Assembly: GCA_963771075.1 (NCBI GenBank)
Contig: CAVYSE010000004.1
Span: 12,689 to 76,688 of the forward strand
From: a candidate division FCPU426 bacterium
GTDB lineage: Bacteria; Oederibacteriota; Muellerivitia; Muellerivitales; Muellerivitaceae
Reading direction: 5' to 3'
DNA length: 64,000 bases
Part shown: positions 1 to 64,000 of the stretch, piece after piece
How the letters are laid out: the number at the start of each line of letters is the position of its first letter
Numbering within the stretch: position 1 is the stretch's first letter
Translations under genes and position numbers: made by a program
Notes under the pieces: model-generated
Told to the model about the DNA's origin: nothing
The model's database searches: none
What the model saw: only the letters and a program-made list of their open reading frames with translations

Positions 1-969
1 GGCGTTCTCCAGGGTCAATTCCCCGGCGTCGAAGGAGATCTCATAGACCCCCGGCGGGTCGGCCTTCAGCGCCTGGCCGCCCTGGGCCACTTTCAAGCCC
101 TCGCCCTCGATGTCCAGCTTCAACTTCACGCCCGCCGGGAACCGGGGGATCTTGTCCCACTTCACCACCGTCGTGGTGCCGACCCTCACGGGCTCCGCGG
201 CCTCCAACACCTTCTGCGCTTTCCAGTAGGCGCCCACCTCCACGAAAGGCGCGATCCACAAGTCTTTCCGCTTCTTCACCAGGTAATCCAGGAAATCCAG
301 GTAGGTCTTTTTCTTGATGGGCTGGTACCAGTTCGACCCCTCGATGGCGTGGATCATCAACACGGTCCATGCCCCGGCGGAAAGGTCCGTATCCACCCAG
401 TTCTTGTAGGTCTCGCCGGCGTAGACGGTTTGGGTGGCCTGGCTGGGGATGTCGTACCAATCGGGGTTCATGTCCGGGGTCAGGTAATTATTATTTTGGC
501 CCCCGCCTCGGGCGATGAAATCGTTCGCCGCGACCCATTTCTTGATCCCCGGCGATTCCTCCACGTAGGGGTAGGCGAAGGTGAGGACGGGTTGGCCGGT
601 CAATTTTTCGAGGGCGGCCTTGGCGGATTCCACCTCGGTTCGCTCATCTGCGGGCGACAGTTCCGACGTATGCCGGTGGGTGACGGTATGGTTTCCGATC
701 TCCTGGCCCGCCTGGAAGGCCTTTTTCCATTCGTCCAAGCGGTCCATCTTGCCCGTGATCAGGTAAAAGGTGCCCCGCAGGTTCCGCTTGTTCATCTCGG
801 GGATTGCCAAGTCCAGGTGGATCGGGTCCCCGTCGTCATAGGTCAGGGAGAGGGCGGCCTTGTAGCCGTTCCAGGGCAGGATCTGGAAGGGAGCGTCCTT
901 CGCGGCCAAGAAAGAAGCGGAAAGAAACAATCCCGCCAACAGGGTCAGGCGCTTGATGGAATTAGGCAT
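1..969 (-). CDS. Secreted polysaccharide deacetylase family protein (runs off the left edge)
   Basis: Manual translation (absent from the ORF track): signal peptide MPNSIKRLTLLAGLFLS..., NodB motifs LSLTYDDG, HQEIGNHTVTHRH, TFAYPY and LMIHAIEG; AGGAGG RBS upstream. Confidence 0.85.
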   Translation of the reverse strand, partial: MPNSIKRLTLLAGLFLSASFLAAKDAPFQILPWNGYKAALSLTYDDGDPIHLDLAIPEMNKRNLRGTFYLITGKMDRLDEWKKAFQAGQEIGNHTVTHRHTSELSPADERTEVESAKAALEKLTGQPVLTFAYPYVEESPGIKKWVAANDFIARGGGQNNNYLTPDMNPDWYDIPSQATQTVYAGETYKNWVDTDLSAGAWTVLMIHAIEGSNWYQPIKKKTYLDFLDYLVKKRKDLWIAPFVEVGAYWKAQKVLEAAEPVRVGTTTVVKWDKIPRFPAGVKLKLDIEGEGLKVAQGGQALKADPPGVYEISFDAGELTLENA

Positions 970-1113
970 GCGGCCCTCCTTAAAAAGAAATAGACTGCTT
1001 CACCCCTCGGGCATCGGAAAAATCGCCTGGGTTGAAGCCCGAAACACCATAACCGGATACTCCCCTACCCCCCACTGGAACCAGCCAGCGGCATCTTTCG
1101 TACCTTGAACCGG

Positions 1114-3078
1114 TCAGTGCTCCGCTTGGAACGCCATGTAGGAATGGGGCTGGACGGTGACTTCGAAACGGGTCCGGGAGGGGCCCAATTCCGGCTCCCG
1201 ATTCCAACGGTTTTCGTTAGGGTCCGACGTCGGAGTGGGTTGGGGTTGCAGGAGTTGACCCGTCGCCAGGTTCCGTAATTTCAGGTTTTCCCCCGCCACC
1301 GCCAGGGTGACCGTCGATTCCACCGGCCGGTAGGACTCCACCACAAAGGTGTTGTTGTCATAGGCGAAGAGGGCCACTTGGGCCGGGGAATCCATTTGCA
1401 CCGGGAAGTCCTGCAGGAGGTACTTTTTGATGGCGTGGGTCACGCCCCGGGGCAGGTTGTACAGGTCGGAGATGTTCTCCGGGATGGTGATCACATAGAG
1501 AACGCCCTTGGAATAGTGGTTCATCAGGATGATCGGGAACCCCTTATCGGAAGCCACCCCCCGTACGATGCCCCACATGTCGTTGGTGAAGAACCGGATT
1601 TCCGGGAAAAGGATGGAGGGGTTGTCGCGCAGAGGGTCGTTGAGGCGGGTGCCGTTTCCCGCCCCGAACCCGTTGATGAAGTCGTGGATGGAAACGGTGC
1701 GGCCCGTGGCTTCCATCTCCGCGATATCCTTAAGCCCCTTGTCCTGCAGGGCGCGGACCAGCCCGGAAGTGATGAAGACGTTCTTGCCTGCGGCGAGTTG
1801 TTTCTTGATCTTCGAGACGATCTCGGGGTCGAACTTGGCGCTTTCGGTGAGGAGCACCCCGTCGGCCCCGGCCGGGAACTTGGGCGTCATTTCGATGGGG
1901 ATGCCGATGTTTCCCAAATAGTTTTGCAGGAAGTCCTCGCCGGTGGACTGGTAGGGCTTGTAATTCATCAGGCCGATGGGTTTGCCCAGCCGGCCCAGCA
2001 CCGGGTCGACCTGCTCCAAGGCATAGCCCGCGATCCGGCCCCAGCCGGGCCCCGCGGTCACGCCCGGGAGGGGTTGGTAGGACTTGAGCATCGCATCCCA
2101 GTTGAAGCTGGTGTCCAGGTTCTGCCAGGCCTCCCGGTCTCCCGGTTTCACGGGCCATTCGGCGGCCATCTCATACCAGTTGAAAAGGGTGATCTCGGGG
2201 GATTTGGCGAAGAGGGTATCCCACAACTGCTCCGGGTATCGGTCGGCGTATCGGGTGCTGTAGGTATCCACCCAGCCCCCCAGGTTCCCGCCGTCGGGGC
2301 GGATGTTGCTGAAGTAGCGGAAGATCTCGTAGCTCTCGTACTGTTGCAGAAGCTGGTCGGTGATCGTGGGGTCGCGCGTCTCGGTGCCGGTGTAGATGGC
2401 GTCGAAGGCGTGGGCTTCCTGGTCCAGGTCGTAGCCCAGGCCCTGGAAATGTTCGTACCAGTTGGGATACTTGATGATCATCTTGATCTTCGGGCGGATG
2501 GCCCGGGCGGGTTTCAGCACCAGGTTCCGGGCGGCCTTACGCATGGTGTCCAGGCGGTACTGGGTCCAGGAGCGCTTGCCCTTGGCGGCGATATCGAGGT
2601 CGGACTTGCTGGTGTAAAAGAAGAAATCGTCCAGGATGACGGTGTCGAAATGCCGGGCCGCGATCTGCACGGCCTTCTTGCATTCCGCCCGGTCCTCCGG
2701 CTTCTCAAAGTCGAAGGTGCCGAACTGGCCGCTCTTCCCTCCCCCGGCGGAAAGGGTCAGACCGCCGCAGACCGTAATGCCCCGGTCGGTGAAGAACTTG
2801 ATGATCTTGTCCAGGGTGGCTTCGTCGGCGAAATTCCTGTCCCGGTAGACTTCCAGGTAGACCTTGTCGAACTTGACCCGGCTCGCGACCCGGTCGTATT
2901 CCTGTCGCAAGACCTTCTCGTCGGCGAAACGCTGGGTGGCGTTGACCACGATATAGATGGCGGTGCGGAAATTCTTGTACTTCCCCGCCGGCTTGTCCCC
3001 TTCGGCGAAGGAACCCATCGGGAATAGGAGAGTAAGGCACAAAATCGAAAATGCCACGACTGCGAACAACCGCTTCAT
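1114..3078 (-). CDS. Secreted conserved hypothetical protein, probable glycoside-hydrolase-like TIM barrel
   Basis: Signal peptide MKRLFAVVAF..., GGAGG RBS; motifs ILDDFFF, IIKYPNWYEHF and YTGTETRD; family assignment is tentative. Confidence 0.55.
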   Translation of the reverse strand: MKRLFAVVAFSILCLTLLFPMGSFAEGDKPAGKYKNFRTAIYIVVNATQRFADEKVLRQEYDRVASRVKFDKVYLEVYRDRNFADEATLDKIIKFFTDRGITVCGGLTLSAGGGKSGQFGTFDFEKPEDRAECKKAVQIAARHFDTVILDDFFFYTSKSDLDIAAKGKRSWTQYRLDTMRKAARNLVLKPARAIRPKIKMIIKYPNWYEHFQGLGYDLDQEAHAFDAIYTGTETRDPTITDQLLQQYESYEIFRYFSNIRPDGGNLGGWVDTYSTRYADRYPEQLWDTLFAKSPEITLFNWYEMAAEWPVKPGDREAWQNLDTSFNWDAMLKSYQPLPGVTAGPGWGRIAGYALEQVDPVLGRLGKPIGLMNYKPYQSTGEDFLQNYLGNIGIPIEMTPKFPAGADGVLLTESAKFDPEIVSKIKKQLAAGKNVFITSGLVRALQDKGLKDIAEMEATGRTVSIHDFINGFGAGNGTRLNDPLRDNPSILFPEIRFFTNDMWGIVRGVASDKGFPIILMNHYSKGVLYVITIPENISDLYNLPRGVTHAIKKYLLQDFPVQMDSPAQVALFAYDNNTFVVESYRPVESTVTLAVAGENLKLRNLATGQLLQPQPTPTSDPNENRWNREPELGPSRTRFEVTVQPHSYMAFQAEH

Positions 3079-3133
3079 GGGAACCGCCTCCAGTATCATA
3101 AGTTTTTTCCGATATTCGATTGGAATTGCCGGC

Positions 3134-3490
3134 TTAATCCGCGGGTCCCGCCATGCCTGATAACCAGGACATCAAGGCCATGCTTCCCAAGAAGACAAGA
3201 ACGGTCGCGAGCAGGATGGGCAGCACCACCCAGAAGATAAAACCGATCCAAAGGGAATTTTTCCCGACCTTGCGGGTTTCCTTGGATTCCTGGTCATACA
3301 GAAGGATTCCGATTAGGATTCCGGCCATCGGTATAAAAAGGGAAAAGAGGTACCAACCCCAGCGGTAGTCCCAGAAGGAAGGGCCGGCGGGTTGGGCGGA
3401 CGCGACGGATTCCACAGGGGCCAGGTTGGGCGGGAGCGAAGCTGGGCGGGCTTTCGAAGCCGGACGGGCTTTTCGATGGGAGGGCGTCAT
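3134..3490 (-). CDS. Small membrane protein (2 TM)
   Basis: Two hydrophobic segments; start overlaps the upstream stop. Confidence 0.7.
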   Translation of the reverse strand: MTPSHRKARPASKARPASLPPNLAPVESVASAQPAGPSFWDYRWGWYLFSLFIPMAGILIGILLYDQESKETRKVGKNSLWIGFIFWVVLPILLATVLVFLGSMALMSWLSGMAGPAD

Positions 3491-4017
3491 TAAAAGACCT
3501 TGAACAAAAGGGCAAGCACCCCTCCCAATACACCGAGCATGGCGGTGGGAAGGAGCACATAAACATAGGCCGAAACCCGGGAACAGGCCAGGATTTCCGC
3601 CGAGCCGACCACCTCAAAATAAATAACCGCCAGGAGGCCCCACTTGCCGATGAGAAAGGCGAGCGCCAAGGCGGCCATGCCCCCGGTGGAGTAAAAAACC
3701 AATTTTTGCAGGTCGTCCAGGGAAAGTTGGGCTCCCAACAAATACCCTGTCAACCGGATAAAAGCCGCCCAAAGGTAGCCGCAAACCAGCACAGCGAAAG
3801 GCAAGGCGATGAGGAGAGCGACAGTCACGAAGGCCACGATGGAGAGGGTCCCTCCCGAGAGGGCTTCCTGCAGGCCCAGCAGGACCGCGACCAGGATCGA
3901 GGTCAGGGCCGCGAAGTTGGAAGCGGCCTGGGGTTTCGATTCTTGGGCGACCGAGGAAAAAAAGGGGCCCGGTTTGGTCCAAAGAAAAATGAGGTTTTGA
4001 AAATAATCCTTGATCAT
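3490..4017 (-). CDS. YIP1-family membrane protein
   Basis: WTKPGPFFSSV N-terminal motif and about 5 TM segments; start at 4017 or 4035. Confidence 0.65.
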   Translation of the reverse strand: MIKDYFQNLIFLWTKPGPFFSSVAQESKPQAASNFAALTSILVAVLLGLQEALSGGTLSIVAFVTVALLIALPFAVLVCGYLWAAFIRLTGYLLGAQLSLDDLQKLVFYSTGGMAALALAFLIGKWGLLAVIYFEVVGSAEILACSRVSAYVYVLLPTAMLGVLGGVLALLFKVF

Positions 4018-4310
4018 GGGGGCCAAGTTTAACACAAAGCGGCTTTATTCAAGTGTCGAGAGGGGGATAAAAAACGTCACATCCATCACATGCCGACTCT
4101 ACATTAACCACTTAGGGGAGGTTGGTATTGTCCCGTATCCTTTGGCCCAAAGGGCCAAAGGGGACAAAGCCGCTCAGACGCCAAGAAAAGCCCAACCCTC
4201 GGATAAAATCAAAACCTGAACCCAAAACCGATCGGTTGGTTTTAATAATTAATATTACTTTGCGGCCTGGCGTCTTCGCGTTGGCGGCGGGTGTTCCTGG
4301 TTTGGGCATT

Positions 4311-4718
4311 CTATTCGTCGAGGCGCTCCAGGGCCTCGTCCCAGGCGTCGTCCAGGTCGTCCACGTCGCCCTCGTTGATGACTTCAATCAGGAGCTTCTT
4401 CAGGCGGGGCGCCAGGGCCTCGTCCATCTCGTTCTCCTCGAGGACTTCCTTCACCTCATCCAAGGTCAGGTTCTCGAGAAAATCCTCGGCTTCGGCTTGG
4501 AAGAGCTTCTTTCGGTCCTTGTCGGAGGTATCCGCACCTTCCTCCTTCTCGTCCTCATCCTCGTCTTCGTCCTCTTCCTCATCCTCGGCGTCATCCAGTC
4601 CTATGGTTTCTTCCTCGTCGTCTTCCTCTTCCTCGTCCTCTTCCTCGACATCGTCCTCTTCTTCCATGGACTCCTCGTCGTCATTCAAATCGTCCTCATG
4701 GCGGCGTTTGGGTGACAC
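4311..4718 (-). CDS. Highly acidic low-complexity hypothetical protein
   Basis: GTG start after a GAGGAGG RBS; long Asp/Glu tract followed by a helical C-terminal domain. Confidence 0.7.
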   Translation of the reverse strand: MSPKRRHEDDLNDDEESMEEEDDVEEEDEEEEDDEEETIGLDDAEDEEEDEDEDEDEKEEGADTSDKDRKKLFQAEAEDFLENLTLDEVKEVLEENEMDEALAPRLKKLLIEVINEGDVDDLDDAWDEALERLDE

Positions 4719-4812
4719 AAGATCCTCCTCGATCCTAAAAGGTTGCCCGAACCGTCCGGGCGTCTGGATGGGCCTCATGGTTACCCGTGAGGGCCATACC
4801 TGTCAAGGGCCG

Positions 4813-6579
4813 TCAGCCGCCTAATTCCCGGTGGCGGCGCAAATTATCCCAGATGTTACGGTCCACGATCTCAATACCCGTAAAGCGGGCCAAGGCCTGG
4901 GCTTCCCGGCTGGTGTCGCAGGTGACCAGCAATAACCCACGGTGGCAAAATTCCGATTTCATGATATGGCCCATCTCGCTCACCAATTCCTGGTCCACCC
5001 GTTCGGAGGCGGGAAATTGCTTGGCCATGACGCAGAATTTGCCGCCCGTCACCGGATGGGGGTGCTCCGCCACCGCGATGACCGCCCCTCCGGGAGCCCG
5101 GCGGATTTTTTCCACCTGGAAACCCATGCTTTTCAGGAACTGGTCCACTTCGTCCTGGAAAGCCAGGATGGACATCCCGCTCAGGTCCATCACCACGCCC
5201 TTCTCGTCCACGATGCGGATGGTCCATCGGGTTTCATAGGGCGGGCCGTCCAAAAGCGCCTGCAGTTTCTTGCCGTCCACCAGGTCGACCGCCAGCTTGC
5301 GGGATATGTTGCGCGCCTCCTCGGTGTATTCCACCGTCACGAAATAGATGCCCCTCCGGCAATGTTCCTCGCGGGTCACCTCGTCCAATTCCCTCACCAG
5401 GTCCGCGTGCACCTGGGAGCCGACGGGAAATTGGCGCGCCAGGATCATGTAGCTTCCGCCCAATACGGGGTGGGAGAAATCCGCCTGCACCTGCAGGGTG
5501 CCGCCCGGCACCTTCTTGACCCCCGTGGCCTCGAACCCCATCTTGCCCAGAAGGCTGACCACCATGGCCTGGAACTGGGCCAAGGGCATGTCGTTCAACT
5601 GGCGGTTTTTCATGGTGTCGATGGGGACGATCTCGTCGAGGGGGGCGCTTTCCTTCGGTTTTTCCCACCCGTCGTCCTTTTTTTCCACCGGGGTCTCGTA
5701 CCGCACGTTCAGCTTGGGGGCGTTTTCCCTCAGGCGTTCCAGGATGCGGGCGGTCTTGCTCTCGCCGTCGGGGATGGCCTCCACTTCCATGCCGTCGTTG
5801 TAGCGGAAATCAAAGGAGGAGAGGATCTTAAAGGGGCTTAACTTTTTCCGATCCAGCTGGACGAAGACTTCCCGGGTGGCCTTGACGCTCAAAACCGGGC
5901 CATCGTAGAACTTGGCCTTTCCGCTGATGAATTGCATCATTCCGTCCACGATGACCGCGGGAATGTTCTCCGAAAGGGTGAAGACCAGGTCGATGACGTC
6001 GGCCGTATCGGCCAGGACCTTCTCGCGGAAAAGCTTGAAATTGCCGTCCACGTCGCCGCCCAACTCGGTGTTGAACCGCTTGGCAAAAAACCTGATCCGC
6101 GGGACGGTGTCGATGACGTGGACCGTCTTGATCTCCAGCCCGGGAATCTTTTCCGCGGCGAAATAGCGGAACACCTCGTCGAAATTGCCCATGGCCCCCT
6201 TGCGCAAATAGTTGCGCTTTTCGTCCATCCGCTGTTTGATTCGGCGCGCGTCCCACTCCACCTTTTTCTTTTTTTCCTCGGCCCGGGTGGCGAACCGGAT
6301 GAAGAGACCCACAAAAACAAGGGTTGCCAACAACCCGACGATCGTCCCTTCGGCGGGATTGGCCTGGGCGTAGTTCCAGAAATTGGTGAAAAAAGTGCGG
6401 ATGATGCCGATGGCGAACCCGTTGAAGATCAGGACCAAAAAGAACAGGATCATAATGGAAACGACGAATCCGCCGATTTTGGCTTCCTCCTCCGTATGGC
6501 CCTGCTTCACGAGCATTTGTTTGATATGCCGGGCGCCGGGAAGCCGCAAGAGCCGTTCTTGGAACTCTTCGAATTTCAT
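4813..6579 (-). CDS. Membrane-anchored protein with two tandem Mrr-like (restriction endonuclease fold) domains
   Basis: Two N-terminal TM helices; two copies of the Mrr_cat pattern FQ..V..LL.KMGF...GG...ARQF...V...LVREL...RG....T.EA....LVDG. Confidence 0.75.
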   Translation of the reverse strand: MKFEEFQERLLRLPGARHIKQMLVKQGHTEEEAKIGGFVVSIMILFFLVLIFNGFAIGIIRTFFTNFWNYAQANPAEGTIVGLLATLVFVGLFIRFATRAEEKKKKVEWDARRIKQRMDEKRNYLRKGAMGNFDEVFRYFAAEKIPGLEIKTVHVIDTVPRIRFFAKRFNTELGGDVDGNFKLFREKVLADTADVIDLVFTLSENIPAVIVDGMMQFISGKAKFYDGPVLSVKATREVFVQLDRKKLSPFKILSSFDFRYNDGMEVEAIPDGESKTARILERLRENAPKLNVRYETPVEKKDDGWEKPKESAPLDEIVPIDTMKNRQLNDMPLAQFQAMVVSLLGKMGFEATGVKKVPGGTLQVQADFSHPVLGGSYMILARQFPVGSQVHADLVRELDEVTREEHCRRGIYFVTVEYTEEARNISRKLAVDLVDGKKLQALLDGPPYETRWTIRIVDEKGVVMDLSGMSILAFQDEVDQFLKSMGFQVEKIRRAPGGAVIAVAEHPHPVTGGKFCVMAKQFPASERVDQELVSEMGHIMKSEFCHRGLLLVTCDTSREAQALARFTGIEIVDRNIWDNLRRHRELGG

Positions 6580-6651
6580 CGGTTCATCAACCTCGCGAGG
6601 ATTGGAAAGGATTCGGGTTCATGTTAAAGTCGCCGACCATAGGAGGCAAGC

Positions 6652-7329
6652 ATGGATTTTGTGAAGCGGCTGGAAAAGATCATGGAAAAACTCCGAGGTC
6701 CGGGCGGGTGCCCTTGGGACCGCCGTCAGACCCATAAAAGCCTGAAACCTTACCTGTTGGAAGAAGCTCACGAAGCCCTGGAAGCCATCGATAACGGCGA
6801 CCCGGAACACCTCCGGGAGGAACTGGGCGATCTTCTCTTACAGGTGGTATTTCACGCGCAATTGGCGAAAGAGAAAAACCGTTTTAACTTCCAGCAAGTG
6901 GCGAAAACCATCGGCGACAAGTTGGTGCGCCGGCACCCCCATGTGTTCGGCAAGTCCAGCCGCAAGATCAACGACATCAACCGCAAGTGGGAGGAATTAA
7001 AACGGCTGGAAAAGCCAAACCGCCAATCGGCCCTGGACGGCCTGCCCCATTCCCTTCCCGCACTTTTGCGGGCCCAGCGGATGCATGAAAAAATCGCCAA
7101 AAACACCCCCTCCCCGGACGACCGGGCCTCCCGGGAGCTCCATCAGGCCTGGAAGAACCTGCAAAAGGGGTTGAAGGGGTCGAAGCTCATGAAGGAAAAG
7201 GCGGCCGGGGAGTTCCTGCTGAAATTCGCCCAATTCTCGCAGGCCGAAGGCATCCACGCCGAGATGGCCTTGATCCGAGCAACCGCGAATTACGAAAAAC
7301 ACTTTAGGAAAACCGAGAAAATAAAATAA
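6652..7329 (+). CDS. mazG: MazG nucleoside triphosphate pyrophosphohydrolase
   Basis: LRGPGGCPWDRRQTH, LLEEAHE, EELGDLLLQVVFH and KLVRRHPHVF; second MazG domain degenerate; AGGAGG RBS. Confidence 0.92.
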   Translation: MDFVKRLEKIMEKLRGPGGCPWDRRQTHKSLKPYLLEEAHEALEAIDNGDPEHLREELGDLLLQVVFHAQLAKEKNRFNFQQVAKTIGDKLVRRHPHVFGKSSRKINDINRKWEELKRLEKPNRQSALDGLPHSLPALLRAQRMHEKIAKNTPSPDDRASRELHQAWKNLQKGLKGSKLMKEKAAGEFLLKFAQFSQAEGIHAEMALIRATANYEKHFRKTEKIK

Positions 7330-7470
7330 AGAGATTTACCACAGAGGCACGGAGACACGGAGAAATATTCATTTCTGATACGGCCGAATTCAAAAATTCA
7401 ATTTTAAAAGTACGACTCAATTCATATCGGATTTAAACCAAAACCAGTTTTCCGCTTTGATAACCCACCT

Positions 7471-8136
7471 TTATTGTTTCGCTTTAAACACATTCATGTC
7501 CGGAAGGGCCAGGGCGGTCAAGGTCCCCCCGTAAACGCAACCCGTGTCCAAATTGATCCGGTCTTTGGTCAGGTCCAACTGTTCCATGGGGGTGTGCCCA
7601 TGGATCACCAATTTGGGGGTGGGCCGGGGGTCCTGCAGGAACTTCCGGCGGATCCATAATAGGTCATCCTGTTCCTGGGCGCTTAAGGGGTTGTCGAGGT
7701 TGACGCCCGCGTGGCAGAAAAAATAATCCGGCGTCTCGTAGGTCAGGGGCAGGGAGTTCAAAAACTCAGCATGGGAGGGAGGAATGTGGGACTGTAGCAC
7801 CATATGGGCCCCCTCGCCCCTCACCTCATCCATTTTCTGCGGCGGCACGTAGGATTGCAGGGTCTGCAAACCGCCGTTCAAGAGCCAGTTGGAAGCCGTC
7901 ATGGAATTGGGCGTGCCCAGCCATTCCAACAGCATTTGCTCGTGGTTTCCCCTCAAGAAATGCCATTGGGGGGTTTGTTTCTCCAGGATAAAATCCAGGA
8001 CGCCCTTGCTGTCGGGACCGCGGTCGATGTAATCCCCCAGGAAAACCACCTCGTCCTCCGGGGTCAGGGGCAATTGGGCGAACAGGTCCTTCAAGGCTTT
8101 CAAACAACCATGGATGTCGCCAATGGCGTAGATCAT
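7471..8136 (-). CDS. Metallophosphoesterase (PPP/ApaH-like Ser/Thr phosphatase)
   Basis: GDIHG, GDYIDRG, RGNHE, HAG, HGHTP and DTG motifs; ATGA overlap with the MFS stop. Confidence 0.92.
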   Translation of the reverse strand: MIYAIGDIHGCLKALKDLFAQLPLTPEDEVVFLGDYIDRGPDSKGVLDFILEKQTPQWHFLRGNHEQMLLEWLGTPNSMTASNWLLNGGLQTLQSYVPPQKMDEVRGEGAHMVLQSHIPPSHAEFLNSLPLTYETPDYFFCHAGVNLDNPLSAQEQDDLLWIRRKFLQDPRPTPKLVIHGHTPMEQLDLTKDRINLDTGCVYGGTLTALALPDMNVFKAKQ

Positions 8137-9419
8137 CGTTTCTCCGTTCCAACTACAAGTTTTTTCCGTTTTCCCTCCGGGGGAAAGGAAAAGTAATAGC
8201 ATCCCCATTGCGACAAGCCCAGCAGGACCAACGCGATCCTCAATCCCGCATCTCCCTTGGAGAGCCCGTACCAAAAGAGACAAAGTCCCATCAGGCGGCC
8301 CGCCACCAATGGTAACTCACGAAGCGTCAGGTATTCCAGCTTCCGCTCCTGGGATTTGTGCGCTTTCTCGATCACATTGAACGAAATCGCGCTAAACCCG
8401 ATGAGGAACCAGGTCGATCCGATCGAGAATAGGATCCCAAACAACAGGAGGGGTATGGGCCCCAAGCTGACCGCCAAAACCAGGGTCGAAACCGCGATGA
8501 GGATGGAGGAATAGCCCATACCGCCCCGGCGGTCCTGGTAGGCGTCCCACCGGGAAATGACATAGGCCGTCACCACGGCCAAAAAGGTGGAAAGGGTGTT
8601 GAAATTGCCCACGGCCAGTTCGTTGTTCCAGGCTTTGTAAACGAAAAGACTGGTCACAAACCAGAAGACCCCGCTGCGGATTCCCGAAAAAAACCAAGCG
8701 GTCAGGAGGAATTTGTAATCCTTTCCCCAAGGCAGACGCAAAACCTTCCGGACATTGAAATCCTTCGTCTCATGGGGAACCTTCAACCGGAAACTTTGCG
8801 CGATGAGGCCCAGGTAGATCAGGAGGGTAAAGCCGAAAATGAGGTAATAGCCCAAAAGGGAGCCGTTGGAAGGGGCCGGGCCCGTATTGAAGGAAGCGAT
8901 GACCCAGCCCGCGAGCATGGGGGCGGGGATCTTGAGGATGGAGCTTAAAAGGACATAGAGGGAGAAGAAATAGTCGCGGTCCTTCGCGTCGGTAAGGTCC
9001 AGCGTAAGCGCGTGTTGACCCAGGTAATAAAAACCGATGGCCAACCCGCTCAAAACCCCCAATTCCAGGGAATAATGAGGCGCCGTTTCCCGCAGGAAAA
9101 GCACGGCCAGGAGCAGGAGCCCGTAAAAAAGGAAACCCAACTGGTAGGAAAGGCGGTGCCCGAAGCGGGGCGAAAGAGCCCCACCGACCCAAAAACCGAT
9201 GGGTATAAAAATGAACTGGACCAGGTTGAAGGGGACGATGACATTCCAGTCCTGGTGCTGGCGGAAAAGGAAAACATTGATGAAGGCATAGGAAAGGGCA
9301 AAGGTGAAATCGTAAAGGGCGATCATCCAAATGAGGGTCTTGGCGTTATCGGGCAACTGTTTCCGGACGCCGAGGAACCGCGCCAGGAATTTATATATAT
9401 ATGAAAAGAACAGATCCAC
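8133..9419 (-). CDS. MFS transporter
   Basis: 428 aa with about 12 hydrophobic segments. Confidence 0.8.
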   Translation of the reverse strand: MDLFFSYIYKFLARFLGVRKQLPDNAKTLIWMIALYDFTFALSYAFINVFLFRQHQDWNVIVPFNLVQFIFIPIGFWVGGALSPRFGHRLSYQLGFLFYGLLLLAVLFLRETAPHYSLELGVLSGLAIGFYYLGQHALTLDLTDAKDRDYFFSLYVLLSSILKIPAPMLAGWVIASFNTGPAPSNGSLLGYYLIFGFTLLIYLGLIAQSFRLKVPHETKDFNVRKVLRLPWGKDYKFLLTAWFFSGIRSGVFWFVTSLFVYKAWNNELAVGNFNTLSTFLAVVTAYVISRWDAYQDRRGGMGYSSILIAVSTLVLAVSLGPIPLLLFGILFSIGSTWFLIGFSAISFNVIEKAHKSQERKLEYLTLRELPLVAGRLMGLCLFWYGLSKGDAGLRIALVLLGLSQWGCYYFSFPPEGKRKKLVVGTEKR

Positions 9420-9438
9420 AGTTTCCCTTGCCGATAAT

Positions 9439-9468
9439 AAAAAAAGGGCGGGCTCATTCGGCCCGCCC
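9439..9468 (-). terminator. Rho-independent terminator after asmA
   Basis: GGGCGGGC/GCCCGCCC stem followed by a T run on the minus strand. Confidence 0.7.
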
Positions 9469-9485
9469 CGGAAATAACCTTCCGA

Positions 9486-11789
9486 TCAGTGGCCGAACAA
9501 ACCCTTGACCGCGTTGCCGATGTTCCCGCCGTTTTGTTGGATGACCTGCTGGGCGGCCTGGCCCAGGATCTGCCCCGCGTGTTTCTTCACGTTGTTGACC
9601 AGCCGATCCGGCATCCATTGGTAATGGTTTTCGGAAGCGACCCCCGTGAACTTAAAGTCCGCCGGAATATTCCCCCCATCATCCGCGGCCCAATCCAGGC
9701 TGAACTTGTCCCGGTATGGCGCCGGGATTTGGCCCTTGATGGCGTCCGAATTGACGTAATCCTTATGCAAATCACATTCGATGGTCATGTCCGGTGTATA
9801 GGCGCCGTCGGCGTTGATGCCGCCCTTGATGCGCATGGCCCCCACCTTTTCGGAGGTATTGGCGGTATAGGAAAAAACCTTGTTCTTCATGCCCAAGATG
9901 CCGTCGATCTTATCGAATTGGATCTCGTCGCTCGGGTCCTTCACGGCGCTGTTGATCGCCTTGATGGCGGACAGACCCTTGACCTTGGCGTTGACGAGAC
10001 TATAGTTCCCCGCGCCGACCTGGCTGGCCATCATCAGATCGCCGGAAACGCCCCTCCCTAAACCGGCGTAGGCGAAATTCATGGTCCCGTATAATTTATC
10101 CTTGTAGGCTGAATAATCTTTCTTGGCGACATAGGCGTCGATGCTGGCGTCGATGGTCTTTTGCGCGTTGACTCCCGTCAGCCTCAAGGCGTAGGTGTAG
10201 CTGGGGATTGCCCCCAGGTTGACCGTCACACCCGCCAGGCCCGTCCCGTCGAAGGATTGGAAGCTGGCCGAGGGGATTCGGACGGAGTTTCCCGTCAAGT
10301 AAATGACGCTGTTCAATTTCTCCAGGTAGGGTTCGTTCGGCAGGGTGATGGAAATGTCCTTCAAGGCAACCTGGCCGTTATAGGTGAAGGGCGTGGCCTT
10401 GCCCTTGGATTCGGCAAAGGCCACGTTCAGGGCGATATTTCCCCCGAAGGCGACCTTTTTTAGGCGCGGCACCATATCCGAAAGGCCTTTCAAGGGAAGG
10501 TCTTTCGATTTCACCTGGCAGCTCCATGGCCCCGAATTGGGATAGTGGAAAGACCCGTCCACTTCCCAATCTTGGTAAATCATGCTGAAGGAAGGAACAT
10601 CATAGGCATTCGCGGACATCACGCTTTTAAAATTCACCTTACAGGTTGTCTTGGCGGTCTTGGCGAACACATCCTGGTATTGAATGACAAGGTCGGAAGC
10701 GTCGGCCGTTCCGGCCAGTTCCAATCCCGCCTTCTTGCTTCCGCCCAGGTGGAAGTTCACCAGGGCCGGCCCGGTAAGCGTCAAGCCCGGAGGCATGGCG
10801 GAAAGATTGCGGGGCACGAGCCCTGAGAACTTCAGCATATCCAGGCTGGCTTCCCCATCCATGTTGGGGGTGAGGTTGCCCGTCATGTCGAGGGCGTCGC
10901 CGGAGAGCTTGAAACCCAGGTCATTGACGCTTCCCTTGAGGTCCAATTCCTTGATGCTTTGGCTCGAAAGGAAGTAACGATAGGAGCCGTTCATGGAAAA
11001 CTGATAGGTAAACTTGTTGTAGTCAAATGGCGTGCTAAGGGTAAATTGAGTCTTCCCGCCTTCCAGGGATATGTTCTTAATATGGAAGTTAAAATCCCTC
11101 AAGTTGTACTTTTGAACGGGGGCGGCCGTTTCGTCCAGGTACACCATTTTCCCATGGATAATGTTTAAACCGTCGATCGTCACATTCAGGGATTTCTTGG
11201 CGGCGGGAGCCGACATCGGAGTATCCGCCCAAGCCTCTCCGATCAAGGAAAAACCTGAAGCCTCCCGGGGACTGGGGGCGGTCCAAAGGGTCGCGTGTTT
11301 CTTTCCCTTTTTGGGTTTGGCTTTCGACTTCGCCTTCGGAGCCGGCGCGGCCGCCGGGGCGGGAGCGGTGGTCGACTCCTGCGCGCCCGACATGTCGCTG
11401 AAATTAAAGCTGTTCAATCCCCTGCGTTCCACGAGGATCTCCGGCTGGTTCAGCTGGATTTCCTTGAGGGAAACCTGGCCCCAAAAGAGGGGCCAAAGGT
11501 GATAAGAAATGGAGATGTCCTTGGCGTTGACCAGGGCTTGGCTGGCCCATCCGGCCCGGTTGGAGATGACCAAATCCTTGATGTCGAACCCGCTCAACAC
11601 GTTGAAATGGATGTCCCCCACGCTGACCTTGTGGTGGATGGCCGCTGAGAGTTTTTCCGTGACCATGGATTTCATCTTGGCCGGCGGCAAAAGGATGGGG
11701 ATGGCGATGGCCGCGACGATCAATAACAGGATGAACAGGGCCAACAGGATCCCGCCGCCGACCAGCAGGAATTTAAACAGTTTTTTCAT
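9486..11789 (-). CDS. AsmA family protein
   Basis: N-terminal TM anchor, LWPLFWGQVSLKEIQLNQPEILVER...NFSD motif, long beta-rich body. Confidence 0.85.
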   Translation of the reverse strand: MKKLFKFLLVGGGILLALFILLLIVAAIAIPILLPPAKMKSMVTEKLSAAIHHKVSVGDIHFNVLSGFDIKDLVISNRAGWASQALVNAKDISISYHLWPLFWGQVSLKEIQLNQPEILVERRGLNSFNFSDMSGAQESTTAPAPAAAPAPKAKSKAKPKKGKKHATLWTAPSPREASGFSLIGEAWADTPMSAPAAKKSLNVTIDGLNIIHGKMVYLDETAAPVQKYNLRDFNFHIKNISLEGGKTQFTLSTPFDYNKFTYQFSMNGSYRYFLSSQSIKELDLKGSVNDLGFKLSGDALDMTGNLTPNMDGEASLDMLKFSGLVPRNLSAMPPGLTLTGPALVNFHLGGSKKAGLELAGTADASDLVIQYQDVFAKTAKTTCKVNFKSVMSANAYDVPSFSMIYQDWEVDGSFHYPNSGPWSCQVKSKDLPLKGLSDMVPRLKKVAFGGNIALNVAFAESKGKATPFTYNGQVALKDISITLPNEPYLEKLNSVIYLTGNSVRIPSASFQSFDGTGLAGVTVNLGAIPSYTYALRLTGVNAQKTIDASIDAYVAKKDYSAYKDKLYGTMNFAYAGLGRGVSGDLMMASQVGAGNYSLVNAKVKGLSAIKAINSAVKDPSDEIQFDKIDGILGMKNKVFSYTANTSEKVGAMRIKGGINADGAYTPDMTIECDLHKDYVNSDAIKGQIPAPYRDKFSLDWAADDGGNIPADFKFTGVASENHYQWMPDRLVNNVKKHAGQILGQAAQQVIQQNGGNIGNAVKGLFGH

Positions 11790-11873
11790 GGCACCCTCTT
11801 TACTCGTTGGAATGGCCCATTATTTTAGCCGGAATTGTTCCAATTGAAAGGGACGGGAAGATGACAGGAGGAT

Positions 11874-11904
11874 AAAAAAAAGCGGGAATCCATAAGATTC
11901 CCGC
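11874..11904 (-). terminator. Rho-independent terminator after recA
   Basis: 9-bp stem GCGGGAATC/GATTCCCGC followed by T8 on the minus strand. Confidence 0.85.
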
Positions 11905-11949
11905 CTCGTTTCACGCCGCAAAACCGCTTTTTATCCCCAATTGTTTGAA

Positions 11950-13059
11950 TTATTTTTTCAGCGCGACCTTCGCCTTTTCGGTCGGGACAAAAGCGCTTTC
12001 CCTTTTCGGTTCCACCTTGGCTTCCTTGGGCTTTTCCGCTTCCTTCTTGGCCTCGGCGGGCGCCGGGGGAGGCAGAAGGCCCGTCTTTTCCTTGATCTTC
12101 TTCTCGATGTCCTTCGCCACCTCGGGGTGGTCCTTCAGGAACTGCTTGGCGGCGTCCCGTCCCTGGCCCATCTTGTTTTCGCCGTAGGAAAGCCAGGTTC
12201 CGCTCTTGTCCACGATTTCCTTCTCAACCCCCACGTCCAAAAGCGAACCCTCCTTGGAGATCCCCTCCCCGAAGATGATGTCGAAAAGGCCTTCCTTGAA
12301 AGGCTGGGCGGTTTTGTTCTTGACCACCTTGACCTTGACGCGGTTCCCGATGTTCTGGTCCCCGACCTTGATGGACTCGGTGCGACGCACTTCCAAGCGC
12401 ATGGAGGCGTAGAATTTGAGCGCCCGGCCGCCGGGAGTGGTCTCCGGGTTGCCGAACATGACCCCGATTTTTTCGCGGATCTGGTTGATGAAAATGGCGC
12501 TGGTATGCGATTTGGAAAGCAGGGCGGTCAGTTTGCGCAGGGCTTGGCTCATCAAGCGCGCCTGGAGCCCCACATGGGCGTCGCCCATTTCTCCCTCCAA
12601 CTCGGCGCGGGGCGCGAGGGCCGCCACCGAGTCGACGACCAGGACGTCAATGGCGCCGGAACGGATGAGGGTATCGGCGATCTGCAGGGCCTCTTCCGCC
12701 GAATCCGGCTGGGAGATCAGGAGTTCATCCACATTCACGCCCAGTTTGCGGGCGTAAACCGGGTCCATGGCGTGCTCGGCGTCGATAAAAACGGCCGTTC
12801 CACCGGCCTTTTGGGCCTCGGCGACAATATGAAGAGTGAGGGTTGTTTTACCGGAGGATTCGGGCCCATAAACCTCGATAATGCGGCCCCGGGGCACCCC
12901 CCCGATGCCGGTGGCGATATCCACCGAGATGGCGCCCGTGGAGATGGCTTTGACGTCCTGAACCTTGACCTCACCAAAGCGCATGATGGCGCCCTTTCCG
13001 TGGTCCTTTTCGATCTGCAGAATCGCCATATCCAGCGCTTTGTTCTTTTCGGTTGCCAT
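11950..13059 (-). CDS. recA: Recombinase RecA
   Basis: [33 protein letters not shown] and GGRALKFY; start at 13059 after AGGAG because the ATG at 13095 abuts the -10 box. Confidence 0.99.
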
Positions 13060-13095
13060 TGCCCGCTCCTTGTCGTTTGTTTCTTGGTTTTTCAT

Positions 13096-13147
13096 ATCCT
13101 AGGGGCGGGTTGTGGCCGCGTCAAGAAAAAAGTATACACTCGTATAC
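13096..13147 (-). promoter_or_regulatory. Sigma70-type recA promoter with upstream palindrome
   Basis: TTGACG (13119-13124), N17, TAGGAT (13096-13101); GTATAC-N4-GTATAC at 13132-13147. Confidence 0.7.
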
Positions 13148-13186
13148 CTTTGCCAACAGCTCACAATTCCAGGAAAAAAGGGGGTA

Positions 13187-13942
13187 TTACAGGAACAACC
13201 GGGGATCGGACACGCCAAGATTTTCCTTGGAGAAGAATGGCTCGCCTGTTTGGACGCCGATCATGGCGCCGAAATAACGGTTGGTGACGTTGATGTTTTC
13301 CAGCGCGCGGCTCCCGGGCTTCTTGATGAACTGGCTCTCGTAACAGGCCACCGCCTTCAACTTGGTCTCATGGTGTTTGGATGTATCCACGATAAAGGAA
13401 GGCTGGACGTTGGGCCGAAGGTGAGAGCAGAGGTGGTAATAAAGTTTCGGAGGGTACCAGGGATCACCCTTCATATCGGTCTTCACCAGCTTGGCCCAAA
13501 ACCGCGCGGCCTGCACCAGCTCGCTCGCGCCCCAGTGGTCGGGATGGGCATCCACCCAATAGGGGGCGAAAAGAATGGCGGGGCGGAATCGGCGGATGAC
13601 CTGGGCCACGGCCCTTCGGGCGGGCAGGGTATCTTTGAGTTCTCGGTTCTTGAGGGAAAGGATAAGGTAATCATAAAGGCCCAGAAGATGGGCTGCCTTC
13701 TCCGCCTCTTTCAAACGCAGTTTGTGGTTTCCGTAAGGGGTGGGTTCCCCGTCGGTCAGGTGGCAGACCGCCACCTTGGCGCCTTTTTCCCTCAAGGCTA
13801 ACAGGGTTCCGCCCATGGCGATCTCAACATCATCGGGGTGCGCCCCAAAAGCCAAAACGTCCACCCCTGCGTCTTGGGAAGAAGCGCCGCCAGGAGCGAC
13901 CGTTTCAAAAAGCTGGAGGTGTTTACTTTTTTTAGGCGGCAT
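13187..13942 (-). CDS. bshB1: PIG-L family deacetylase, bacillithiol biosynthesis BshB1-like
   Basis: AFGAHPDDVE, LTDGE, DAHPDH, AVACYESQF and YFGAMIGVQTGEPF. Confidence 0.85.
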   Translation of the reverse strand: MPPKKSKHLQLFETVAPGGASSQDAGVDVLAFGAHPDDVEIAMGGTLLALREKGAKVAVCHLTDGEPTPYGNHKLRLKEAEKAAHLLGLYDYLILSLKNRELKDTLPARRAVAQVIRRFRPAILFAPYWVDAHPDHWGASELVQAARFWAKLVKTDMKGDPWYPPKLYYHLCSHLRPNVQPSFIVDTSKHHETKLKAVACYESQFIKKPGSRALENINVTNRYFGAMIGVQTGEPFFSKENLGVSDPRLFL

Positions 13943-14005
13943 GGCTCAGTGAATCCTTAGGATTAGAAGGAGGCTGGAGTAGGCTCGAAACTGGGAAGAG
14001 AAACG

Positions 14006-14030
14006 AAAAAGACCCCGCTTGAGCGGGGCC
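14006..14030 (-). terminator. Terminator after the cold-shock gene
   Basis: CCCCGCT/AGCGGGG stem followed by a T run on the minus strand. Confidence 0.75.
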
Positions 14031-14046
14031 TTCGGTTGGTGTCGGC

Positions 14047-14253
14047 TCAGCCGCCGGCCTTCATGACATTGGCGGCCTGTTTGCCCTTGGCGCCTTGAAC
14101 GATCTCAAAGGTGACTTCCTGGCCCGCCGTGAGGGTCTTGAAACCGTCCCCTTGGATGGCGGAAAAATGAACGAACAGATCCTCCCCGCCCTCCTGTTCG
14201 ATGAATCCATAACCCTTACCGGCATTGAACCATTTCACGCGTCCCGTTGGCAT
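14047..14253 (-). CDS. csp: Cold-shock protein (CspA family)
   Basis: [15 protein letters not shown] and DLFVHFSAI (RNP1/RNP2 motifs). Confidence 0.97.
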
Positions 14254-14511
14254 CTTTCCGACCCTTCCTTTTCCGCATCGGTGATCCCCTGCCCGCCCAT
14301 TCGATCCCGCCAGGCCCATTCGAATCGAAGGGTGCCAGGTGGAGATTGTCTCCGGCGGTTGAGCCCATCGCTACTGATGCTTTCAACGATGGAATTTCAG
14401 TTTATAGAAAAGACCCTTTATTTTCAATCGGTATAAAGCAAAGGTGGATTTTGTCGGGACAAATTTATTTCGGGAAAAGTCGATAAAAAGTAGAAGCGAA
14501 CTCGGAGGGGA

Positions 14512-15531
14512 TCAATGCCAGCCCATGAGTCCAAAAAACCATTCGCAAATGGCGGCCATCAGGGCCGAGGCGGGGATGGTGAGGACCCAGGCCCAGACGA
14601 TGCGCCCCGCCACTCCCCATTTCACGGATGAAAACTTGGTGGTGCTTCCAACCCCCACAATGGCTCCCGTGATGGTATGGGTGGTGGAAACGGGAATGCC
14701 CAGGCTGGTCGCGAAGAGGATCGAGATGGCCCCCGCGCCCTGCGCGCAAAAACCCCCTACCGGCTTCAATTTCGTGATCTTTTGGCCCATGGTCTTGATG
14801 ATGCGCCAGCCCCCCGACATGGTGCCCACCCCCATGGCCGCGTAACAGGCGATGATGATCCACCAGGCGATCTCCTGGCTCCCGGAGCGGTAGGCCCACT
14901 CGGGGTGGTTCCCGGCCACAAGCAGGGCCACGATGACGCCCATGGTCTTTTGGGAATCATTGGCACCATGGCTCAGGCTTTGGGCCGCGGCCGTGAAATA
15001 CTGGCCGATGCGGAAAATGCCGTCCACCGACGAGGGGGTGAACCGGTAGAACAAATTCAGGACGATCACCATCAGGACGTACCCCAGGATGAGCCCCAGA
15101 ATGGGTGAAACGAATATGAATAGGATCGTCTTCTGGAAACCCGAAAGGATCAGCACCTTCCAGCCGCCGTAAACCACCGCGGCCCCGCCGAAACCCCCGA
15201 TCAGGGCGTGGGAGGAACTGCTGGGAATTCCGAAATACCAGGTGATGAGGTTCCAGATAATTGCCCCAATGAGGGCCGAGAGAATGACGAAGAGGGTGAT
15301 CCCGGAAGGATCCACCATGCCCTTCCCCACGGTCTTGGCCACGTTGGTGCCCACCAGGAAGGCGGCCACGAAGTTGAAGAAGGCCGACCAGATCACTGCT
15401 TTTCCGGGCGTTAGGACCCGCGTAGAAACGACGGTGGCGATGGAATTGGCCGCGTCATGGAAACCGTTTAAAAAGTCGAAGGAAACGGCCACGAAGATGA
15501 TCAAGCCGATGAGAAGGGTTTCGTTTTGCAT
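14512..15531 (-). CDS. pit: Inorganic phosphate transporter (PiT family)
   Basis: NGFHDAANSIAT, PSSSSHA, HGANDSQK and PVSTTH. Confidence 0.95.
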   Translation of the reverse strand: MQNETLLIGLIIFVAVSFDFLNGFHDAANSIATVVSTRVLTPGKAVIWSAFFNFVAAFLVGTNVAKTVGKGMVDPSGITLFVILSALIGAIIWNLITWYFGIPSSSSHALIGGFGGAAVVYGGWKVLILSGFQKTILFIFVSPILGLILGYVLMVIVLNLFYRFTPSSVDGIFRIGQYFTAAAQSLSHGANDSQKTMGVIVALLVAGNHPEWAYRSGSQEIAWWIIIACYAAMGVGTMSGGWRIIKTMGQKITKLKPVGGFCAQGAGAISILFATSLGIPVSTTHTITGAIVGVGSTTKFSSVKWGVAGRIVWAWVLTIPASALMAAICEWFFGLMGWH

Positions 15532-15572
15532 TCGGGAAAGACTCTTTCGCCCTGTTGATTTCGGTTCCGCCC

Positions 15573-16205
15573 TTAGGCGTTCTCCAGCACCACACCCTCG
15601 ATGATATTGGCCACATCCTCGCAACGGTCGATCGCGGTCTCCACGCCCTCATAGATTTCCTTCCAAACCAGGACCTTGACCGCGTCCTTTTCCTCCTGGA
15701 AAAGCTTGGCCACGGCCGCGTCCCGCACCGTGTCGCCATCGTTCTCCAATTTGTTGATCTCGATGCAGGCGTCCATGATGATCTTGGCGTTCTTCAGGTT
15801 CTTCAGTTCGCTCACGGCCTTTTGGAGCTCCAGCGTGGAACGATGGAGAAGCTTGGCCAATTCGATCAGGTCGGGCGGGATCTCGGTGACCCCATAGAGG
15901 ATCAAACGCCGCGCGGCGCCGTCGATGTAGTCGATCACATCGTCCATGTTGGAAATGAGCTGGTGGATCTGGTCGCGGTCGATGGGCGTGATAAAAGTCT
16001 TGTGGAGCATTTCGAGGGTGTGATGGGTGATTTCGTCGGCGCGGTGCTCGGTTTCCTTCAAACGGCGGGCCTTGACCGGGACACTCTCGAAATGCTCGAG
16101 CATATCCACCAAAATGGCCGAACCTTCCACCAACGTCTCAGCATGACGGTTAAAAATATCGAAAAAACCGAATTCTTTGGGTATCAGGAAGCCGAACATG
16201 CCCAC
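15573..16205 (-). CDS. DUF47 / PhoU-like Pit accessory protein
   Basis: EHRADEI, FITPIDR, DDVID and LENDGD; directly upstream of pit. Confidence 0.93.
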   Translation of the reverse strand: MGMFGFLIPKEFGFFDIFNRHAETLVEGSAILVDMLEHFESVPVKARRLKETEHRADEITHHTLEMLHKTFITPIDRDQIHQLISNMDDVIDYIDGAARRLILYGVTEIPPDLIELAKLLHRSTLELQKAVSELKNLKNAKIIMDACIEINKLENDGDTVRDAAVAKLFQEEKDAVKVLVWKEIYEGVETAIDRCEDVANIIEGVVLENA

Positions 16206-16379
16206 CCCCGGTATGTAAAATCCTTGTGAACGGGGAGGAGAATGCCATAGTTCTCCGATTTAGTTCAACTTCGAAAATCTTGACCGCTCAGAAACCAATG
16301 TTTCGCAGTTTTGTCTCGCTCTATATGACGTTTCGTTTCATACATTGCCATACGCTATCCGATTGTGATTCTTGCGGCC

Positions 16380-16412
16380 AAAAAAAAAGCTCCGGCCGGT
16401 GGGCCGAAGCTT
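16380..16412 (-). terminator. Terminator after phoU
   Basis: Imperfect GC stem followed by a T run on the minus strand. Confidence 0.6.
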
Positions 16413-16445
16413 TAGGTTTTGAGGGGTCTCACAACAGTCGCGGGG

Positions 16446-17102
16446 TCATCCCCGCCGGTGGCGGATATCCTTGCCGTCGACCATGTAGATCACGTCCTCG
16501 GAAATGTTGGTTGCGTGGTCAGCGATGCGCTCCAGGTAGCGGGAAACCAGGATCAGGTCGAGCGCCCGCTTGATGTTGGCCCGGTCGTCGAGCATGTAAC
16601 TGATCAACTCCCGGATGAGCTGGTCGTTCAGGCTGTCCACCTCATCGTCCCTCTCGCAAACCTTCTTGGCCATCGCCGAATCGCGGTTGACCAAGGAGTC
16701 CAGCGAGTTTTTGAGCATCTCCTGCGTGATGTTGGCCAGCCGGGGGATGTCGATCAGGGGTTTCAGCGGGGCCACCTCGTTCAGGGTCAGGGCCCTTTCG
16801 CAGATGTTGACCGCCAGGTCCCCCATGCGCTCCAGGTCCGAGTTGATCTTCATGGTACTGGTGATGAACCGCATGTCGCCCGCCATGGGCTGGTGCAGGG
16901 CCAGCAGCCGGTGGCACACCTCGTCCACCTCGATCTCCAGGTCGTTGATATCCCGGTCGCTTTGGATGACCCGGCGGGAAAGCTTGCTATCCCGGTCCAC
17001 GAGCGACTTGATGGCCAGCCGGATGGACTCCTCCACCTTGCTCCCCATCAACAAAATCTTTTCCTTCAGGCCCGACAATTCCTCGTCGAAAGAGATCTGC
17101 AT
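16446..17102 (-). CDS. phoU: Phosphate signalling protein PhoU
   Basis: QPMAGDMRF, DLERMGD and YLERIADHATNI. Confidence 0.97.
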   Translation of the reverse strand: MQISFDEELSGLKEKILLMGSKVEESIRLAIKSLVDRDSKLSRRVIQSDRDINDLEIEVDEVCHRLLALHQPMAGDMRFITSTMKINSDLERMGDLAVNICERALTLNEVAPLKPLIDIPRLANITQEMLKNSLDSLVNRDSAMAKKVCERDDEVDSLNDQLIRELISYMLDDRANIKRALDLILVSRYLERIADHATNISEDVIYMVDGKDIRHRRG

Positions 17103-17121
17103 TAATTCCCCCTAAAAAAAT

Positions 17122-17221
17122 CAGCGATTAGCTATTAGAGATTGGCTGTTAGGAAAATAACAACCATTAACCTTAAGATTTTTTCTTTAGCGAATAGCTA
17201 AAAGCCAATGGCTAATGGCTG
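17122..17221. repeat. Inverted pair of degenerate heptamer arrays between pstB and phoU
   Basis: CAGCGAT-TAGCTAT-TAGAGAT-TGGCTGT versus the reverse complement of the right arm, CAGCCAT-TAGCCAT-TGGCTTT-TAGCTAT. Confidence 0.55.
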
Positions 17222-17226
17222 TTTTC

Positions 17227-17997
17227 TCAGCCGAAACGGCCGGTGATGTAATCTTCCGTCAGCTTGTTGGAAGGGTTGGTGAAGACCTTCTCGGTGTTAT
17301 CGTATTCGATCAGCTTGCCGTTGAGCATAAAAGCCGTCTTTTGCGACACCCGCGCCGCCTGCTGCATGTTGTGGGTGACGATGATGATGGTGTAGTTCTG
17401 CCGGAGCTCGTGGATCAACTCCTCGATCTTCGAGGTGGAAATGGGGTCCAGGGCCGAGCATGGCTCGTCCATCAACAGGACTTCCAGGTCGATGGCCAGC
17501 GCCCGCGCGATGCAAAGGCGTTGCTGCTGCCCGCCCGAGAGGGCCGCGCCCGGCTTGTTCAGATTGTCCTTCACCTCGTCCCAGAGGGCCGCCTTGCGGA
17601 GACTCTGCTCCACCTTCTGCTCCAAGGTCTTGTGGTCCCGGATGCCGCTGTTCAGGCGCAATCCGATCACGACATTCTCGTAGATGGAAAGGGTAGGAAA
17701 GGGAGTGGGCTTTTGGAACACCATCCCCACCCGGCGCCTGACCGCCACCGGGTCCATCTTGGTCGAAAAGATGCTCTGGCCTTCCAGGGTGATATCTCCG
17801 CCGAAACGGGAACCGGGAACGGTCTCGTGCATCCGGTTGAAACAGCGGATCAGGGTGGATTTGCCGCATCCCGAGGGTCCGATGATGGCCGTCACTTCCC
17901 TTTCCCGGATCTCCATGTTTACAGTATAAAGGGCCTGCTTGTCCCCGAACCATGCGCATACGTCCTTCGCCTGCATCTTGACGGACGCGTTCGACAT
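17227..17997 (-). CDS. pstB: Phosphate ABC transporter ATPase
   Basis: [32 protein letters not shown] and [10 protein letters not shown]. Confidence 0.98.
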
Positions 17998-18170
17998 TCA
18001 CGTTTTCCTGGGCCACCTCGATTTTTTTCATGTCGATCTTGGTCTCTTCCGTTTTTTTCGTTTCGTTGGTCTTTTCCATTATATTCTCCATCGTCTTTTC
18101 CCCCCTTAACTCCCTGCGTCCCCCCGGAAACCTGTTGGTTTGGAGCCAACCCGATTTCCTGAAACCGAAG

Positions 18171-19061
18171 CTATCTCAATAACTGCCTGGGATTCTTGAA
18201 AAACATCTTCGCCGCCAGGTTGATCGTCAACACCAAAATCAGCAGCGCCAGAGCCCCGCTCCAGGCCTGGTCATGCCAGTCTTGGAAAGGCGAAATCGCG
18301 TAGGTAAAGACCTGCACCGTTAGGGACGCCGTCGGCTCATTAATCCCTTTCGCCCAAAATTGGTTGTTGAAGGAAGTAAAGAGCAGGGGCGCCGTCTCCC
18401 CCGCGATGCGGGCAATCGATAAAAGCACCCCGGTCAAGATCCCGTTCTTGGCCGTGCGGATCACGATAGACAGGATGGTGCGCCATTGCGGCACCCCCAA
18501 CGCCCAAGACGCCTCCCGGATGCTGTGGGGCACCAGCTTGACCAGTTCCTCCGTCGTGCGGGAAACGATGGGGATCATCATGAAGCCCAAGGCCACCCCT
18601 CCGGCCAGGGCCGAGAAGTGGTGGGTGGTCTTGACGATCAGGGTGTAGGCCACGATACCTGTCACGATGGAGGGCACCCCGGACAGGACGTCCGCAGTGA
18701 AACGGACCCACCAGGCGAACAGGTTTTTCTTCCCATATTCGGACAGGTAGACTCCCGCGAAGATCCCGATGGGAAGACCCACCAGGGAGGCGATGGCGAT
18801 CAAGGTCATGGTTCCCAGGATGGCGTTCCCCATCCCGCCCCCGTCCACACCCACCGGCGTGGGCAAGTGGGTCAGGAACACCCAGTCCAGCCTCTTGAAA
18901 CCCTGGAGCAGCACATAAAGCAACAGGCTGACCAGGGGGATCATGGCCAGGAAAGAAGCCGCCCCGCACAAAAATACCATCAGCCGGTCCACGAAGTGCC
19001 TGCGCGCGTTGAAGTCGAACATGGGTCCCCTTACCTTTGGTACTTGGAGGTCGTCATCCAC
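18171..19061 (-). CDS. pstA: Phosphate ABC transporter permease
   Basis: GVPSIV, REASWALG and ARIAGETAPL; alternative start at 19022. Confidence 0.96.
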   Translation of the reverse strand: MDDDLQVPKVRGPMFDFNARRHFVDRLMVFLCGAASFLAMIPLVSLLLYVLLQGFKRLDWVFLTHLPTPVGVDGGGMGNAILGTMTLIAIASLVGLPIGIFAGVYLSEYGKKNLFAWWVRFTADVLSGVPSIVTGIVAYTLIVKTTHHFSALAGGVALGFMMIPIVSRTTEELVKLVPHSIREASWALGVPQWRTILSIVIRTAKNGILTGVLLSIARIAGETAPLLFTSFNNQFWAKGINEPTASLTVQVFTYAISPFQDWHDQAWSGALALLILVLTINLAAKMFFKNPRQLLR

Positions 19062-20191
19062 ACCAGCAGGTTGGCGATGACGTTGAGTATGAAAGTGATC
19101 ACCATGAGCAATAGGCCGATCTCGGCCAGGGCCGCGATATGGACGTCGCTCACCGCCTCGGAAAACTCGTTGGCGATCACGCTCGCCATGCTATGCGAGG
19201 CCGCCAAAAGGTTGGTCGAGACCTGGGGGTTGTTCCCGATGACCATGGTCACGGCCATGGTTTCCCCCAAAGCCCGGCCCAGGGCCAGCATCAGGGCGCC
19301 CAAAATGCCCACCTTGGAGGGTTTCAACACCGACAGCTGGATGGTTTCCCAATTGGTGGCCCCCAGCGCCTTGGCGGATTCCCGCTGGCTGTTGGGAACC
19401 GACTCGAAAACTTCCCGGCTGATGGCCGTGATCGTCGGAAGGATCATGATCGATAGAATGACGCCGGCGGTGAACAGGGATAATCCCGTCGAAGGTCCCT
19501 GGAACAGGGGATATTTGTTCAGGAAGGACTGAAAGGGGCCCCAGAGCCCGCAGCCCACCAATAAGCTCAGGAGCCCGAAAACTATATTTTCGGCCTGGGT
19601 GAAATGCCTCTGGGTCCGGGTAAGGCCGAGGGATTTCATGACCATAAAAAAAACAATGGCTCCCGTGAGGGAAGCGAGGGTCACCAAAATCGGGTTACCG
19701 ACCTTGATGAGGAAAGGGTCCACATGCACCCGCATGAAGGGCGCCAAGAGGAAGATGCCCCACAGGCCATAGACTACGCTGGGAATGGCCGCCAGGATCT
19801 CGACCACGAAGGCCACCGGGTCCCTCATCTTCATGGGGGCTAGTTCGGTCAGGAAAAGCGAGATCCCCAACCCCAAGGGGGTCGCGATTAAGAGGGCAAT
19901 CAGGGAAGAAACCAGCGTGCCATACACAAAGGGAACGCAGCCAAAGAGGTTCTTGACCGGGTCCCAGTCGCTGCTGGTTAAAAAGGACCAACCCGAGACC
20001 TTCATGGAAGGCTCGGCGGCGATGAACAAGGTGACGGCAGTCATGACCGCCAAGGCGAGGATCAGGAAAGCCATGAAGGCCGTGAAGCCGCGGAACAATC
20101 GGTCGGCCAGGCCGGATAAGGGTAGAGAAGCAGAAAACGAGAAGGCCTTGGGGGCCTTCCCGTCCACCGCCATTTCGGTTGTACTGTTCAA
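19031..20191 (-). CDS. pstC: Phosphate ABC transporter permease (with an extra TM insertion)
   Basis: WDP, LAAIPSVVYGLWG and GRALGETMAV. Confidence 0.96.
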   Translation of the reverse strand: MNSTTEMAVDGKAPKAFSFSASLPLSGLADRLFRGFTAFMAFLILALAVMTAVTLFIAAEPSMKVSGWSFLTSSDWDPVKNLFGCVPFVYGTLVSSLIALLIATPLGLGISLFLTELAPMKMRDPVAFVVEILAAIPSVVYGLWGIFLLAPFMRVHVDPFLIKVGNPILVTLASLTGAIVFFMVMKSLGLTRTQRHFTQAENIVFGLLSLLVGCGLWGPFQSFLNKYPLFQGPSTGLSLFTAGVILSIMILPTITAISREVFESVPNSQRESAKALGATNWETIQLSVLKPSKVGILGALMLALGRALGETMAVTMVIGNNPQVSTNLLAASHSMASVIANEFSEAVSDVHIAALAEIGLLLMVITFILNVIANLLVWMTTSKYQR

Positions 20192-20204
20192 TTCATATCC
20201 TAAA

Positions 20205-21227
20205 TTAAAACTTTACTTCGTCGATCTGCGCCTGCACCTTATCCACCAGGGAAGCGGGCAGAGGCGCGTAGTACAGGTCCGCGGCCATGCTTTCCCCATT
20301 GGCTAAATACCACTTCAGGAAATCCGTCACGGCCTTACCGGTGCCGTTATCGCTGTAGTTCTTGTAGACCAACAGCCAGGTGAACCCGCAAATGGGATAG
20401 GCCTTCTCGCCGGGCGCGTTTGTAATCATCATTCGGAAATCCTTCGGCATGCGCTTCAAGGCCCCGTCCGCGGCGGCGGTGGTCGATTCCAGGGTCGGTT
20501 CCACGAACTGGCCCGCCTTGTTCTTCAATACCGCGTAGGGAAGCTTGTTCTTGACCGCGTAGGCCAATTCCACATAGCCGATGCAGCCGGGAATCTGCTG
20601 GATCAATCCCGCCACGCCCTCGTTGCCTTTGCCCCCGTTACCCACCGGCCATTTCACCGAGGTGCCGAAACCCACGTTGCCGGCCCACTGGGTGCTGACC
20701 TTAGTCAGGTAATTGGTGAAGATATTGGAAGTGCCGCTACCATCAGAACGGTGAGCCACCGTGATATTCTGGTCGGGCAGGGTCACGCCGGGGTTCAAGT
20801 CGGCGATGGCCTTGTCGTTCCAATTCTTGATGGTGCCGTAGAAGATGCCTTCCAAGGTATCCGCGTCCAGTTTGAGCTTGTCCACGCCCGTCAGGTTGTA
20901 GGCAACCGCCACAGCGCCCGCCACCGTCGGGAAGTGCAACACTCCCGGCTTGACTTTGGAAATCTGGTCGTCCGTCATGGGGGCGTCCGAGGCCCCGAAA
21001 TCCACGGTCCCGGCGGTCAACTGCTGGATGCCTCCGCCCGAGCCTATGGATTGGTAGTTGATGGCCACGCCGGCCGACTTGTTGTACTCGTAAAACCACT
21101 TCGAGTAGATGGGATAGGGGAAGGTCGCGCCTGCTCCGTTGAGCGACGCACCGGCCCTTGCGAGGGTGGCTCCCGCCATCACAACGGCGGCTAACGCACC
21201 GATCAAAATCTTACTTGAGTTTTTCAT
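20205..21227 (-). CDS. pstS: Phosphate-binding protein
   Basis: GAGATFPYP, GSGGG, DFGASD, RSDGSGT and GKGNEGV. Confidence 0.98.
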   Translation of the reverse strand: MKNSSKILIGALAAVVMAGATLARAGASLNGAGATFPYPIYSKWFYEYNKSAGVAINYQSIGSGGGIQQLTAGTVDFGASDAPMTDDQISKVKPGVLHFPTVAGAVAVAYNLTGVDKLKLDADTLEGIFYGTIKNWNDKAIADLNPGVTLPDQNITVAHRSDGSGTSNIFTNYLTKVSTQWAGNVGFGTSVKWPVGNGGKGNEGVAGLIQQIPGCIGYVELAYAVKNKLPYAVLKNKAGQFVEPTLESTTAAADGALKRMPKDFRMMITNAPGEKAYPICGFTWLLVYKNYSDNGTGKAVTDFLKWYLANGESMAADLYYAPLPASLVDKVQAQIDEVKF

Positions 21228-21436
21228 AAAAACCTCGTTTCCGTTCTGAATTGTATTCATCGTCTGAATTGCCGGACGTTACTTGCTTGTTAATTAAAGT
21301 TGGGTTACCCCTGCCCTTTTAATAGCATTGACTTATAAGGAAAGGGGGTGGGGGCCAATCCGGTTCCCTGACTACCGGACGGCCCCCAAGAAACGCTTAC
21401 CACGTCATGAAATGATTCCCCGAATCACTTCAAGAC

Positions 21437-22888
21437 TTAGAAACGATACCAAGTGCTTAAGGCTAAACGAGTATCCTGCCCGTAAGGGGTAAAAGCTGGA
21501 GAAGCGAGGGAAACATAGGTGGTTGTCGCCAAGTCCACCTCAAAGGCCAGGCGCACGTTATCCGTGATGTCCTGCATCACGTTGCCAAACATGTTGGCAT
21601 CGTCGTCATAAATACTGTTGGCCGACTGGCCGTTCAAAGCGAACGACCCAATGTTGTCCGAAAACACCTCGCCGTAGCCGAAAGTGAAGAAGGTCCCGAC
21701 GCTCTTCGGCAAATGAATCTGGATTTGGGCGTTGTAAGACACGGTATCGATCAAACCATACAGGTTCCCTGTACCCGCTCCACCGGTGTTGTATTGTCCA
21801 ATGATTCCGGTGTCGGCCAGGGCAATGCCGCTTGGCAACGTATAGCCGGTCACACCGCCGCTGAAGCTGTTGAGCTCGTCGGCAATGCCGTTTCCATAGG
21901 TCCATTCGCAGGAAGCCGTAACGGTCGGGTCGTCCTTGTCGGTCGCTGGGACGATGGGAATCATGGCATCCACGGCGATACCCTTGCCCTGAAGGAAGGA
22001 GTTGTCCCCTTCCGATTCTGTGTGGCCGCTTTGGTTCAAGTTTCCAAGGTTATAGGTGCGGAAGGTCCCGGAAATACCGATGCTGAGGGGAACCTTATGC
22101 GAGGCTCCGGTTGCGTATGAAAATTCACCTTCCCAATTGTTCATTACGAAACGGATACCCGCATCCACGTTGGGGTAGCTCGAAATGGATTGTTCCGGAC
22201 GCTCCGCGTCCACCGCGATCTGGATCTGGGCGCCGCTGCTGTCCCCAATCGTCTTCATCACGCCTAAGCGGGGAGTCCTCTCATAAACGGTACCCATGAT
22301 CGGCTGGGGTTGGACGGAAGCCAAAACATAGTCCATGTTCCATCCAAAGAGGGTCCAATATTGGCCCGCCATGATGTCCCATCCATCATTCTGCAAGTCC
22401 AAATAGCAATGGCGGATACGGAAAGTGGGCGCCACATACAAGTTGGCTTCCGCCGAGTTCGCTGCCCCCAAGAAGTCACCTTCCAGATAGCCCTTGGTCG
22501 CCCAGCCGCCCACGGTCGTCTTGGCTAAAAAATCAATCCGGCTGTTTCGGACAGATTCTTGCAGTTGCGGCGTATAGGCCGCATTGCTGGAGGCCCCTGC
22601 TCCCTGGCGGGGCAACCCAGTGTTGGGAAGGTATTCATTCTTCCCCGTGACCTCGGAATCCCAGGTAAAGTCTGTTTCCTCGAACCCATGGATCTCGATA
22701 TCCATCGACTGTTTTTTCTCGACTGTCGCGATGCGGTTCGTCAAAGTCCCGATCGCCGAGTTCATATCTTCCTGAAGCGCGGACGTCGAATCATCCGAAC
22801 CCATTTCCTCTTCCGCGGATGCGGGAGCGGTCAGGACCGCCAGCATTCCAGTCAAGAAAAGTACTAATAACATCCAAGACCGTTTCAT
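21437..22888 (-). CDS. Outer-membrane porin, DcaP-like
   Basis: Signal peptide, short coiled coil, SRIDF...LEGDF...FRIRHCY...AGQYWT, C-terminal WYRF. Confidence 0.7.
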   Translation of the reverse strand: MKRSWMLLVLFLTGMLAVLTAPASAEEEMGSDDSTSALQEDMNSAIGTLTNRIATVEKKQSMDIEIHGFEETDFTWDSEVTGKNEYLPNTGLPRQGAGASSNAAYTPQLQESVRNSRIDFLAKTTVGGWATKGYLEGDFLGAANSAEANLYVAPTFRIRHCYLDLQNDGWDIMAGQYWTLFGWNMDYVLASVQPQPIMGTVYERTPRLGVMKTIGDSSGAQIQIAVDAERPEQSISSYPNVDAGIRFVMNNWEGEFSYATGASHKVPLSIGISGTFRTYNLGNLNQSGHTESEGDNSFLQGKGIAVDAMIPIVPATDKDDPTVTASCEWTYGNGIADELNSFSGGVTGYTLPSGIALADTGIIGQYNTGGAGTGNLYGLIDTVSYNAQIQIHLPKSVGTFFTFGYGEVFSDNIGSFALNGQSANSIYDDDANMFGNVMQDITDNVRLAFEVDLATTTYVSLASPAFTPYGQDTRLALSTWYRF

Positions 22889-23011
22889 ATCTTCTCCTCT
22901 GTTTTTATTTTTTCCCGTGACCGGGTGCTGCGTTTGCCTTGTGTGTTGAAGCGCGTAAAAAATAGCCAAACCCGGTTCCGGAAAATTTCGTGGAGACTCT
23001 ATAGATGGGGG

Positions 23012-23051
23012 CGTTACGTAACGTCACAACAATGTTAAATCCGAGTTAACT
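23012..23051 (-). promoter_or_regulatory. Putative Pho box (OmpR/PhoB-type tandem direct repeats)
   Basis: Minus strand GTTAACT, TTTAACA, TGTGACG, CGTAACG at 11/11/10-bp spacing, upstream of a TATAGA -10-like hexamer and the porin-pst operon. Confidence 0.6.
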
Positions 23052-23194
23052 TTGAAAATTTCGTAATGTTGGTGGAAATAAAAGAGTATTAAAGTGGTTT
23101 CCTACATACGGATAACTCATTAAAAATAACTTTGAACTATATTTTTGATAGCAAAGCGGCCATTAAAATTTTAAAACATTCAAGGAGTTTAAAA

Positions 23195-23704
23195 ATGAAA
23201 AGATACATCTTGGTGATGGCATTCCTCGCCGGAACTGGGGTTGCCTGTGCCGGTAATGACGCCTTGTCCCATTCCAGCCCGGCGCCCCTGGGGGAAAGGC
23301 TGGCCCTCTATCTACAAGGAATGATGACCATCGAATCCGCCATTTGGGAACAAAACCATCCCGCCGGCATGGATTACCGCGAGGGAGTCCACATGGCGGT
23401 CAACTATGAGCCCGCCGAAAAATTGATTGGCGTCTCGGTGGTGGGGACCCAGGACGACCTCAAATACGTCCAGGGCCTTCTGGAAAAGGTCCAAAAAGCA
23501 CTGCTTTCCTTCAATAAAAAGATAGAAAACGATTATGGCGTCGAATTATCCGAACAGGATTTTTCCTTCGCTTATCTCAATGTCAAAACCGGAAGAATCA
23601 TGATGCGTTTGAAAAGCGGGCAGGGGGTGGACCTGGGACCAACGCCGACCCCCGAACCGGCGCCTACCCATCCAAACGAAGTGGACATGACCCCGAAACT
23701 ATAA
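23195..23704 (+). CDS. Secreted hypothetical protein
   Basis: AAGGAG RBS, signal peptide, Pro/Thr-rich tail. Confidence 0.7.
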   Translation: MKRYILVMAFLAGTGVACAGNDALSHSSPAPLGERLALYLQGMMTIESAIWEQNHPAGMDYREGVHMAVNYEPAEKLIGVSVVGTQDDLKYVQGLLEKVQKALLSFNKKIENDYGVELSEQDFSFAYLNVKTGRIMMRLKSGQGVDLGPTPTPEPAPTHPNEVDMTPKL

Positions 23705-23817
23705 GAAGGATGAGCTGTTAAATGTCGGTCTGATACCCATTTTAATTTGTGACCTGGGCCAACGAGAAATGGATTTTGGTATAAATCGGTGTTAGGCCGG
23801 TAAAAGGGGTCTCTACT

Positions 23818-25242
23818 TTACTTCAGCGCGTCCGACGTCCCCCCGTTCAACAGATACCGGCTGGCCACGGCCGACCAAAGGCTTGTTTTGGCCTCGGCCA
23901 TCTCCACTTCCATATCGACCCGGTCCTTGAGGGCCTGCTGGAAATTCGACAGGGGCCCCAGGAAAGCCAGGTAACGCTCCTTGGACACGGTCTCGGCCTT
24001 TTCGACGTTTTGTCTTTCACTGTCCAAAATTTTAAGTTCCTCCCGGGACCTTTCAATCTCGTCGGTGAACTTGATGTTCAAGTCATCCAGCGCCAGTTGG
24101 TCCGCCCCGGCTTCGGCGCTCCGGGCCTCCGCCTCGGCGTGGGCAGCCTTTTCTTCGGCATCGATCCGGAACCCCTCGAACAAGGGCAGGCTGATCCCCA
24201 CGAATAGCGAATAATCCTGGGAGGATACCAGCCGGGTATCGCTCAGGTAGCCCGCGCTTCCCGCCACTTCCAAAACAGGCAGATTCTCCGCGGAATACTG
24301 GGAGGCTTTCTCCTCCGCCGATTGGGTCTCAAACCTCGCCCTCATGACCAGCGGGCTAAACCCGAGGGTTTCCAGCTTCGGGCCGTAATCCGCCGGCAAG
24401 CCGGAAGGGGGGGGGCAGGAGACGGAAACGGGTTCCATTCCCGTTAAAAGGGCCAGCCGCCGAATACCAGCCTGGTATTGGCGATCGAAATCCCCCGCCC
24501 GCAAGGCGGCATCGGACAATTGGTCCTCGATGAGGAGCCCCTGGTCCTCTGAATACTGCCCGTTCCTCACGAACCGCCTGACCGTGGCGAGTATCCCCGC
24601 CAGTTCGTCCGCCAGCCTTTTCCAGGCGTCGCGGTCCCCCTTGAGGCGCACGGCTTCCAGGTAGGCGTTGAGGGTCTGCTGATCCACCAGCGCCGTTTGG
24701 AACTTGGTCCCTTCCAGGCTGGCGTCGGCCTCGTAATGGGCCGCGGAGGATTGGTGCCAGACGGACAGGTCCAGCAGGTCCCACTTGGCGTAGGCGCTGG
24801 CGGCCGGTCCCTGACGGTAGGGCGAGGCCACCATCCCGGGAAAGCTGTCCAGTCCCGAGGTGCCGAAGCCCGAGGAGGACCCGGGAAACCCGGTGGAATC
24901 CACCGCGTCCAGGCCTACCGTGGGGAAAAAACCCGAATCGGCGGCCCTTGAAAATTCCTTCGCCTCCCTTTCCCTGGCCAGGAAAGCCTTCAGGGAAGGA
25001 CTGTTTTTCTCGGCCTGTTGGAGCGCCTGGCCCAAGGTCAGGTCCGTGGCTTGAGCCTGCGCCGAACCAACAAACAAGAAAAACCCAAAAACGAAAAAAC
25101 TCATTCCACCGCGAAGACGCGAAGAAAATCCAAGGGAAACGCTTGGAAAGAGAATGGGCAGGAAATTTAAACCAAGATTGGAGGCTTTGCCTTCCTTCGT
25201 GCCTTCGCGTCTTCGGGGTGAAAACTTTCTTGTGTCTTTCAT
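23818..25242 (-). CDS. TolC family outer-membrane efflux protein
   Basis: LTLGQALQQAEKNSP and GISLPLFEG; coupled to the RND stop; true start uncertain. Confidence 0.85.
   Translation of the reverse strand: MKDTRKFSPRRREGTKEGKASNLGLNFLPILFPSVSLGFSSRLRGGMSFFVFGFFLFVGSAQAQATDLTLGQALQQAEKNSPSLKAFLAREREAKEFSRAADSGFFPTVGLDAVDSTGFPGSSSGFGTSGLDSFPGMVASPYRQGPAASAYAKWDLLDLSVWHQSSAAHYEADASLEGTKFQTALVDQQTLNAYLEAVRLKGDRDAWKRLADELAGILATVRRFVRNGQYSEDQGLLIEDQLSDAALRAGDFDRQYQAGIRRLALLTGMEPVSVSCPPPSGLPADYGPKLETLGFSPLVMRARFETQSAEEKASQYSAENLPVLEVAGSAGYLSDTRLVSSQDYSLFVGISLPLFEGFRIDAEEKAAHAEAEARSAEAGADQLALDDLNIKFTDEIERSREELKILDSERQNVEKAETVSKERYLAFLGPLSNFQQALKDRVDMEVEMAEAKTSLWSAVASRYLLNGGTSDALK
25107..25220. repeat. 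Inverted-repeat element in the 5' end of the TolC ORF
   Basis: CACCGCGAAGACGCGAAG (25107-25124) versus CTTCGCGTCTTCGGGGTG (25203-25220), 17/18 complementary. Confidence 0.7.
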
Positions 25243-28200
25243 TTCGCGGCCTCCTCGTAATAGGCGCTATGGGGATCGATTGGATCAAGTGAAGCCGTAT
25301 GGGTCGGCTTGTCCTTGTGCACGATGGCGTAAATGACCGGCATGATAAGGAGCGTGGTTACCGTGGACCCCATCAGGCCCCCAATGACGGCCCGGGCCAA
25401 AGGGGCCGTCTGCTGGCCACTGTCGCTCAAGCCTAAGGCCATGGGGATCATGCCCACGATCATGGCGATGGCGGTCATCAGGACGGGCCGCAAACGGCTT
25501 TGGGCCCCATACACCGCCGATTCCCAGGAATGCTGCCCCGACCGCCGGGTCAGGTCAGCAAAAGTCACCAACAATATGGAATTGGCCACCGACACCCCTA
25601 CGGCCATGATGGTGCCCATGAAGGATTCGATGTTCAGTGTCGAACCGCTCAAATAAAGGACCACCAGGGCCCCCGACAGCACCGCCGGCACGTTGGAAAT
25701 GACGATAGAAGCAATGGGAAAAGACTCGAAGCTTCCCGCCAGGAGCAGCAGGATGACCACGATGGCGAATCCCAGGCCCGCCACCAGGCCATCGGTCATA
25801 TCGGTCAGGGTCTTGACCTGTCCCCGGACCCGGACCTGCACGCCCTTGGGCAGGTTTTGATGGATGGGCTTGAGGATTTCGTCCACCTTCTCGGCGGCGT
25901 GTCCCAGGTCCAGACCCTGCAGGTTGGCCTGAACCGAGGCCATGCGGGCCAGATTATACCGGTCGTATTCGGCCACTTCCGTCCCCGGTTCCACATCAGC
26001 AAAGGCCGATAACGGCAGGGCGCCCGTATTGACCGGGATGGGAACCCTTTTCAGATCCTCGATGGACTTGATGTCGTCAGAAGGCACCTCCACCTGCACC
26101 TGGTAGTTCACCCCATCCTTGGGGTCCTCCCAATAGTTGGGCAGGGTAAACCGGCTGGAGGAGGTCACCGGCACCAGAGCCCGCCCGACGTCGGTGACAT
26201 GGACGCCCCGCAAGCCCGCCTTTTTGCGGTCCACCTCCACGTTGAGGGTGGGATAATCCAGCGGCTGGCCGTATTGCAGGTCCCGGATGGCCGGCAAGGT
26301 TCCGAGTGCCTGCTTGACCTGGGCCGCCACCGCGCGGTCCTTTTCCAGGTTCTGGCCGTTCACGTCCACATCGATTTGGGTAGGCGCCCCGGCGCTCATA
26401 ACTTTATCAATAAGGCCGCTGGCTTCGAAGGTCACTTGCACGTCCGGCAGCTCCTTCCGGAAAACCGATCTTAATTTTTCCTTGAGTTTCGAGGTGTTGA
26501 TCCCGGATTCCTTCTTGAAGGCCACCTGCAAAACTGCCTCCTGGGGACCGGAGGTCCAGAGAAAGATGGTGTTGATGGCGTACTGGGTGGGCTGGGTACC
26601 CACGTAGCCCAGAGAGGTGTCCACGCTTCCCTCCCCGGCGGTCTGTTTGATCAGGTCCAGGACCTTCAGCAATATCCGCTCGGTCTTGTCGATGTGGGTT
26701 CCCACGGGGGCGCGCACACGCATCTGGAGCTCGTGGCTTTCCACCTTGGGGAAGATTTCCCGGCCGATATGGCTTCCCACCACGGCGATGACCAACAGCG
26801 CCGCCAGGGCGTAGCCGGCCTGGAAAAGAACTCGGCGCTTGTAAATAAACTCCAAGAGGATGCTGTGGGCCCTTTTCATCTTGTCCAGGAAGGTTACGCC
26901 GGTGCGGGAGTGGTCCTGGCCCTTTTTCAAAATCCAGGTAGCCATCACGGGAACAAGGGTCATGGAGAAGAAAAAGGCCCAAATAATGGAAAAACCCACC
27001 GAGAGGGTCAGGGGCACGAAGAGGGCCTTGGACATGCCCCCCATGAAAAAGGCCGGGATGAACACCGCCAAAATGCAGAGCATGGTCAGGAAGGCAGGGT
27101 TGAAGATTTCGCTTGTGCCGTTGATGGCGGCGGTGGCCAGCTTTTCCCCCTTCGCCAGCCGCACGTGGATGTTCTCGATGGTGATGGTGCTCTCATCCAC
27201 CAAAATACCGATGGCTAGGGCCAGGCCCCCCAGGGTCATGATGTTGATGGATTGGCCCGCGATGTTCAGGCTCAGGATGGCGCCCATCAGGGCCAGGGGG
27301 ATGTTGATGATGACGATGAGGGCGCTGCGCCAATCGCCCAGGAAAAGCAGGACCATCAGGCCCGTCAAGAGTGCACCCGTAATGCCCTCCAAGGACAGGG
27401 ACTTGATCGAATCCTTGACCACCCCCGACTGGTCGAACTGGTAGCTCACCTTGATGTCGTCGGGAAGGACGTCCTGGAACAGGTGCATGTTGTCCTTGAT
27501 CTCGTTCACCACGGTCAGGGTCGACGCATCCGAACGCTTGATGACTGGCAGGTAGATGGTGCGGTGCCCGTCCAAGAGGGCGTAACCGACCTGGATGTCG
27601 GTTGAATCCTTCACCACACCGATATCGCCCACGAAAACCGTGGGATAGGTCCCCAGGCGGATGGGTACCTTCATCAGGTCTTCGATATTTTCCACGATCG
27701 AATTCATGGGTACGGCGAGGTACTGGTCCCCGATGCGGATCTTTCCCGAAGGCTCGATCTGGTTGGCCTTGGCCAGGGCCTCGACCACGTCCTCGGGGGA
27801 TAGGTTGTACTGTTGCAGTTTCTTCGGGTCCACTTCGATCACGATGGCGCGGGGGCTGGAGCCGAAGGAATCGGAAACCAAGAGACCCGGCAGGGTGGCC
27901 ACCAGGGGCCGGACGTAGTTGAGGGCGTAGTCTTCGATTTCACCCAGGCCCCGCGTCGGGCTGGAGAACACCAGGTCCCCCACCGGCAAGTTGCCGCTGT
28001 CGAAACGCAGGATGAGGGGCGGCAGGGTGCCCGGCGGCATGTTCTTGAGGGCCCGAGTGGAGCGGGACACCACCTCGCCCATGGCCGCGGACATGTCGGT
28101 GTCGGGGTGGAACTGGAGCTTCAACAGCGTCACTTCCCCGATGCTTTTGGACTCGATATGCTCGATCCCGTTCACGTAGGAAAACTGCTTCTCGAAGTTG

Positions 28201-28451
28201 TATGCGATAAAGCTTTCCATCTGCCTCGGGTCCATGCCCCCGTAGGGCTCCACGACATAGATGCTGGGGGTGCCCAGGTTGGGAAAAATATCGAATTTCA
28301 TGTGGAATAGGCTGTTCACCGCCCCCAAAGCCACCGCGATGGAAAGCACGACCATGGTGATGGGGCGCCGCATGGCCCACTGGACCAACCCTACGCGAAA
28401 GACCTGCAGGGTCAAGCTTTTATTCGTTTTAATCCGGCTGATTGGGCTCAT
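25239..28451 (-). CDS. RND efflux permease (AcrB/CusA/CzcA family)
   Basis: 1070 aa; NIMTLGGLALAIGILVDE, ENI and SRLRPVLMTA motifs. Confidence 0.95.
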   Translation of the reverse strand: MSPISRIKTNKSLTLQVFRVGLVQWAMRRPITMVVLSIAVALGAVNSLFHMKFDIFPNLGTPSIYVVEPYGGMDPRQMESFIAYNFEKQFSYVNGIEHIESKSIGEVTLLKLQFHPDTDMSAAMGEVVSRSTRALKNMPPGTLPPLILRFDSGNLPVGDLVFSSPTRGLGEIEDYALNYVRPLVATLPGLLVSDSFGSSPRAIVIEVDPKKLQQYNLSPEDVVEALAKANQIEPSGKIRIGDQYLAVPMNSIVENIEDLMKVPIRLGTYPTVFVGDIGVVKDSTDIQVGYALLDGHRTIYLPVIKRSDASTLTVVNEIKDNMHLFQDVLPDDIKVSYQFDQSGVVKDSIKSLSLEGITGALLTGLMVLLFLGDWRSALIVIINIPLALMGAILSLNIAGQSINIMTLGGLALAIGILVDESTITIENIHVRLAKGEKLATAAINGTSEIFNPAFLTMLCILAVFIPAFFMGGMSKALFVPLTLSVGFSIIWAFFFSMTLVPVMATWILKKGQDHSRTGVTFLDKMKRAHSILLEFIYKRRVLFQAGYALAALLVIAVVGSHIGREIFPKVESHELQMRVRAPVGTHIDKTERILLKVLDLIKQTAGEGSVDTSLGYVGTQPTQYAINTIFLWTSGPQEAVLQVAFKKESGINTSKLKEKLRSVFRKELPDVQVTFEASGLIDKVMSAGAPTQIDVDVNGQNLEKDRAVAAQVKQALGTLPAIRDLQYGQPLDYPTLNVEVDRKKAGLRGVHVTDVGRALVPVTSSSRFTLPNYWEDPKDGVNYQVQVEVPSDDIKSIEDLKRVPIPVNTGALPLSAFADVEPGTEVAEYDRYNLARMASVQANLQGLDLGHAAEKVDEILKPIHQNLPKGVQVRVRGQVKTLTDMTDGLVAGLGFAIVVILLLLAGSFESFPIASIVISNVPAVLSGALVVLYLSGSTLNIESFMGTIMAVGVSVANSILLVTFADLTRRSGQHSWESAVYGAQSRLRPVLMTAIAMIVGMIPMALGLSDSGQQTAPLARAVIGGLMGSTVTTLLIMPVIYAIVHKDKPTHTASLDPIDPHSAYYEEAAK

Positions 28452-28478
28452 TGGTTTTCCTCTAAGGGGCGATGAAGT

Positions 28479-29003
28479 TCAAGCATGCGAGGGGGTTCCA
28501 GGCCTCGACCGGAAGGAAGCGACCGTCAGGGTGTCGGTCTTGGGACGCTCGTTCAGGCCCCTCGACTGGTCGGACCCCGCGAGGGCGGAATCGAAAATTT
28601 TCTGAAAGATTTCAGCTGTTTCGGGGTTCCCGAGAGCGTTTTGTATCTTTTTATGGAGCGCCCAAACCGTCCCATAGGAATGAAGGCCCAGCCGGGCCTT
28701 CAATTCCAGGATGGACATGGGCCTCTCCCGGTGCGTTATCCAGTAAATGGCCTTAAACCAGATCGACAAGGGAACATGGGAATTCTCGAAAAGCGTCCCT
28801 GTCCTCAACCGGGTTTGGTGCAGGCATTTTTCGCAGGTCCGGACTTCGGGACGGGAATCATGGACATAGAACTCCCGCCCGCCACAATGGGGGCATTGGA
28901 CCGGATGATCTAAGCCTTTCAGGCTCCAGGCCCATTCCCGGGCCCGGTCTTCATCAAGGATTTCGTTGAATTTCTTATGGGTCTTCAATTGTTCGAGGTT
29001 CAT
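28479..29003 (-). CDS. IS1595-type transposase N-terminal (Zn-ribbon plus HTH) protein lacking a DDE domain
   Basis: CPHCG...CEKC, TGTLFENSHVPLSIWFKAIY and SYGTVWALHKKIQ; only 174 aa; GGAG RBS. Confidence 0.75.
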   Translation of the reverse strand: MNLEQLKTHKKFNEILDEDRAREWAWSLKGLDHPVQCPHCGGREFYVHDSRPEVRTCEKCLHQTRLRTGTLFENSHVPLSIWFKAIYWITHRERPMSILELKARLGLHSYGTVWALHKKIQNALGNPETAEIFQKIFDSALAGSDQSRGLNERPKTDTLTVASFRSRPGTPSHA

Positions 29004-29091
29004 CGTGAATCTCCTGGGGGTTCGCGCCCGAAGGCACGGGATAGCGGGGACGCAATGCGGCCCGGCGTAAAAACCTGTCAGGAAATTGGGT

Positions 29092-29469
29092 TTAAATGCG
29101 GAGATTAAGGGGGAGAGGCTTGAAAGAATCCGGGCAGTTCGCCAGCACAGTAGGGCGAGGAATGGGAAAACTGTCCCCGTTCAAATGCCGGAAAAAAGCC
29201 GCTGTAGCGGACAAGACAACGCGAACCTTTTCGTTTTGGCTGAAGGAACACCGGGTAAATCCCGAGTCCTTATGGCAAGTAGGGGCCATCATCCTCGCCT
29301 GGGTGGAGGAGAAACCCAGGTGGGAGCCCGAGAGTGAGGGTATACCCCGATTCATGGCATTGGGCGCGAAAGAAAATGTCAGCATGGCGAAAATCAACAG
29401 CAACCGGCTCGGCATTCTCAGGAATCCCATTCCCAAACAATTGGTTTTTTGATGAATAGTCGATTTCAC
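29092..29469 (-). CDS. Small hypothetical leader-type protein ending in LRI
   Basis: Hydrophobic N-terminal segment; first ORF before the efflux operon; start uncertain. Confidence 0.45.
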   Translation of the reverse strand: MKSTIHQKTNCLGMGFLRMPSRLLLIFAMLTFSFAPNAMNRGIPSLSGSHLGFSSTQARMMAPTCHKDSGFTRCSFSQNEKVRVVLSATAAFFRHLNGDSFPIPRPTVLANCPDSFKPLPLNLRI

Positions 29470-29699
29470 GCTCGTTATCCTTGTGAACCTTCAAAAATTA
29501 ATTATGTGAACGTGTCCATTAAAATACAAGCTGGGTCATAAATTTTATCCGGATGAAACATGAAGGTTCCGCGGTTTCCCATAGAGTTAATGGACACGGT
29601 TTGAAGGCGGAGCCCAAAACATACCAGGGGTTCTTCCATTCGTTTCCCTTCTTGACGTTAATAAAGACCCCCCTTCCCCATCCCGAATTAGGAGGAACC

Positions 29700-30425
29700 A
29701 TGTTCAAACTTTTCTTTTTAATAGCCGCCTTAGCGGGTTCGGCCTGGGCCATTCCCATCTCCTCCCATTCCCAAACAGCGGCCGTCCCAACGCCCTCTCC
29801 CTGGCCCTGGGGCACCGCCCTGTCCGAGTTTCGAACCGTTCAGAAATCCAGGGGCACTTTCACGATTGAACCCTTGCACGCCCGAGCCCTGGATTATCTC
29901 CTCATGGAATTCCACGAGGTGGGCCGGAACGACCCTTCCCGTGCGCCCAAGTTCTCGGTCCAAGTCGCGCCGGGGGACCCGGCCCTCTACGTCTTTTACG
30001 GCGGAAAACTCTGCGCGGTTTCCAAACCCGTCAAGCTGCCGGATTTCGGGAATGTCCGGAAAGCCCTGGAATCCAAGTTAACCCCTTCCCCCAGGATCCA
30101 ATACGCCGACCCCCGGGGCTTTGAGGGGGACCACGGTTCCATGCGGGTCTTCTTTCATTACACCCCCTTTTCGCCCAATCCCGGCACTTCCCTTTACCTC
30201 GTGGAGGTTACGGGCTACTACGACGATGACCTCTATTACGGGGAAAAGCAATTCGACCTCCTGGAGGCGGAAGAGGGCGAAAGGCTTGCGGGGTTCCTGG
30301 TCTGGGTCTCGGGAGATTACCTCCAGGGCGGGAACGCCTATTCCGATTGGCTGGAAATCCGAAAGAACCCCCTATCCCAAGGGAATGTCCCCTTGAGGTG
30401 GTTCAAGGCCGGGATCGGGCCTTGA
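29700..30425 (+). CDS. Secreted hypothetical protein
   Basis: AGGAGG RBS and signal peptide MFKLFFLIAALAGSAWA. Confidence 0.75.
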   Translation: MFKLFFLIAALAGSAWAIPISSHSQTAAVPTPSPWPWGTALSEFRTVQKSRGTFTIEPLHARALDYLLMEFHEVGRNDPSRAPKFSVQVAPGDPALYVFYGGKLCAVSKPVKLPDFGNVRKALESKLTPSPRIQYADPRGFEGDHGSMRVFFHYTPFSPNPGTSLYLVEVTGYYDDDLYYGEKQFDLLEAEEGERLAGFLVWVSGDYLQGGNAYSDWLEIRKNPLSQGNVPLRWFKAGIGP

Positions 30426-30447
30426 CCGGCCGGTTCCAGGGCACGGA

Positions 30448-31410
30448 TCACTTCCCACCGGAGTTGATCCATTCCATGAACATTTGCTGGGCCGTCTGGT
30501 TTTTTCCTTTGATCCAATCATCGCAATCATCGCAGGCAACCGGCTCGTGGCCCATCCGCGTCAATAGGTCCCGGTACTTCCCCATCTTCTCCTTCAGGCC
30601 CAGGCGGCGGCTCAGGCTGTAACAATCCGCCAGGGCGCAAAAATCACCGGGATGGTCCCGGTGGTAGGAATCGAAAAAGTCCAGGTCCTGCGGTGATTCG
30701 GCCCGAGTGGGATGGACTGGGTCATAGCAAGCGACCCGGTCCAGGAAACCGTTGGCGTCCGCCTGGAACGCCTTGCCGTCCCACCCATACCGACGTACGT
30801 AATAAATCTGGAACTCCTCCCCGGTTTTGATTAGGGCCCTCTGGTAAATGCCGATGAAGGCCTTGCCGGTGGCCCTCAGGACGATCGGGCAAAACCCCGA
30901 TCCGCGTACCGCAGGTGCTTTTTCGAACCTGCCGTGCCCGGGTAGTCCCGAGAAAAGATAGACGTTGGCGATTTGGGTCACGCCCTCGGCGCTGTAAACC
31001 ACCAATTGGTCCCGGCCATTCCCGATCAAGTCGGCGCCCTCGAAACCCTCGTATTTGTCCCCTTCGACCAAAACGACCTGTTCCAGTTTCCAATCGCCGC
31101 CATCCAAGTGGAAATAAGCGAACCCCGCCCCCGCATCCTTCACCAACTGCCGTCCGGCGTTGTAAAGCAGGCCCACGTCCTGGTACCCGGCCAATCCAAT
31201 GATGACATCCGTTCCCGGTGTCTTTGAGAATGCGTGGTAGGCGTCCCCCTCGATGTTCCAGAAAACCCCCTTCTTCCCGGGGTACTTCTCCCGCATGACG
31301 TCGTTGATTTCCTCCAACCGTATCTGGCCGAACGCGATCAATTCGCTGGCCGTCTCATCCACCGCGAAAAGGGGAAGGACTGGCAACAACAGGAATAACA
31401 ACCCGAGCAT
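30448..31410 (-). CDS. Secreted hypothetical protein
   Basis: Signal peptide; DLIGNGRDQLVV resembles an FG-GAP/VCBS loop; start uncertain. Confidence 0.65.
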   Translation of the reverse strand: MLGLLFLLLPVLPLFAVDETASELIAFGQIRLEEINDVMREKYPGKKGVFWNIEGDAYHAFSKTPGTDVIIGLAGYQDVGLLYNAGRQLVKDAGAGFAYFHLDGGDWKLEQVVLVEGDKYEGFEGADLIGNGRDQLVVYSAEGVTQIANVYLFSGLPGHGRFEKAPAVRGSGFCPIVLRATGKAFIGIYQRALIKTGEEFQIYYVRRYGWDGKAFQADANGFLDRVACYDPVHPTRAESPQDLDFFDSYHRDHPGDFCALADCYSLSRRLGLKEKMGKYRDLLTRMGHEPVACDDCDDWIKGKNQTAQQMFMEWINSGGK

Positions 31411-31658
31411 TATTTTCACGAATAAACCCCCGCTCCCGCAAGCGGGGCAGGGATAAGTATCGCCGCCGAATTTCAAAGTCCAGGCCATTTCCTGGTCCTT
31501 TCCTCGTTCAGGTTTCCATTGAACCTTTTATGGGCCAACCATTGCTGGCAGGGCACCGGGTTTCTCTTTCACTCGTTTTGTTCCCGTCGGGGAAACTGGG
31601 GAGCCGGGGGGCGGCCCGCGTCCGATTCCCCCCGGCCGAACCAGGCCGCCGGGCGGTC

Positions 31659-31916
31659 CTAGACGGGAAGACCCGTCACTAAACTGTGGAGGGTCCGCAA
31701 GGCCCGATAGGCATCCTCCCCTTCCGCCGATATTTCCAGGTCGTGGTCCCCGGACTCCAGCAGGGTGACCATTTCAGGAAGGCTCTTGGGGTTTACTTCG
31801 ACCTTTCCATTGCAAATCCTTATCCTGGCCTTGAACTGGGCGGCTGTCCGGCTGAGATCCATCAAGGTACGAAATTGAAGCGGGGAAGCGTGTGGCACTT
31901 CTAATTTAAGCAGCAT
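31659..31916 (-). CDS. HPr-family protein, Crh-like (no catalytic His)
   Basis: 85 aa; AAQFKARIRI, VNPKSL and LEISAEGEDA; GGAGG RBS. Confidence 0.85.
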   Translation of the reverse strand: MLLKLEVPHASPLQFRTLMDLSRTAAQFKARIRICNGKVEVNPKSLPEMVTLLESGDHDLEISAEGEDAYRALRTLHSLVTGLPV

Positions 31917-32035
31917 CGCTATGTCCTCCGTGGTGAAAAACTTGTTGAAGTGGGCTTGTTTCTTTACTGAAAGCGGATCGGCGGTCCGCAAAAGAGACAC
32001 ATTGGGGGATCAAAAGCCGCGGTGGGGGAATGATC

Positions 32036-32395
32036 TCAAATTCTTAAGGGAACGGTATAACTCAGGGGAAATGAAGCCAACCGACAGGCAAATAGGATGG
32101 GTTCATTCATGAAACTCACACCCATCTCTCGTTTCCAGGATTGGAGGTATTTCGAATAAACTAAATGAGGCTTATGAGGTTTTGAATCCGCTTCCTGGAA
32201 TTGGGAGTCCAATTGGCGTATCAGGGTTCTTGCCTGATGCCGGCCTGGACTGTTGGCGGCATAGATGGTTCCGGAGTAAAAACCCTGGTTATGAACGCAC
32301 AAGCTGAGAAGCGGCCGACACACGAAAAGGGTAAGAACAGCCGCCATCAGGCTGATCAACGATATCCTCCGCAACAGGTCCATTAGTACCAGCAT
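32036..32395 (-). CDS. Small hypothetical protein ending in LRI
   Basis: GGAGGA RBS and N-terminal TM segment. Confidence 0.6.
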   Translation of the reverse strand: MLVLMDLLRRISLISLMAAVLTLFVCRPLLSLCVHNQGFYSGTIYAANSPGRHQARTLIRQLDSQFQEADSKPHKPHLVYSKYLQSWKREMGVSFMNEPILFACRLASFPLSYTVPLRI

Positions 32396-32428
32396 GGATT
32401 TCCTCCCCGTCTCAAAAAACGGTCCGCC

Positions 32429-33895
32429 TTAGGCATTCTTCCCCTCCCGAGGCAGTCCATCCCGGTTGAAAAACGCCAAAGACCCGTCCTTATGGATCAA
32501 CTCGATCCTCAGGGTGCCGGTCCCGGAATCCTTGAATTGGACGCCGATGACGCTCGAATCCAGGTACACCGGCTTGGCGGGGCTAGCCGAATTCCCCGTG
32601 TCATAGAGGAAGGCGTCGCCATCCTCCGTAACCTTGACCAGTCGGTTGCCATCCGGGCTCTGGAATTTCAACATCCCATTCGGGCTGGTTCCCTCCTGGG
32701 TGGCCTGGGCAGGGGCTTGCGCGCTTTCCGATTCATCGGAACCACTCCCATTATCCGCTACGGGTTGTTGTTGGGGGGTGCAACCGTAATCTGCGGGCGT
32801 CTGGGGGGGCGTGCTGTTATCGGCGGGCGCCTGGTCAAACCCTTTATCCGAACCTCCGGGGGGGGCCGCTTCAGCGGTGCCGTCCCCATTGTCTTCGGCC
32901 GGGACGTAATTGCCGTTTTCATATATATAGACCGTGTTATTCACGGGATCGGCCCAGTTCCAATAGCCGTCGTTCCAATAGCACCAGTTGGTGGTCCAGG
33001 GATCCTGCCACCACCAGTTATCGGCGTAATACTGCGCCCAGAAGAAGCCCGCGCCGCAGCCCCAGCCGTACCAGTTGCATCCCCAGCCGTCGCAATAATG
33101 GCAATAGGGGTTGCCGTTCCAATTGTGCCAGTAGGCTTGGTTTCGTCCGAACTCGTTACGGTTGAAACCGTTCACCCCGTTCATGAACCCCCTGTTCCCC
33201 GCAAAGGAGGCCATACGACCCGTGACCACTTTCGAACCCATGTCACGGGAGGAAACGGACCGTCCCGGCATGCCATGACTGGCAAGGGCCCCCGTGGATA
33301 GGGCGGGAGCAGAGTGCTGGAAGGACGCGGGGAGTGATGCCCTATTTCCGACCTGGGCCCCAGCGGTCCCTAATCCCCTTGGGTTCCCCGCCGTTTGGGA
33401 AGTGGAGGCATGGTTGAAGTGATGCAGGCCATTGGACGCACCATAGGACCCGTATGAGGCCCGGAGGTTGCCGTATGATGATCCCGGATGGTTGAAATGG
33501 TGTAGCGCGGGAACCGACCGGTTATTCCCATAAGCGCCTTGGGCGCGGTTCGAATTCCATCCCGGCGTGTAAGACCTTCCGTTTCCCCGGGGATTTCCAT
33601 AGGAACGGCGGTTAAAGGATCGGGCACTACCCCCCCGGTAAACCCGGGAAGCACCGCCCCAACCTCCTGCGCCCCTGGAAAACGTGCTTGAACCTCCGCC
33701 GCTCCATCCCCTTCCACCGTTGAAGCCACTCCCGGCCCGACCACCGCTGGAATGATCACCACCGCCGTTCGAACCTCCGCTCCATCCGCCTGAACCGCCA
33801 CCGCTGTAACCGCCGCCTCCGCCACCCCGGAAAGCCAAAGTCATGGCCACCGGCAAGAGGAAAAACAAAAAACCTAGAATCTGTTTGCTTTTCAT
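32429..33895 (-). CDS. Secreted Gly-rich, Trp/Tyr/Cys-rich hypothetical protein
   Basis: Signal peptide, Gly/Ser/Arg low-complexity region, aromatic YW/WW block, globular C-terminal domain. Confidence 0.7.
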   Translation of the reverse strand: MKSKQILGFLFFLLPVAMTLAFRGGGGGGYSGGGSGGWSGGSNGGGDHSSGGRAGSGFNGGRGWSGGGSSTFSRGAGGWGGASRVYRGGSARSFNRRSYGNPRGNGRSYTPGWNSNRAQGAYGNNRSVPALHHFNHPGSSYGNLRASYGSYGASNGLHHFNHASTSQTAGNPRGLGTAGAQVGNRASLPASFQHSAPALSTGALASHGMPGRSVSSRDMGSKVVTGRMASFAGNRGFMNGVNGFNRNEFGRNQAYWHNWNGNPYCHYCDGWGCNWYGWGCGAGFFWAQYYADNWWWQDPWTTNWCYWNDGYWNWADPVNNTVYIYENGNYVPAEDNGDGTAEAAPPGGSDKGFDQAPADNSTPPQTPADYGCTPQQQPVADNGSGSDESESAQAPAQATQEGTSPNGMLKFQSPDGNRLVKVTEDGDAFLYDTGNSASPAKPVYLDSSVIGVQFKDSGTGTLRIELIHKDGSLAFFNRDGLPREGKNA

Positions 33896-34200
33896 TTCGC
33901 ACCATCCCGCCGGAAAGGCCAAGGGATTCTTCCCGGCTCCTAGTGTTTAGACGCACCAGGGGCACTCCCGAGTTCAATTTATTTTATTCAGATGGATATG
34001 GAAAGACGCGAGGAGTGAGGCTCATGATGTTGTTAAAGATTTCTCAAAGGAAACCCTTGTTTCCCGCCACCCGGATTCATAAAAAACTATCTCCAACATG
34101 CATGTGAAAGCTTCCCAAAGCTTCCCCAATCATGATTTTAACCATGGAAACAACGGGTTGGGTTCAATGACTTCGGTCAAAGGGTGGCAACCGGAATCAA

Positions 34201-35631
34201 CTATTTGAGCGCCGCGTCCAGTTCCGTTTGGCTTGAGACCGTCCGTAGGTCGTTGATCTTTTTCCAATCGTCCGGCTTTATGCTTTCCTGTGCCGAAACG
34301 GGGTAAAACCTGGCGAATTTCGATCTCGCGTTTTCATCCTTGTCAATCTTGTCCGTCAAGGCTGTCAGCGTTTCCACGTTGTAGCCCTTGAACCCGTAAG
34401 CGTCATCAAAGTCGTATTCCAGCCCCCATTGCCCGCCCTGGACACCCTTCGCGGTGGTGAGATTTTTCAGGTAATAGGTTTCCTCATCCTTCATTTCGCC
34501 GGTTACTGGGTCATATTTCATCACCTGGAACCCCGGATTGTTGAACCGGATGGGGCTGACCGCGGGGCAGATATGGGTGATCAGGAATGGCTTCCCATCC
34601 TTTTTCATCAGCTTGAAATCGTCCATGTGGGTGTGCCCCGCGAAGATAAAATCCACCGTATCGGCATAATCCCTCATCAATTGACAGAAGGCCTCTTCGT
34701 TTTCCGTTCCCCAGAAAAACTTCCCCGGTTTCTTGCCGTCGGCCTTGGCGAGTGCCTTGAGGGTCCCGAACACGTCCGTTTGGGGCGGAATGTGCATGAT
34801 CAACTGGACCTTCAACTTATTCGACTTCGCCTCCTCCAACCGCCCCTTCAGCCAGGCCAGCTCTTCTCCCCCCGCCACGTCATTGGGCTCGGAATGGCAG
34901 GAATCGTTGGAGTATCGGTTGGACCAGTAGATGTCGTTGATGACGATGAACCGGGTATCCTCCAGGGTAGGATGCGGCAGTTCGTAGTATCCCGCCTGGG
35001 CCATGGTCTCCATGGCTTCCGGATGGCCCTTCAGGACATTCCATTCTTCTGCAATATCCTTGAGGAAGGGGGTTCGGGTGGCCATCATATAGTCGCCGCA
35101 CTCGGAGTCGTTGTTGCCCAAGGAAAAATAGACCGGCGTGCCACCCAGGTACTTCTGGACCTCGCGCGACACGAAAATCTCGGTCTTGGTCACAAAATCC
35201 TCGTAAGTCTTCTCGTCCTTCCCGCCCAGGGGCTCGAATAGGTCCCTCGACTCATGGACCAGGTAATCGCCGGTCACCACCGCGAAATCATAAGGGCCCC
35301 TCCTTTGGACACTCATCAGGGTCGAAACGAGCAAGGGATAATTGGTGTCTTTTCCGGGAGCGGATAAAGCCGTTTGGGGGACGGACTCAAAAACGCCCTC
35401 CCATTGTTCCACCGGTTGAGCGATGAGTTGTTTGACCAAGGCCGGGTCTGCGAAGGGATCAAGATGAATGTCGGAAAGGAGAAGAATCTTTCCTGACCTC
35501 GGGTTATCCTTGTCCTCCGGCCCCTCCGTCAGTTCCTTGGTCCAGCCCCTACCCATCCAACCGAGCCCCAACATCAAGGACAGGCCAATGTACAGAAATT
35601 TAGTTTTGCTCATGATCCGTTCCTTATTCAC
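34201..35631 (-). CDS. Secreted acid-sphingomyelinase-like metallophosphoesterase
   Basis: SDIHLDP, TGD, LGNND, MHIPP, AGHTHMD, PAVSP and NNPGF. Confidence 0.9.
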   Translation of the reverse strand: MNKERIMSKTKFLYIGLSLMLGLGWMGRGWTKELTEGPEDKDNPRSGKILLLSDIHLDPFADPALVKQLIAQPVEQWEGVFESVPQTALSAPGKDTNYPLLVSTLMSVQRRGPYDFAVVTGDYLVHESRDLFEPLGGKDEKTYEDFVTKTEIFVSREVQKYLGGTPVYFSLGNNDSECGDYMMATRTPFLKDIAEEWNVLKGHPEAMETMAQAGYYELPHPTLEDTRFIVINDIYWSNRYSNDSCHSEPNDVAGGEELAWLKGRLEEAKSNKLKVQLIMHIPPQTDVFGTLKALAKADGKKPGKFFWGTENEEAFCQLMRDYADTVDFIFAGHTHMDDFKLMKKDGKPFLITHICPAVSPIRFNNPGFQVMKYDPVTGEMKDEETYYLKNLTTAKGVQGGQWGLEYDFDDAYGFKGYNVETLTALTDKIDKDENARSKFARFYPVSAQESIKPDDWKKINDLRTVSSQTELDAALK

Positions 35632-35992
35632 ATGATTTTCCGGACTGCCTATCCCCTCAAGCCGCGCCCATAGACTTCAGTCACACAGGGGAGGAGGAGA
35701 CTATCATTTCCCCGGGGCTGGGGATGACATTCCAGCAGCTGTTTCACTTTCACGGTAGCTTCCATTTTTCGGGATCGCTCAGGGCGGATAAGAATGCCAG
35801 AAACCGGCGAGTCATGTTTTTCTCTTGTGTTAAAACCCCGGAGCCCCCTCAGTGGTCCCATATTACGGTCAGTCATGATCAATCATGTTAAGGCTCAGTA
35901 AAATTACCACCGGAACCGCTGCTGGGAACCTATTGATAACACGAGGGGAACAATCTGGGAGCTCACCTTATTTGACGAAGCGCCATGACTGC

Positions 35993-36862
35993 TCAGGGAG
36001 GCGGGGGGATCTCATCCGGGGTGGGATTGGGAGTGGCGGTGGGGGTCCATGTGGGCAAGGGTTTTAAAACCGGTTTGGCCCCGTAATTCTTGTTCACGGA
36101 TACGGAAAAACTTTTACTGGTAAAGGGTACGCCTCCCTTGTTCATCTCGTTCCCCGCTTCCACCGCGTAAAGCCACCAGGAAGGCTGGATATAACCTCTC
36201 TTTTGGGAATCATCCAGGAATTGCTTGATGTCGAGGTTTTCGATGGAATCCGTTCTATCCTTTGCCAGATAGGCAACGTATTTCCTCGTGCCATTCCCCT
36301 CGGGCACGTCCCATTTCCATACCTCCCAACCCATCCCGTCGATGGTGGCCGGGCCCTGGTCATATTGCCAGCCGTGGGTATCGCGGTAGTCGAGCCAGAT
36401 CATCACCTCGGCGCCCTTGGGAAACCCATCGGAACCGCAACTGTGGTCCTGGCAAAGCCAAATGTCATAGGCCGCGTCCCAGGCGCCGGTATTTGTGGGT
36501 TCGAATGACCAACTGGTCATCACGCATTTCAAGGAGTTCAGGGGCGCGGGAAGCTCGGTGGTGGGGCTGCTTTGTCCCCAGGCGCTTCCAAAAACAACCG
36601 ATGGATAGGATGCGATCGAGTAGCCGCAATCATGGTCGCCCTGGGTGACGGTGAAGGAGCCCGTCTGGTCGTCAATGTCCATGCATTGGGTTCCCGGGCA
36701 TTTCTCCTGGTTCCAGTAATCGGTTTGAACGATATATTTTCCCACAGTTACTGCCTGGTAACGCTCACAGGTGGAGACGGTTTCCGCCATACCTCTGGGG
36801 GTCACCAGTCCACAAGCCAACCAAAGAATTCCCCAAAACCGCGCTTTATATATAGAAGGCAT
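35993..36862 (-). CDS. Glycoside hydrolase family 12 (endoglucanase-like)
   Basis: ASYPS, WDAAYDIW, GAEVMIWL and LYAVEAGNE; Thr/Pro tail. Confidence 0.9.
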   Translation of the reverse strand: MPSIYKARFWGILWLACGLVTPRGMAETVSTCERYQAVTVGKYIVQTDYWNQEKCPGTQCMDIDDQTGSFTVTQGDHDCGYSIASYPSVVFGSAWGQSSPTTELPAPLNSLKCVMTSWSFEPTNTGAWDAAYDIWLCQDHSCGSDGFPKGAEVMIWLDYRDTHGWQYDQGPATIDGMGWEVWKWDVPEGNGTRKYVAYLAKDRTDSIENLDIKQFLDDSQKRGYIQPSWWLYAVEAGNEMNKGGVPFTSKSFSVSVNKNYGAKPVLKPLPTWTPTATPNPTPDEIPPPP

Positions 36863-37148
36863 ACCTAAAAGATGGTGAAAGCTTGGATGTTCCCGAGTGA
36901 AATATTTCACGCTGATCCTTTTACCCAAATTAAACGTTCAAACCTTCCCAGATTAGACGTCCTTCGACCAAAAGTGTCGTACTGAAGCTGTTATAACCTC
37001 ATCTTGCCTAATATAAGCCTGTATGGGGCAATCTAACCAATCTCGTTTTCAGGGATTTTTCTTTTCTTAAAAAAATTCGTGAAACCATTCCTGCGTCTTG
37101 AGGAATCCATTGACAGGCATTAAAACGCCCGCCCAAAATGCACAACAT

Positions 37149-37592
37149 ATGACATACACCGAACGCTCGATCGATGTCGCCGGTTTAAACATGACCGTGG
37201 ATCCGCAGGCGGAATACCTCCGTGTCGCTTTCGGGGGGATCTTTTCCGTTTCCCAGGCCGGCCCGGTTTCCGCCCACGTCCTCGAACTCACCCAAGAATA
37301 TCAGGCAAAAAGGGTCTTGATCGATTTTCGGGAAATCACGGGCGACCCCACCACCATGGAACGCTTCACCCTCTCCAGCGTTTTCGCCGCGAAATATATC
37401 CTCTACCGGAGCACGAACAAGATACCCGCGACACTCTTCGCCGTCCTGGGAAACCATCCCTTCGTCGACAAGCAAAAATTCGAGGAGCACGTGGCCGTCA
37501 ACCGGGGCGTACCCATCCGGATTTTCGTCGATTTTCACCAGGCGTTGAAATGGCTCGGGGTTGACCCAACCCGTGAAAATCCCGTTCCCTAA
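37149..37592 (+). CDS. Hypothetical protein, SpoIIAA/STAS-like
   Basis: VLIDFRE...FEEHVAVNRG...IRIFVDFHQALKWL. Confidence 0.65.
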   Translation: MTYTERSIDVAGLNMTVDPQAEYLRVAFGGIFSVSQAGPVSAHVLELTQEYQAKRVLIDFREITGDPTTMERFTLSSVFAAKYILYRSTNKIPATLFAVLGNHPFVDKQKFEEHVAVNRGVPIRIFVDFHQALKWLGVDPTRENPVP

Positions 37593-37634
37593 AAGGGTCC
37601 GCCCGCCGGAAACCCTCGTGGCCTAAAGGACATT

Positions 37635-38441
37635 TTAATTCTGACGAGTCGTCTCTTCATTGATGACCGGTTCATCCACCGTTTGGCCCCAATCGCTCTG
37701 CTGGTCGACCCTGAACAGAATCCACTGCCGGACGCCTATCCGCTGGAAGGTCCAATATTCCCTGAAAGTTTGAAACCTGAGTCCATCACGCGACGTTAAG
37801 GGTTTTGTGCTATCGTCGTTATTGAAATATCGGCCCTTGTCGTCAGTGAAATAATCAACCGCGCCCGCGTCAATGCAGGCGGCGAATTTATCCCTGTCCC
37901 TGTTCAAATAGTTCTCGATCTCAACAATCGAAATATTTTGAACCTTCAAGTTCTCCATGTAATCCTTTTGCCCCATTTTCTGGTAGAACTTGATGTCGCT
38001 CTCCCACTTGGCATAAATTTCAGGAGCCAGGAGCGCCTTCAACTTGGGCAGGTCCTGGACGCACCAGGCTTCTTGGATCTTCATGAAGGATTTCTCGGCC
38101 ATAGCCTTCAGGTGCTTTTCATCCCACTCGGAGTCCAAGGGGGCAAGCTCCTTCAAGACCTCTTCGACTTTTTCCGATTTTTTCTGGGTTTTCCAGTTCC
38201 CATACCAATACAGCAGGCCGGAAAAGGCGATCAAACCGGTGATTTCTAGAAAGATTAAAGGGTAGTCCTTCGCGGGTATGGGTGGTTGGCCTCCACCCGC
38301 CAAGCCATGACCGCCTCCACCACCGCCCCCTCCTCCACCGCCTCCACCGCCGCCACCCCGCGCGAAAGCGTCCAAAAGGGACATAACCCACAGGAACAGG
38401 ACGGTCCAAAAGTATTTCAAATTCAGGTTAGACATAAACAA
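37635..38441 (-). CDS. Tim44-like domain membrane protein
   Basis: AFARGGGG poly-Gly after a signal peptide, TM segment, FMKIQEAW and FREYWTFQR. Confidence 0.85.
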   Translation of the reverse strand: MFMSNLNLKYFWTVLFLWVMSLLDAFARGGGGGGGGGGGGGGGGHGLAGGGQPPIPAKDYPLIFLEITGLIAFSGLLYWYGNWKTQKKSEKVEEVLKELAPLDSEWDEKHLKAMAEKSFMKIQEAWCVQDLPKLKALLAPEIYAKWESDIKFYQKMGQKDYMENLKVQNISIVEIENYLNRDRDKFAACIDAGAVDYFTDDKGRYFNNDDSTKPLTSRDGLRFQTFREYWTFQRIGVRQWILFRVDQQSDWGQTVDEPVINEETTRQN

Positions 38442-38473
38442 ACCTCAACAAAAGCGTCCCATCGGTGGAAAGA

Positions 38474-39352
38474 TCACTTTGTTTCAGACCAGCGGACCAA
38501 TTGCAGGCCGTAATCTTTAGTAATATCCAATTGGTAAACCTTGCCGGTGTCCTCGTTGACCCGGAACAAACCATAATCGGCATCCCAAAAATAGACCGGG
38601 TTGAGGTTCTTGTCGAATTTATAAAGCCGATACCGCATTTCATGACACCGCGGATCATTGGGCGGCATGCCCGGAAAAGCCGGCTTCCCATAATAAAGAA
38701 ACAAGTTCCCGTTTTTGTCCATGGTTTCGATGTCCACCCAATGGTAGCCCTCATAATCAACCTGGGTCGAATGGGCCTGATCGGGGGTGGTGAACACCGT
38801 TGAAGCTTCGGTGCCGTTTTTGACGTAATGCTTTTGGATGGAATCCAATGCGCCCGGGGAGAGGGGCCGGGAAAAATTATGATAAGTTTTCCCAGTCTGT
38901 ATGTTGAAAAGAACCCCATCCCTTAAACGCGGCGTTTCCAGATAATCGTCAAAATTCAAGTCATGGGCATGGGCTCCATCGGTATCACAGGTGAAACCCC
39001 TGTATCCGACATAAAAAAGGATCTTCCCCTGGCGGGCGAAGAAGTTCCATCTTTTGTTGTACTTTCGGTTCCAGGTAACTTCCCTGATCTTTCCCCCTTT
39101 CGAATTGAAAACCTTCAGGATCGATGTCCTGTCCAAGAAATAGACATTCTCATTTTCATCCACATCGAACCTTAAATATCCCTCGTCTAAATCCATGAAG
39201 TTGACAGGCCCTCGGCGCATGCGGACGCTCAGGTCCTTGGAATTGAACCGGCAAACCACTTCCTTTTGGTATTGTTCCTGCCCAAAGGATTGGACGGGAA
39301 CCAGCGCGTAAAAAGCGATGACCGCGGGGAGAAGGAATAAACTCCGGTTCAT
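38474..39352 (-). CDS. Secreted hypothetical protein (beta-propeller-like)
   Basis: Signal peptide; repeated DENENVY / DKNGNLF / DTGKVY turns. Confidence 0.6.
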   Translation of the reverse strand: MNRSLFLLPAVIAFYALVPVQSFGQEQYQKEVVCRFNSKDLSVRMRRGPVNFMDLDEGYLRFDVDENENVYFLDRTSILKVFNSKGGKIREVTWNRKYNKRWNFFARQGKILFYVGYRGFTCDTDGAHAHDLNFDDYLETPRLRDGVLFNIQTGKTYHNFSRPLSPGALDSIQKHYVKNGTEASTVFTTPDQAHSTQVDYEGYHWVDIETMDKNGNLFLYYGKPAFPGMPPNDPRCHEMRYRLYKFDKNLNPVYFWDADYGLFRVNEDTGKVYQLDITKDYGLQLVRWSETK

Positions 39353-39399
39353 TTTGTTCAATTGGATCTCCCTGTCATGACGGACCGATACCCTGCGGC

Positions 39400-39909
39400 T
39401 CATCCCAACGCCTTCTCATAAAGGCGGACTCGCCATTCCTTCCAAGGTTGGGTCCCTGCCTTTTGGAAGCCGTGGGATTCATAAAAGGAACATAATTTCG
39501 GGTTGTCATCCATGCAGTCAAGCCGCACGAACTTCTTCCCGCCGAACCGCGCCTTTTTCTCGATATCAGCAAGGATCCCCGCTCCAAGTCCTCGGCCGAT
39601 ATAATCCGGGTCTACTCCCATCGTATGGACCCAATAGGCCAGTTCGTCCTTCCTCAAGTGATGCCAAAAGGCGTCATCGTCCTGGACAACATACATCCCA
39701 ATCAAGGCCCCGCCATGAAGAACCTTGTAAACCTTGCCTTCCCTGAACCTTTTCTCAAGGATGGGGCGGCCCTTTTCCCCCAGGAAATCCCTCCATTGGG
39801 TGAGGCCCTTCCCTTTCAACCAAAGGGCAATGCGCCTCAACAGCGCGAGCAAATCATTCATGTCCGAGGTTTGTGCCGGTAAATAGTCCAAGCCTTCCAT
39901 ATTATTCAT
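39400..39909 (-). CDS. GNAT acetyltransferase
   Basis: VDPDYIGRGLG, VRLDC and FYESHGF. Confidence 0.9.
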   Translation of the reverse strand: MNNMEGLDYLPAQTSDMNDLLALLRRIALWLKGKGLTQWRDFLGEKGRPILEKRFREGKVYKVLHGGALIGMYVVQDDDAFWHHLRKDELAYWVHTMGVDPDYIGRGLGAGILADIEKKARFGGKKFVRLDCMDDNPKLCSFYESHGFQKAGTQPWKEWRVRLYEKALG

Positions 39910-40004
39910 ACCGTTCCAATATTAAACCTGTCTGGAAGGTCCCCATCATTAACGGGGCCAGTGGTATTAAATACTAAACTTCTATAAAGACAGATTCACT
40001 CGAT

Positions 40005-40304
40005 CTACTTTTTCTCTGCCCTCGGCGTTTTACGCCGGTCCTTGGTGAACAAGACCCACTTGTCGCCCGCCTTGCGGAACAAGTCCTTGCTCTTCTCGTC
40101 CCAATAAAGCCCCTTGCCCAGGGGTTTCAGGTTCGTGGGCTGTTCCTCTTCCTTCTTGCGGCGATCCTTCCCCACGAAACGGTTCATGCGTCGGCGGTCA
40201 TGCAGGACCACCGTGTACTTGTCTCCCAGTTTTTTCAAGATGATCTTTTTCACCGGGTCAAAATAGTAATTTCCTGTCAGTTGGGTGTAGTTTGCCTCAG
40301 ACAT
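40005..40304 (-). CDS. Small basic protein with an internal duplication and DRRxxxR motifs
   Basis: GAGGAGG RBS; two similar modules of about 35 aa. Confidence 0.8.
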   Translation of the reverse strand: MSEANYTQLTGNYYFDPVKKIILKKLGDKYTVVLHDRRRMNRFVGKDRRKKEEEQPTNLKPLGKGLYWDEKSKDLFRKAGDKWVLFTKDRRKTPRAEKK

Positions 40305-40365
40305 GTTTTCCTCCTCTTCTCAACTTATCGTTTATTGTTCCTTACTTATCCACTTCCTCAATCGG

Positions 40366-40980
40366 TCAAACCAGCGTGAGAACCATTCGATTAACTTTTT
40401 CCTTCCCCTTCTTCCAAACCCAGGCAGGCTCGCTTTTCTCCGGCCCCGTCGCGAAGGCGTGCAGGAAGGGCGTCCATTGCCGGTTATCCTGCAGGGCTAG
40501 GGTCAAACCCGGAGCCTTTATTTTCAACCGTTTCCCATCCAGTGCCAGGCACGGCCCCAGGCTTAAACCCGCCGACTTCCCTTCCCAGATTTTATTCTGG
40601 GGCCGGGGCTCCACGGGGATCACGCCCTTTTCCTTCCCCGAGTTATAAACGCATCCCGCCCATTCCCCGTAGGGCAGGTTCAAGACCTGACGGACATGGA
40701 TGACCTTCACATCTTCCAGGGGGATCAATACCGCCCGCACTTCCATCCCCTTCCCTACTACTTTCAGCGTCACCCTCAACCCGATAGAACCACGTTTGAG
40801 TTTCACCCGGCCTTGGAATTTCCGAGCCTGCGTGGCCTTCGCAGTGTTCTTGGCCCAGCCTTCGGTGAAGATCTCGGGGGTGATCACCCCGACTGTCACC
40901 CGGCCGTATGAAAGAACGACATTTCCCCCTCCCCCCACCCGGGCTTTCAGGCCGGGAGCTTTGAGGATTTTGGGTTTCAA
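40366..40980 (-). CDS. Basic hypothetical protein
   Basis: TTG start overlapping the upstream stop; open 204-aa frame. Confidence 0.6.
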   Translation of the reverse strand: MKPKILKAPGLKARVGGGGNVVLSYGRVTVGVITPEIFTEGWAKNTAKATQARKFQGRVKLKRGSIGLRVTLKVVGKGMEVRAVLIPLEDVKVIHVRQVLNLPYGEWAGCVYNSGKEKGVIPVEPRPQNKIWEGKSAGLSLGPCLALDGKRLKIKAPGLTLALQDNRQWTPFLHAFATGPEKSEPAWVWKKGKEKVNRMVLTLV

Positions 40981-41318
40981 TGGGTTTTCCTTATTTTGCG
41001 CTTGGAAGATGGGGTTTGTTGCAATCGGCTAGCCCTCCGGTTCCAGGCCCAACTGAAGGTGCTTATCACGAAGAGAAATGCGATGGGGTATAAAAGACAG
41101 ATGTCCCCCCAAAAGTTGGGCCACCAAATCCTTCGGCAGAAGATGATGACCAGGCAGGCGAAGATTACGGCCCACAGGCTCGCGCCATACACCGCCAATT
41201 TGAGGGAAAGCCGGTAAGTGAAGCGCTCCTTGGGCTTGGGGCGCCAGTTTAAAAAGGGCCACCATCCCCAGTCCGCGTCGGAAAGCCAATTGATGAAATC
41301 CGCCACTCGATCGATCAT
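40977..41318 (-). CDS. Small membrane protein
   Basis: DADWGWWPFL..RP motif, 2 TM segments, AWNRRA. Confidence 0.7.
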   Translation of the reverse strand: MIDRVADFINWLSDADWGWWPFLNWRPKPKERFTYRLSLKLAVYGASLWAVIFACLVIIFCRRIWWPNFWGDICLLYPIAFLFVISTFSWAWNRRASRLQQTPSSKRKIRKTH

Positions 41319-41421
41319 CGGTCTTCCTTTGCCCGGGAACCTTTAAGGATGAAACCACCCGCGACAGATCAAATATAGCACGAGTGGGGAGTCGGAGGTT
41401 ATCGTGTCCCCGTGTAAAATA

Positions 41422-41567
41422 AGTTTGTAACATCTGAAAAAGTCGGCTTACGCCGCCTTATTCAGCAAGCCTTATAAGTAACCCCACGATTTCCTGCGGA
41501 AATCTTTGGGGTCGAGACCTCTGATTGTCGCTTTATTGGAGTTTTTCAGAGGTCTCAGTTTGTAACA
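41422..41567. mobile_element. MITE-like or IS-end remnant
   Basis: Inverted ends TCTGAAAAAGTC / GAGTTTTTCAGA, flanked by the 11-bp direct repeat AGTTTGTAACA. Confidence 0.5.
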
Positions 41568-41591
41568 CAAGCCTAATCTGGAGAAATTCTC

Positions 41592-42347
41592 ATGTTCATG
41601 TACCGGACTCGCTTTAAGAAAGAAATCCTTGCCGAGTTTCTGCCTCCTTACCGCCCCAATCGGGCCGGGCGGGTGATCCTTCTATTCGACGGGGTGCCGG
41701 GGATGCCCTCCAAGCAAAGCCAGGCCGAGTTCCTTTCGCGCAAGGGTTTCTGGGTCATTCATCCCCGCTACCGGGGAACCTGGGAAAGCGGGGGGAAATT
41801 CTTGAGGGATTCCCCCGAAAGGGACCTACGGGACATCCTCGATGAGCTTCCCAAGGGCCTGCGGGAGGTAACCTACGGGAAGCGGTTTCCCCTCCAAGCG
41901 AAGGAGATCTTCGTGATGGGCGCCAGTTTCGGCGGGGCCTTGGCCATCCTCTCAACGCTCGAAGCCCGGGTCAAAAGGGCCGTGGCCTTCTGCCCCGTGG
42001 TGGATTGGCGGGTCTCGAACCGGGCCGAGCGGAAGGAAACTTCCAACCCCATTTACCCCGCCTATATAAAAGAAGCTTTCGGAGAGGGCTACCGGTTAAA
42101 AGCGAAGGATTGGGCCAAACTGCGAACCGGGCGCTTCTACAACCCCGCCCACCGTATCCGGGAGATCGATCCCTCCAAGGTCCTGCTTTTCCACGCCCAG
42201 GATGACCCCGTGATTCCCTGGAAATCGGTCGCGTCTTTCGCCGATCAAACCGGTTCCAAACTGTTCCTTTTCAAGCGTGGAGGCCATTTGCCCATGGGCC
42301 GCACGGCCCAAAAGCACTGGGGGAAGATCCGATTATTCTTAAAGTGA
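41592..42347 (+). CDS. Alpha/beta hydrolase (S9 peptidase/esterase-like)
   Basis: YRGTWES, GASFGG nucleophile elbow, HAQDD and GGH. Confidence 0.88.
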   Translation: MFMYRTRFKKEILAEFLPPYRPNRAGRVILLFDGVPGMPSKQSQAEFLSRKGFWVIHPRYRGTWESGGKFLRDSPERDLRDILDELPKGLREVTYGKRFPLQAKEIFVMGASFGGALAILSTLEARVKRAVAFCPVVDWRVSNRAERKETSNPIYPAYIKEAFGEGYRLKAKDWAKLRTGRFYNPAHRIREIDPSKVLLFHAQDDPVIPWKSVASFADQTGSKLFLFKRGGHLPMGRTAQKHWGKIRLFLK

Positions 42348-42461
42348 AAAGCTGAGTCCTGTTCCCATCCCCCCTTTGCCTTTGGATTGGTTGCCCTACC
42401 GGTCAACTTCTGTGTCACAACCATTCTATTGACCTTTGATTTGGCGGTATCATGGGATCCT

Positions 42462-43943
42462 ATGAAATTTCGATTATCCAAGGCCCTTTGGCTCGGCCTT
42501 TTCCTGGCCGGGTTTCCCCTCAGGCCAATCCCGGCGGCGGCCCAGGCCCTTTGCGGGTCTGTCGCCAATGAAACCTTGAGTTGGTCCACCCTGGCTCCCA
42601 TGTCCAGCAACAACACCTACATGGGCTCCGCCGTCATCGACAATGTCATTTATGCGGTGGGCGGTACGGGTGCCAGCCAGTTACTTTCTTATAACCCTTC
42701 CACGAATAGCTGGTCCACTTTACTCACCTTGCCGGAAATTGCTTATGGCCCCGCGGCCGGAGCCATTAATGGAATTCTTTATTTCACCGGGGTACCCCCC
42801 GGTTCCGTCATACCGACCCCCGATGGTCTTTATGCTTACAACCCAGCGACGAATTCCTTGACCAGCCTGGCGAATTTGTCCGTTCCCACCGAGTACGCAG
42901 CCGCGGCGGTCATCAACAACATTTTCTATGTGGCCGGCGGTGATGGCGGCGGGTACAACAACTTGCAGGCTTATAACCCCGCCACCAATAGTTGGTCCAC
43001 CCTGGCTCCCATGCCCACGGGCATCATGAACGGGGGCGCGGCCGCCATTGATGGCCTCATGTATGTCGTGGGCGGCGCGACAACCGGCGGATCCGTTTCC
43101 AGCCTGCTTCAGGTTTACAATCCCGCCACCAATAGTTGGTCCATCCTTGCCTCGATGCCCGTGAACCTGGAAAGCTTTTCGGTCGTGACCATCAACGGAA
43201 TTCTTTACGTCCTGGGCGGAGAAGAAGCTCCTAGCACACCGGTGAATACAGTGGAAGCTTATGACCCATCCTCCAATACTTGGACGACACTGACCGCTTC
43301 CATGCCCACCGCCAGATATGGTTTAACCGGGGATGTGGTCGGCAACGTTATTTATGAGATCGGCGGCTGGGGGAATACATTTCCATTTTCTCTCAGCGTG
43401 AATGAAGCCGCCGAATTCGTTTGCCCTCCCACCGCCACACCCACCTTCACCCCCACTTTGACCCCGACTTCGACTTTCACTCCCTCGCCGACGGCAACGC
43501 CTACCTTTACCCAGACGATGACTCAAACTCCAACGGCCACCCTCACCCCCACCGTGACCCTCACGCCGACTATCACCAACACCCCCACGCTCACTTCGAC
43601 ACCGACCAACACCACCACCCCGACCGCCACCTTCACCCCCACCGCGACCTATATCCCCGACTTCCTGGCCATTCCCCAGAACCTCTTCAAGCCCGCCCAG
43701 GGGCCGCTCGTGATGCAGTTATCCGTCCCCTATTCCGCGGGCACCGTGAGCTTGAACGTCTACAACACCGCCGGGGAATTCATCAAATCACTTGTGAAAC
43801 TGAACCTCACCCAGCCCACCCAGATGGCCGTCACCTGGGACGGCACCAACCAGGAGGGGGACGCCTGCGCCAGCGGGGTCTATCTCTTTTATTTGAACGA
43901 GCCACTTGAGCGCAAATCCGCCCGGGTCCTGCTGATCCATTAG
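42462..43943 (+). CDS. Secreted Kelch beta-propeller, Thr/Pro linker, FlgD-Ig C-terminal domain (paralog 1)
   Basis: Six Kelch repeats (IYxxGG...YNP.TNSW), TPT linker, VYNTAGE...WDGTN...ASGVYL. Confidence 0.9.
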   Translation: MKFRLSKALWLGLFLAGFPLRPIPAAAQALCGSVANETLSWSTLAPMSSNNTYMGSAVIDNVIYAVGGTGASQLLSYNPSTNSWSTLLTLPEIAYGPAAGAINGILYFTGVPPGSVIPTPDGLYAYNPATNSLTSLANLSVPTEYAAAAVINNIFYVAGGDGGGYNNLQAYNPATNSWSTLAPMPTGIMNGGAAAIDGLMYVVGGATTGGSVSSLLQVYNPATNSWSILASMPVNLESFSVVTINGILYVLGGEEAPSTPVNTVEAYDPSSNTWTTLTASMPTARYGLTGDVVGNVIYEIGGWGNTFPFSLSVNEAAEFVCPPTATPTFTPTLTPTSTFTPSPTATPTFTQTMTQTPTATLTPTVTLTPTITNTPTLTSTPTNTTTPTATFTPTATYIPDFLAIPQNLFKPAQGPLVMQLSVPYSAGTVSLNVYNTAGEFIKSLVKLNLTQPTQMAVTWDGTNQEGDACASGVYLFYLNEPLERKSARVLLIH

Positions 43944-44025
43944 CGAGGGTCCGCCCGGTCGGGCCAAGGTGGTTTTAATCCGGTAGGGTTCCTTTTAGCC
44001 CAATACGGGCGGTAAGATATCGCCA

Positions 44026-45426
44026 ATGTTCCGCTCTTTATTCCAGCCCGCTTGTTTCTGCCTCTTCCTTCTGGGGTTTTTCCTCAGGCCAATCCCGGCT
44101 GTGGCCCAGCCCCTCTGCGGGTCCGTCGCCTATCAATCCTTCACCTGGACCGACATGGCCACTATTCCCGGGAGTGTGAACTGGGCCCGTTCCGACGTTA
44201 TCAACAATATGATCTATGTGGCGGGAGGGGGTACCCCGCCCATTGATTTGTATTCCTACGATACCACGATCAATACCTGGATCAGACTGGCCGACATGCC
44301 CGTCGGTGTGAGCGGGGCCGCGGTCGGGGCGGTCAATGGAATTTTATACGTGGCCGGAGGAGCTTCTGGCGGCGCTACCACCAACGGCCTACAGGCTTAT
44401 AACCCCGTGACCAACAGCTGGGCCACCCTGGCTCCCATGCCTAACAAAACCAATGTTCCCGCCTCGGCGGTCTTGAACAATATTTTTTACGTGATCGGCG
44501 GCCAAGGCTTCGAAACCACGCTCGACGCCTATAACACGACCACGAACAGCTGGTCCACCCTGGCTCCCATGCCCGTGGGCTACAGTGACAGCGGCGCGGC
44601 GGTCATCAACAACTTGATCTATGTCGTGGGTGGGATGTTAGCCACCAGCGTTATCTCTCCCGGTCTGCAAGTTTACGACCCCTCAGCGAACACCTGGTCC
44701 GCCCTGGCTCCCCCCCTGCTCAGTCTGGAAGGTTTTTCCGTCGTGACCATCAATGGGATCCTGTACGTGCTCGGCGGCTACAATGACTCCACCCTCTTTT
44801 CCGGCGCGGTGGAAGCTTACGACCCCTCCGCCAACAGCTGGACGATCTTAAGCAATTCCCTGAACCCGGCCAGAGTGGGTTTGACCGGGGACGTGGTCAA
44901 CAACGTGATCTATGAGATAGGCGGGTTTAACGGAGTGGTGAGTACTTCAGAGTTGAACCAGGCGTCCAACGCCGTTTGTAACCCGACGCCCACGCCCTCG
45001 CCCACGGTAACGCCCACCGCGACCCTCACTCCCACCGTGACCCTCACGCCGACTATCACCAACACCCCCACCCTCACTTCGTCCCCGACCAACACCACCA
45101 CCCCGACCTCCACCTTCACCCCCACCGCGACCTACATCCCCGACTTCCTGGCCATTCCCCAGAACCTCTTCAAGCCCGCCCAGGGGCCGCTCGTGATGCA
45201 GTTATCCGTCCCCTATTCCGCGGGCACCGTGAGCTTGAACGTCTACAACACCGCCGGGGAATTCATCAAATCACTTGTGAAACTGAACCTCACCCAGCCC
45301 ACCCAGATGGCCGTCACCTGGGACGGCACCAACCAGGAGGGGGACGCCTGCGCCAGCGGGGTCTATCTCTTTTATTTGAACGAGCCACTGGAGCGCAAAT
45401 CCGCACGGGTCCTGCTGATCCATTAG
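44026..45426 (+). CDS. Secreted Kelch / Thr-Pro / FlgD-Ig protein (paralog 2)
   Basis: Same architecture; C-terminal domain identical to paralog 1. Confidence 0.9.
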   Translation: MFRSLFQPACFCLFLLGFFLRPIPAVAQPLCGSVAYQSFTWTDMATIPGSVNWARSDVINNMIYVAGGGTPPIDLYSYDTTINTWIRLADMPVGVSGAAVGAVNGILYVAGGASGGATTNGLQAYNPVTNSWATLAPMPNKTNVPASAVLNNIFYVIGGQGFETTLDAYNTTTNSWSTLAPMPVGYSDSGAAVINNLIYVVGGMLATSVISPGLQVYDPSANTWSALAPPLLSLEGFSVVTINGILYVLGGYNDSTLFSGAVEAYDPSANSWTILSNSLNPARVGLTGDVVNNVIYEIGGFNGVVSTSELNQASNAVCNPTPTPSPTVTPTATLTPTVTLTPTITNTPTLTSSPTNTTTPTSTFTPTATYIPDFLAIPQNLFKPAQGPLVMQLSVPYSAGTVSLNVYNTAGEFIKSLVKLNLTQPTQMAVTWDGTNQEGDACASGVYLFYLNEPLERKSARVLLIH

Positions 45427-45478
45427 CGGCGGCCCGCCCGTTCGGGCCAAAGAGCTATTTGCGGTATGATTAGGGCGT

Positions 45479-48085
45479 ATGTTTCAAACCTTATCTAAAT
45501 CACTCATCCTTCTTTTGGTCCTGGGTTTATTCCTCAGGGCTGACCCGGCTTTATCTCAAATAACCTGCGGCTCGGTCGCGGACCAGCAACTCAATTGGAC
45601 TGAAATGGCCCCCCTGCCAGTGGAGACCAGTTGGGCCGGTTCCGCCGTCCTCAACGGCTTGATCTATGTGGCGGGGGGAGTCAGCCCCGTCAATTTCCCA
45701 GCCACCGACACCCTTTTCGGCTACGATCCCACCGCGAACACCTGGACGACCCTCGCCAACCTCCCCGACAATTTATACGGGCCCGCGGTGGGCGCGGTGA
45801 ACGGCACCCTTTACGTGGCCGGAGGCCTCAACTCGGCCGGGACGACCGTCAATAGCCTTTATGCCTACAACCCCGGCACCAATACCTGGTCCACCCTTCC
45901 CAACATGCCAACTGCCACTTATGACGCAGGATCGGCCGTCATCAACGGCATCTTTTACGTGGCAGGGGGATACGACGGCGCCAGCACAGAAACCTTGCAG
46001 GCCTTTGATCCCGCCACCAATAGCTGGGCCACCCTGGCCCCAGGTCCCGCGGGGATGGTATTTGGGGATGTGTCCGTCATCAATGGCCTGCTTTATAACT
46101 TGGGGAGCCCGGATATCTATGATCCCACCACCAATACCTGGTCCGTTCAAACTTCCCATGGATTCGTATTAACTGGGGACGGTCGTTCTCTGTTGAACGT
46201 AAACGGAATTCTTTACGCGATAGGAGGGGGCTGGGGATCCTACGGAATATTTGCTTTCGACCCCTCGTCCAACACCTGGACCACGCTGACTAACACCCTG
46301 CCTACGAACAGATTGGGTTTAACCGGGGATGTGGTCAACGGCGTGATTTACGAAATCGGGGGAACCGGCCCCGGAACAAGCTTTTCAGCCCTCAACGAGG
46401 CCGCTACGATCACTTGTCTTCTGACTCCCACGCCCTCGTCCACGGCCACCCTCACTTCGACCGGCACCGCCACCCTCACCCCCACCCCCACGGTCACCAG
46501 CACTCCCATGGCCCCTCTCTGCGGGTCCGTCGCCAGCGAAACCCTGAACTGGTCGTCCATGGCGCCCATTCCCATCACCTCCATGTTTTCAGGATCCGAC
46601 GCCATCAACAACGTCATTTACCTCGTGGGGAACTCGTTACCTCTCACGAACGCAGCTTATTCCTATAACACCTCCACGAACACTTGGGCCCCGATCGCCA
46701 GCCTGCCGGGCAATCTCTTCGGCGCGACCGTCAATGCCATCGGCGGCATTCTCTACGTGGCCGGCGGAACCAATGGAGCCTGGATCACCAATCAAGTTTT
46801 AATATATAACCCCGCCACCAATTCCTGGGCCTACAACGGTTTCCTGGCCACATCGACCCAGAACGCGGCTTCGGCCGTGATCGGCAACACCCTTTATGTG
46901 GCCGGGGGATTTGACGGTGTGGACAATACCACCTTGCAGGCCTTTAACGTATCATCGGGCCTCTGGAACATCCTGGCGCCCTTGCCGGTTGGAGTCGCCG
47001 AGGAGGGTGCCGTCGCCCTCAATGGGCTGTTGTACCTGGCGGGGGGCGATACTAGCACCGGAGTGGTTCAAAACACGCTCCAGGTTTACAACCCGGCTAC
47101 CAACTCTTGGAGCACCCTGGCCCCCATGCCGGTTGGGGTTCGTGGCTTATCGCTCGTGACGGTCAGCGGCATCCTTTATGCCATCGGCGGGTTAACGTCC
47201 TCTTCAGGGTCGATCAACACCGTGCAAGCCTACGACCCCAGCACCAATAGCTGGACGATCCTGAGCAACAGCCTTTCTGTCGTGGATTGGGGATTAACCG
47301 GGTCCGTCGTCAACAACGTGATCTATATGATGGGAGGGTTCTCATCCAGCGACAACTACGCCGCCACCATCCTTTGCGTCACCTCCACGCCCACCTATTC
47401 CCCGACCGTCACCCAGACTTTCACGGTTTCCTCCACCCCCACCGGTACACCGACCGGTAGCCCAACGCTCACCGCCTCGGGCACCTCCTCTCCCTCGGCG
47501 ACCTCCACCCCGACGCCGACCCCAACCTTCACCCTCACGGCCACGAATACGGCCACGCCCACATTCACTTCGACCATCACCCCAACCCCGACTTTCACGC
47601 CATCCCCGACGGCGACTGTTACCCCGACCGCGACCCAAACCTTTACCCCATCTTTCACGGCCACTTTCAGCCCTACACCCACCCCAACTTCGACCCTGAC
47701 CCTCACCCCCACGATCACCCCGACCCCCACTTTCACTTCCACTCGAACGATTACCGCCTCTCCCACCCCGACCTTTTCCCCGACCGCGACCTATATCCCC
47801 GACGTCATGTATATTCCCGTGAATGTCTTCAAACCCACCCAGGGACCCCTGACGATCTCCCTTTCCATTCCCATTTCCACGGGTAATGTGACCCTCAACG
47901 TCTACAACACCGCCGGGGAAAGCGTGAAACAGCTCTTGAACCGATATGTCGACGGACCCGCCCATATTTTCGTGAACTGGGACGGCACCAACCAGGAAGG
48001 CGACCGGTGCGCCAGCGGGGTCTATCTCTTTTACCTGACGGAGTCTCTGGAGCGAAAAAGGGCCAAGGTGGTTTTGATCCGATAA
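45479..48085 (+). CDS. Secreted double-Kelch / Thr-Pro / FlgD-Ig protein (paralog 3)
   Basis: Two propellers each starting CGSVA, a long TP linker and the FlgD-Ig tail. Confidence 0.9.
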   Translation: MFQTLSKSLILLLVLGLFLRADPALSQITCGSVADQQLNWTEMAPLPVETSWAGSAVLNGLIYVAGGVSPVNFPATDTLFGYDPTANTWTTLANLPDNLYGPAVGAVNGTLYVAGGLNSAGTTVNSLYAYNPGTNTWSTLPNMPTATYDAGSAVINGIFYVAGGYDGASTETLQAFDPATNSWATLAPGPAGMVFGDVSVINGLLYNLGSPDIYDPTTNTWSVQTSHGFVLTGDGRSLLNVNGILYAIGGGWGSYGIFAFDPSSNTWTTLTNTLPTNRLGLTGDVVNGVIYEIGGTGPGTSFSALNEAATITCLLTPTPSSTATLTSTGTATLTPTPTVTSTPMAPLCGSVASETLNWSSMAPIPITSMFSGSDAINNVIYLVGNSLPLTNAAYSYNTSTNTWAPIASLPGNLFGATVNAIGGILYVAGGTNGAWITNQVLIYNPATNSWAYNGFLATSTQNAASAVIGNTLYVAGGFDGVDNTTLQAFNVSSGLWNILAPLPVGVAEEGAVALNGLLYLAGGDTSTGVVQNTLQVYNPATNSWSTLAPMPVGVRGLSLVTVSGILYAIGGLTSSSGSINTVQAYDPSTNSWTILSNSLSVVDWGLTGSVVNNVIYMMGGFSSSDNYAATILCVTSTPTYSPTVTQTFTVSSTPTGTPTGSPTLTASGTSSPSATSTPTPTPTFTLTATNTATPTFTSTITPTPTFTPSPTATVTPTATQTFTPSFTATFSPTPTPTSTLTLTPTITPTPTFTSTRTITASPTPTFSPTATYIPDVMYIPVNVFKPTQGPLTISLSIPISTGNVTLNVYNTAGESVKQLLNRYVDGPAHIFVNWDGTNQEGDRCASGVYLFYLTESLERKRAKVVLIR

Positions 48086-48124
48086 TACTTTCCAGGCACG
48101 GCCCTCATTTGAGAGAATTCACCC

Positions 48125-48871
48125 ATGATCCCTTCCCCGCATAGCTGGTTCAATCCCGCCTCCCTTCTATTAACAACCGCCTTTTTCCTATGCCTCCTAT
48201 TCGCGCTCGCGGGGGCGAAGCCCCTGATCAAACAAAATTGGTTCAAGCCCATTTTCTATTTCGGGATCCTTTTGACCCTGGCCACGTGGTACGTCTCCGC
48301 CAGGCAATTCCAGGAAAAGGAAGACATGATCGCCGCCAACAAGCTATTGCGGGCCAACCTGGACCATCAATCGAGGGATTTGGAAAAAACGCGCGGGGAC
48401 CTGAACCGCCTGTTGGCCTTGGGGCTTCCCCCCAAAAAAGAAACTCCCATTCCCACCCCCCAACCCGGCTTCCAGCCGCCCGAATTAACCCCCCTGGAAG
48501 TAGCCATTAACCATCTGAACCAGGACATTGCCTGGGGAAACCGGGTATTGGAAGAATGCTCCAACGGGCGCCTTTCCTACCCCGCCTATTTGAGGGAACG
48601 GGAAGATTGGCTGGGGGACGTTCGCAACTTCCTTCGTAACAATCCCCTGTTTCAATCGAAAGACCGATGGAAGACCTGGTACGGTTACGGGGACGCGAGG
48701 GGGGAAGGCTTCGAGGTCCGGGACGTGGATTGGCAAAGGAGGAAACCCTGCCCGCCGGAAGCGCCCGCGGACCGAAGGGAAGATTACACGGATATCCAAC
48801 GAAGACTGGACAACCTGGGATTTTACAAGAACGCGCTGATGACCGCGGGGGTCACCAACAGCGAAAATTGA
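48125..48871 (+). CDS. Hypothetical membrane protein
   Basis: Two N-terminal TM segments and a coiled coil. Confidence 0.65.
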   Translation: MIPSPHSWFNPASLLLTTAFFLCLLFALAGAKPLIKQNWFKPIFYFGILLTLATWYVSARQFQEKEDMIAANKLLRANLDHQSRDLEKTRGDLNRLLALGLPPKKETPIPTPQPGFQPPELTPLEVAINHLNQDIAWGNRVLEECSNGRLSYPAYLREREDWLGDVRNFLRNNPLFQSKDRWKTWYGYGDARGEGFEVRDVDWQRRKPCPPEAPADRREDYTDIQRRLDNLGFYKNALMTAGVTNSEN

Positions 48872-48898
48872 GCCTTTCGGCCCAACCGGGGACCGACT

Positions 48899-49396
48899 TT
48901 ATTTCTTGATGTCTTTTTTGGCGGGGTCTTCGACGGGCTTCGGGGGCTCCGCGCCGCGCATGGCTTTCGCCTTCAAGATGCGCTCGAAGAGGTGGAGATA
49001 TTCCCTCTTCAGGTCGACGGGGGTGAAATTGCGGTAGTTGGATTCGTTGTACTTCTCACCCAAGTATTCCTTGCTCTGGCGGATGAAGGTCAGGATGGTC
49101 CCGACCGTCTCATCGGTGGCCTGGTTGTTGGCCGACTCGATGGTGACGCGCTGGAGGACGCCTTCCCGGTAACGGCCCACCTGGTCCTCGGAGGGGTTCA
49201 CGATCCCCGAGATCTTGCCGGTGAAATTCTCAATGAAGAAAAGCACATCCACATCCTTGCCGTAAAGCTCCGTAATGGTGGAAATGGATGAGGAATCGGA
49301 ACGGGTTTGGATTTCCTTCCCGCATTGGCTGCAAAACCTGCTTTTAGGGTCGTTTTTGTACCCGCATTGGGTGCAATTCATTCGTTGTTTCTCCAA
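48899..49396 (-). CDS. Zinc-ribbon domain protein
   Basis: CTQCG...FCSQCG. Confidence 0.75.
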   Translation of the reverse strand: MEKQRMNCTQCGYKNDPKSRFCSQCGKEIQTRSDSSSISTITELYGKDVDVLFFIENFTGKISGIVNPSEDQVGRYREGVLQRVTIESANNQATDETVGTILTFIRQSKEYLGEKYNESNYRNFTPVDLKREYLHLFERILKAKAMRGAEPPKPVEDPAKKDIKK

Positions 49397-49671
49397 AAGA
49401 AAGTGGGCCTAACTATACCATGCCCAACGGGAGAGGCAAGGCATGCAAACGGTTTTTTTCTAATGTTTACCGATGTTTCTAACGGCCGCCGCCGTGGAAT
49501 CTGAACCCAATTTTGACCGGGGTCTTGAAATTTTCTTTCACTTTCCTCTTCGGGATAAGGGGGGGTAACCCCGAGGGGGGCATACCCGTCGTTTAACCTT
49601 TAAATTATGCCCTATAATTTGTTCTATTTTTTTATTGCAAAAAGATTCCGAAGCTTTTAATTTTTAAACCC

Positions 49672-49842
49672 ATGGCGACGCGTAAAGGCCCTCACCCGTT
49701 GGAATCAGGCCAGGCGCTGGTGGAATACCTGATCCTGGTCGCGGCCGTTTCCGCGGGTATGCTGGGGGTGTCTTTTTTGTTCTCGCACCAGGTCCAGCGA
49801 TATCTAAGCTATGTCTACGACCTTTTATCGAAGCCATTTTGA
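49672..49842 (+). CDS. Flp-like prepilin (56 aa, absent from the ORF track)
   Basis: Manual translation MATRKGPHPLESG|QALVEYLILVAAVSAGMLGVSFLF...; G|QxxxEY prepilin motif. Confidence 0.75.
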   Translation: MATRKGPHPLESGQALVEYLILVAAVSAGMLGVSFLFSHQVQRYLSYVYDLLSKPF

Positions 49843-49865
49843 ACATTTAACCGGGAGGTATGGAA

Positions 49866-50081
49866 ATGAGGAATTTAAGGAAAAACCAATCAGGGCAGGG
49901 AATGACCGAATATATCCTGATCATCGCCTTGATCGCCGTTGCGGTTATCGCCGCCGTCAAGATTTTCGGGGGCTCGCTGACGAGCGGTTTTAACAACGCC
50001 TCCGGGGCCATCGGCACCGCGACCGGAACCAGTTCCGCCCAAGGCGCCGCCGCAGCCGCAGGGGCCGTTGCAGGCCATTAA
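49866..50081 (+). CDS. flp: Flp type IVb major pilin
   Basis: SG|QGMTEYILIIALIAV; GGAGG RBS. Confidence 0.95.
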   Translation: MRNLRKNQSGQGMTEYILIIALIAVAVIAAVKIFGGSLTSGFNNASGAIGTATGTSSAQGAAAAAGAVAGH

Positions 50082-50086
50082 GAAAA

Positions 50087-50641
50087 GTGGCCAGCCCCGT
50101 TTCTCATCGGGGACAATCGCTTTCGGAGTTTTCACTAATTGTTCCCGTTTTATTTTTGCTCTTCTTCGCCTTAATCCAGGTGACTTATACAGCTTTTGCG
50201 GCCTTTTCAGTTCAGAGAGCCGCTTTTGCCATTGCACGCGAAGCAGCCGCTTCGAGCGATCCCAATTCTTATAATCCCTATTTTCAATTGGCTTATTGCC
50301 TCTCACCCTTAAGCCAAATCAGCCCGACCACAATGGCAACCGTTTTATCAACACGATGTGGCATTACTTACAACAGCGACACGGACGATTACGTCCAGGT
50401 TAGCGTGACCTATCCAATGCCCATCTGGATTCCTTTGGCCGGGAAAATATTCGGCCAGCCTTTTCAAGTATCATCAGCCCTTCGTTCCCCAATGGAAAGT
50501 ACATTGGAATTTGTTTTCGAATCCCTGGGTAAACCCAAACCCGACTTCTCGTTCAAACAGTTTTCTTTCCCCCATGTGCAAATGCTCACCTTCAAAGCCG
50601 AAGCTTTATGCGAAAATTCCGTCGGATACCAAAAGGAATAA
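50087..50641 (+). CDS. tadE: TadE-like pseudopilin
   Basis: RG|QSLSEFSLIVPVLF...AFAIAREAA; VQVSVTYPMP. Confidence 0.8.
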   Translation: MASPVSHRGQSLSEFSLIVPVLFLLFFALIQVTYTAFAAFSVQRAAFAIAREAAASSDPNSYNPYFQLAYCLSPLSQISPTTMATVLSTRCGITYNSDTDDYVQVSVTYPMPIWIPLAGKIFGQPFQVSSALRSPMESTLEFVFESLGKPKPDFSFKQFSFPHVQMLTFKAEALCENSVGYQKE

Positions 50642-50642
50642 T

Positions 50643-51872
50643 GTGCGACGTTTACAACGTTGGTCCACCACTCCCACCGGTCAGGTTTTGGTCGCAACCG
50701 TGTTTTTTTGCTTTATTTTCGCAGCTCTATTTATCGGGGTTTATAAATCGGGACTTCTGTATAACTCCAAGGGACGGGCAGTCCGAGCCACCGATTTGAC
50801 CAGTCTTTCAGGCGGGGCCGTTTATGCCAATGGAATGCAATTGGTCCGGTTGACCAATGTCCTCTTGACGGGTTTTCTTGCAATCGATCTTTTAATTTTA
50901 CTTGGTTCCATGGAGTTGACCGGAGGTTTGGCCAATTTCGTCTTACCCAAAATGCCTTTAACAAAGTTCGCGCAAACGGTTCAAAAAATACTTTTCGGAG
51001 TCGGTCTTCCAACCGGGGCCTATCCCTTCATGATCTTCATGGAAGCCAATCAATGTTCCAGAGATAACCAACTTACGAATAATTGGCCGGGTTTGACTTC
51101 CTGGGCCGTTCCAATTCCTCCCTCTCCTATCTTCCTATTTAACTTTGAAGGCTCCCTCACCCAAGCGTTTATTCCCAATATGGCCCTGAAATTCAGAACC
51201 CTTGATTATTTTGTTTTCAAATTACCCAAGGATGAGAAACCATCCCGGTATTACTACCGTGAAAAAAAAACCGGGATAATCCACTACTACAATGCCGATG
51301 AAGTGGTAGATGCGCGCAATCCAAGATACCCGGACCAAAAAAAAGTGAAAGTGGGCAATCGCTGGAAATGGGTCGGGTTAGAGGAAGAAGGTGAAAAAGC
51401 GGCTCAAGCCAATGAATTAACCATGGGTAAAGAAACGCAACAAGCTCTCCAAAAGGGTGAAAAAACCTTGGGGGCGGAGGCCAATAAAGAAGAAAAAGGG
51501 GTTTTTCAAGAATTTAAGGATAAAATCCCGTTTTTCGAGATGTTTAAACAAATCCCCATTGATGTTACCGACCGGGATGACCCTCCCGATCATACTTTCT
51601 TAGTCTATTCTTCCTTTCCTGGCACATCCACCGGTTTACTCGGTACCACCAACTCATTGCAATGTGTCAGCGAAACATCGGTGGAAGGGTCGGGGTTGGA
51701 CGCAACCAAGATTAACGACCCTCCCTACAGCGCCAAATTAAAACCCGCCGATACCTCCACGATAGCCAAATTTCTCAATGTTCAGACGATGGTAACTAAT
51801 TTGGCCAAAACGAACCAGCTGCCCAGTATCAACGATATGTTCAGCCTTTCCGGAATGGGGTCGTCCAAATGA
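50643..51872 (+). CDS. TadG-like pilus accessory protein
   Basis: TG|QVLV followed by a TM segment, then ATDLTSLSGG; GTG start inferred. Confidence 0.65.
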   Translation: MRRLQRWSTTPTGQVLVATVFFCFIFAALFIGVYKSGLLYNSKGRAVRATDLTSLSGGAVYANGMQLVRLTNVLLTGFLAIDLLILLGSMELTGGLANFVLPKMPLTKFAQTVQKILFGVGLPTGAYPFMIFMEANQCSRDNQLTNNWPGLTSWAVPIPPSPIFLFNFEGSLTQAFIPNMALKFRTLDYFVFKLPKDEKPSRYYYREKKTGIIHYYNADEVVDARNPRYPDQKKVKVGNRWKWVGLEEEGEKAAQANELTMGKETQQALQKGEKTLGAEANKEEKGVFQEFKDKIPFFEMFKQIPIDVTDRDDPPDHTFLVYSSFPGTSTGLLGTTNSLQCVSETSVEGSGLDATKINDPPYSAKLKPADTSTIAKFLNVQTMVTNLAKTNQLPSINDMFSLSGMGSSK

Positions 51873-52348
51873 CTAACCCCATATCCCAAATGGCCCAAGC
51901 CTTAACCGAAATGATTCTCGTGATTCCCATGCTTTGCCTGATGGGGGCTGGGCTTATTCAATTCACGCAAATATTTCTGGCCAAAAACGCATTCGATCAG
52001 GCTTGCGGACTCGCGGCCAGGGACTATGCCGCCAGCGAGATTGACGATACCCAATTTATTCAGGACGCCTGGGAAAATCTAGGCGAGGATCAACGCTACT
52101 TTATTCCCGGTTCCCTTCAAACCGAAAGCTTTACCGCGAACCCCTCCTTCATTGATCTCCTGACTAAAAACTTCAGCGTCCTTGGACCGGTCTTCTCGAA
52201 ATTGAAATCCGTAGTATCTAATTATTCCGGAAAGAATTGGCGAGTTTCCATTCAATTCAAGGGACCACCCTTTTTTGGGGTCTTATTCCCCGGCGGTTTA
52301 ACCTTTCAAACTCAATTGGCCGTTTTGAAATATCCGGAGGTGCCCTAA
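51869..52348 (+). CDS. TadE/TadF-like pseudopilin
   Basis: A|QALTEMILVIP...ACGLAAR. Confidence 0.8.
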   Translation: MTNPISQMAQALTEMILVIPMLCLMGAGLIQFTQIFLAKNAFDQACGLAARDYAASEIDDTQFIQDAWENLGEDQRYFIPGSLQTESFTANPSFIDLLTKNFSVLGPVFSKLKSVVSNYSGKNWRVSIQFKGPPFFGVLFPGGLTFQTQLAVLKYPEVP

Positions 52349-52350
52349 CC

Positions 52351-53088
52351 ATGAAAAACAAATGGTTTTGGGGGACCTTGTTGTTTTGGGCCATATTTTC
52401 TATTGCCATCATGGGCCGTGCCTTAATATTTTCCACTTTGCGGTTTGATCCAAAAATCATCAGCCAGTACGAAATTAAAACGAATGGCCTGACCCAATCC
52501 CATCGACTTTGGATGAATGAAGGCGATTTGGTGGATTTACTTCCCCTCATCAACGACCGCTTGCGCCGGGAAGGCTGGAACTCCTGCGCGGGAGGAATCG
52601 ACATGGTTCCCGACTTTCTTCAACTGGATGGCCTGGTTCCGGACATTTCCGAAAAACTTCAGATCAAAATGTTTCAAAAACCGGGATTTCACCTTGCCAT
52701 GGGACTTCTTCAACCTTCGGGAGAGTCCCTAACTTACGGCTGGGAGGGGATCTTACCCGATCGAATTCTTTCTTTAGATCAAGAACTCAAAGCTTGGAAT
52801 TTCCATTTTCCTGTGCCACCCGACGCTTCTCACTTAATTAACGAAAAACTGGCTAATCTTCAGATCGGCATGGTTATCCTCCCCCACCAACAAGGTTTGA
52901 CCCGCCGGTTTCTCAATCTCTGTCAGCAAGGCAACTGGGAAGCTTCGGAATGGAATAGCGGGACAGAATACCCAACTTTCTTTCTCACTCGAAAAGGTGA
53001 AAAACTCATGGCTGTTTTAAATCAACAAACTTCGCAAGATGTCATCACACTTCTTAACTTCATAAATCGAAAGGCCTTTTATGAATAA
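52351..53088 (+). CDS. Hypothetical membrane-anchored protein in the tad operon
   Basis: GGAGG RBS, N-terminal TM segment, tightly coupled to its neighbours. Confidence 0.7.
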   Translation: MKNKWFWGTLLFWAIFSIAIMGRALIFSTLRFDPKIISQYEIKTNGLTQSHRLWMNEGDLVDLLPLINDRLRREGWNSCAGGIDMVPDFLQLDGLVPDISEKLQIKMFQKPGFHLAMGLLQPSGESLTYGWEGILPDRILSLDQELKAWNFHFPVPPDASHLINEKLANLQIGMVILPHQQGLTRRFLNLCQQGNWEASEWNSGTEYPTFFLTRKGEKLMAVLNQQTSQDVITLLNFINRKAFYE

Positions 53089-53839
53089 ACGAATAGTTAT
53101 ACCCATGGGGTTAGGCATTCTATTCAGCCTGATCGCTTTTGCGTTTCTCTATCAGAAAGCATCTGATCTTGAGAAAAAAACCACCCTGGTTCCCGTATTG
53201 TTTTCTAAAACTTATATTTATCCAGGACAATTTTTATCCGCCAATTTAGTCGAAGCCAAATCAATCCCAGGAGAATATGTCAGCCCCAGTGCCATCATGG
53301 ATATCAAGGATGTACAAGGAGAAGCCGCGCTGGCACCCATTTCCGCCGGAGAACAAATTCTTTCAAACAAATTCGCTCCGCCAGATGCGTCCCTAGCTTG
53401 GTCCCTCAAATCCGGCCAAAGGGCCTTTACCCTGGAAGTCAACGAAGCCAGTGGGGTCGGAAACATGATACGTCCGGGAAATCATGTGGATATTCTGGTA
53501 AAACTAGCTTCCGGAAATCGAATCGTTACTTCCTTTGTTTTTCAAGATCTATACGTTTTGGCCACAGGCCAAAGGATCACCAAATCCAAGAACCTTTCAG
53601 ATTCTTCAGCCGATAACGCCACCAATTACAACACGGTCACCTTAGCCTTGACAGCCGATCAAGCCGAAACATTGATGTACCTGGAGGGTCAAAATTTAAA
53701 ACTAGTCCTCAGGTCAAACAATGATGATGAAACAGTAGATCTTCCTCCCATAACCGATACTGAGGCGTTGGCGAAAATCGGGCACTTTCAACACAAGGAA
53801 GGTCGGTCGCTGCAAGTTATACAAGGAGAATCAAGGTAG
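53081..53839 (+). CDS. cpaB: Flp pilus assembly protein CpaB/RcpC
   Basis: SAF domain, GQRAFTLEV, GVGNMIRPGNHVDI, VLATGQ and TVTLALT. Confidence 0.93.
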   Translation: MNKRIVIPMGLGILFSLIAFAFLYQKASDLEKKTTLVPVLFSKTYIYPGQFLSANLVEAKSIPGEYVSPSAIMDIKDVQGEAALAPISAGEQILSNKFAPPDASLAWSLKSGQRAFTLEVNEASGVGNMIRPGNHVDILVKLASGNRIVTSFVFQDLYVLATGQRITKSKNLSDSSADNATNYNTVTLALTADQAETLMYLEGQNLKLVLRSNNDDETVDLPPITDTEALAKIGHFQHKEGRSLQVIQGESR

Positions 53840-53867
53840 GTTTAAATCATTTTCGATGGAGGCCTTT

Positions 53868-54878
53868 ATGAATTTCCGACTTCAATTTTTATTCGCGTTA
53901 GTCCTGATCATGTCTGGAATCGCTTGGGGAGAAAATCAGGATATTCATCTCACCGTGGGAGAATCAAAACTACTTCACTTGGATTCCGCTCAAAAAATTG
54001 CCATTGCCAATCCATCGGTCGCCAGTGTCACTCCTGTGAGTGATGATGAAATCTTAATATCAGCGAAATCGCCTGGAAGTACAAACCTGGTTCTCATTTC
54101 TCCCGATGGCAGCAAGGAAACACGGCAAATTTTCGTGGCCAGTCACAATCTCAAGAAAGCCATGGTTGAAATAAACGTGGAAGTAATGGAAATTGACTAT
54201 CAAAGCTCCCTGATGGCAGGTTTAAGCTGGGGATCCGTCACCTCTCAAGGCGGAGGTGGTACATCTGGGTCATCCACTATCCCCAATAATTTAACTCTGA
54301 ATGAAGGAACCCCACCTTCCGTCTTTAATTTCGGAACAGTAACCAGGGACGCTTTGACAGCCAGCCTCCAATTGTTGGTAAACCGGGGAAAAGCCAAGGT
54401 TCTGGCTAAGCCTAAACTTCTGGCAGTTAGTGGCTCAGAAGCCAGTTTCTTATCGGGTGGCGAGGTTCCCTGTACTGTGGACACAAAGTTGGGTTCAGTG
54501 GATGTGCAATGGAAGCCTTATGGCGTTAAATTGAACGTTCGGCCTGAAATCGACGCGGAAGGTAACATCACCTCTTCCCTGAGGGCCGAAGTCAGCAGCA
54601 TTGACACGCAAAACGGATTGTCGATTAACAATACGGTCATACCAGCCCTCAAAACCAGATGGGCCGAAACGACAGTCTATATGAAGAGTGGAAGCACTAT
54701 GGTGATTGCAGGTCTTATCTCCGAGCAAAACCAAAAGCTCACTTCGGGAATCCCGCTGTTAAGTGATATCCCCTTGTTGGGAGAGCTATTCCGATCGACC
54801 AATGATCAAATGTCCCAATCCGAGCTCGTCATTTTCGTAACGCCCACACTCTTCGGACAAACCGAATCCTCTACCTGA
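53868..54878 (+). CDS. cpaC: Tad secretin CpaC/RcpA
   Basis: IAIANPSVA, LAKPKLLAVSGSEASFLSGGEVP, GIPLLSDIPLLGELFRS and ELVIFVTP. Confidence 0.92.
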   Translation: MNFRLQFLFALVLIMSGIAWGENQDIHLTVGESKLLHLDSAQKIAIANPSVASVTPVSDDEILISAKSPGSTNLVLISPDGSKETRQIFVASHNLKKAMVEINVEVMEIDYQSSLMAGLSWGSVTSQGGGGTSGSSTIPNNLTLNEGTPPSVFNFGTVTRDALTASLQLLVNRGKAKVLAKPKLLAVSGSEASFLSGGEVPCTVDTKLGSVDVQWKPYGVKLNVRPEIDAEGNITSSLRAEVSSIDTQNGLSINNTVIPALKTRWAETTVYMKSGSTMVIAGLISEQNQKLTSGIPLLSDIPLLGELFRSTNDQMSQSELVIFVTPTLFGQTESST

Positions 54879-54879
54879 C

Positions 54880-55344
54880 CTAATCCACCGGCGTGGGAGC
54901 TTCCTTCAGCCCTTCCACCACATCCCCGGCCTTCAGGCCGTTCTGGTCGAACCAGCTCTTGTTCATTTCCAGAGCGTACTTGGCCGGCCCGGCGGAGGGG
55001 AAGGTATCCTCCGTATAGGGGGGCATCTCCAGGATATTCTCGATCTTCCCCTGGTCGTCCATGAAGGCGATGCTCAAGGGGATTTGCGTATTCTTCATCC
55101 AAAAATACCTTTGGGTGTCATCGGAAAACACGAACAACATGCCATGGTCCCGGGGCATGCTGGCGCGGAACATCAGCCCCGCCATGCGGGTGGCTTCCTT
55201 GTTCGCCACCTCGACTTCGATGGTCTTTTGGCGCAGGGTCAACTTGGCGACCGGCAGGTCGGACTTGATCTCCTGCTTGCAACCGGCCAGGTCCACCACC
55301 AGTAGTACGGCGAACATAAACCAAACGCGGGTGTTTCGCCCCAT
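54880..55344 (-). CDS. DUF192 family lipoprotein
   Basis: LAGC lipobox, GLMFR, GMLFVF, FWMKNT and YALEM. Confidence 0.93.
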   Translation of the reverse strand: MGRNTRVWFMFAVLLVVDLAGCKQEIKSDLPVAKLTLRQKTIEVEVANKEATRMAGLMFRASMPRDHGMLFVFSDDTQRYFWMKNTQIPLSIAFMDDQGKIENILEMPPYTEDTFPSAGPAKYALEMNKSWFDQNGLKAGDVVEGLKEAPTPVD

Positions 55345-55380
55345 TACGAAAGCCCCTTTCGAACCGAAAATTGATTTAAA

Positions 55381-55410
55381 TTGACGCTTTTTGAAGCCTT
55401 GTCGTAAAAT
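55381..55410 (+). promoter_or_regulatory. Sigma70 promoter, probably giving a leaderless mRNA
   Basis: TTGACG-N18-TAAAAT, 6 nt before the ATG at 55417, with no SD sequence. Confidence 0.6.
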
Positions 55411-55416
55411 TAACAC

Positions 55417-56397
55417 ATGAGAAAAACACTTGGTTTTTTCCTCGTTCTCACCTTAGCACAAAGCCTTTCGCCCTTCCATGCCACAGCCGCTGGTCCGACC
55501 GAAGCCCAGCTCAAGACCGCCTACAATTACGCCGATAAGCTTTACGCCGCCCACCGTTTCCAGGACGCCCGCGACATCTTCAAGAAGATCGCCATGGCCA
55601 GCACCGACCCCAACCTGGACGCCAACGCCTTCTATTATTACGCCCAGTGCGCCTTTCACACCGAGGATTACGACGCCTGCGTCAAGGCCTTGGATATCCT
55701 GGTGCAGAAATACCCCAACTCCACCCCCGTTTCCGGCGGGTATGTTTTTAAGTTCTGCTATTTCCTCATCAACCAGGTCGTCCACATCCAATCCAAATGG
55801 GACTATTTCCGTTATCCCGAGGGCAAGGATGACAAGGGCGAGGTGGTCTGGAAAGAAAGTGTTCCCCCCGGCTACAAGATCAAGCGCATCAATTTCCGCC
55901 TGGGCTTTGGCCTCTACCGCGTCCTCAACCGGGTCTACTCAACTGCGCCCCAAACCGCAAAATGCAAGGCGGCCTTGGAAGCCATGCTCAAGACGCCCCT
56001 GACCATCAAGTGGGTGGATGAGAAGGCCCCGCCCGACCAATGGTTCCACCCCACCGATTTCATTTCCCTTTTTTCCATCACGGAGAAAAAGGCCTTTTCC
56101 AAGTTCATTTGCGACCGCATGTTCTACAACTGGAAGACCGAGAAACTGTACCTGTTCCTCGAGATGCACGACGACATCCGCAACCTGAAACCCCGTTTCA
56201 TTGCCATGACCAAAAACCTCGCCGATCCCGACGACGCCCCGCAGGTCGCTTCCGCCAACGGCGGGACTGCCTCGGATTACCAGGACCCCTACTACACCCT
56301 GACCCTGGAAAAGCTCTTCAACGCCACCGGTTATAACCCCTACGAGGACAGCTTCAAGAGCGTTATCGAATCCAGCCCCTCCGATCTGACGCTCTAA
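55417..56397 (+). CDS. Secreted TPR-containing protein
   Basis: Signal peptide; TPR-like YNYADKLY...AFYYYAQCAF...LVQKYPNS. Confidence 0.75.
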   Translation: MRKTLGFFLVLTLAQSLSPFHATAAGPTEAQLKTAYNYADKLYAAHRFQDARDIFKKIAMASTDPNLDANAFYYYAQCAFHTEDYDACVKALDILVQKYPNSTPVSGGYVFKFCYFLINQVVHIQSKWDYFRYPEGKDDKGEVVWKESVPPGYKIKRINFRLGFGLYRVLNRVYSTAPQTAKCKAALEAMLKTPLTIKWVDEKAPPDQWFHPTDFISLFSITEKKAFSKFICDRMFYNWKTEKLYLFLEMHDDIRNLKPRFIAMTKNLADPDDAPQVASANGGTASDYQDPYYTLTLEKLFNATGYNPYEDSFKSVIESSPSDLTL

Positions 56398-56400
56398 ACC

Positions 56401-56814
56401 ATGTTCCCCTTTAAGTCTTTCTCCCTTTGGTTCTTTTTGGTTTCTCTTTCGGTTTGTTCCACTCCCCTGTGCGCTAACTCGTCGAAGGACGAGGCCTCCG
56501 CGGACACGAACAGTTCTTCCGGGCCCTCGACCGCGGCAAGTTCGGATTCAATCCAACCCGATATTCCCCAAATCCAGCCCAAGGGCCAATCCTACACAAA
56601 GGCCCTGGTCATCCATAAACACATGCCCGACCCCGCTTGGGGAAAGATGCTCCAATACAAGAGCGATAACTCGGTGGATCCAAACACCAAGATGAAGGAA
56701 ACGGTCTATAGTTTCGTGTTTCAAGATGAGAAGGGTATTATCCGCGTCGCCAACTATCACGAGCACGAGGATGGCGAGGGTTATTGGGAAGTCTTTATAT
56801 GGGACCTGCCGTAA
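56401..56814 (+). CDS. Secreted hypothetical protein
   Basis: Signal peptide and Ser-rich linker. Confidence 0.65.
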   Translation: MFPFKSFSLWFFLVSLSVCSTPLCANSSKDEASADTNSSSGPSTAASSDSIQPDIPQIQPKGQSYTKALVIHKHMPDPAWGKMLQYKSDNSVDPNTKMKETVYSFVFQDEKGIIRVANYHEHEDGEGYWEVFIWDLP

Positions 56815-58841
56815 ATAAAACTTCGTTCATCATCGGATGGGTCGGCGCCAAGGGCGGTAACGGAACTTCCACCCTTTGCTCCCTGGCCGCGCGCCTATGG
56901 GCCCAACAGGCGGGATTACGCCTGGGGATCATCGATGCCCAGCCTCCTTCCTATTCTTCCCTTCCCGGCCTGCTTGGCATACCCCCCGCAACACGTCCTC
57001 TTTCGCAGTTGGCCCCCTATTTCGACCGGCTCACCCCCAAGGTTCTGGATAACGCCTTTCCCCGTTCCCCCGAGGGCGTCTTCTACATCCCGTTAAGGTT
57101 GAACGACGAACCCGGTTTCGACTTGAAAAAAGAAATCCTTTCCCTCCAGGCCATCCGGAGCCATTTCGACGCCCTTTGGATCGACCTTTCCGCCCTTCCA
57201 CCCGACCAGGCCTTGGCCCTGGCGGACGGGATGGACGCCTGCCTTTTGGTTTGCGCGCAAGATCCCTCGTCCCTCGCCGCCCTCGCGGCTTGGGAGAAAA
57301 GGATCCTGGCCCAGCACTTGGACCTGGCCCGTTATCATTTGGTGCTCAACCAGAACCGTCCGGGCTCTTCCATTAACCTGGAGGGCCTGCCCATCCCCCA
57401 AGGTTTTTCACGCATCGGCGCGGCGCCCTACCTTGGCGATAACCTAAGCCTCGCCCTCTGGGAAACCAAGGGCCTGCCGCCCTTGTTGGAAAAGCCCCTC
57501 ACGATCCTAACGGAACTGATCACTGGTTTTCATCGGTCCCTCAACCCGCTCGGGGCTTCTCCCGCGCCGGGAAAAATCGGCGGGGCGGAAGATCCCATCG
57601 AGATGGAAGAAATCCATCATTTCCACATGGGCCTGCTTGAACAACTACGGCGCCAGGGCTTGATGGAGGAAGGAAAGTCCGCCGGGGACCTGCGTGGCCG
57701 ACTGGAGCCGAGGGCCAGGGAAATCCTAAGCCAGCTTTTATCCGAACTTCCCCACCGTTCCCGGGAGACCCGCCAAAAGCTTATGGAGGAAGTTTTAGAC
57801 CTGGCCTTCGGCCTGGGCCCCCTCGAACACCTAATCCAAAATGAGGAGATCACCGAAATCATGGTGAACGGCCCTAACCGGGTCTATGTGGAAAAAAAGG
57901 GCCTTTTGGAGCTTACCGACGCCCGTTTCATGGACGAACTGCAATTGCGCACCGTCATCGAGCGCATTTTGGCGCCCATCGGCCGCCGCATAGACGAGAG
58001 CCAGCCCTACGTGGACGGGAGGCTTTTCGACGGGTCCCGCATCAACGCGGTGATCCCTCCCTTGAGCCTGAACGGGCCGACCCTGACCATCCGAAAGTTC
58101 TCCAAGAAGAAACTGGTCGTGGATGATTTGATCAAGTTCGGCTCCCTCTCCAGGGAAGCCGCAGACTTTTTGGGCGCCTGTGTAAGGGCCCGGAAGAACA
58201 TAGTCGTCTCCGGGGGAACCGGCTCGGGCAAGACCACCCTCTTGAACGTGCTGTCGAATTTCATACCGGAAACCGAGCGCATCGTGACGATAGAGGATTC
58301 GGCGGAATTGAAGCTGTCCCAGGACCACGTGGTCAGGTTGGAGGGCCGCCCCGCAAACCTGGAGGGCAAGGGACAGGTCAGCATCCGTGATCTGGTCATC
58401 AACGCCCTTCGAATGAGGCCGGACCGCATCGTGGTGGGCGAGGTTCGTGGGGCGGAGGCCCTGGATATGCTCCAGGCGATGAACACCGGACATGATGGTT
58501 CCCTCACCACGGGACATGCCAACAGTCCAAGGGATATCCTCTCCCGGCTGGAAACCATGTGCCTCTTCGCCGGACTGGACCTGCCCCTCAAGGCCATCAG
58601 GGAGCAGATCGCCCGGGCGGTGCATCTGGTGGTCCAGCAAAGCCGCCTGCCGGGCGGGAAAAGGTCGGTCACCCACATCACGGCCCTGCAGGGCATGGAG
58701 GGGGATGTGGTCATGCTTCAGGACCTGTTCACCTATACAGAAAGCAAGGGTTTGGAAAGGGGCAACTTCGCCCCCGCCTTCATTGAGGACCTCAACCGCA
58801 TCGGTTACCATTGGCCTGGGCACGGGGGCCAAAAGTCCTGA
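56799..58841 (+). CDS. cpaF: Fused CpaE/TadZ-like domain and CpaF/TadA pilus ATPase
   Basis: N-terminal deviant Walker A GAKGGNGTST; C-terminal GLGPLE, EIMVNG, GGTGSGKTT, IEDSAEL, LRMRPDRIVVGEVRG and MNTGHDGS. Confidence 0.92.
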   Translation: MGPAVNKTSFIIGWVGAKGGNGTSTLCSLAARLWAQQAGLRLGIIDAQPPSYSSLPGLLGIPPATRPLSQLAPYFDRLTPKVLDNAFPRSPEGVFYIPLRLNDEPGFDLKKEILSLQAIRSHFDALWIDLSALPPDQALALADGMDACLLVCAQDPSSLAALAAWEKRILAQHLDLARYHLVLNQNRPGSSINLEGLPIPQGFSRIGAAPYLGDNLSLALWETKGLPPLLEKPLTILTELITGFHRSLNPLGASPAPGKIGGAEDPIEMEEIHHFHMGLLEQLRRQGLMEEGKSAGDLRGRLEPRAREILSQLLSELPHRSRETRQKLMEEVLDLAFGLGPLEHLIQNEEITEIMVNGPNRVYVEKKGLLELTDARFMDELQLRTVIERILAPIGRRIDESQPYVDGRLFDGSRINAVIPPLSLNGPTLTIRKFSKKKLVVDDLIKFGSLSREAADFLGACVRARKNIVVSGGTGSGKTTLLNVLSNFIPETERIVTIEDSAELKLSQDHVVRLEGRPANLEGKGQVSIRDLVINALRMRPDRIVVGEVRGAEALDMLQAMNTGHDGSLTTGHANSPRDILSRLETMCLFAGLDLPLKAIREQIARAVHLVVQQSRLPGGKRSVTHITALQGMEGDVVMLQDLFTYTESKGLERGNFAPAFIEDLNRIGYHWPGHGGQKS

Positions 58842-58875
58842 CAGGTCTGCCTTCAAAAGCGTCCTCGGAGGATTC

Positions 58876-59625
58876 TTGATTTCAAACCATTTGTTGGGCC
58901 AATGGAAAGAAGATGAAAAGGCGCCGTTCTCAGGATGGGATTTTTCCCGGTTAAAGGACCGTTGGGAAGAAGAGATGCCTCCTTGGGACTACATCCGGAT
59001 GGCCAAAAGGCTTGTGCCCGGTTCCACCGCCCTATTGGATATGGCCACGGGGGGCGGTGAGATATTCGCGACTTTAGCCCCCTTCCCTGCTTCGACTTTC
59101 GCCATCGAAGGCCACCCGCCAAATGTTCCTATTGCCCAAAAACTCCTTTCGCCTTTGGGGGTAAAAGTCCTATTGGCGCCAGAGACAAAGCCTTTGCCTT
59201 TCGACAATGAATCCTTTGATCTCGTATTAAACCGCCATGGGGGTACCAACCCGCCGGAAATCAGCCGTATATTGAAAAAAGAAGGGCGCTTCATGACCCA
59301 GCAAGTCGCGGGTGACAGCCTAAGCGGCCTGATGTCGGTGTTCGGCGCTAAACCCAAATGGCCGGATCATACATTTGCAAATGCATTCGTGAATTTTCAA
59401 AAGGCGGGTTTTGAAATCCTTGAAAGCTGTGAATGGACCGGCACCCGGCATTTTTACGACGTCGGGGCCGTGGTTTATTTTCTCAAGGCCGTTCCTTGGC
59501 TCGTTGACGAATTCAGCGTGGATAAGTTCCTCAAGGAATTGGAAATACTGCAGGGGAAAATAGAAGCGGAAGGGGTTTTGCGCTTCTCGGAAAGCCGATT
59601 CCAGTTTTTGGCCAAAAAGAAATAA
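58876..59625 (+). CDS. Class I SAM-dependent methyltransferase
   Basis: TTG start after GGAGG; FSGWDFS, LLDMATGGGE, LPFDNESFDLVLNRH and TQQV. Confidence 0.88.
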   Translation: MISNHLLGQWKEDEKAPFSGWDFSRLKDRWEEEMPPWDYIRMAKRLVPGSTALLDMATGGGEIFATLAPFPASTFAIEGHPPNVPIAQKLLSPLGVKVLLAPETKPLPFDNESFDLVLNRHGGTNPPEISRILKKEGRFMTQQVAGDSLSGLMSVFGAKPKWPDHTFANAFVNFQKAGFEILESCEWTGTRHFYDVGAVVYFLKAVPWLVDEFSVDKFLKELEILQGKIEAEGVLRFSESRFQFLAKKK

Positions 59626-59643
59626 GATTGGGCGTGATTACAC

Positions 59644-59671
59644 TGTCCACGACGGGGACCCATCGTGGACA
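59644..59671 (+). repeat. 28-bp palindromic repeat, copy 1
   Basis: TGTCCACGACGGGGACCCATCGTGGACA. Confidence 0.95.
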
Positions 59672-59694
59672 GATAAGATTGGAGGGCGACAGAC

Positions 59695-60351
59695 ATGAGC
59701 AAATTACGCATTAACTGTTTAGGATTATCCCTTGATGGATACGGAGCGGGACCTAACCAGAGCCTTGATAACCCCCTAGGGGTTCGAGGCCCGGAGCTGA
59801 TGGGTTGGTTCTTTCCCACGCGGACATTTAAAATGATGCACGGCGACGGCAAGGATGGAACCATCGGTCTGGATGAAACTTACGCCAAACAGAGCATGGA
59901 AAACGTCGGCGCATGGATATTGGGCCGCAACATGTTCGGCCCCATCCGCGGCGCGTGGCCGGATGAATCGTGGAGGGGCTGGTGGGGTGAGAACCCTCCC
60001 TATCATGTGCCCGTTTTTGTCCTGACCCATCACCCCCGAAAATCCATAAAAATGGAGGGGGACACCACCTTTCATTTTGTGACGGAAGGCTATGAAACCG
60101 CGCTGAAGCAAGCAAGGGAGGCCGCCGGGAAGAAAGACATCCGCCTTGGCGGCGGGGTTAATACTATTCGCCAATACCTTAACGCCAAGCTTATCGATGA
60201 GATGCACTTGGCCATGTCCCCAGTCTTGTTAGGTTCGGGCGAACATCTATTGTCAGGTATAGACCTCCCGGCTCTTGGATATCAGGTCGCTAAACACGAA
60301 GCATCTGAGGCGACGACCCATATAACCATTGTTCGTAGTCAAACCAAATGA
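59695..60351 (+). CDS. Dihydrofolate reductase / RibD C-terminal family protein
   Basis: SLDGYGAG, ILGRNMF, PVFVLTH, GGGVNT and LIDEMHL. Confidence 0.93.
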   Translation: MSKLRINCLGLSLDGYGAGPNQSLDNPLGVRGPELMGWFFPTRTFKMMHGDGKDGTIGLDETYAKQSMENVGAWILGRNMFGPIRGAWPDESWRGWWGENPPYHVPVFVLTHHPRKSIKMEGDTTFHFVTEGYETALKQAREAAGKKDIRLGGGVNTIRQYLNAKLIDEMHLAMSPVLLGSGEHLLSGIDLPALGYQVAKHEASEATTHITIVRSQTK

Positions 60352-60410
60352 ACTATGGATATAAGACCTAACCCCAGACAAAAAGCCGCACAAATTCCAG
60401 GTTCTAAGCC

Positions 60411-60438
60411 TGTCCACGAAGGGGACCCATCGTGGACA
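60411..60438 (+). repeat. 28-bp palindromic repeat, copy 2
   Basis: TGTCCACGAAGGGGACCCATCGTGGACA. Confidence 0.95.
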
Positions 60439-60495
60439 GCGAAAAACGGATAATGGTAACCTCAATTTTTACAAATTAAGTTTAGAGGTTGTCGA

Positions 60496-60717
60496 TTGAA
60501 ACACTATCAAGTCGTTTTTGTCTGTTCTTTTTTGTGTGTATTGCTTCTTACTTCTGGTTGGCTAATAACTTTAATTAAAGACAAAACTAAACACAAAGTA
60601 TGGGAGAAGAGTTGGGGCCTTTATATACTTGTTCTTATTTCGGGTACTCTTTTTATCGCTGGCGTTTGGGAAGGTGTAATCGACACTACTGGATGGTGGG
60701 GGCCAGGGATTGGTTGA
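60496..60717 (+). CDS. Small AT-rich membrane protein (2 TM)
   Basis: TTG start after GAGG; fills the interval between repeat copies 2 and 3. Confidence 0.6.
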   Translation: MKHYQVVFVCSFLCVLLLTSGWLITLIKDKTKHKVWEKSWGLYILVLISGTLFIAGVWEGVIDTTGWWGPGIG

Positions 60718-60735
60718 GTAAAAATGATTCAACAA

Positions 60736-60763
60736 AGTCCACGACGGGGACCCATTGTGGACA
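60736..60763 (+). repeat. 28-bp palindromic repeat, copy 3
   Basis: AGTCCACGACGGGGACCCATTGTGGACA. Confidence 0.93.
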
Positions 60764-60791
60764 AGAGAAAAACTGTGTTTTTTAGATTGGC

Positions 60792-61010
60792 TTATAAGTT
60801 ATTGAATTCTTCTATGCTCAAACCAGCTTGTTTTAAAAGCTTCTTCAATAACCCCTCGCCCAATTCTCTGTGCTGAGGAATGGACAATGTCCACAAATAG
60901 CCATCTTTCACCATCATGACGTGGGAACCTTTTTGACGGGCAACAGACCAACCGGCTTTTTGAAAATTTTTAACGGTTTGGGAACCGGAACAAAGCTTGA
61001 GGTGGGGCAC
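60792..61010 (-). CDS. hicA: HicA family toxin
   Basis: GWSVARQKGSHVMM, IPQH and GLLKKLLKQAGLSIEEF. Confidence 0.93.
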   Translation of the reverse strand: MPHLKLCSGSQTVKNFQKAGWSVARQKGSHVMMVKDGYLWTLSIPQHRELGEGLLKKLLKQAGLSIEEFNNL

Positions 61011-61210
61011 TAGACATTAACCGAGACCAACTTGCTCTTATGAATCCGTTGTTTGGATTCCATGACTTCCATCCAACCCTCAATGGCCTCATGGATATTC
61101 TTCACGGCTTCCTTGCGGGTCTTGCCTTGGGAAAGGCACCCCGGTAAAGCCGGAACTTCGGCCACGTAATAACCTGAATTATCTTTTTCGAGAGTAATGT
61201 GAAATTTCAT
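61010..61210 (-). CDS. hicB: HicB family antitoxin (short form, no DNA-binding domain)
   Basis: YVAEVPALPGCLSQGKTRKEAVKNIHEAI. Confidence 0.93.
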   Translation of the reverse strand: MKFHITLEKDNSGYYVAEVPALPGCLSQGKTRKEAVKNIHEAIEGWMEVMESKQRIHKSKLVSVNV

Positions 61211-61316
61211 GTTTGACCTCTGAATTCATTTAACTAGAAGAAGAGATGAAGGTCAAGTCGGCATTCGGGAAGATGAATTTAACTTTTGTTTTAAGTGCTA
61301 AAATCACAGATGCGGT

Positions 61317-61344
61317 TGTCCACGAAGGGGACCCGTCGTGGACA
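61317..61344 (+). repeat. 28-bp palindromic repeat, copy 4
   Basis: TGTCCACGAAGGGGACCCGTCGTGGACA. Confidence 0.95.
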
Positions 61345-61371
61345 AGCAAAAAGTAAAGAAGGTCTTTCAAT

Positions 61372-61989
61372 TTGAAAAATAAAACCAAAATCAGTCTTAT
61401 TATGAAAATTTTAAATTTTAGTTCTTATCCGAAAAAATTTCTTTGGTTTATTGCAGGATTAGTTTTTATATTGGATTTGAACGCCTTGATCTCTATGGCT
61501 GTCTTTCAAATAGTTTCTAAAAATAAATTCTTAGGCATTTCAATATTTTTCTCCGCCCTGCTGTCCGTGATAGGAGCCTATCTTTTTCGCATCCCCATAT
61601 TGAATAAAATATTGAGCAAAACACGGGGAATCGATTTTAAGCGGAAAAATAAAAAGCCGCTTCTCTGGGGGCTTACTACTCAAATTTATATAGGACTTGG
61701 AATATTTTTGGGTTTGGTTGTTATTGTTTTCATGGCTCTAGTGAAAGATATTGATGTTATTGATCCAATTGTTTATGTCGCTATTGTTTTGATCAGTTCA
61801 GGGGTTCTCTACTTTTGTTTTCTTCTGTTGAGGGATTCTTTTAATAAGTTCCATTACAAAGGATGGAAAAAAACTAAGAAATTTTCTCCATTGCGAAAAG
61901 TTTGGGTGGCATCCATGTTCTTTTCTTGGGGTACACTTGCCGGGATATTCATTGGTTGGGTGATATCGGCAATCGTGTTTCTGATTTAA
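61372..61989 (+). CDS. AT-rich multi-pass membrane hypothetical protein
   Basis: About 5 TM segments; start at 61372 or 61402. Confidence 0.65.
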   Translation: MKNKTKISLIMKILNFSSYPKKFLWFIAGLVFILDLNALISMAVFQIVSKNKFLGISIFFSALLSVIGAYLFRIPILNKILSKTRGIDFKRKNKKPLLWGLTTQIYIGLGIFLGLVVIVFMALVKDIDVIDPIVYVAIVLISSGVLYFCFLLLRDSFNKFHYKGWKKTKKFSPLRKVWVASMFFSWGTLAGIFIGWVISAIVFLI

Positions 61990-62004
61990 AAATAGATTTT
62001 ACCT

Positions 62005-63972
62005 GCAGAGTAGAGCGCTGGCGCGTATGCCTTAGAGTACGGTGGCGAATCCAACCCTTTCGGATTGGGCCTCAGTCCGGCTCTCATCACCACGTTTCCA
62101 GCGCCCCCTCATCAAACCGTACGTGACCTTTTCGATCATACGGCTTTCCGACAACCTTTCAACCGGCAGCATTCAAGGCAAAAGCTGGAATCCAGTTCAA
62201 ACCAAGGCGTTTCACTTCCTCGATCGACCATGTTCGTCCTTCCCAGGCGTACTTATGCCTCCGAAACAAAGTCAGCCTTTCGAGTACGTAAAATTGAAGC
62301 TTGGAAAAGTATGGCTGGCTGTCCCCAATTCGGAAATAGTTGGCCCACCCCCTTAACACCGGGTTCAAAGCCTTCGCTACATCCTCCATTGGAGATAAGA
62401 GCCGCTCTCGGCCCGCCGTCATCTGCTTCACTTTCTCGGCGATTTTCTTCATGGCCTTCCGGCTCGGCCAGCTCAGGCAACAGGTCTTACCCAATCCTAC
62501 CACCGGCATACCTACTCGAAAGTGGAACCCAAGGAAGTCAAACCCTTCCTTCCCAGGCCCCATTTCCACCAGCCGTGTCTTTTCGGGGTGCAGTTCAAGC
62601 CCTAGTCGTCCCATCAATTCCTTGATGACTTCCAGGCTCTTTTCCGCATGGGCTTGGCTTCCGCACAACACCACAAAATCGTCGGCGTAGCGCACCAGCC
62701 TACCCAGTTTCCTGTGCCTCTTATTCCAAACCTTGTCCAGCAAGTGAAGGTAAACATTGGATAACAGCGGTGAGATCACCCCGCCTTGCGGTGTCCCTCG
62801 GAGAGTCGGCGTAAGCCTTCCTTCCTCAAACACACCCGCCTTCAGCCACCCTCGGATCAGTTTCAAAACCTTCCGGTCACTGATCCTCTGGCGCACCAGC
62901 ACCATCAGTTTGTCGTGGTCGATGGAATCGAAATACTTCCGAATATCTCCATCCACCACCCATCTGTACCCGCCATTGATCCACTTCTTGATCTCCCGGT
63001 GGGCCTGCTGGGCTCCGCGTTTTGGCCGAAATCCAAACGAGCCTTCCAGAAAGTCCGCCTCAAAGATGGGTTCCACCACCTTCCGGCAAGCCGCTTGAAC
63101 TACCCGATCCCGAATTACCGGGATTCCCAACGGTCTCTTGCTTCCATCAGGCTTGGGTATTTCCACTCGTCTCACAGGTTTAGGCAGATACTTCCCAGCT
63201 TTGAGTTCTTCCTGGATGCCCTTCAGGAATGGAATAATTCCCACCTTCTCTTCGATCCATTCCAGCGTTTCCCCGTCCACTCCTCCTTGGCCTTTATTAG
63301 CCTTCACCTGTTTCCATGCCGCTGTCAGGACATCCCATCGGGTCATCCTGTCATGCAGTACATGAAATCTCCGGCTTGGGCTCCTCTTGGCCGCTCGGTA
63401 TAGCGCCCTTTGAAGGGTTCGCGCCTTGTCTTCGGAGTTGTTGGCCCTTTGGGGCATGCTCCAGCGCCTCCCTTTTGAAGGTTGCTTGGTTGAAGCAGGG
63501 GTCCTTCCCTCCAGGTGGTTTTGTTGTCCACCCTTCACAGGTATTGTGACCCCCTCCGACTTCCTCCCGCCCTTGCCCCTTTTCGGTTTTAGCCTTATAG
63601 CGGCAAGTCTTTTGGGGGAGGATCCCAGGTTGCTTGCAAAGCCTTTCCAGCATTCCGTTCCCCATACGCCGGAGGACTTGCCCCGCTTGCTCCAGATTCT
63701 TCAGCGGGATCGTGGCCTTCGCCGGTAGACACGCGGCTCGGCATCCTCTTGCACCTTTCGGTGTCCCATTCACGACGCGGCAGGATTCACTTGATGTTGC
63801 GGACTGCTAGATTGTTCCTCACTGAATGAGGTTTATGACCCCGTTTCGGGCAGAACCTCTCGGTCCTACGCCGGGGGCTGGCACAGCTCTCTGGCGATTA
63901 CTGGTCAGGATTTGGGCTGGCCCTCTTCGGCCTACTCCCTCACCTGCTGGCTCTACAAACCTTCGCTGGCAC
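62005..63972 (-). mobile_element. Group II intron (about 1.97 kb, IIB-like, no En domain)
   Basis: 5' end GTGCCAGCG at 63972; domain V AAGCCGTATGATCGAAAAGGTCACGTACGGTTT after the ORF stop; domain VI GGGGCGCTGG...CCAGCGCTCTACTCTGC ending near 62005. Confidence 0.9.
62159..63457 (-). CDS. ltrA: Group II intron reverse transcriptase/maturase
   Basis: RPLGIPVIRDRVVQ, SFGFRP, DIRKYFD, GTPQGGVISPLL, YADD, FDFLGF, X domain LNPVLRGWANYF; no HNH domain. Confidence 0.97.
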   Translation of the reverse strand: MPQRANNSEDKARTLQRALYRAAKRSPSRRFHVLHDRMTRWDVLTAAWKQVKANKGQGGVDGETLEWIEEKVGIIPFLKGIQEELKAGKYLPKPVRRVEIPKPDGSKRPLGIPVIRDRVVQAACRKVVEPIFEADFLEGSFGFRPKRGAQQAHREIKKWINGGYRWVVDGDIRKYFDSIDHDKLMVLVRQRISDRKVLKLIRGWLKAGVFEEGRLTPTLRGTPQGGVISPLLSNVYLHLLDKVWNKRHRKLGRLVRYADDFVVLCGSQAHAEKSLEVIKELMGRLGLELHPEKTRLVEMGPGKEGFDFLGFHFRVGMPVVGLGKTCCLSWPSRKAMKKIAEKVKQMTAGRERLLSPMEDVAKALNPVLRGWANYFRIGDSQPYFSKLQFYVLERLTLFRRHKYAWEGRTWSIEEVKRLGLNWIPAFALNAAG

Positions 63973-63974
63973 GA

Positions 63975-64000
63975 TGTCCACGAAGGGTCCCCGTCGTGGA
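63975..64000 (-). repeat. 28-bp palindromic repeat, copy 5 (inverted, cut by the window edge)
   Basis: Reverse complement reads TCCACGACGGGGACCCTTCGTGGACA. Confidence 0.93.

Follow-up and report, generated by a model that had tools for sequence, protein, structure and literature searches.

Cassette capture and shuffling are known from integrons and from pdif modules, both of which are run by tyrosine recombinases. Group IIC-attC introns are group II introns specialised for the base of cassette recombination sites. The locus described here, at the end of a contig from an uncultured bacterium, resembles both cassette systems. With sedentary chromosomal integrons and CALINs, as presented in the accessible text of PMC8618304, it shares tandem, co-oriented cassettes of one or two genes, many of them toxin-antitoxin or unknown genes; cassettes common across genera; orphan arrays that lack the enzyme; a distinct site next to the gene for the recombinase; and introns that target the sites. 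It differs from them in that a putative serine enzyme takes the place of the tyrosine recombinase IntI and in that the 28-bp site is conserved in sequence, with neither attC cores nor structural covariation. Moreover, exchange occurs inside the palindrome, there are about 17 arrays per genome, and the cassette genes point towards the recombinase gene's 3' end.

The pdif (dif) modules of Acinetobacter, served by XerC/XerD, also have 28-bp sites with the crossover inside the site, and they carry toxin-antitoxin and accessory genes that are shuffled between molecules (the part of PMC13141974 available to us). The sites reported here are unrelated in sequence, however, and both of their arms are copies of one motif. 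They are direct repeats (80 of 84 adjacent pairs are co-oriented) in chromosomal arrays, whereas pdif sites alternate, and they are linked to a dedicated serine recombinase in a genome with no XerD above the cut-off. Large serine integrases (LI/A118, Bxb1, phiC31) have the same catalytic and recombinase domains, according to the available portions of PMC3783163 and PMC5499577. Their sites are likewise palindromes with an asymmetric central dinucleotide. In contrast to these integrases, the enzyme proposed here is missing the zinc ribbon and coiled coil, the site measures 28 bp and not about 50, and one attP/attB pair is replaced by 112 similar sites with re-assorted arms.

A cassette array at the end of the window

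The features of the array are listed below by position in the window, which is the whole 64,000-nucleotide stretch of DNA that we analysed.

58906..59625, plus strand: methyltransferase gene, between the Tad ATPase gene and site 1
59644..59671, plus strand: site 1, the array's first site (13-bp arm, GA core, 13-bp arm)
59695..60351, plus strand: cassette 1 gene, RibD C-terminal-domain (DHFR-fold) protein of 218 aa (Pfam PF01872, E 1.7e-14)
60411..60438, plus strand: site 2
60496..60717, plus strand: cassette 2 gene, hydrophobic 73-aa ORF, no Pfam family
60736..60763, plus strand: site 3, 2 mismatches
60792..61010, minus strand: cassette 3, hicA toxin gene of a bacterial toxin-antitoxin pair (PF07927), opposite to the sites
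61010..61210, minus strand: cassette 3, hicB antitoxin gene (PF15919)
61317..61344, plus strand: site 4
61372..61989, plus strand: cassette 4 gene, hydrophobic 205-aa ORF, no Pfam family
62005..63974, minus strand: group II intron at the base of site 5 (Rfam RF00029, 43.4 bits; gathering 40)
62159..63538, minus strand: intron-encoded reverse transcriptase/maturase with YADD motif (PF00078, RVT_1; PF08388, GIIM)
63975..64000, minus strand: site 5, with its core running opposite to those of sites 1-4; truncated where the contig ends; orientation uncertain

An earlier note on this DNA had proposed an array delimited by five copies of a palindrome that is absent from the preceding 59 kb, with one module per interval and an intron in the last. 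Our analysis agrees. Four copies are complete (at 59644, 60411, 60736 and 61317), and the fifth, truncated by the contig end, retains 26 of 28 bases. A scan of positions 1-59643 at up to 3 mismatches gave no match, and 100 shuffled sequences gave 0. The sites are spaced by 767, 325, 581 and 2658 bp, the last shrinking to 688 when the 1970-bp intron is removed, and Pfam assigns the intervals RibD_C, the 73-aa ORF, minus-strand HicA and HicB, and the 205-aa ORF. RVT_1 and GIIM lie inside the Rfam group II intron, and an Rfam scan of 58000-64000 returned intron families only. Two descriptions in the note hold in part. The two ORFs without a Pfam family had been called membrane genes, a label based solely on their hydrophobic sequence. 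The modules had been described as AT-richer than the backbone, which fits the last three intervals (GC 0.37, 0.42 and 0.33, against 0.55 in 1-59643); at 0.52, the RibD module is only slightly AT-richer.

The array is missing behind the orthologous Tad ATPase gene in all five relatives examined. The methyltransferase gene is also absent there and has no site upstream, which indicates inserted DNA and not a bounded cassette. Homologues of the cargo do occur elsewhere: RibD-like genes in G001, G011, G023 and G028 and a hicA-like gene in G004, all without scored sites, and homologues with sites in G017 (at the matching end) and G002 (upstream). A cassette related to the hicBA one, starting at 60737, was found within other DNA in run X2. 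The note had asked whether relatives might keep the same gene order without the repeats; the window order is retained in none of the genomes that carry cargo homologues.

We also compared the window with the contigs of four runs, leaving out runs with small shares. These contigs differ from it by eight small indels around the 10-copy intron and contig end. Since site 5 lies behind that intron, at the very end of the contig, its inverted orientation is possibly an assembly join. The four runs contained no clean excision joint, and excised circles were not observed. A joint in X2 (59671-60398) was rejected as evidence of excision because one side comprises only 28 bases, the site itself.

Sites cluster in arrays across one family

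The site is 28 bp long, with two 13-bp inverted arms flanking a GA core. Of the 112 sites in this genome, 101 lie less than 6 kb from another site, compared with a mean of 29 and a maximum of 46 for random placement, in line with the clustering that had been predicted. They form 28 clusters, 11 of them single sites and about 17 multi-site arrays. The cassette array is therefore borne out, but as one of many in the genome. The largest ORF is co-oriented in 60 of 68 intron-free intervals, and 75 cassette proteins that we scanned include 33 without a Pfam family and 23 of toxin-antitoxin type. Within the family, 24 of the 30 other genomes carry sites, compared with none of 30 genomes outside it; viral contigs gave 0 exact matches. 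Across 554 sites, the GA core is present in 528, a figure inflated by the profile-based selection of sites, and position 16 is C in 485.

Because the cargo, gene orientation and intron targeting resemble those of chromosomal integrons (PMC8618304, in the text available), the arrays could be a highly aberrant CALIN with short, non-canonical attC sites. We consider this barely credible. As had been claimed, the sites are devoid of attC cores: 0 of 99 short sites have cores in the attC order (RYYYAAC...GTTRRRY). IntI was matched in 0 of 31 family genomes (TIGR02249, E 1e-30; a search without a responding control genome), and exchange falls within the palindrome and not at its base.

Cassettes move as site-bounded units

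Among 409 cassettes, we identified 13 cross-genome pairs that match end to end at 85-100% identity. None of the 13 shares a neighbour, and homology stops at the sites on both sides. This outcome favours the earlier note, which had proposed to test whether gene content and order between copies of the site vary among strains. Among the 554 sites, 20 pairs share downstream DNA, 4 of them at recombinase-tail sites, and their right arms differ at 4 positions, compared with 64.6 expected. The 25 pairs that share upstream DNA differ in the left arm at 11 positions, compared with 39.4 expected, and rare left-arm variants (positions 1, 8, 9 and 11) track upstream DNA in 4 pairs. Since the arms travel with their own cassettes, exchange takes place inside the site. 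Cassettes move as site-bounded units, with a right arm at the start and a left arm at the end, and the exchange point is bounded to positions 7-16. The crossover likelihood is best after position 7, with positions 11-15 just 1-6 log units lower. In the downstream-sharing pairs the left arm also beats background (16 vs 31.5), and one rare position-9 variant tracks downstream DNA. These data support the interpretation of the earlier note, a cassette capture or shuffling system with its own site.

The site folds as a DNA hairpin (-5.5 to -10.5 kcal/mol), and it could be a REP-like element spread by HUH (Y1) transposases, with the intervening genes representing accumulated insertions. The genome has 20 Y1-family matches, 4 of them within 2.6 kb of a site, and the 11 single-site clusters would suit such spread. 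We regard this explanation as very improbable. The sites are clustered and co-oriented, shared-cassette homology ends at them on both sides, and they do not directly flank any Y1 gene. The arms assort independently: there is no covariation (Fisher p 0.48), and pairing matches the expectation from the marginals at all 13 pairs. Exchange of arms contradicts the REP explanation strongly. Selection for the hairpin itself was rejected, as the arms do not covary.

Alternatively, a tyrosine recombinase of the Xer/pdif kind, acting in trans, could use the site as a target with 11-6-11 or 10-8-10 geometry. The length of the site is that of pdif, the 11-6-11 geometry also fits (PMC13141974, as far as its text is available), the mapped interval 7-16 is compatible with a staggered cut, and the genome encodes 8 tyrosine recombinases. 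Yet position 16, which lies within such a spacer, differs in 5 of 48 upstream-sharing pairs, a poor fit to a tyrosine-type overlap of 6-8 bp. By inspection, the site does not resemble the pdif sequences listed in a table in the available part of PMC13141974, and its direct-repeat arrangement is at odds with alternating pdif modules. Each of the 8 enzymes is either separated by at least 26 kb from the nearest site or encoded on a site-free contig, and the best XerD match reaches 164.7 bits against a cut-off of 329.6 (genome 96.7% complete). A tyrosine recombinase is therefore improbable, and we favour a serine recombinase.

A short serine recombinase is the candidate enzyme

The earlier note had placed the recombinase outside the window. 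The contig stops at 64000, so the enzyme sits on a different contig, where the best candidate is a serine recombinase of 277 aa (C8:80002-80835) that ends short of the zinc ribbon. It comprises a Resolvase domain (13-159) and a Recombinase domain (189-272). The catalytic motifs are invariant, and the predicted fold matches serine integrases; the model is weak (mean pLDDT 63.5, five sequences) and served solely to confirm the domain layout. The short proteins form a single clade (19 clusters, 275-283 aa, 68-96% identity, support 100/100), and each of the 20 short rows terminates ahead of the CxxC seen in the 9 full-length loci shown. The 277-aa protein is 56% identical to a full-length relative of 510 aa. 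At 67% identity, another full-length relative (L173) shows that the identity gap is not absolute.

A site follows the recombinase stop codon in 8 of 8 evaluable short-clade loci. The gap is 8-36 bp in all five genomes with an intact gene (the G020 site is split by an intron) and about 9, 35 and 110 bp in the three evaluable metagenome loci; the L172 site is oppositely oriented. A site follows the stop in 0 of 36 remoter relatives whose downstream sequence spans at least 200 bp. Remnants of the gene tail adjoin sites at three further places in this genome and also in G002, G004, G008, G014, G020, G021 and G029. An intact gene is present in only 5 of 25 site-bearing genomes and is lacking in the other 20, and with the queries used here G001, G003, G018 and G025 gave neither gene nor tail. 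In G004, the recombinase-linked array is bracketed by a unique left arm (1 of 554) and its matching right arm (3 of 554), and at L171 that rare left arm and the matching right arm are united in one site at the stop codon. The G004 array lies between two halves of a rare variant, as if cassettes had entered the centre of the site.

An unlikely, though the strongest, alternative is that the cassette boundaries are real and the work of another enzyme, and that a mobile element encoding the short recombinase merely lands on sites. Introns and hairpin inserts already parasitise the sites, the recombinase-ardC-radC block of G027 itself lies between two co-oriented sites, and most arrays have no recombinase beside them. 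However, if the recombinase integrates its own element there, it must recognise the sites and could mobilise every cassette. Both here and in G004, the array has the recombinase on one side and radC-type island genes on the other, and the G004 array splits the rare platform site. No other enzyme is consistently found beside sites. The site is probably cut and rejoined by the shortened serine recombinase.

Proposed mechanism and significance

We consider it likely that the 28-bp palindrome is a double-stranded serine-recombinase site and that the DNA from centre to centre is the mobile gene cassette. A recombinase dimer would bind the two 13-bp arms and cut at the asymmetric GA, which would fix orientation. 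Without the domains that hold phage integrases to one direction, the enzyme could recombine any two sites, so that cassettes would be excised, inserted and exchanged. The available text on one phage integrase reports that its recombinase domain covers 13 bp (PMC3783163) and that, without the coiled coil, the protein is promiscuous and poor at intermolecular recombination (PMC5499577, in part). Loss of the entire zinc ribbon might abolish binding. The recombinase gene appears to travel, together with a platform site of its own, on mobile DNA that bears ardC/radC, and most arrays, including that of the window, may be orphans, either acted on in trans or relics. For group II introns and small hairpin elements, the sites would be safe landing places.

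With somewhat less assurance, we propose a third, independently evolved cassette system. In it, a phage-type serine integrase that has lost its direction-control domains acts as a two-way shuffler on a 28-bp site, with a family-wide cassette pool and a platform site adjoining the integrase gene. The lineage of large serine integrases would thereby gain its first natural member that is both minimal and bidirectional. Our literature search (largely open-access and at abstract level, supplements outside its scope) returned no description of such a system. If the proposal is true, the cassette strategy evolved again with a different chemistry, and tools that seek attC or intI miss entire cassette pools. 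The short enzyme offers a natural means of asking whether activity is possible without the zinc ribbon and coiled coil, with these parts required for direction alone, and at 277 aa, with a site of 28 bp, the recombinase would make a compact tool.

Further features of the sites

Two additional properties were considered and rejected. A promoter inside the site would give a peak of -10-like hexamers 17 bases past the right arm, and none was seen with a -10 matrix up to offset 31. The outer arms at array ends were not convincingly more degenerate in nine arrays of this genome, where mean mismatches in the left/right arm are 0.4/1.4 in first sites, 0.5/2.5 in middle sites and 1.2/2.6 in last sites.

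The window intron is present in 10 full copies genome-wide, its own included, each sitting at a site base, as group IIC-attC introns lie at the base of cassette sites. Unlike those introns, this family targets the 28-bp palindrome and enters it from either side, 7 copies from one and 3 from the other.

The window ends in a cassette array

The window is the final 64 kb of contig C4 in genome G000. By motif matching it carries four complete copies of a 28-bp site, in which two inverted 13-bp arms flank an asymmetric GA, and a fifth copy whose core appears reversed. The palindrome is absent from the window upstream of 59644, and 100 shuffles gave 0 matches.

Sites and cargo of the window array
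59644, 60411, 60736 and 61317: complete 28-bp sites
63975-64000: fifth site, core reversed, cut by the contig end
Interval 1: RibD_C gene, GC 0.52
Interval 2: 73-aa ORF, GC 0.37
Interval 3: hicBA, minus strand, GC 0.42
Interval 4: 205-aa ORF, then a group II intron, GC 0.33

Five palindromes, one module per interval and modules AT-richer than the backbone were all claims of the earlier note. Site matching and a gene and family scan bear these out, the RibD module being only slightly below the upstream GC of 0.55. In five of five relatives, neither the window's methyltransferase gene nor a site lies within 1.5 kb behind the orthologous Tad ATPase gene, indicating that the window array was inserted. 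The Tad/Flp pilus locus occupies 49860-58841, and the gene that closes it encodes a CpaF-type ATPase with a MinD-like part fused at its N terminus (685 aa, with similar lengths in relatives). The contig end (63600-64000) is of low quality, with eight small indels relative to run contigs.

Sites cluster into arrays across the genome and family

A profile built from the copies found 99 short sites in G000 at a score of at least 18 bits, and the reversed genome gave 0 matches at 12 bits or more. Thirteen further sites contain a 37-base hairpin insert, for a total of 112. In line with the earlier note, the sites cluster: they form 28 clusters, 17 of them with two to 17 sites, and 101 of 112 lie within 6 kb of another site (1000 random draws gave a mean of 28.8 and a maximum of 46). 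Adjacent pairs are co-oriented in 80 of 84 cases, and in 60 of the 68 intervals without an intron the largest ORF points the same way as its sites. Intervals shorter than 1.5 kb have a mean GC of 0.44 versus 0.53. We family-scanned 75 co-oriented ORFs from intervals of up to 2.3 kb; toxin-antitoxin-type families account for 23, GNATs for three, and 33 had no family match. Elsewhere in the family, 24 of 30 genomes have the motif; outside it, 0 of 30 sampled genomes do, and exact matching in viral contigs gave 0.

One of four inverted adjacent pairs comes from a stretch of array DNA (G000:C26:139250-143721) that is duplicated in inverted orientation and contains many small errors, perhaps a fold-back assembly artefact. 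At the head of two arrays (G000:C8:88546-89900 and C12:15850-18145) stands one and the same radC module, preceded by a 500-bp repeat that is also found upstream of ardC.

Cassettes move, with exchange inside the site

We compared 409 cassettes, from site centre to site centre, in 18 genomes (G000 entirely, the others in part). Thirteen pairs from different genomes match over their full length with 85-100% identity, two of them at 100%, and 0 of 13 share a neighbour on either side, in line with the shuffling that the earlier note inferred. A contig from run X2 carries the window hicBA cassette (60737 to 61304, 53 differences) with different upstream DNA over 1.5 kb.

Arm inheritance was examined in 554 distinct sites, using pairs with one 40-base flank in common (at least 95%) and the other not; intron flanks were excluded and a spanning tree kept. 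When the downstream flank was shared (n = 20), the right arm differed at 4 positions versus 64.6 expected; the left arm likewise showed fewer differences than background, 16 versus 31.5. When the upstream flank was shared (n = 25), the left arm differed at 11 versus 39.4 and the right at 63 versus 80.8. The exchange point falls within site positions 7 to 16. In four pairs, rare variants at positions 1, 8, 9 and 11 go with upstream DNA, and one rare position-9 variant goes with downstream DNA instead. Given this exception and the left-arm likeness in downstream-sharing pairs, crossover at the GA core is compatible with the data but not proven. These are real, mobile cassette arrays, and there is little doubt that the 28-bp site is where cassettes move.

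In operation the system resembles an integron or CALIN, yet it does not pass the attC tests, in keeping with the earlier view of a cassette system with its own site. PMC8618304 describes attC as a folded strand when bound by IntI. In contrast, pairing between the arms of the 28-bp site matches expectation from base frequencies, so the site acts like duplex DNA whose arms can be swapped. An IntI search of 31 family genomes was negative, as was its control genome. The sites share length and internal crossover with pdif but differ in sequence and lack alternating orientation and XerD. Our search of a limited set of papers found no description of such a system, and the arrays are apparently of an undescribed kind.

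A short serine recombinase is a strong candidate enzyme

The earlier note placed the recombinase outside the window, and a candidate lies on another G000 contig. The only resolvase-family match in G000 (C8:80002-80835) ends 14 bp from its array's last site, and three other arrays each contain a 5'-truncated copy that stops at this same variant site. The 277-aa product of the intact gene combines a Resolvase with a Recombinase domain, has catalytic motifs that are invariant and, by predicted structure comparison, takes a serine-integrase fold. Restricting the search to proteins of 151-492 aa yielded 19 clusters of 275-283 aa with identities of 68-96%, the next relatives reaching 61% or less; in a tree of 48 rows these clusters and the G000 protein form one clade (support 100/100). 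A full-length relative (L173) is 67% identical. Large serine integrases are the ancestors of the short recombinase, which is missing their control domains.

The intact gene occurs in five of 99 phylum genomes, all site-bearing members of the same family, and in all five there is a site 8-36 bp beyond the stop (in G020 this site is split by another intron). Among 80 metagenome loci, the three short-clade loci with downstream DNA all have a site: L169, L171 and, in reversed orientation at a distance of about 110 bp, L172. Locus L170 stops inside an arm. By comparison, 0 of 36 more distant relatives, each with at least 200 bp of downstream DNA, has one. Recombinase-tail remnants adjoin sites in seven further genomes. 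Counting against the assignment, the intact gene is absent from 20 of 25 site-bearing genomes, and this tail type follows 12 of 554 sites. On this genomic evidence the protein is a strong enzyme candidate, and it probably moves the cassettes.

None of eight tyrosine recombinases in G000 comes closer than 26 kb to a site, and none of the Y1 transposase genes there is directly flanked by one. G000 has no XerD above the curated cut-off; its lone 345-aa tyrosine recombinase (C6:114288) is the likeliest chromosome-dimer resolvase. Short tail remnants also lie between two sites, like gene-less cassettes (L274:1478-1643 in G002; L278:1339-1542 in G004).

The recombinase-linked array of G004 holds two cassettes. 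Its far-end site has a left arm unique among the 554 sites, its stop-codon site has the matching right arm (found in 3 of 554), and L171 combines both rare arms in a single site lying 9 bp past the stop. This is the pattern that cassettes inserting into the middle of a dedicated gene-side site would leave.

PMC3783163 describes a phage integrase whose recombinase domain contacts 13 bp and whose zinc ribbon contacts positions 16-24, with orientation set by the central dinucleotide. Short-clade proteins end before the CxxC of full-length relatives; by these domain contacts, such a protein, stopping ahead of the zinc ribbon, should read a 13-2-13 site, with no attP/attB distinction. Removal of the coiled coil leaves the phage integrase promiscuous but weak between molecules (PMC5499577). 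The short recombinase would excise, insert and exchange cassettes between any co-oriented sites, and we infer that the window array is an orphan array.

The recombinase gene is surrounded by ardC, radC and related island genes, and in G027 this island block itself lies between two sites. Cassette genes point towards the recombinase gene's 3' end; no fixed promoter was found in the site. A 23-bp palindrome adjoins the recombinase-side site in several genomes and, in five, occurs by itself ahead of a gene that is MarR-like by eye (G000:C28:247167 [L302]; L277, L280, L288, L295). It is possibly a shared operator.

Introns and hairpins parasitise the sites

Ten full copies of the group II intron in G000 all start at a site base, seven on one side and three on the other, and related introns lie at site bases in five other genomes. 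Hairpin inserts of 37-91 bases, which resemble REP-type hairpins, separate the site arms in several genomes (G000:C26:130146-136818 and nine other places; L069, L116, L148, L149). Both are parasites of the sites.

Insert lengths seen were 37, 39, 47, 57, 65 and 91 bases, and in some inserts both junctions carry a GA core, so that they look like tiny cassettes holding no gene. The intron (window 62005-63974 and nine other copies) has two extra bases ahead of the usual 5' motif; the first base of the 3' exon is A in all 10 copies. In G020 a different group II intron (L105:15167-17100) interrupts the recombinase-side site, entering it after position 11.

Follow-up and report, generated by a model that had tools for sequence, protein, structure and literature searches.

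What fixes the insertion site of a group II intron that lies at the edge of a palindromic repeat, in an array where that repeat recurs beside small genes? The question arises at the end of the window (the whole stretch of DNA analysed here, 64,000 nucleotides), which is also the end of a contig (C4) from a 4.39-Mb genome. The first-pass annotation, made from the letters alone, had proposed that the intron carries an exon-binding site 1 (EBS1) matched to the repeat. Here, we report the boundaries, pairings, relatives and targets of this intron (intron A). We put at about 80% the probability that it retrohomes to the repeat edge because EBS1 and EBS2 pair with ~12 bases of the arm, a reading built on sequence comparison.

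Boundaries, pairings and class of intron A

Intron A (positions 62005 to 63974, minus strand, as are all its features below) is 1,970 nt long here and runs from 5'-UCGUG to UGC-3'; nine other full copies in the genome are 1,979 nt each. It has the domain V/VI core and the open reading frame (ORF) for the reverse transcriptase (RT)/maturase of a group II intron, with an Rfam RF00029 match at 62148 to 62005 on the minus strand (43.4 bits; cut-off, 40). Domain V (62114 to 62146) has a 5-nt loop and, as first described, is full length with an AGC triad; domain VI is long (62008 to 62110, ~100 nt), with a bulged A at 62011, the seventh base from the 3' end. The ORF (62159 to 63457; 432 amino acids; YADD motif), identical in all ten full genomic copies, scores 422.9 bits against TIGR04416 (cut-off, 300) and comprises Pfam domains RVT_1 and GIIM, the endonuclease domain being absent.

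The 5' end had been placed 1 to 2 nt past the arm of repeat copy 5, which assigns the T and C ahead of GTGCC to the exon. Both bases belong to the intron, which begins two bases before GTGCC, at 63974, with a noncanonical 5' end (UCGUG, 63970 to 63974). This start follows from three observations: N-T-C stands after 11 of 11 occupied arms and after 2 of 189 empty arms (100 scored repeats), the homologue 5' motifs GUGCG, UUGCG and GCGUG align base for base with UCGUG, and a public contig (run X4) begins at the T of UCGUG and matches the multicopy unit over 1,979 nt. The same alignment of homologue motifs ruled out a 2-nt 5' extension ahead of GUGCC. The last exon base, before TC, is variable (G in one copy). 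U1 covaries with the penultimate G: relatives with U as their first base have GC at the 3' end and those with G have AC, and the 16 junctions read at both ends include no mixed case, in keeping with the first/penultimate base interaction already known (PMC4238363). Since the intron starts at UCGUG, its insertion point falls directly behind the final base of the 28-bp palindrome, which stays intact. The predicted empty allele was off by the same 1 to 2 nt; corrected, it reads GTGGACA/AGGTAAAATC (slash, insertion point). Copy 5 itself (63975 to 64000, minus strand) is cut by the contig end and holds IBS1 (GTGGACA, 63981 to 63975) and IBS2 (63987 to 63983). The 3' exon (61990 to 62004) starts with A, the same base as at all 11 genomic 3' junctions.

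The GCCG/CGGC stem proposed for domain I is present (63737 to 63721) and closes the loop CGUGUCUAC; register and covariation across homologues agree that this is the Id3 stem-loop with EBS1, as had been suspected. The duplex, described as 8 nt with two G-U pairs, is shorter: 7 bp of UGUCUAC (63731 to 63725) with GTGGACA, including one G-U wobble. An 8-bp register including the T was rejected because loop base 2 is the delta nucleotide (G, 63732). Loop base 2 and intron base 1 form a Watson-Crick pair in just 1.5% of 68 homologues, and in all rows of a 42-row subset the pairing partner of loop position 2 is an upstream intron base, which identifies this position as delta; its partner, delta-prime, is the C at 63779 (covariation, 100% complementary in the 42 rows).

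For these comparisons, 98 loci gave 88 equivalent loops; motifs defined a unique 5' end for 69 of these, 68 of them distinct, and the 42 rows were chosen from this set to limit redundancy. Two probable wrong 5' picks (L057 and L067) are included in the 68-homologue figures and left out of the later covariation, EBS2 and CAU-loop target analyses. Loop positions 3 to 9 pair with exon positions -1 to -7 in 80.5% of cases over the 68 homologues, compared with 51% for shuffled exons (maximum, 58% in 2,000) and 32 to 44% in shifted registers; for the 32 non-CAU loops, the figure is 91.5% versus 51% shuffled. The top covarying partner of each exon position from -1 to -7 is the matching loop column (42-row subset), and the EBS1 rule recovers the curated 5' end of Rh.sp.I1 (25058; Table S2 of PMC3552965).

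EBS2 (AUGGG, 63769 to 63765) lies upstream of the Id3 stem and pairs with CCCRT of the repeat at exon positions -13 to -9; four of the five pairs form in the window copy, since its IBS2 is CCCTT. Duplexes of at least 5 bp occur in 61% of 33 non-CAU homologues versus 27% after shuffling (maximum, 45%). Relatives (L113, L153, L114 and L115) show compensatory changes, with EBS2/IBS2 combinations of ACACC/GGTGT (85% RT identity), AAAGGG/CCCTTT (93%) and GAGAGG/CCTCTC (73%), and one subclade (L131, L132, L151 and L154 to L156) reaches at most four contiguous pairs in a shifted register. A covariation search with just three usable 3' ends gave no location for the EBS3 base. Covariation thus establishes the identities of EBS1, EBS2 and delta-delta-prime. 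The match of EBS1 to the repeat stands as first proposed; the specificity does not come from EBS1 alone, as EBS2 also contributes.

Assignment to IIB and not IIC is upheld by the AGC triad, the full domain V, the 7-bp EBS1 and the presence of EBS2. In IIB introns, by definition, EBS1 pairs with IBS1 and EBS2 with IBS2 over about 6 bp in each case (PMC1702495), and intron A has both pairings. A further IIB trait joins delta pairing within the intron to the reading of the 3' exon by EBS3; of this trait, intron A shows an internal delta-delta-prime pair, and position +1 is A in all genomic copies. Class C features are lacking (no CGC triad, no shortened domain V, no EBS1 of 3 to 4 bp), and joining intron A to class C in the RT tree was rejected (AU p=0.012) against two RTs, assigned to class C here by their CGC domain V. 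Both RT trees were quick IQ-TREE runs with SH-aLRT support only. Intron A and its family relatives form one clade (support, 99 to 100) within a wider group that includes the unclassified Rh.sp.I1 (86 to 90) and to which the g1, g2, g3, D and C rows do not belong. The absent endonuclease, 5-nt domain V loop and long domain VI are class F traits in the wide sense (RNA traits as in PMC3753933). Of the suggested class F or g1-like affinity, the F-related part fits and the g1 part finds no support: the g1 references Rh.js.I1 and Sr.me.I2 group with intron A in neither tree, although a joint clade was not rejected (AU p=0.085). The YADD motif and a position outside the B.th.I3 clade separate intron A from g2. 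The best label, as judged from RNA traits and RT trees, would be a IIB, class-F-related, unclassified intron.

The palindromic repeat and its cassettes

Four empty copies of the 28-bp repeat lie on the plus strand of the window (copy 1, 59644 to 59671; copy 2, 60411 to 60438; copy 3, 60736 to 60763; copy 4, 61317 to 61344). A methyltransferase gene (58897 to 59625, plus; PF08241) ends just ahead of copy 1. The cassettes beyond hold a RibD C-terminal/DHFR-like gene (59695 to 60351, plus; PF01872), a 73-amino-acid ORF (60496 to 60717, plus), a hicB-hicA toxin-antitoxin pair antisense to the array (60792 to 61210, minus) and a hydrophobic 205-amino-acid ORF (61372 to 61989, plus) with its stop 15 nt before the intron 3' end; neither ORF has a Pfam family. 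Copy 5 is oriented opposite to copies 1 to 4, and in domain I the window copy of intron A carries indels that set it apart from the nine other full copies. Assembly errors may therefore be present in the final few hundred bases of the window, which lie at a contig end.

A repeat profile found 100 copies in the genome, the cut copy 5 coming on top of these, and none in the reversed genome. The 13-bp arms flank a fixed nonpalindromic GA (13+2+13) and end in TGTCCAC..GTGGACA; a 35-nt hairpin occupies the centre of 13 copies in this genome. Within the family, 27 of 30 other genomes show the pattern, as does the one sister-family genome, versus 0 of 29 others of the phylum; viral contigs held 0 exact matches. 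Repeats cluster in a common orientation, with roughly one for each small gene or operon, and the cassette genes (scan of 212 of 215 representative ORFs from 20 array stretches) include many toxin-antitoxin pairs (PIN, ParE, HigB, BrnT and PemK), acetyltransferases and orphans.

Judged by architecture, the palindrome is not an attC site. The best match to integron integrase IntI (TIGR02249) in the genome (96.7% complete) scored 41.8 bits against a cut-off of 265. A tyrosine recombinase or IntI was rejected as the array enzyme, as none of the eight Phage_integrase matches lies in the 20 array stretches and none exceeds the IntI cut-off. The candidate enzyme is a 277-amino-acid serine recombinase with catalytic and recombinase domains and no zinc ribbon, whose gene ends 19 nt before a terminal repeat and faces the array. 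A repeat follows the short recombinase gene within ~80 nt at 10 of 10 loci (seven genomes; nine by pattern and one by eye), versus 0 of 7 loci where the relative is longer or more distant; two recombinase loci are cut by contig ends.

The main competing view of the repeat is that it is an intron- or transposase-made element of the REP type, with the arrays arising in some other way. It would suit a short hairpin in a genome with 20 Y1 transposase matches (most far from the arrays, a few inside). It would also suit the distribution of the short recombinase gene, which was found in just 6 of 30 other family genomes and, with the same query, was absent from several repeat-rich ones, a count that speaks against the serine-recombinase reading. 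The view is less easily squared with copies that are co-oriented at about one per small gene or operon, with the 13+2+13 symmetry around a fixed asymmetric centre, or with the contrast of 10 of 10 short and 0 of 7 long or distant recombinase loci. Moreover, in ten pairs of repeats a flank is shared on one side only, and the two members diverge chiefly in the half facing away from it, the pattern that exchange near the repeat centre should leave. We regard a REP-like origin as rather unlikely; it bears on the nature of the repeat and not on how the intron homes.

The symmetry of the site, its asymmetric 2-bp centre and the recombinase gene linked to it make the repeat resemble a serine-recombinase site. 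On balance, we take it to be the recombination site of an integron-like cassette system, which the short serine recombinase would likely serve. This reading is not required for the intron homing mechanism.

Choice of target

The genome holds the ten full copies of intron A, whose identical RTs suggest recent mobility, one ORF-less variant of ~790 nt (C2), and, at the end of contig C26, an intron 5' part with an inverted duplicate that we treated as an assembly artefact. All 12 independent 5' junctions lie at the palindrome edge, 8 in the same orientation as the repeat consensus and 4 in reverse, which bears out the proposal that both arms are occupied. Public contigs from runs X1 and X2 add new upstream flanks of the intron. 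Joints in runs X1, X2, X4 and X16 included no spliced or empty junction; these are contigs only, so this is no evidence of absence. Run X16, an RNA library in which DNA carry-over is possible, covers intron pieces only. A third intron at the arm, suggested by a 14-nt loose end of one X1 contig, was not borne out by a pattern search of 31 family genomes, which stayed at control level.

The intron 5' region matched in 7 of 30 other family genomes, with RTs of 67 to 98% identity in G027, G011 and G004 and ORF-less relatives of 773 to 801 nt in G027, G008, G011 and G020. Close relatives in six other family genomes insert at the same base. Of 33 distinct relative junctions in these sister genomes, 25 are at the repeat (22 within 8 mismatches and 3 at degenerate copies); the other 8 (3 arm-only and 5 unrelated) count against the pairing account. 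Four of the five unrelated junctions come from two variants with different EBS sequences (G004, 73%; G027, 68%). Each of the two subclades contains repeat-targeting as well as nontargeting members, which a single gain with two escapes explains no better and no worse than two gains. In distant homologues (46 to 57% identity) the insertion site is marked in other ways, for example by start codons and terminators: ATG, GTG or TTG precedes 34 that carry a CAU loop, and terminator-like hairpins precede four from Paenibacillus. The expectation that the 5' exons of homologues are this repeat was therefore realized in close relatives (25 of 33) and not in distant ones. Insertion at unrelated sites had been named as grounds for refutation; such insertions exist, but they do not refute targeting, because EBS1 and EBS2 change along with the targets.

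IBS1 with an A at +1 is not target-specific by itself. GTRGACR/A occurs at 553 sites genome-wide, 71 of them within listed repeats, and GTGGACA/A-type sites fall in listed repeats in 60 of 269 cases, versus 12 of 12 junctions at the repeat, which is more than chance. A strict census (occupied-type IBS1, +1 A and at least four Watson-Crick EBS2 pairs) gave 86 sites: 64 in listed repeats (12 occupied), 15 in ORFs and 7 elsewhere, most of the latter being unlisted repeat variants. About 12 bp of EBS1 and EBS2 pairing thus nearly confines good targets to repeat copies, and hairpin recognition would not be needed.

That pairing must be joined by structure, with an extruded, recombinase-bound or single-stranded site also required, as IIC-attC introns require a stem-loop, is nevertheless worth weighing. 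Strong folding is seen at most occupied sites (z about -4 to -5.5), the Paenibacillus homologues lie behind hairpins, and with wobble-tolerant EBS2 scoring 0 of 82 sites outside listed repeats are occupied versus 12 of 69 inside. Occupancy also differs between arms. The first-pass claim that either arm of most copies is a homing site was too strong: of the 100 repeats, 35 offer both arms, 36 the left only, 5 the right only and 24 neither. When the count is limited to arms followed by A at +1, introns occupy 7 of 21 on the right and 4 of 48 on the left (p=0.027), a bias that pairing leaves unaccounted for. Against a structural requirement, intron A has a covarying EBS2, whereas in IIC introns a stem-loop takes the place of EBS2 (PMC1702495); IBS1 and IBS2 are themselves part of the stem, and hairpin formation would therefore compete with their pairing; and some occupied sites lack a fold (L113 and one L145 site) or keep just one arm (both kinds together: L113, L145, L168 and L216). 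A strict need for structure therefore seems quite unlikely; help from the hairpin or bound proteins in addition to pairing is possible.

Very improbable is the view that insertions occur at many 7- to 8-nt matches and survive only in intergenic repeats, or that a single insertion was spread by cassette shuffling: 60 of the 82 loose outside sites lie in ORFs, where purifying selection could hide insertions, and cassettes do seem to be exchanged at the repeat, but all 11 3' flanks and all upstream flanks except that of the C26 inverted duplicate differ, insertions occur in both orientations, of the 368 IBS1+A sites where EBS2 matches poorly only 1 falls in a repeat and all are empty, and EBS2 tracks repeat sub-variants in relatives.

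Targeting by EBS1 and EBS2 pairing would work as follows. Excised intron RNA with its endonuclease-free RT would enter the arm by reverse splicing while the arm is single-stranded, probably during passage of a replication fork, and would then be copied into DNA. In 10 of 12 cases the intron occupies whichever strand is locally G-rich (p=0.019 in a local test confounded by gene orientation), a weak hint of fork-linked homing. By inserting after the last base, the intron would spare the palindrome and avoid genes, and so would gain a large, family-wide supply of harmless sites. If the repeat is an integron-like recombination site, the inserted intron would travel with the adjoining cassette.

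A second lineage has been set independently onto another base of the same repeat. Intron B (RT identity, 38 to 42%; FADD motif) nests with B.th.I3 in group g2 (support, 100), and a single clade of introns A and B was rejected (p=3e-6). It inserts inside the repeat, at GTCCACGAYG/GGGACCC, and has a loop complementary to CACGACG. Eight of ten G027 copies with the 5' junction read are at the repeat centre, as are single copies in G020 and G021; two G027 repeats contain an intron A-type and an intron B together, a truncated intron B copy is present in this genome, and a relative in G001 has another EBS1 and another target.

A wider synthesis, which we offer tentatively and at somewhat less than even odds, would make the palindrome both the crossover site of an undescribed, family-wide integron-like cassette system with a truncated serine recombinase and an attC-like niche, onto which a 35-nt mini-element and two or more unrelated lineages of group II introns have each been targeted independently. 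The edge intron would spare the site and ride with cassettes, insertions at the centre would block recombination, and ORF-less edge copies would spread in trans.

Comparison with known systems

Literature searches returned no description of intron A, the repeat or a serine-recombinase cassette array. The arrays resemble integrons and CALINs in their co-oriented small cassettes, rich in toxin-antitoxin and acetyltransferase genes, with one palindromic site per cassette. Sites of the attC type have RYYYAAC..GTTRRRY ends, a length of about 57 bp or longer and extrahelical bases. The present arrays, by contrast, are without IntI or attC architecture, and their candidate enzyme is the 277-amino-acid serine recombinase without a zinc ribbon.

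RmInt1, a class D intron, targets an insertion sequence. Like intron A, it homes by ordinary EBS-IBS pairing, without an endonuclease, to a multicopy target (PMC4238363); the target of intron A is instead a 28-bp intergenic site and not a transposase gene, and its RT falls outside the class D clade. Class F and F-related introns (Rh.sp.I1, Ni.ha.I1 and B.th.I3; PMC3552965 and PMC3753933) share with intron A an endonuclease-free RT, a length of ~1.98 kb, EBS1 with EBS2, the 5-nt domain V loop and the long domain VI, and Rh.sp.I1 is its nearest named RT reference in the tree. Intron A differs from them in its UCGUG..GC ends and cassette-repeat target and lies outside the g2 (FADD) clade and apart from the g3 reference.

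Three target specificities of bacterial group II introns are listed in PMC4424553 (ordinary homing sites, terminators and attC), and introns at cassette sites are already known, both as IIC-attC introns and as the single IIB intron UHB.I2 (PMC4424553 and PMC7923331). UHB.I2, a IIB1/CL1 intron, likewise lies directly after a cassette site, and its ends (UUGCG..GU) share U1 and the penultimate G with those of intron A (UCGUG..GC). As described in PMC7923331, it is one metagenomic CL1 copy at a true attC, with poorly conserved homologue exons, whereas the intron A lineage is multicopy, spans several genomes and is class-F-related, and both its EBS1 and EBS2 match the site. IIC-attC introns (S.ma.I2 and relatives; PMC4424553 and PMC7923331) are, like intron A, endonuclease-free and located on a repeated palindromic inter-cassette site; intron A is not class C, its 28-bp palindrome is not an attC, and its genome has no IntI above the cut-off. 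Intron A occurs in both orientations, and PMC7923331 contrasts its same-orientation intron with IIC-attC introns.

Intron A thus has an ecology like that of IIC-attC introns and a mechanism like that of an ordinary IIB intron: an attC-type lifestyle would have been reached by the ordinary route, with EBS1 and EBS2 set to a cassette repeat. Its relatives, from a poorly studied class-F-related lineage, supply natural compensatory changes in EBS1, EBS2 and the first/penultimate base pair, which make the targeting rules directly testable. The introns also mark the repeat as old, abundant and functional, and thereby lend weight to the idea of a cassette system distinct from integrons.

Variants of intron A at other targets, interrupted and possibly nested

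Variants of intron A, the group IIB intron that probably homes to the 28-bp palindromic repeat of the cassette arrays, had other motifs as their targets in two other genomes, G004 (loci L114, L149, and L158) and G027 (L129 and L130); one of these retargeted variants adjoins a long GC-rich hairpin, and one lies within a motif containing AATGACACG. Three further copies in G027 (L112, L127, and L128) were split by the same insertion, a putative transposase-like open reading frame just 5′ of the reverse transcriptase (RT) start. Close relatives differ in their domain VI sequences, which suggests exchange between intron variants. In genome G021 (C42, L118/L155), a different RT (40% identity) was found just 3′ of an intron A 5′ end at a repeat copy, possibly a nested intron.

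Scars, hairpins, and recombinase genes in the source genome

In the source genome (G000), CCGTGCCAGGATCAAG lies directly 3′ of a repeat arm (C8:88547 region). It is a 5′ scar of another intron A variant; L131 and L154 begin with a matching sequence. Two lone domain VI fragments (C11:337047-337150 and C8:93880-93777), 90% identical to the intron, were both located 3′ of a duplicated Thr/Pro-rich gene, away from the repeat. A 14-nt loose end in the public sequencing run X1 (L007:12976) opens with GTGCG at a point two bases within the arm, counted from its end, and may represent a third intron lineage; a pattern search for this lineage in 31 family genomes returned only control-level matches.

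A 35-nt hairpin with 10-bp arms was inserted mid-repeat at 13 places in G000 (e.g., C26:73679, C26:134377, and C5:98233), apparently accompanied by a GG duplication. The short serine recombinase gene, the candidate array enzyme, was present at L011:3003-3836 (G000:C8) and as three 5′-truncated copies (L009, L010, and L018); each copy, full or truncated, stands at an array end in convergent orientation. At the end of contig C26 (140537-143720), the array and the 5′ part of the intron are present as an inverted duplication, probably an assembly artefact.

Directly 5′ of the array in the window is a Tad/Flp pilus-like gene cluster (50087-58841), whose last gene encodes a 685-amino-acid ATPase with a T2SSE domain. 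Long coding repeats (44100-47950; periods of ~140 nt, with Thr/Pro-type tracts) probably encode surface proteins with Kelch-like repeats, a label assigned by inspection.

Homologues at hairpins and start codons

Four Paenibacillus homologues outside class C (L045, L065, L066, and L068) are sited 3′ of terminator-like hairpins, where an A-run in EBS2 pairs with the T-tract. Separately, an RT-like open reading frame in genome G002 (C23, L120) was flanked by a cas2-like gene and CRISPR repeats.

A large lineage of 34 distinct homologues (L023-L100 and L116) carries CAU as EBS1, with insertion points directly 3′ of ATG (29), GTG (4), or TTG (1). Each site has a TANNNT box a few bases 5′ of this triplet (counted without a chance control). 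For 28 homologues the 3′ junction was assigned an AUG, wrongly in at least one case; several of these start recognisable genes in frame, such as MPGTLYLVATPIGNLED in L028. The lineage looks like one that targets leaderless start codons, the intron supplying a new AUG. Start-codon lineages were reportedly described by Michel et al. in 2007.
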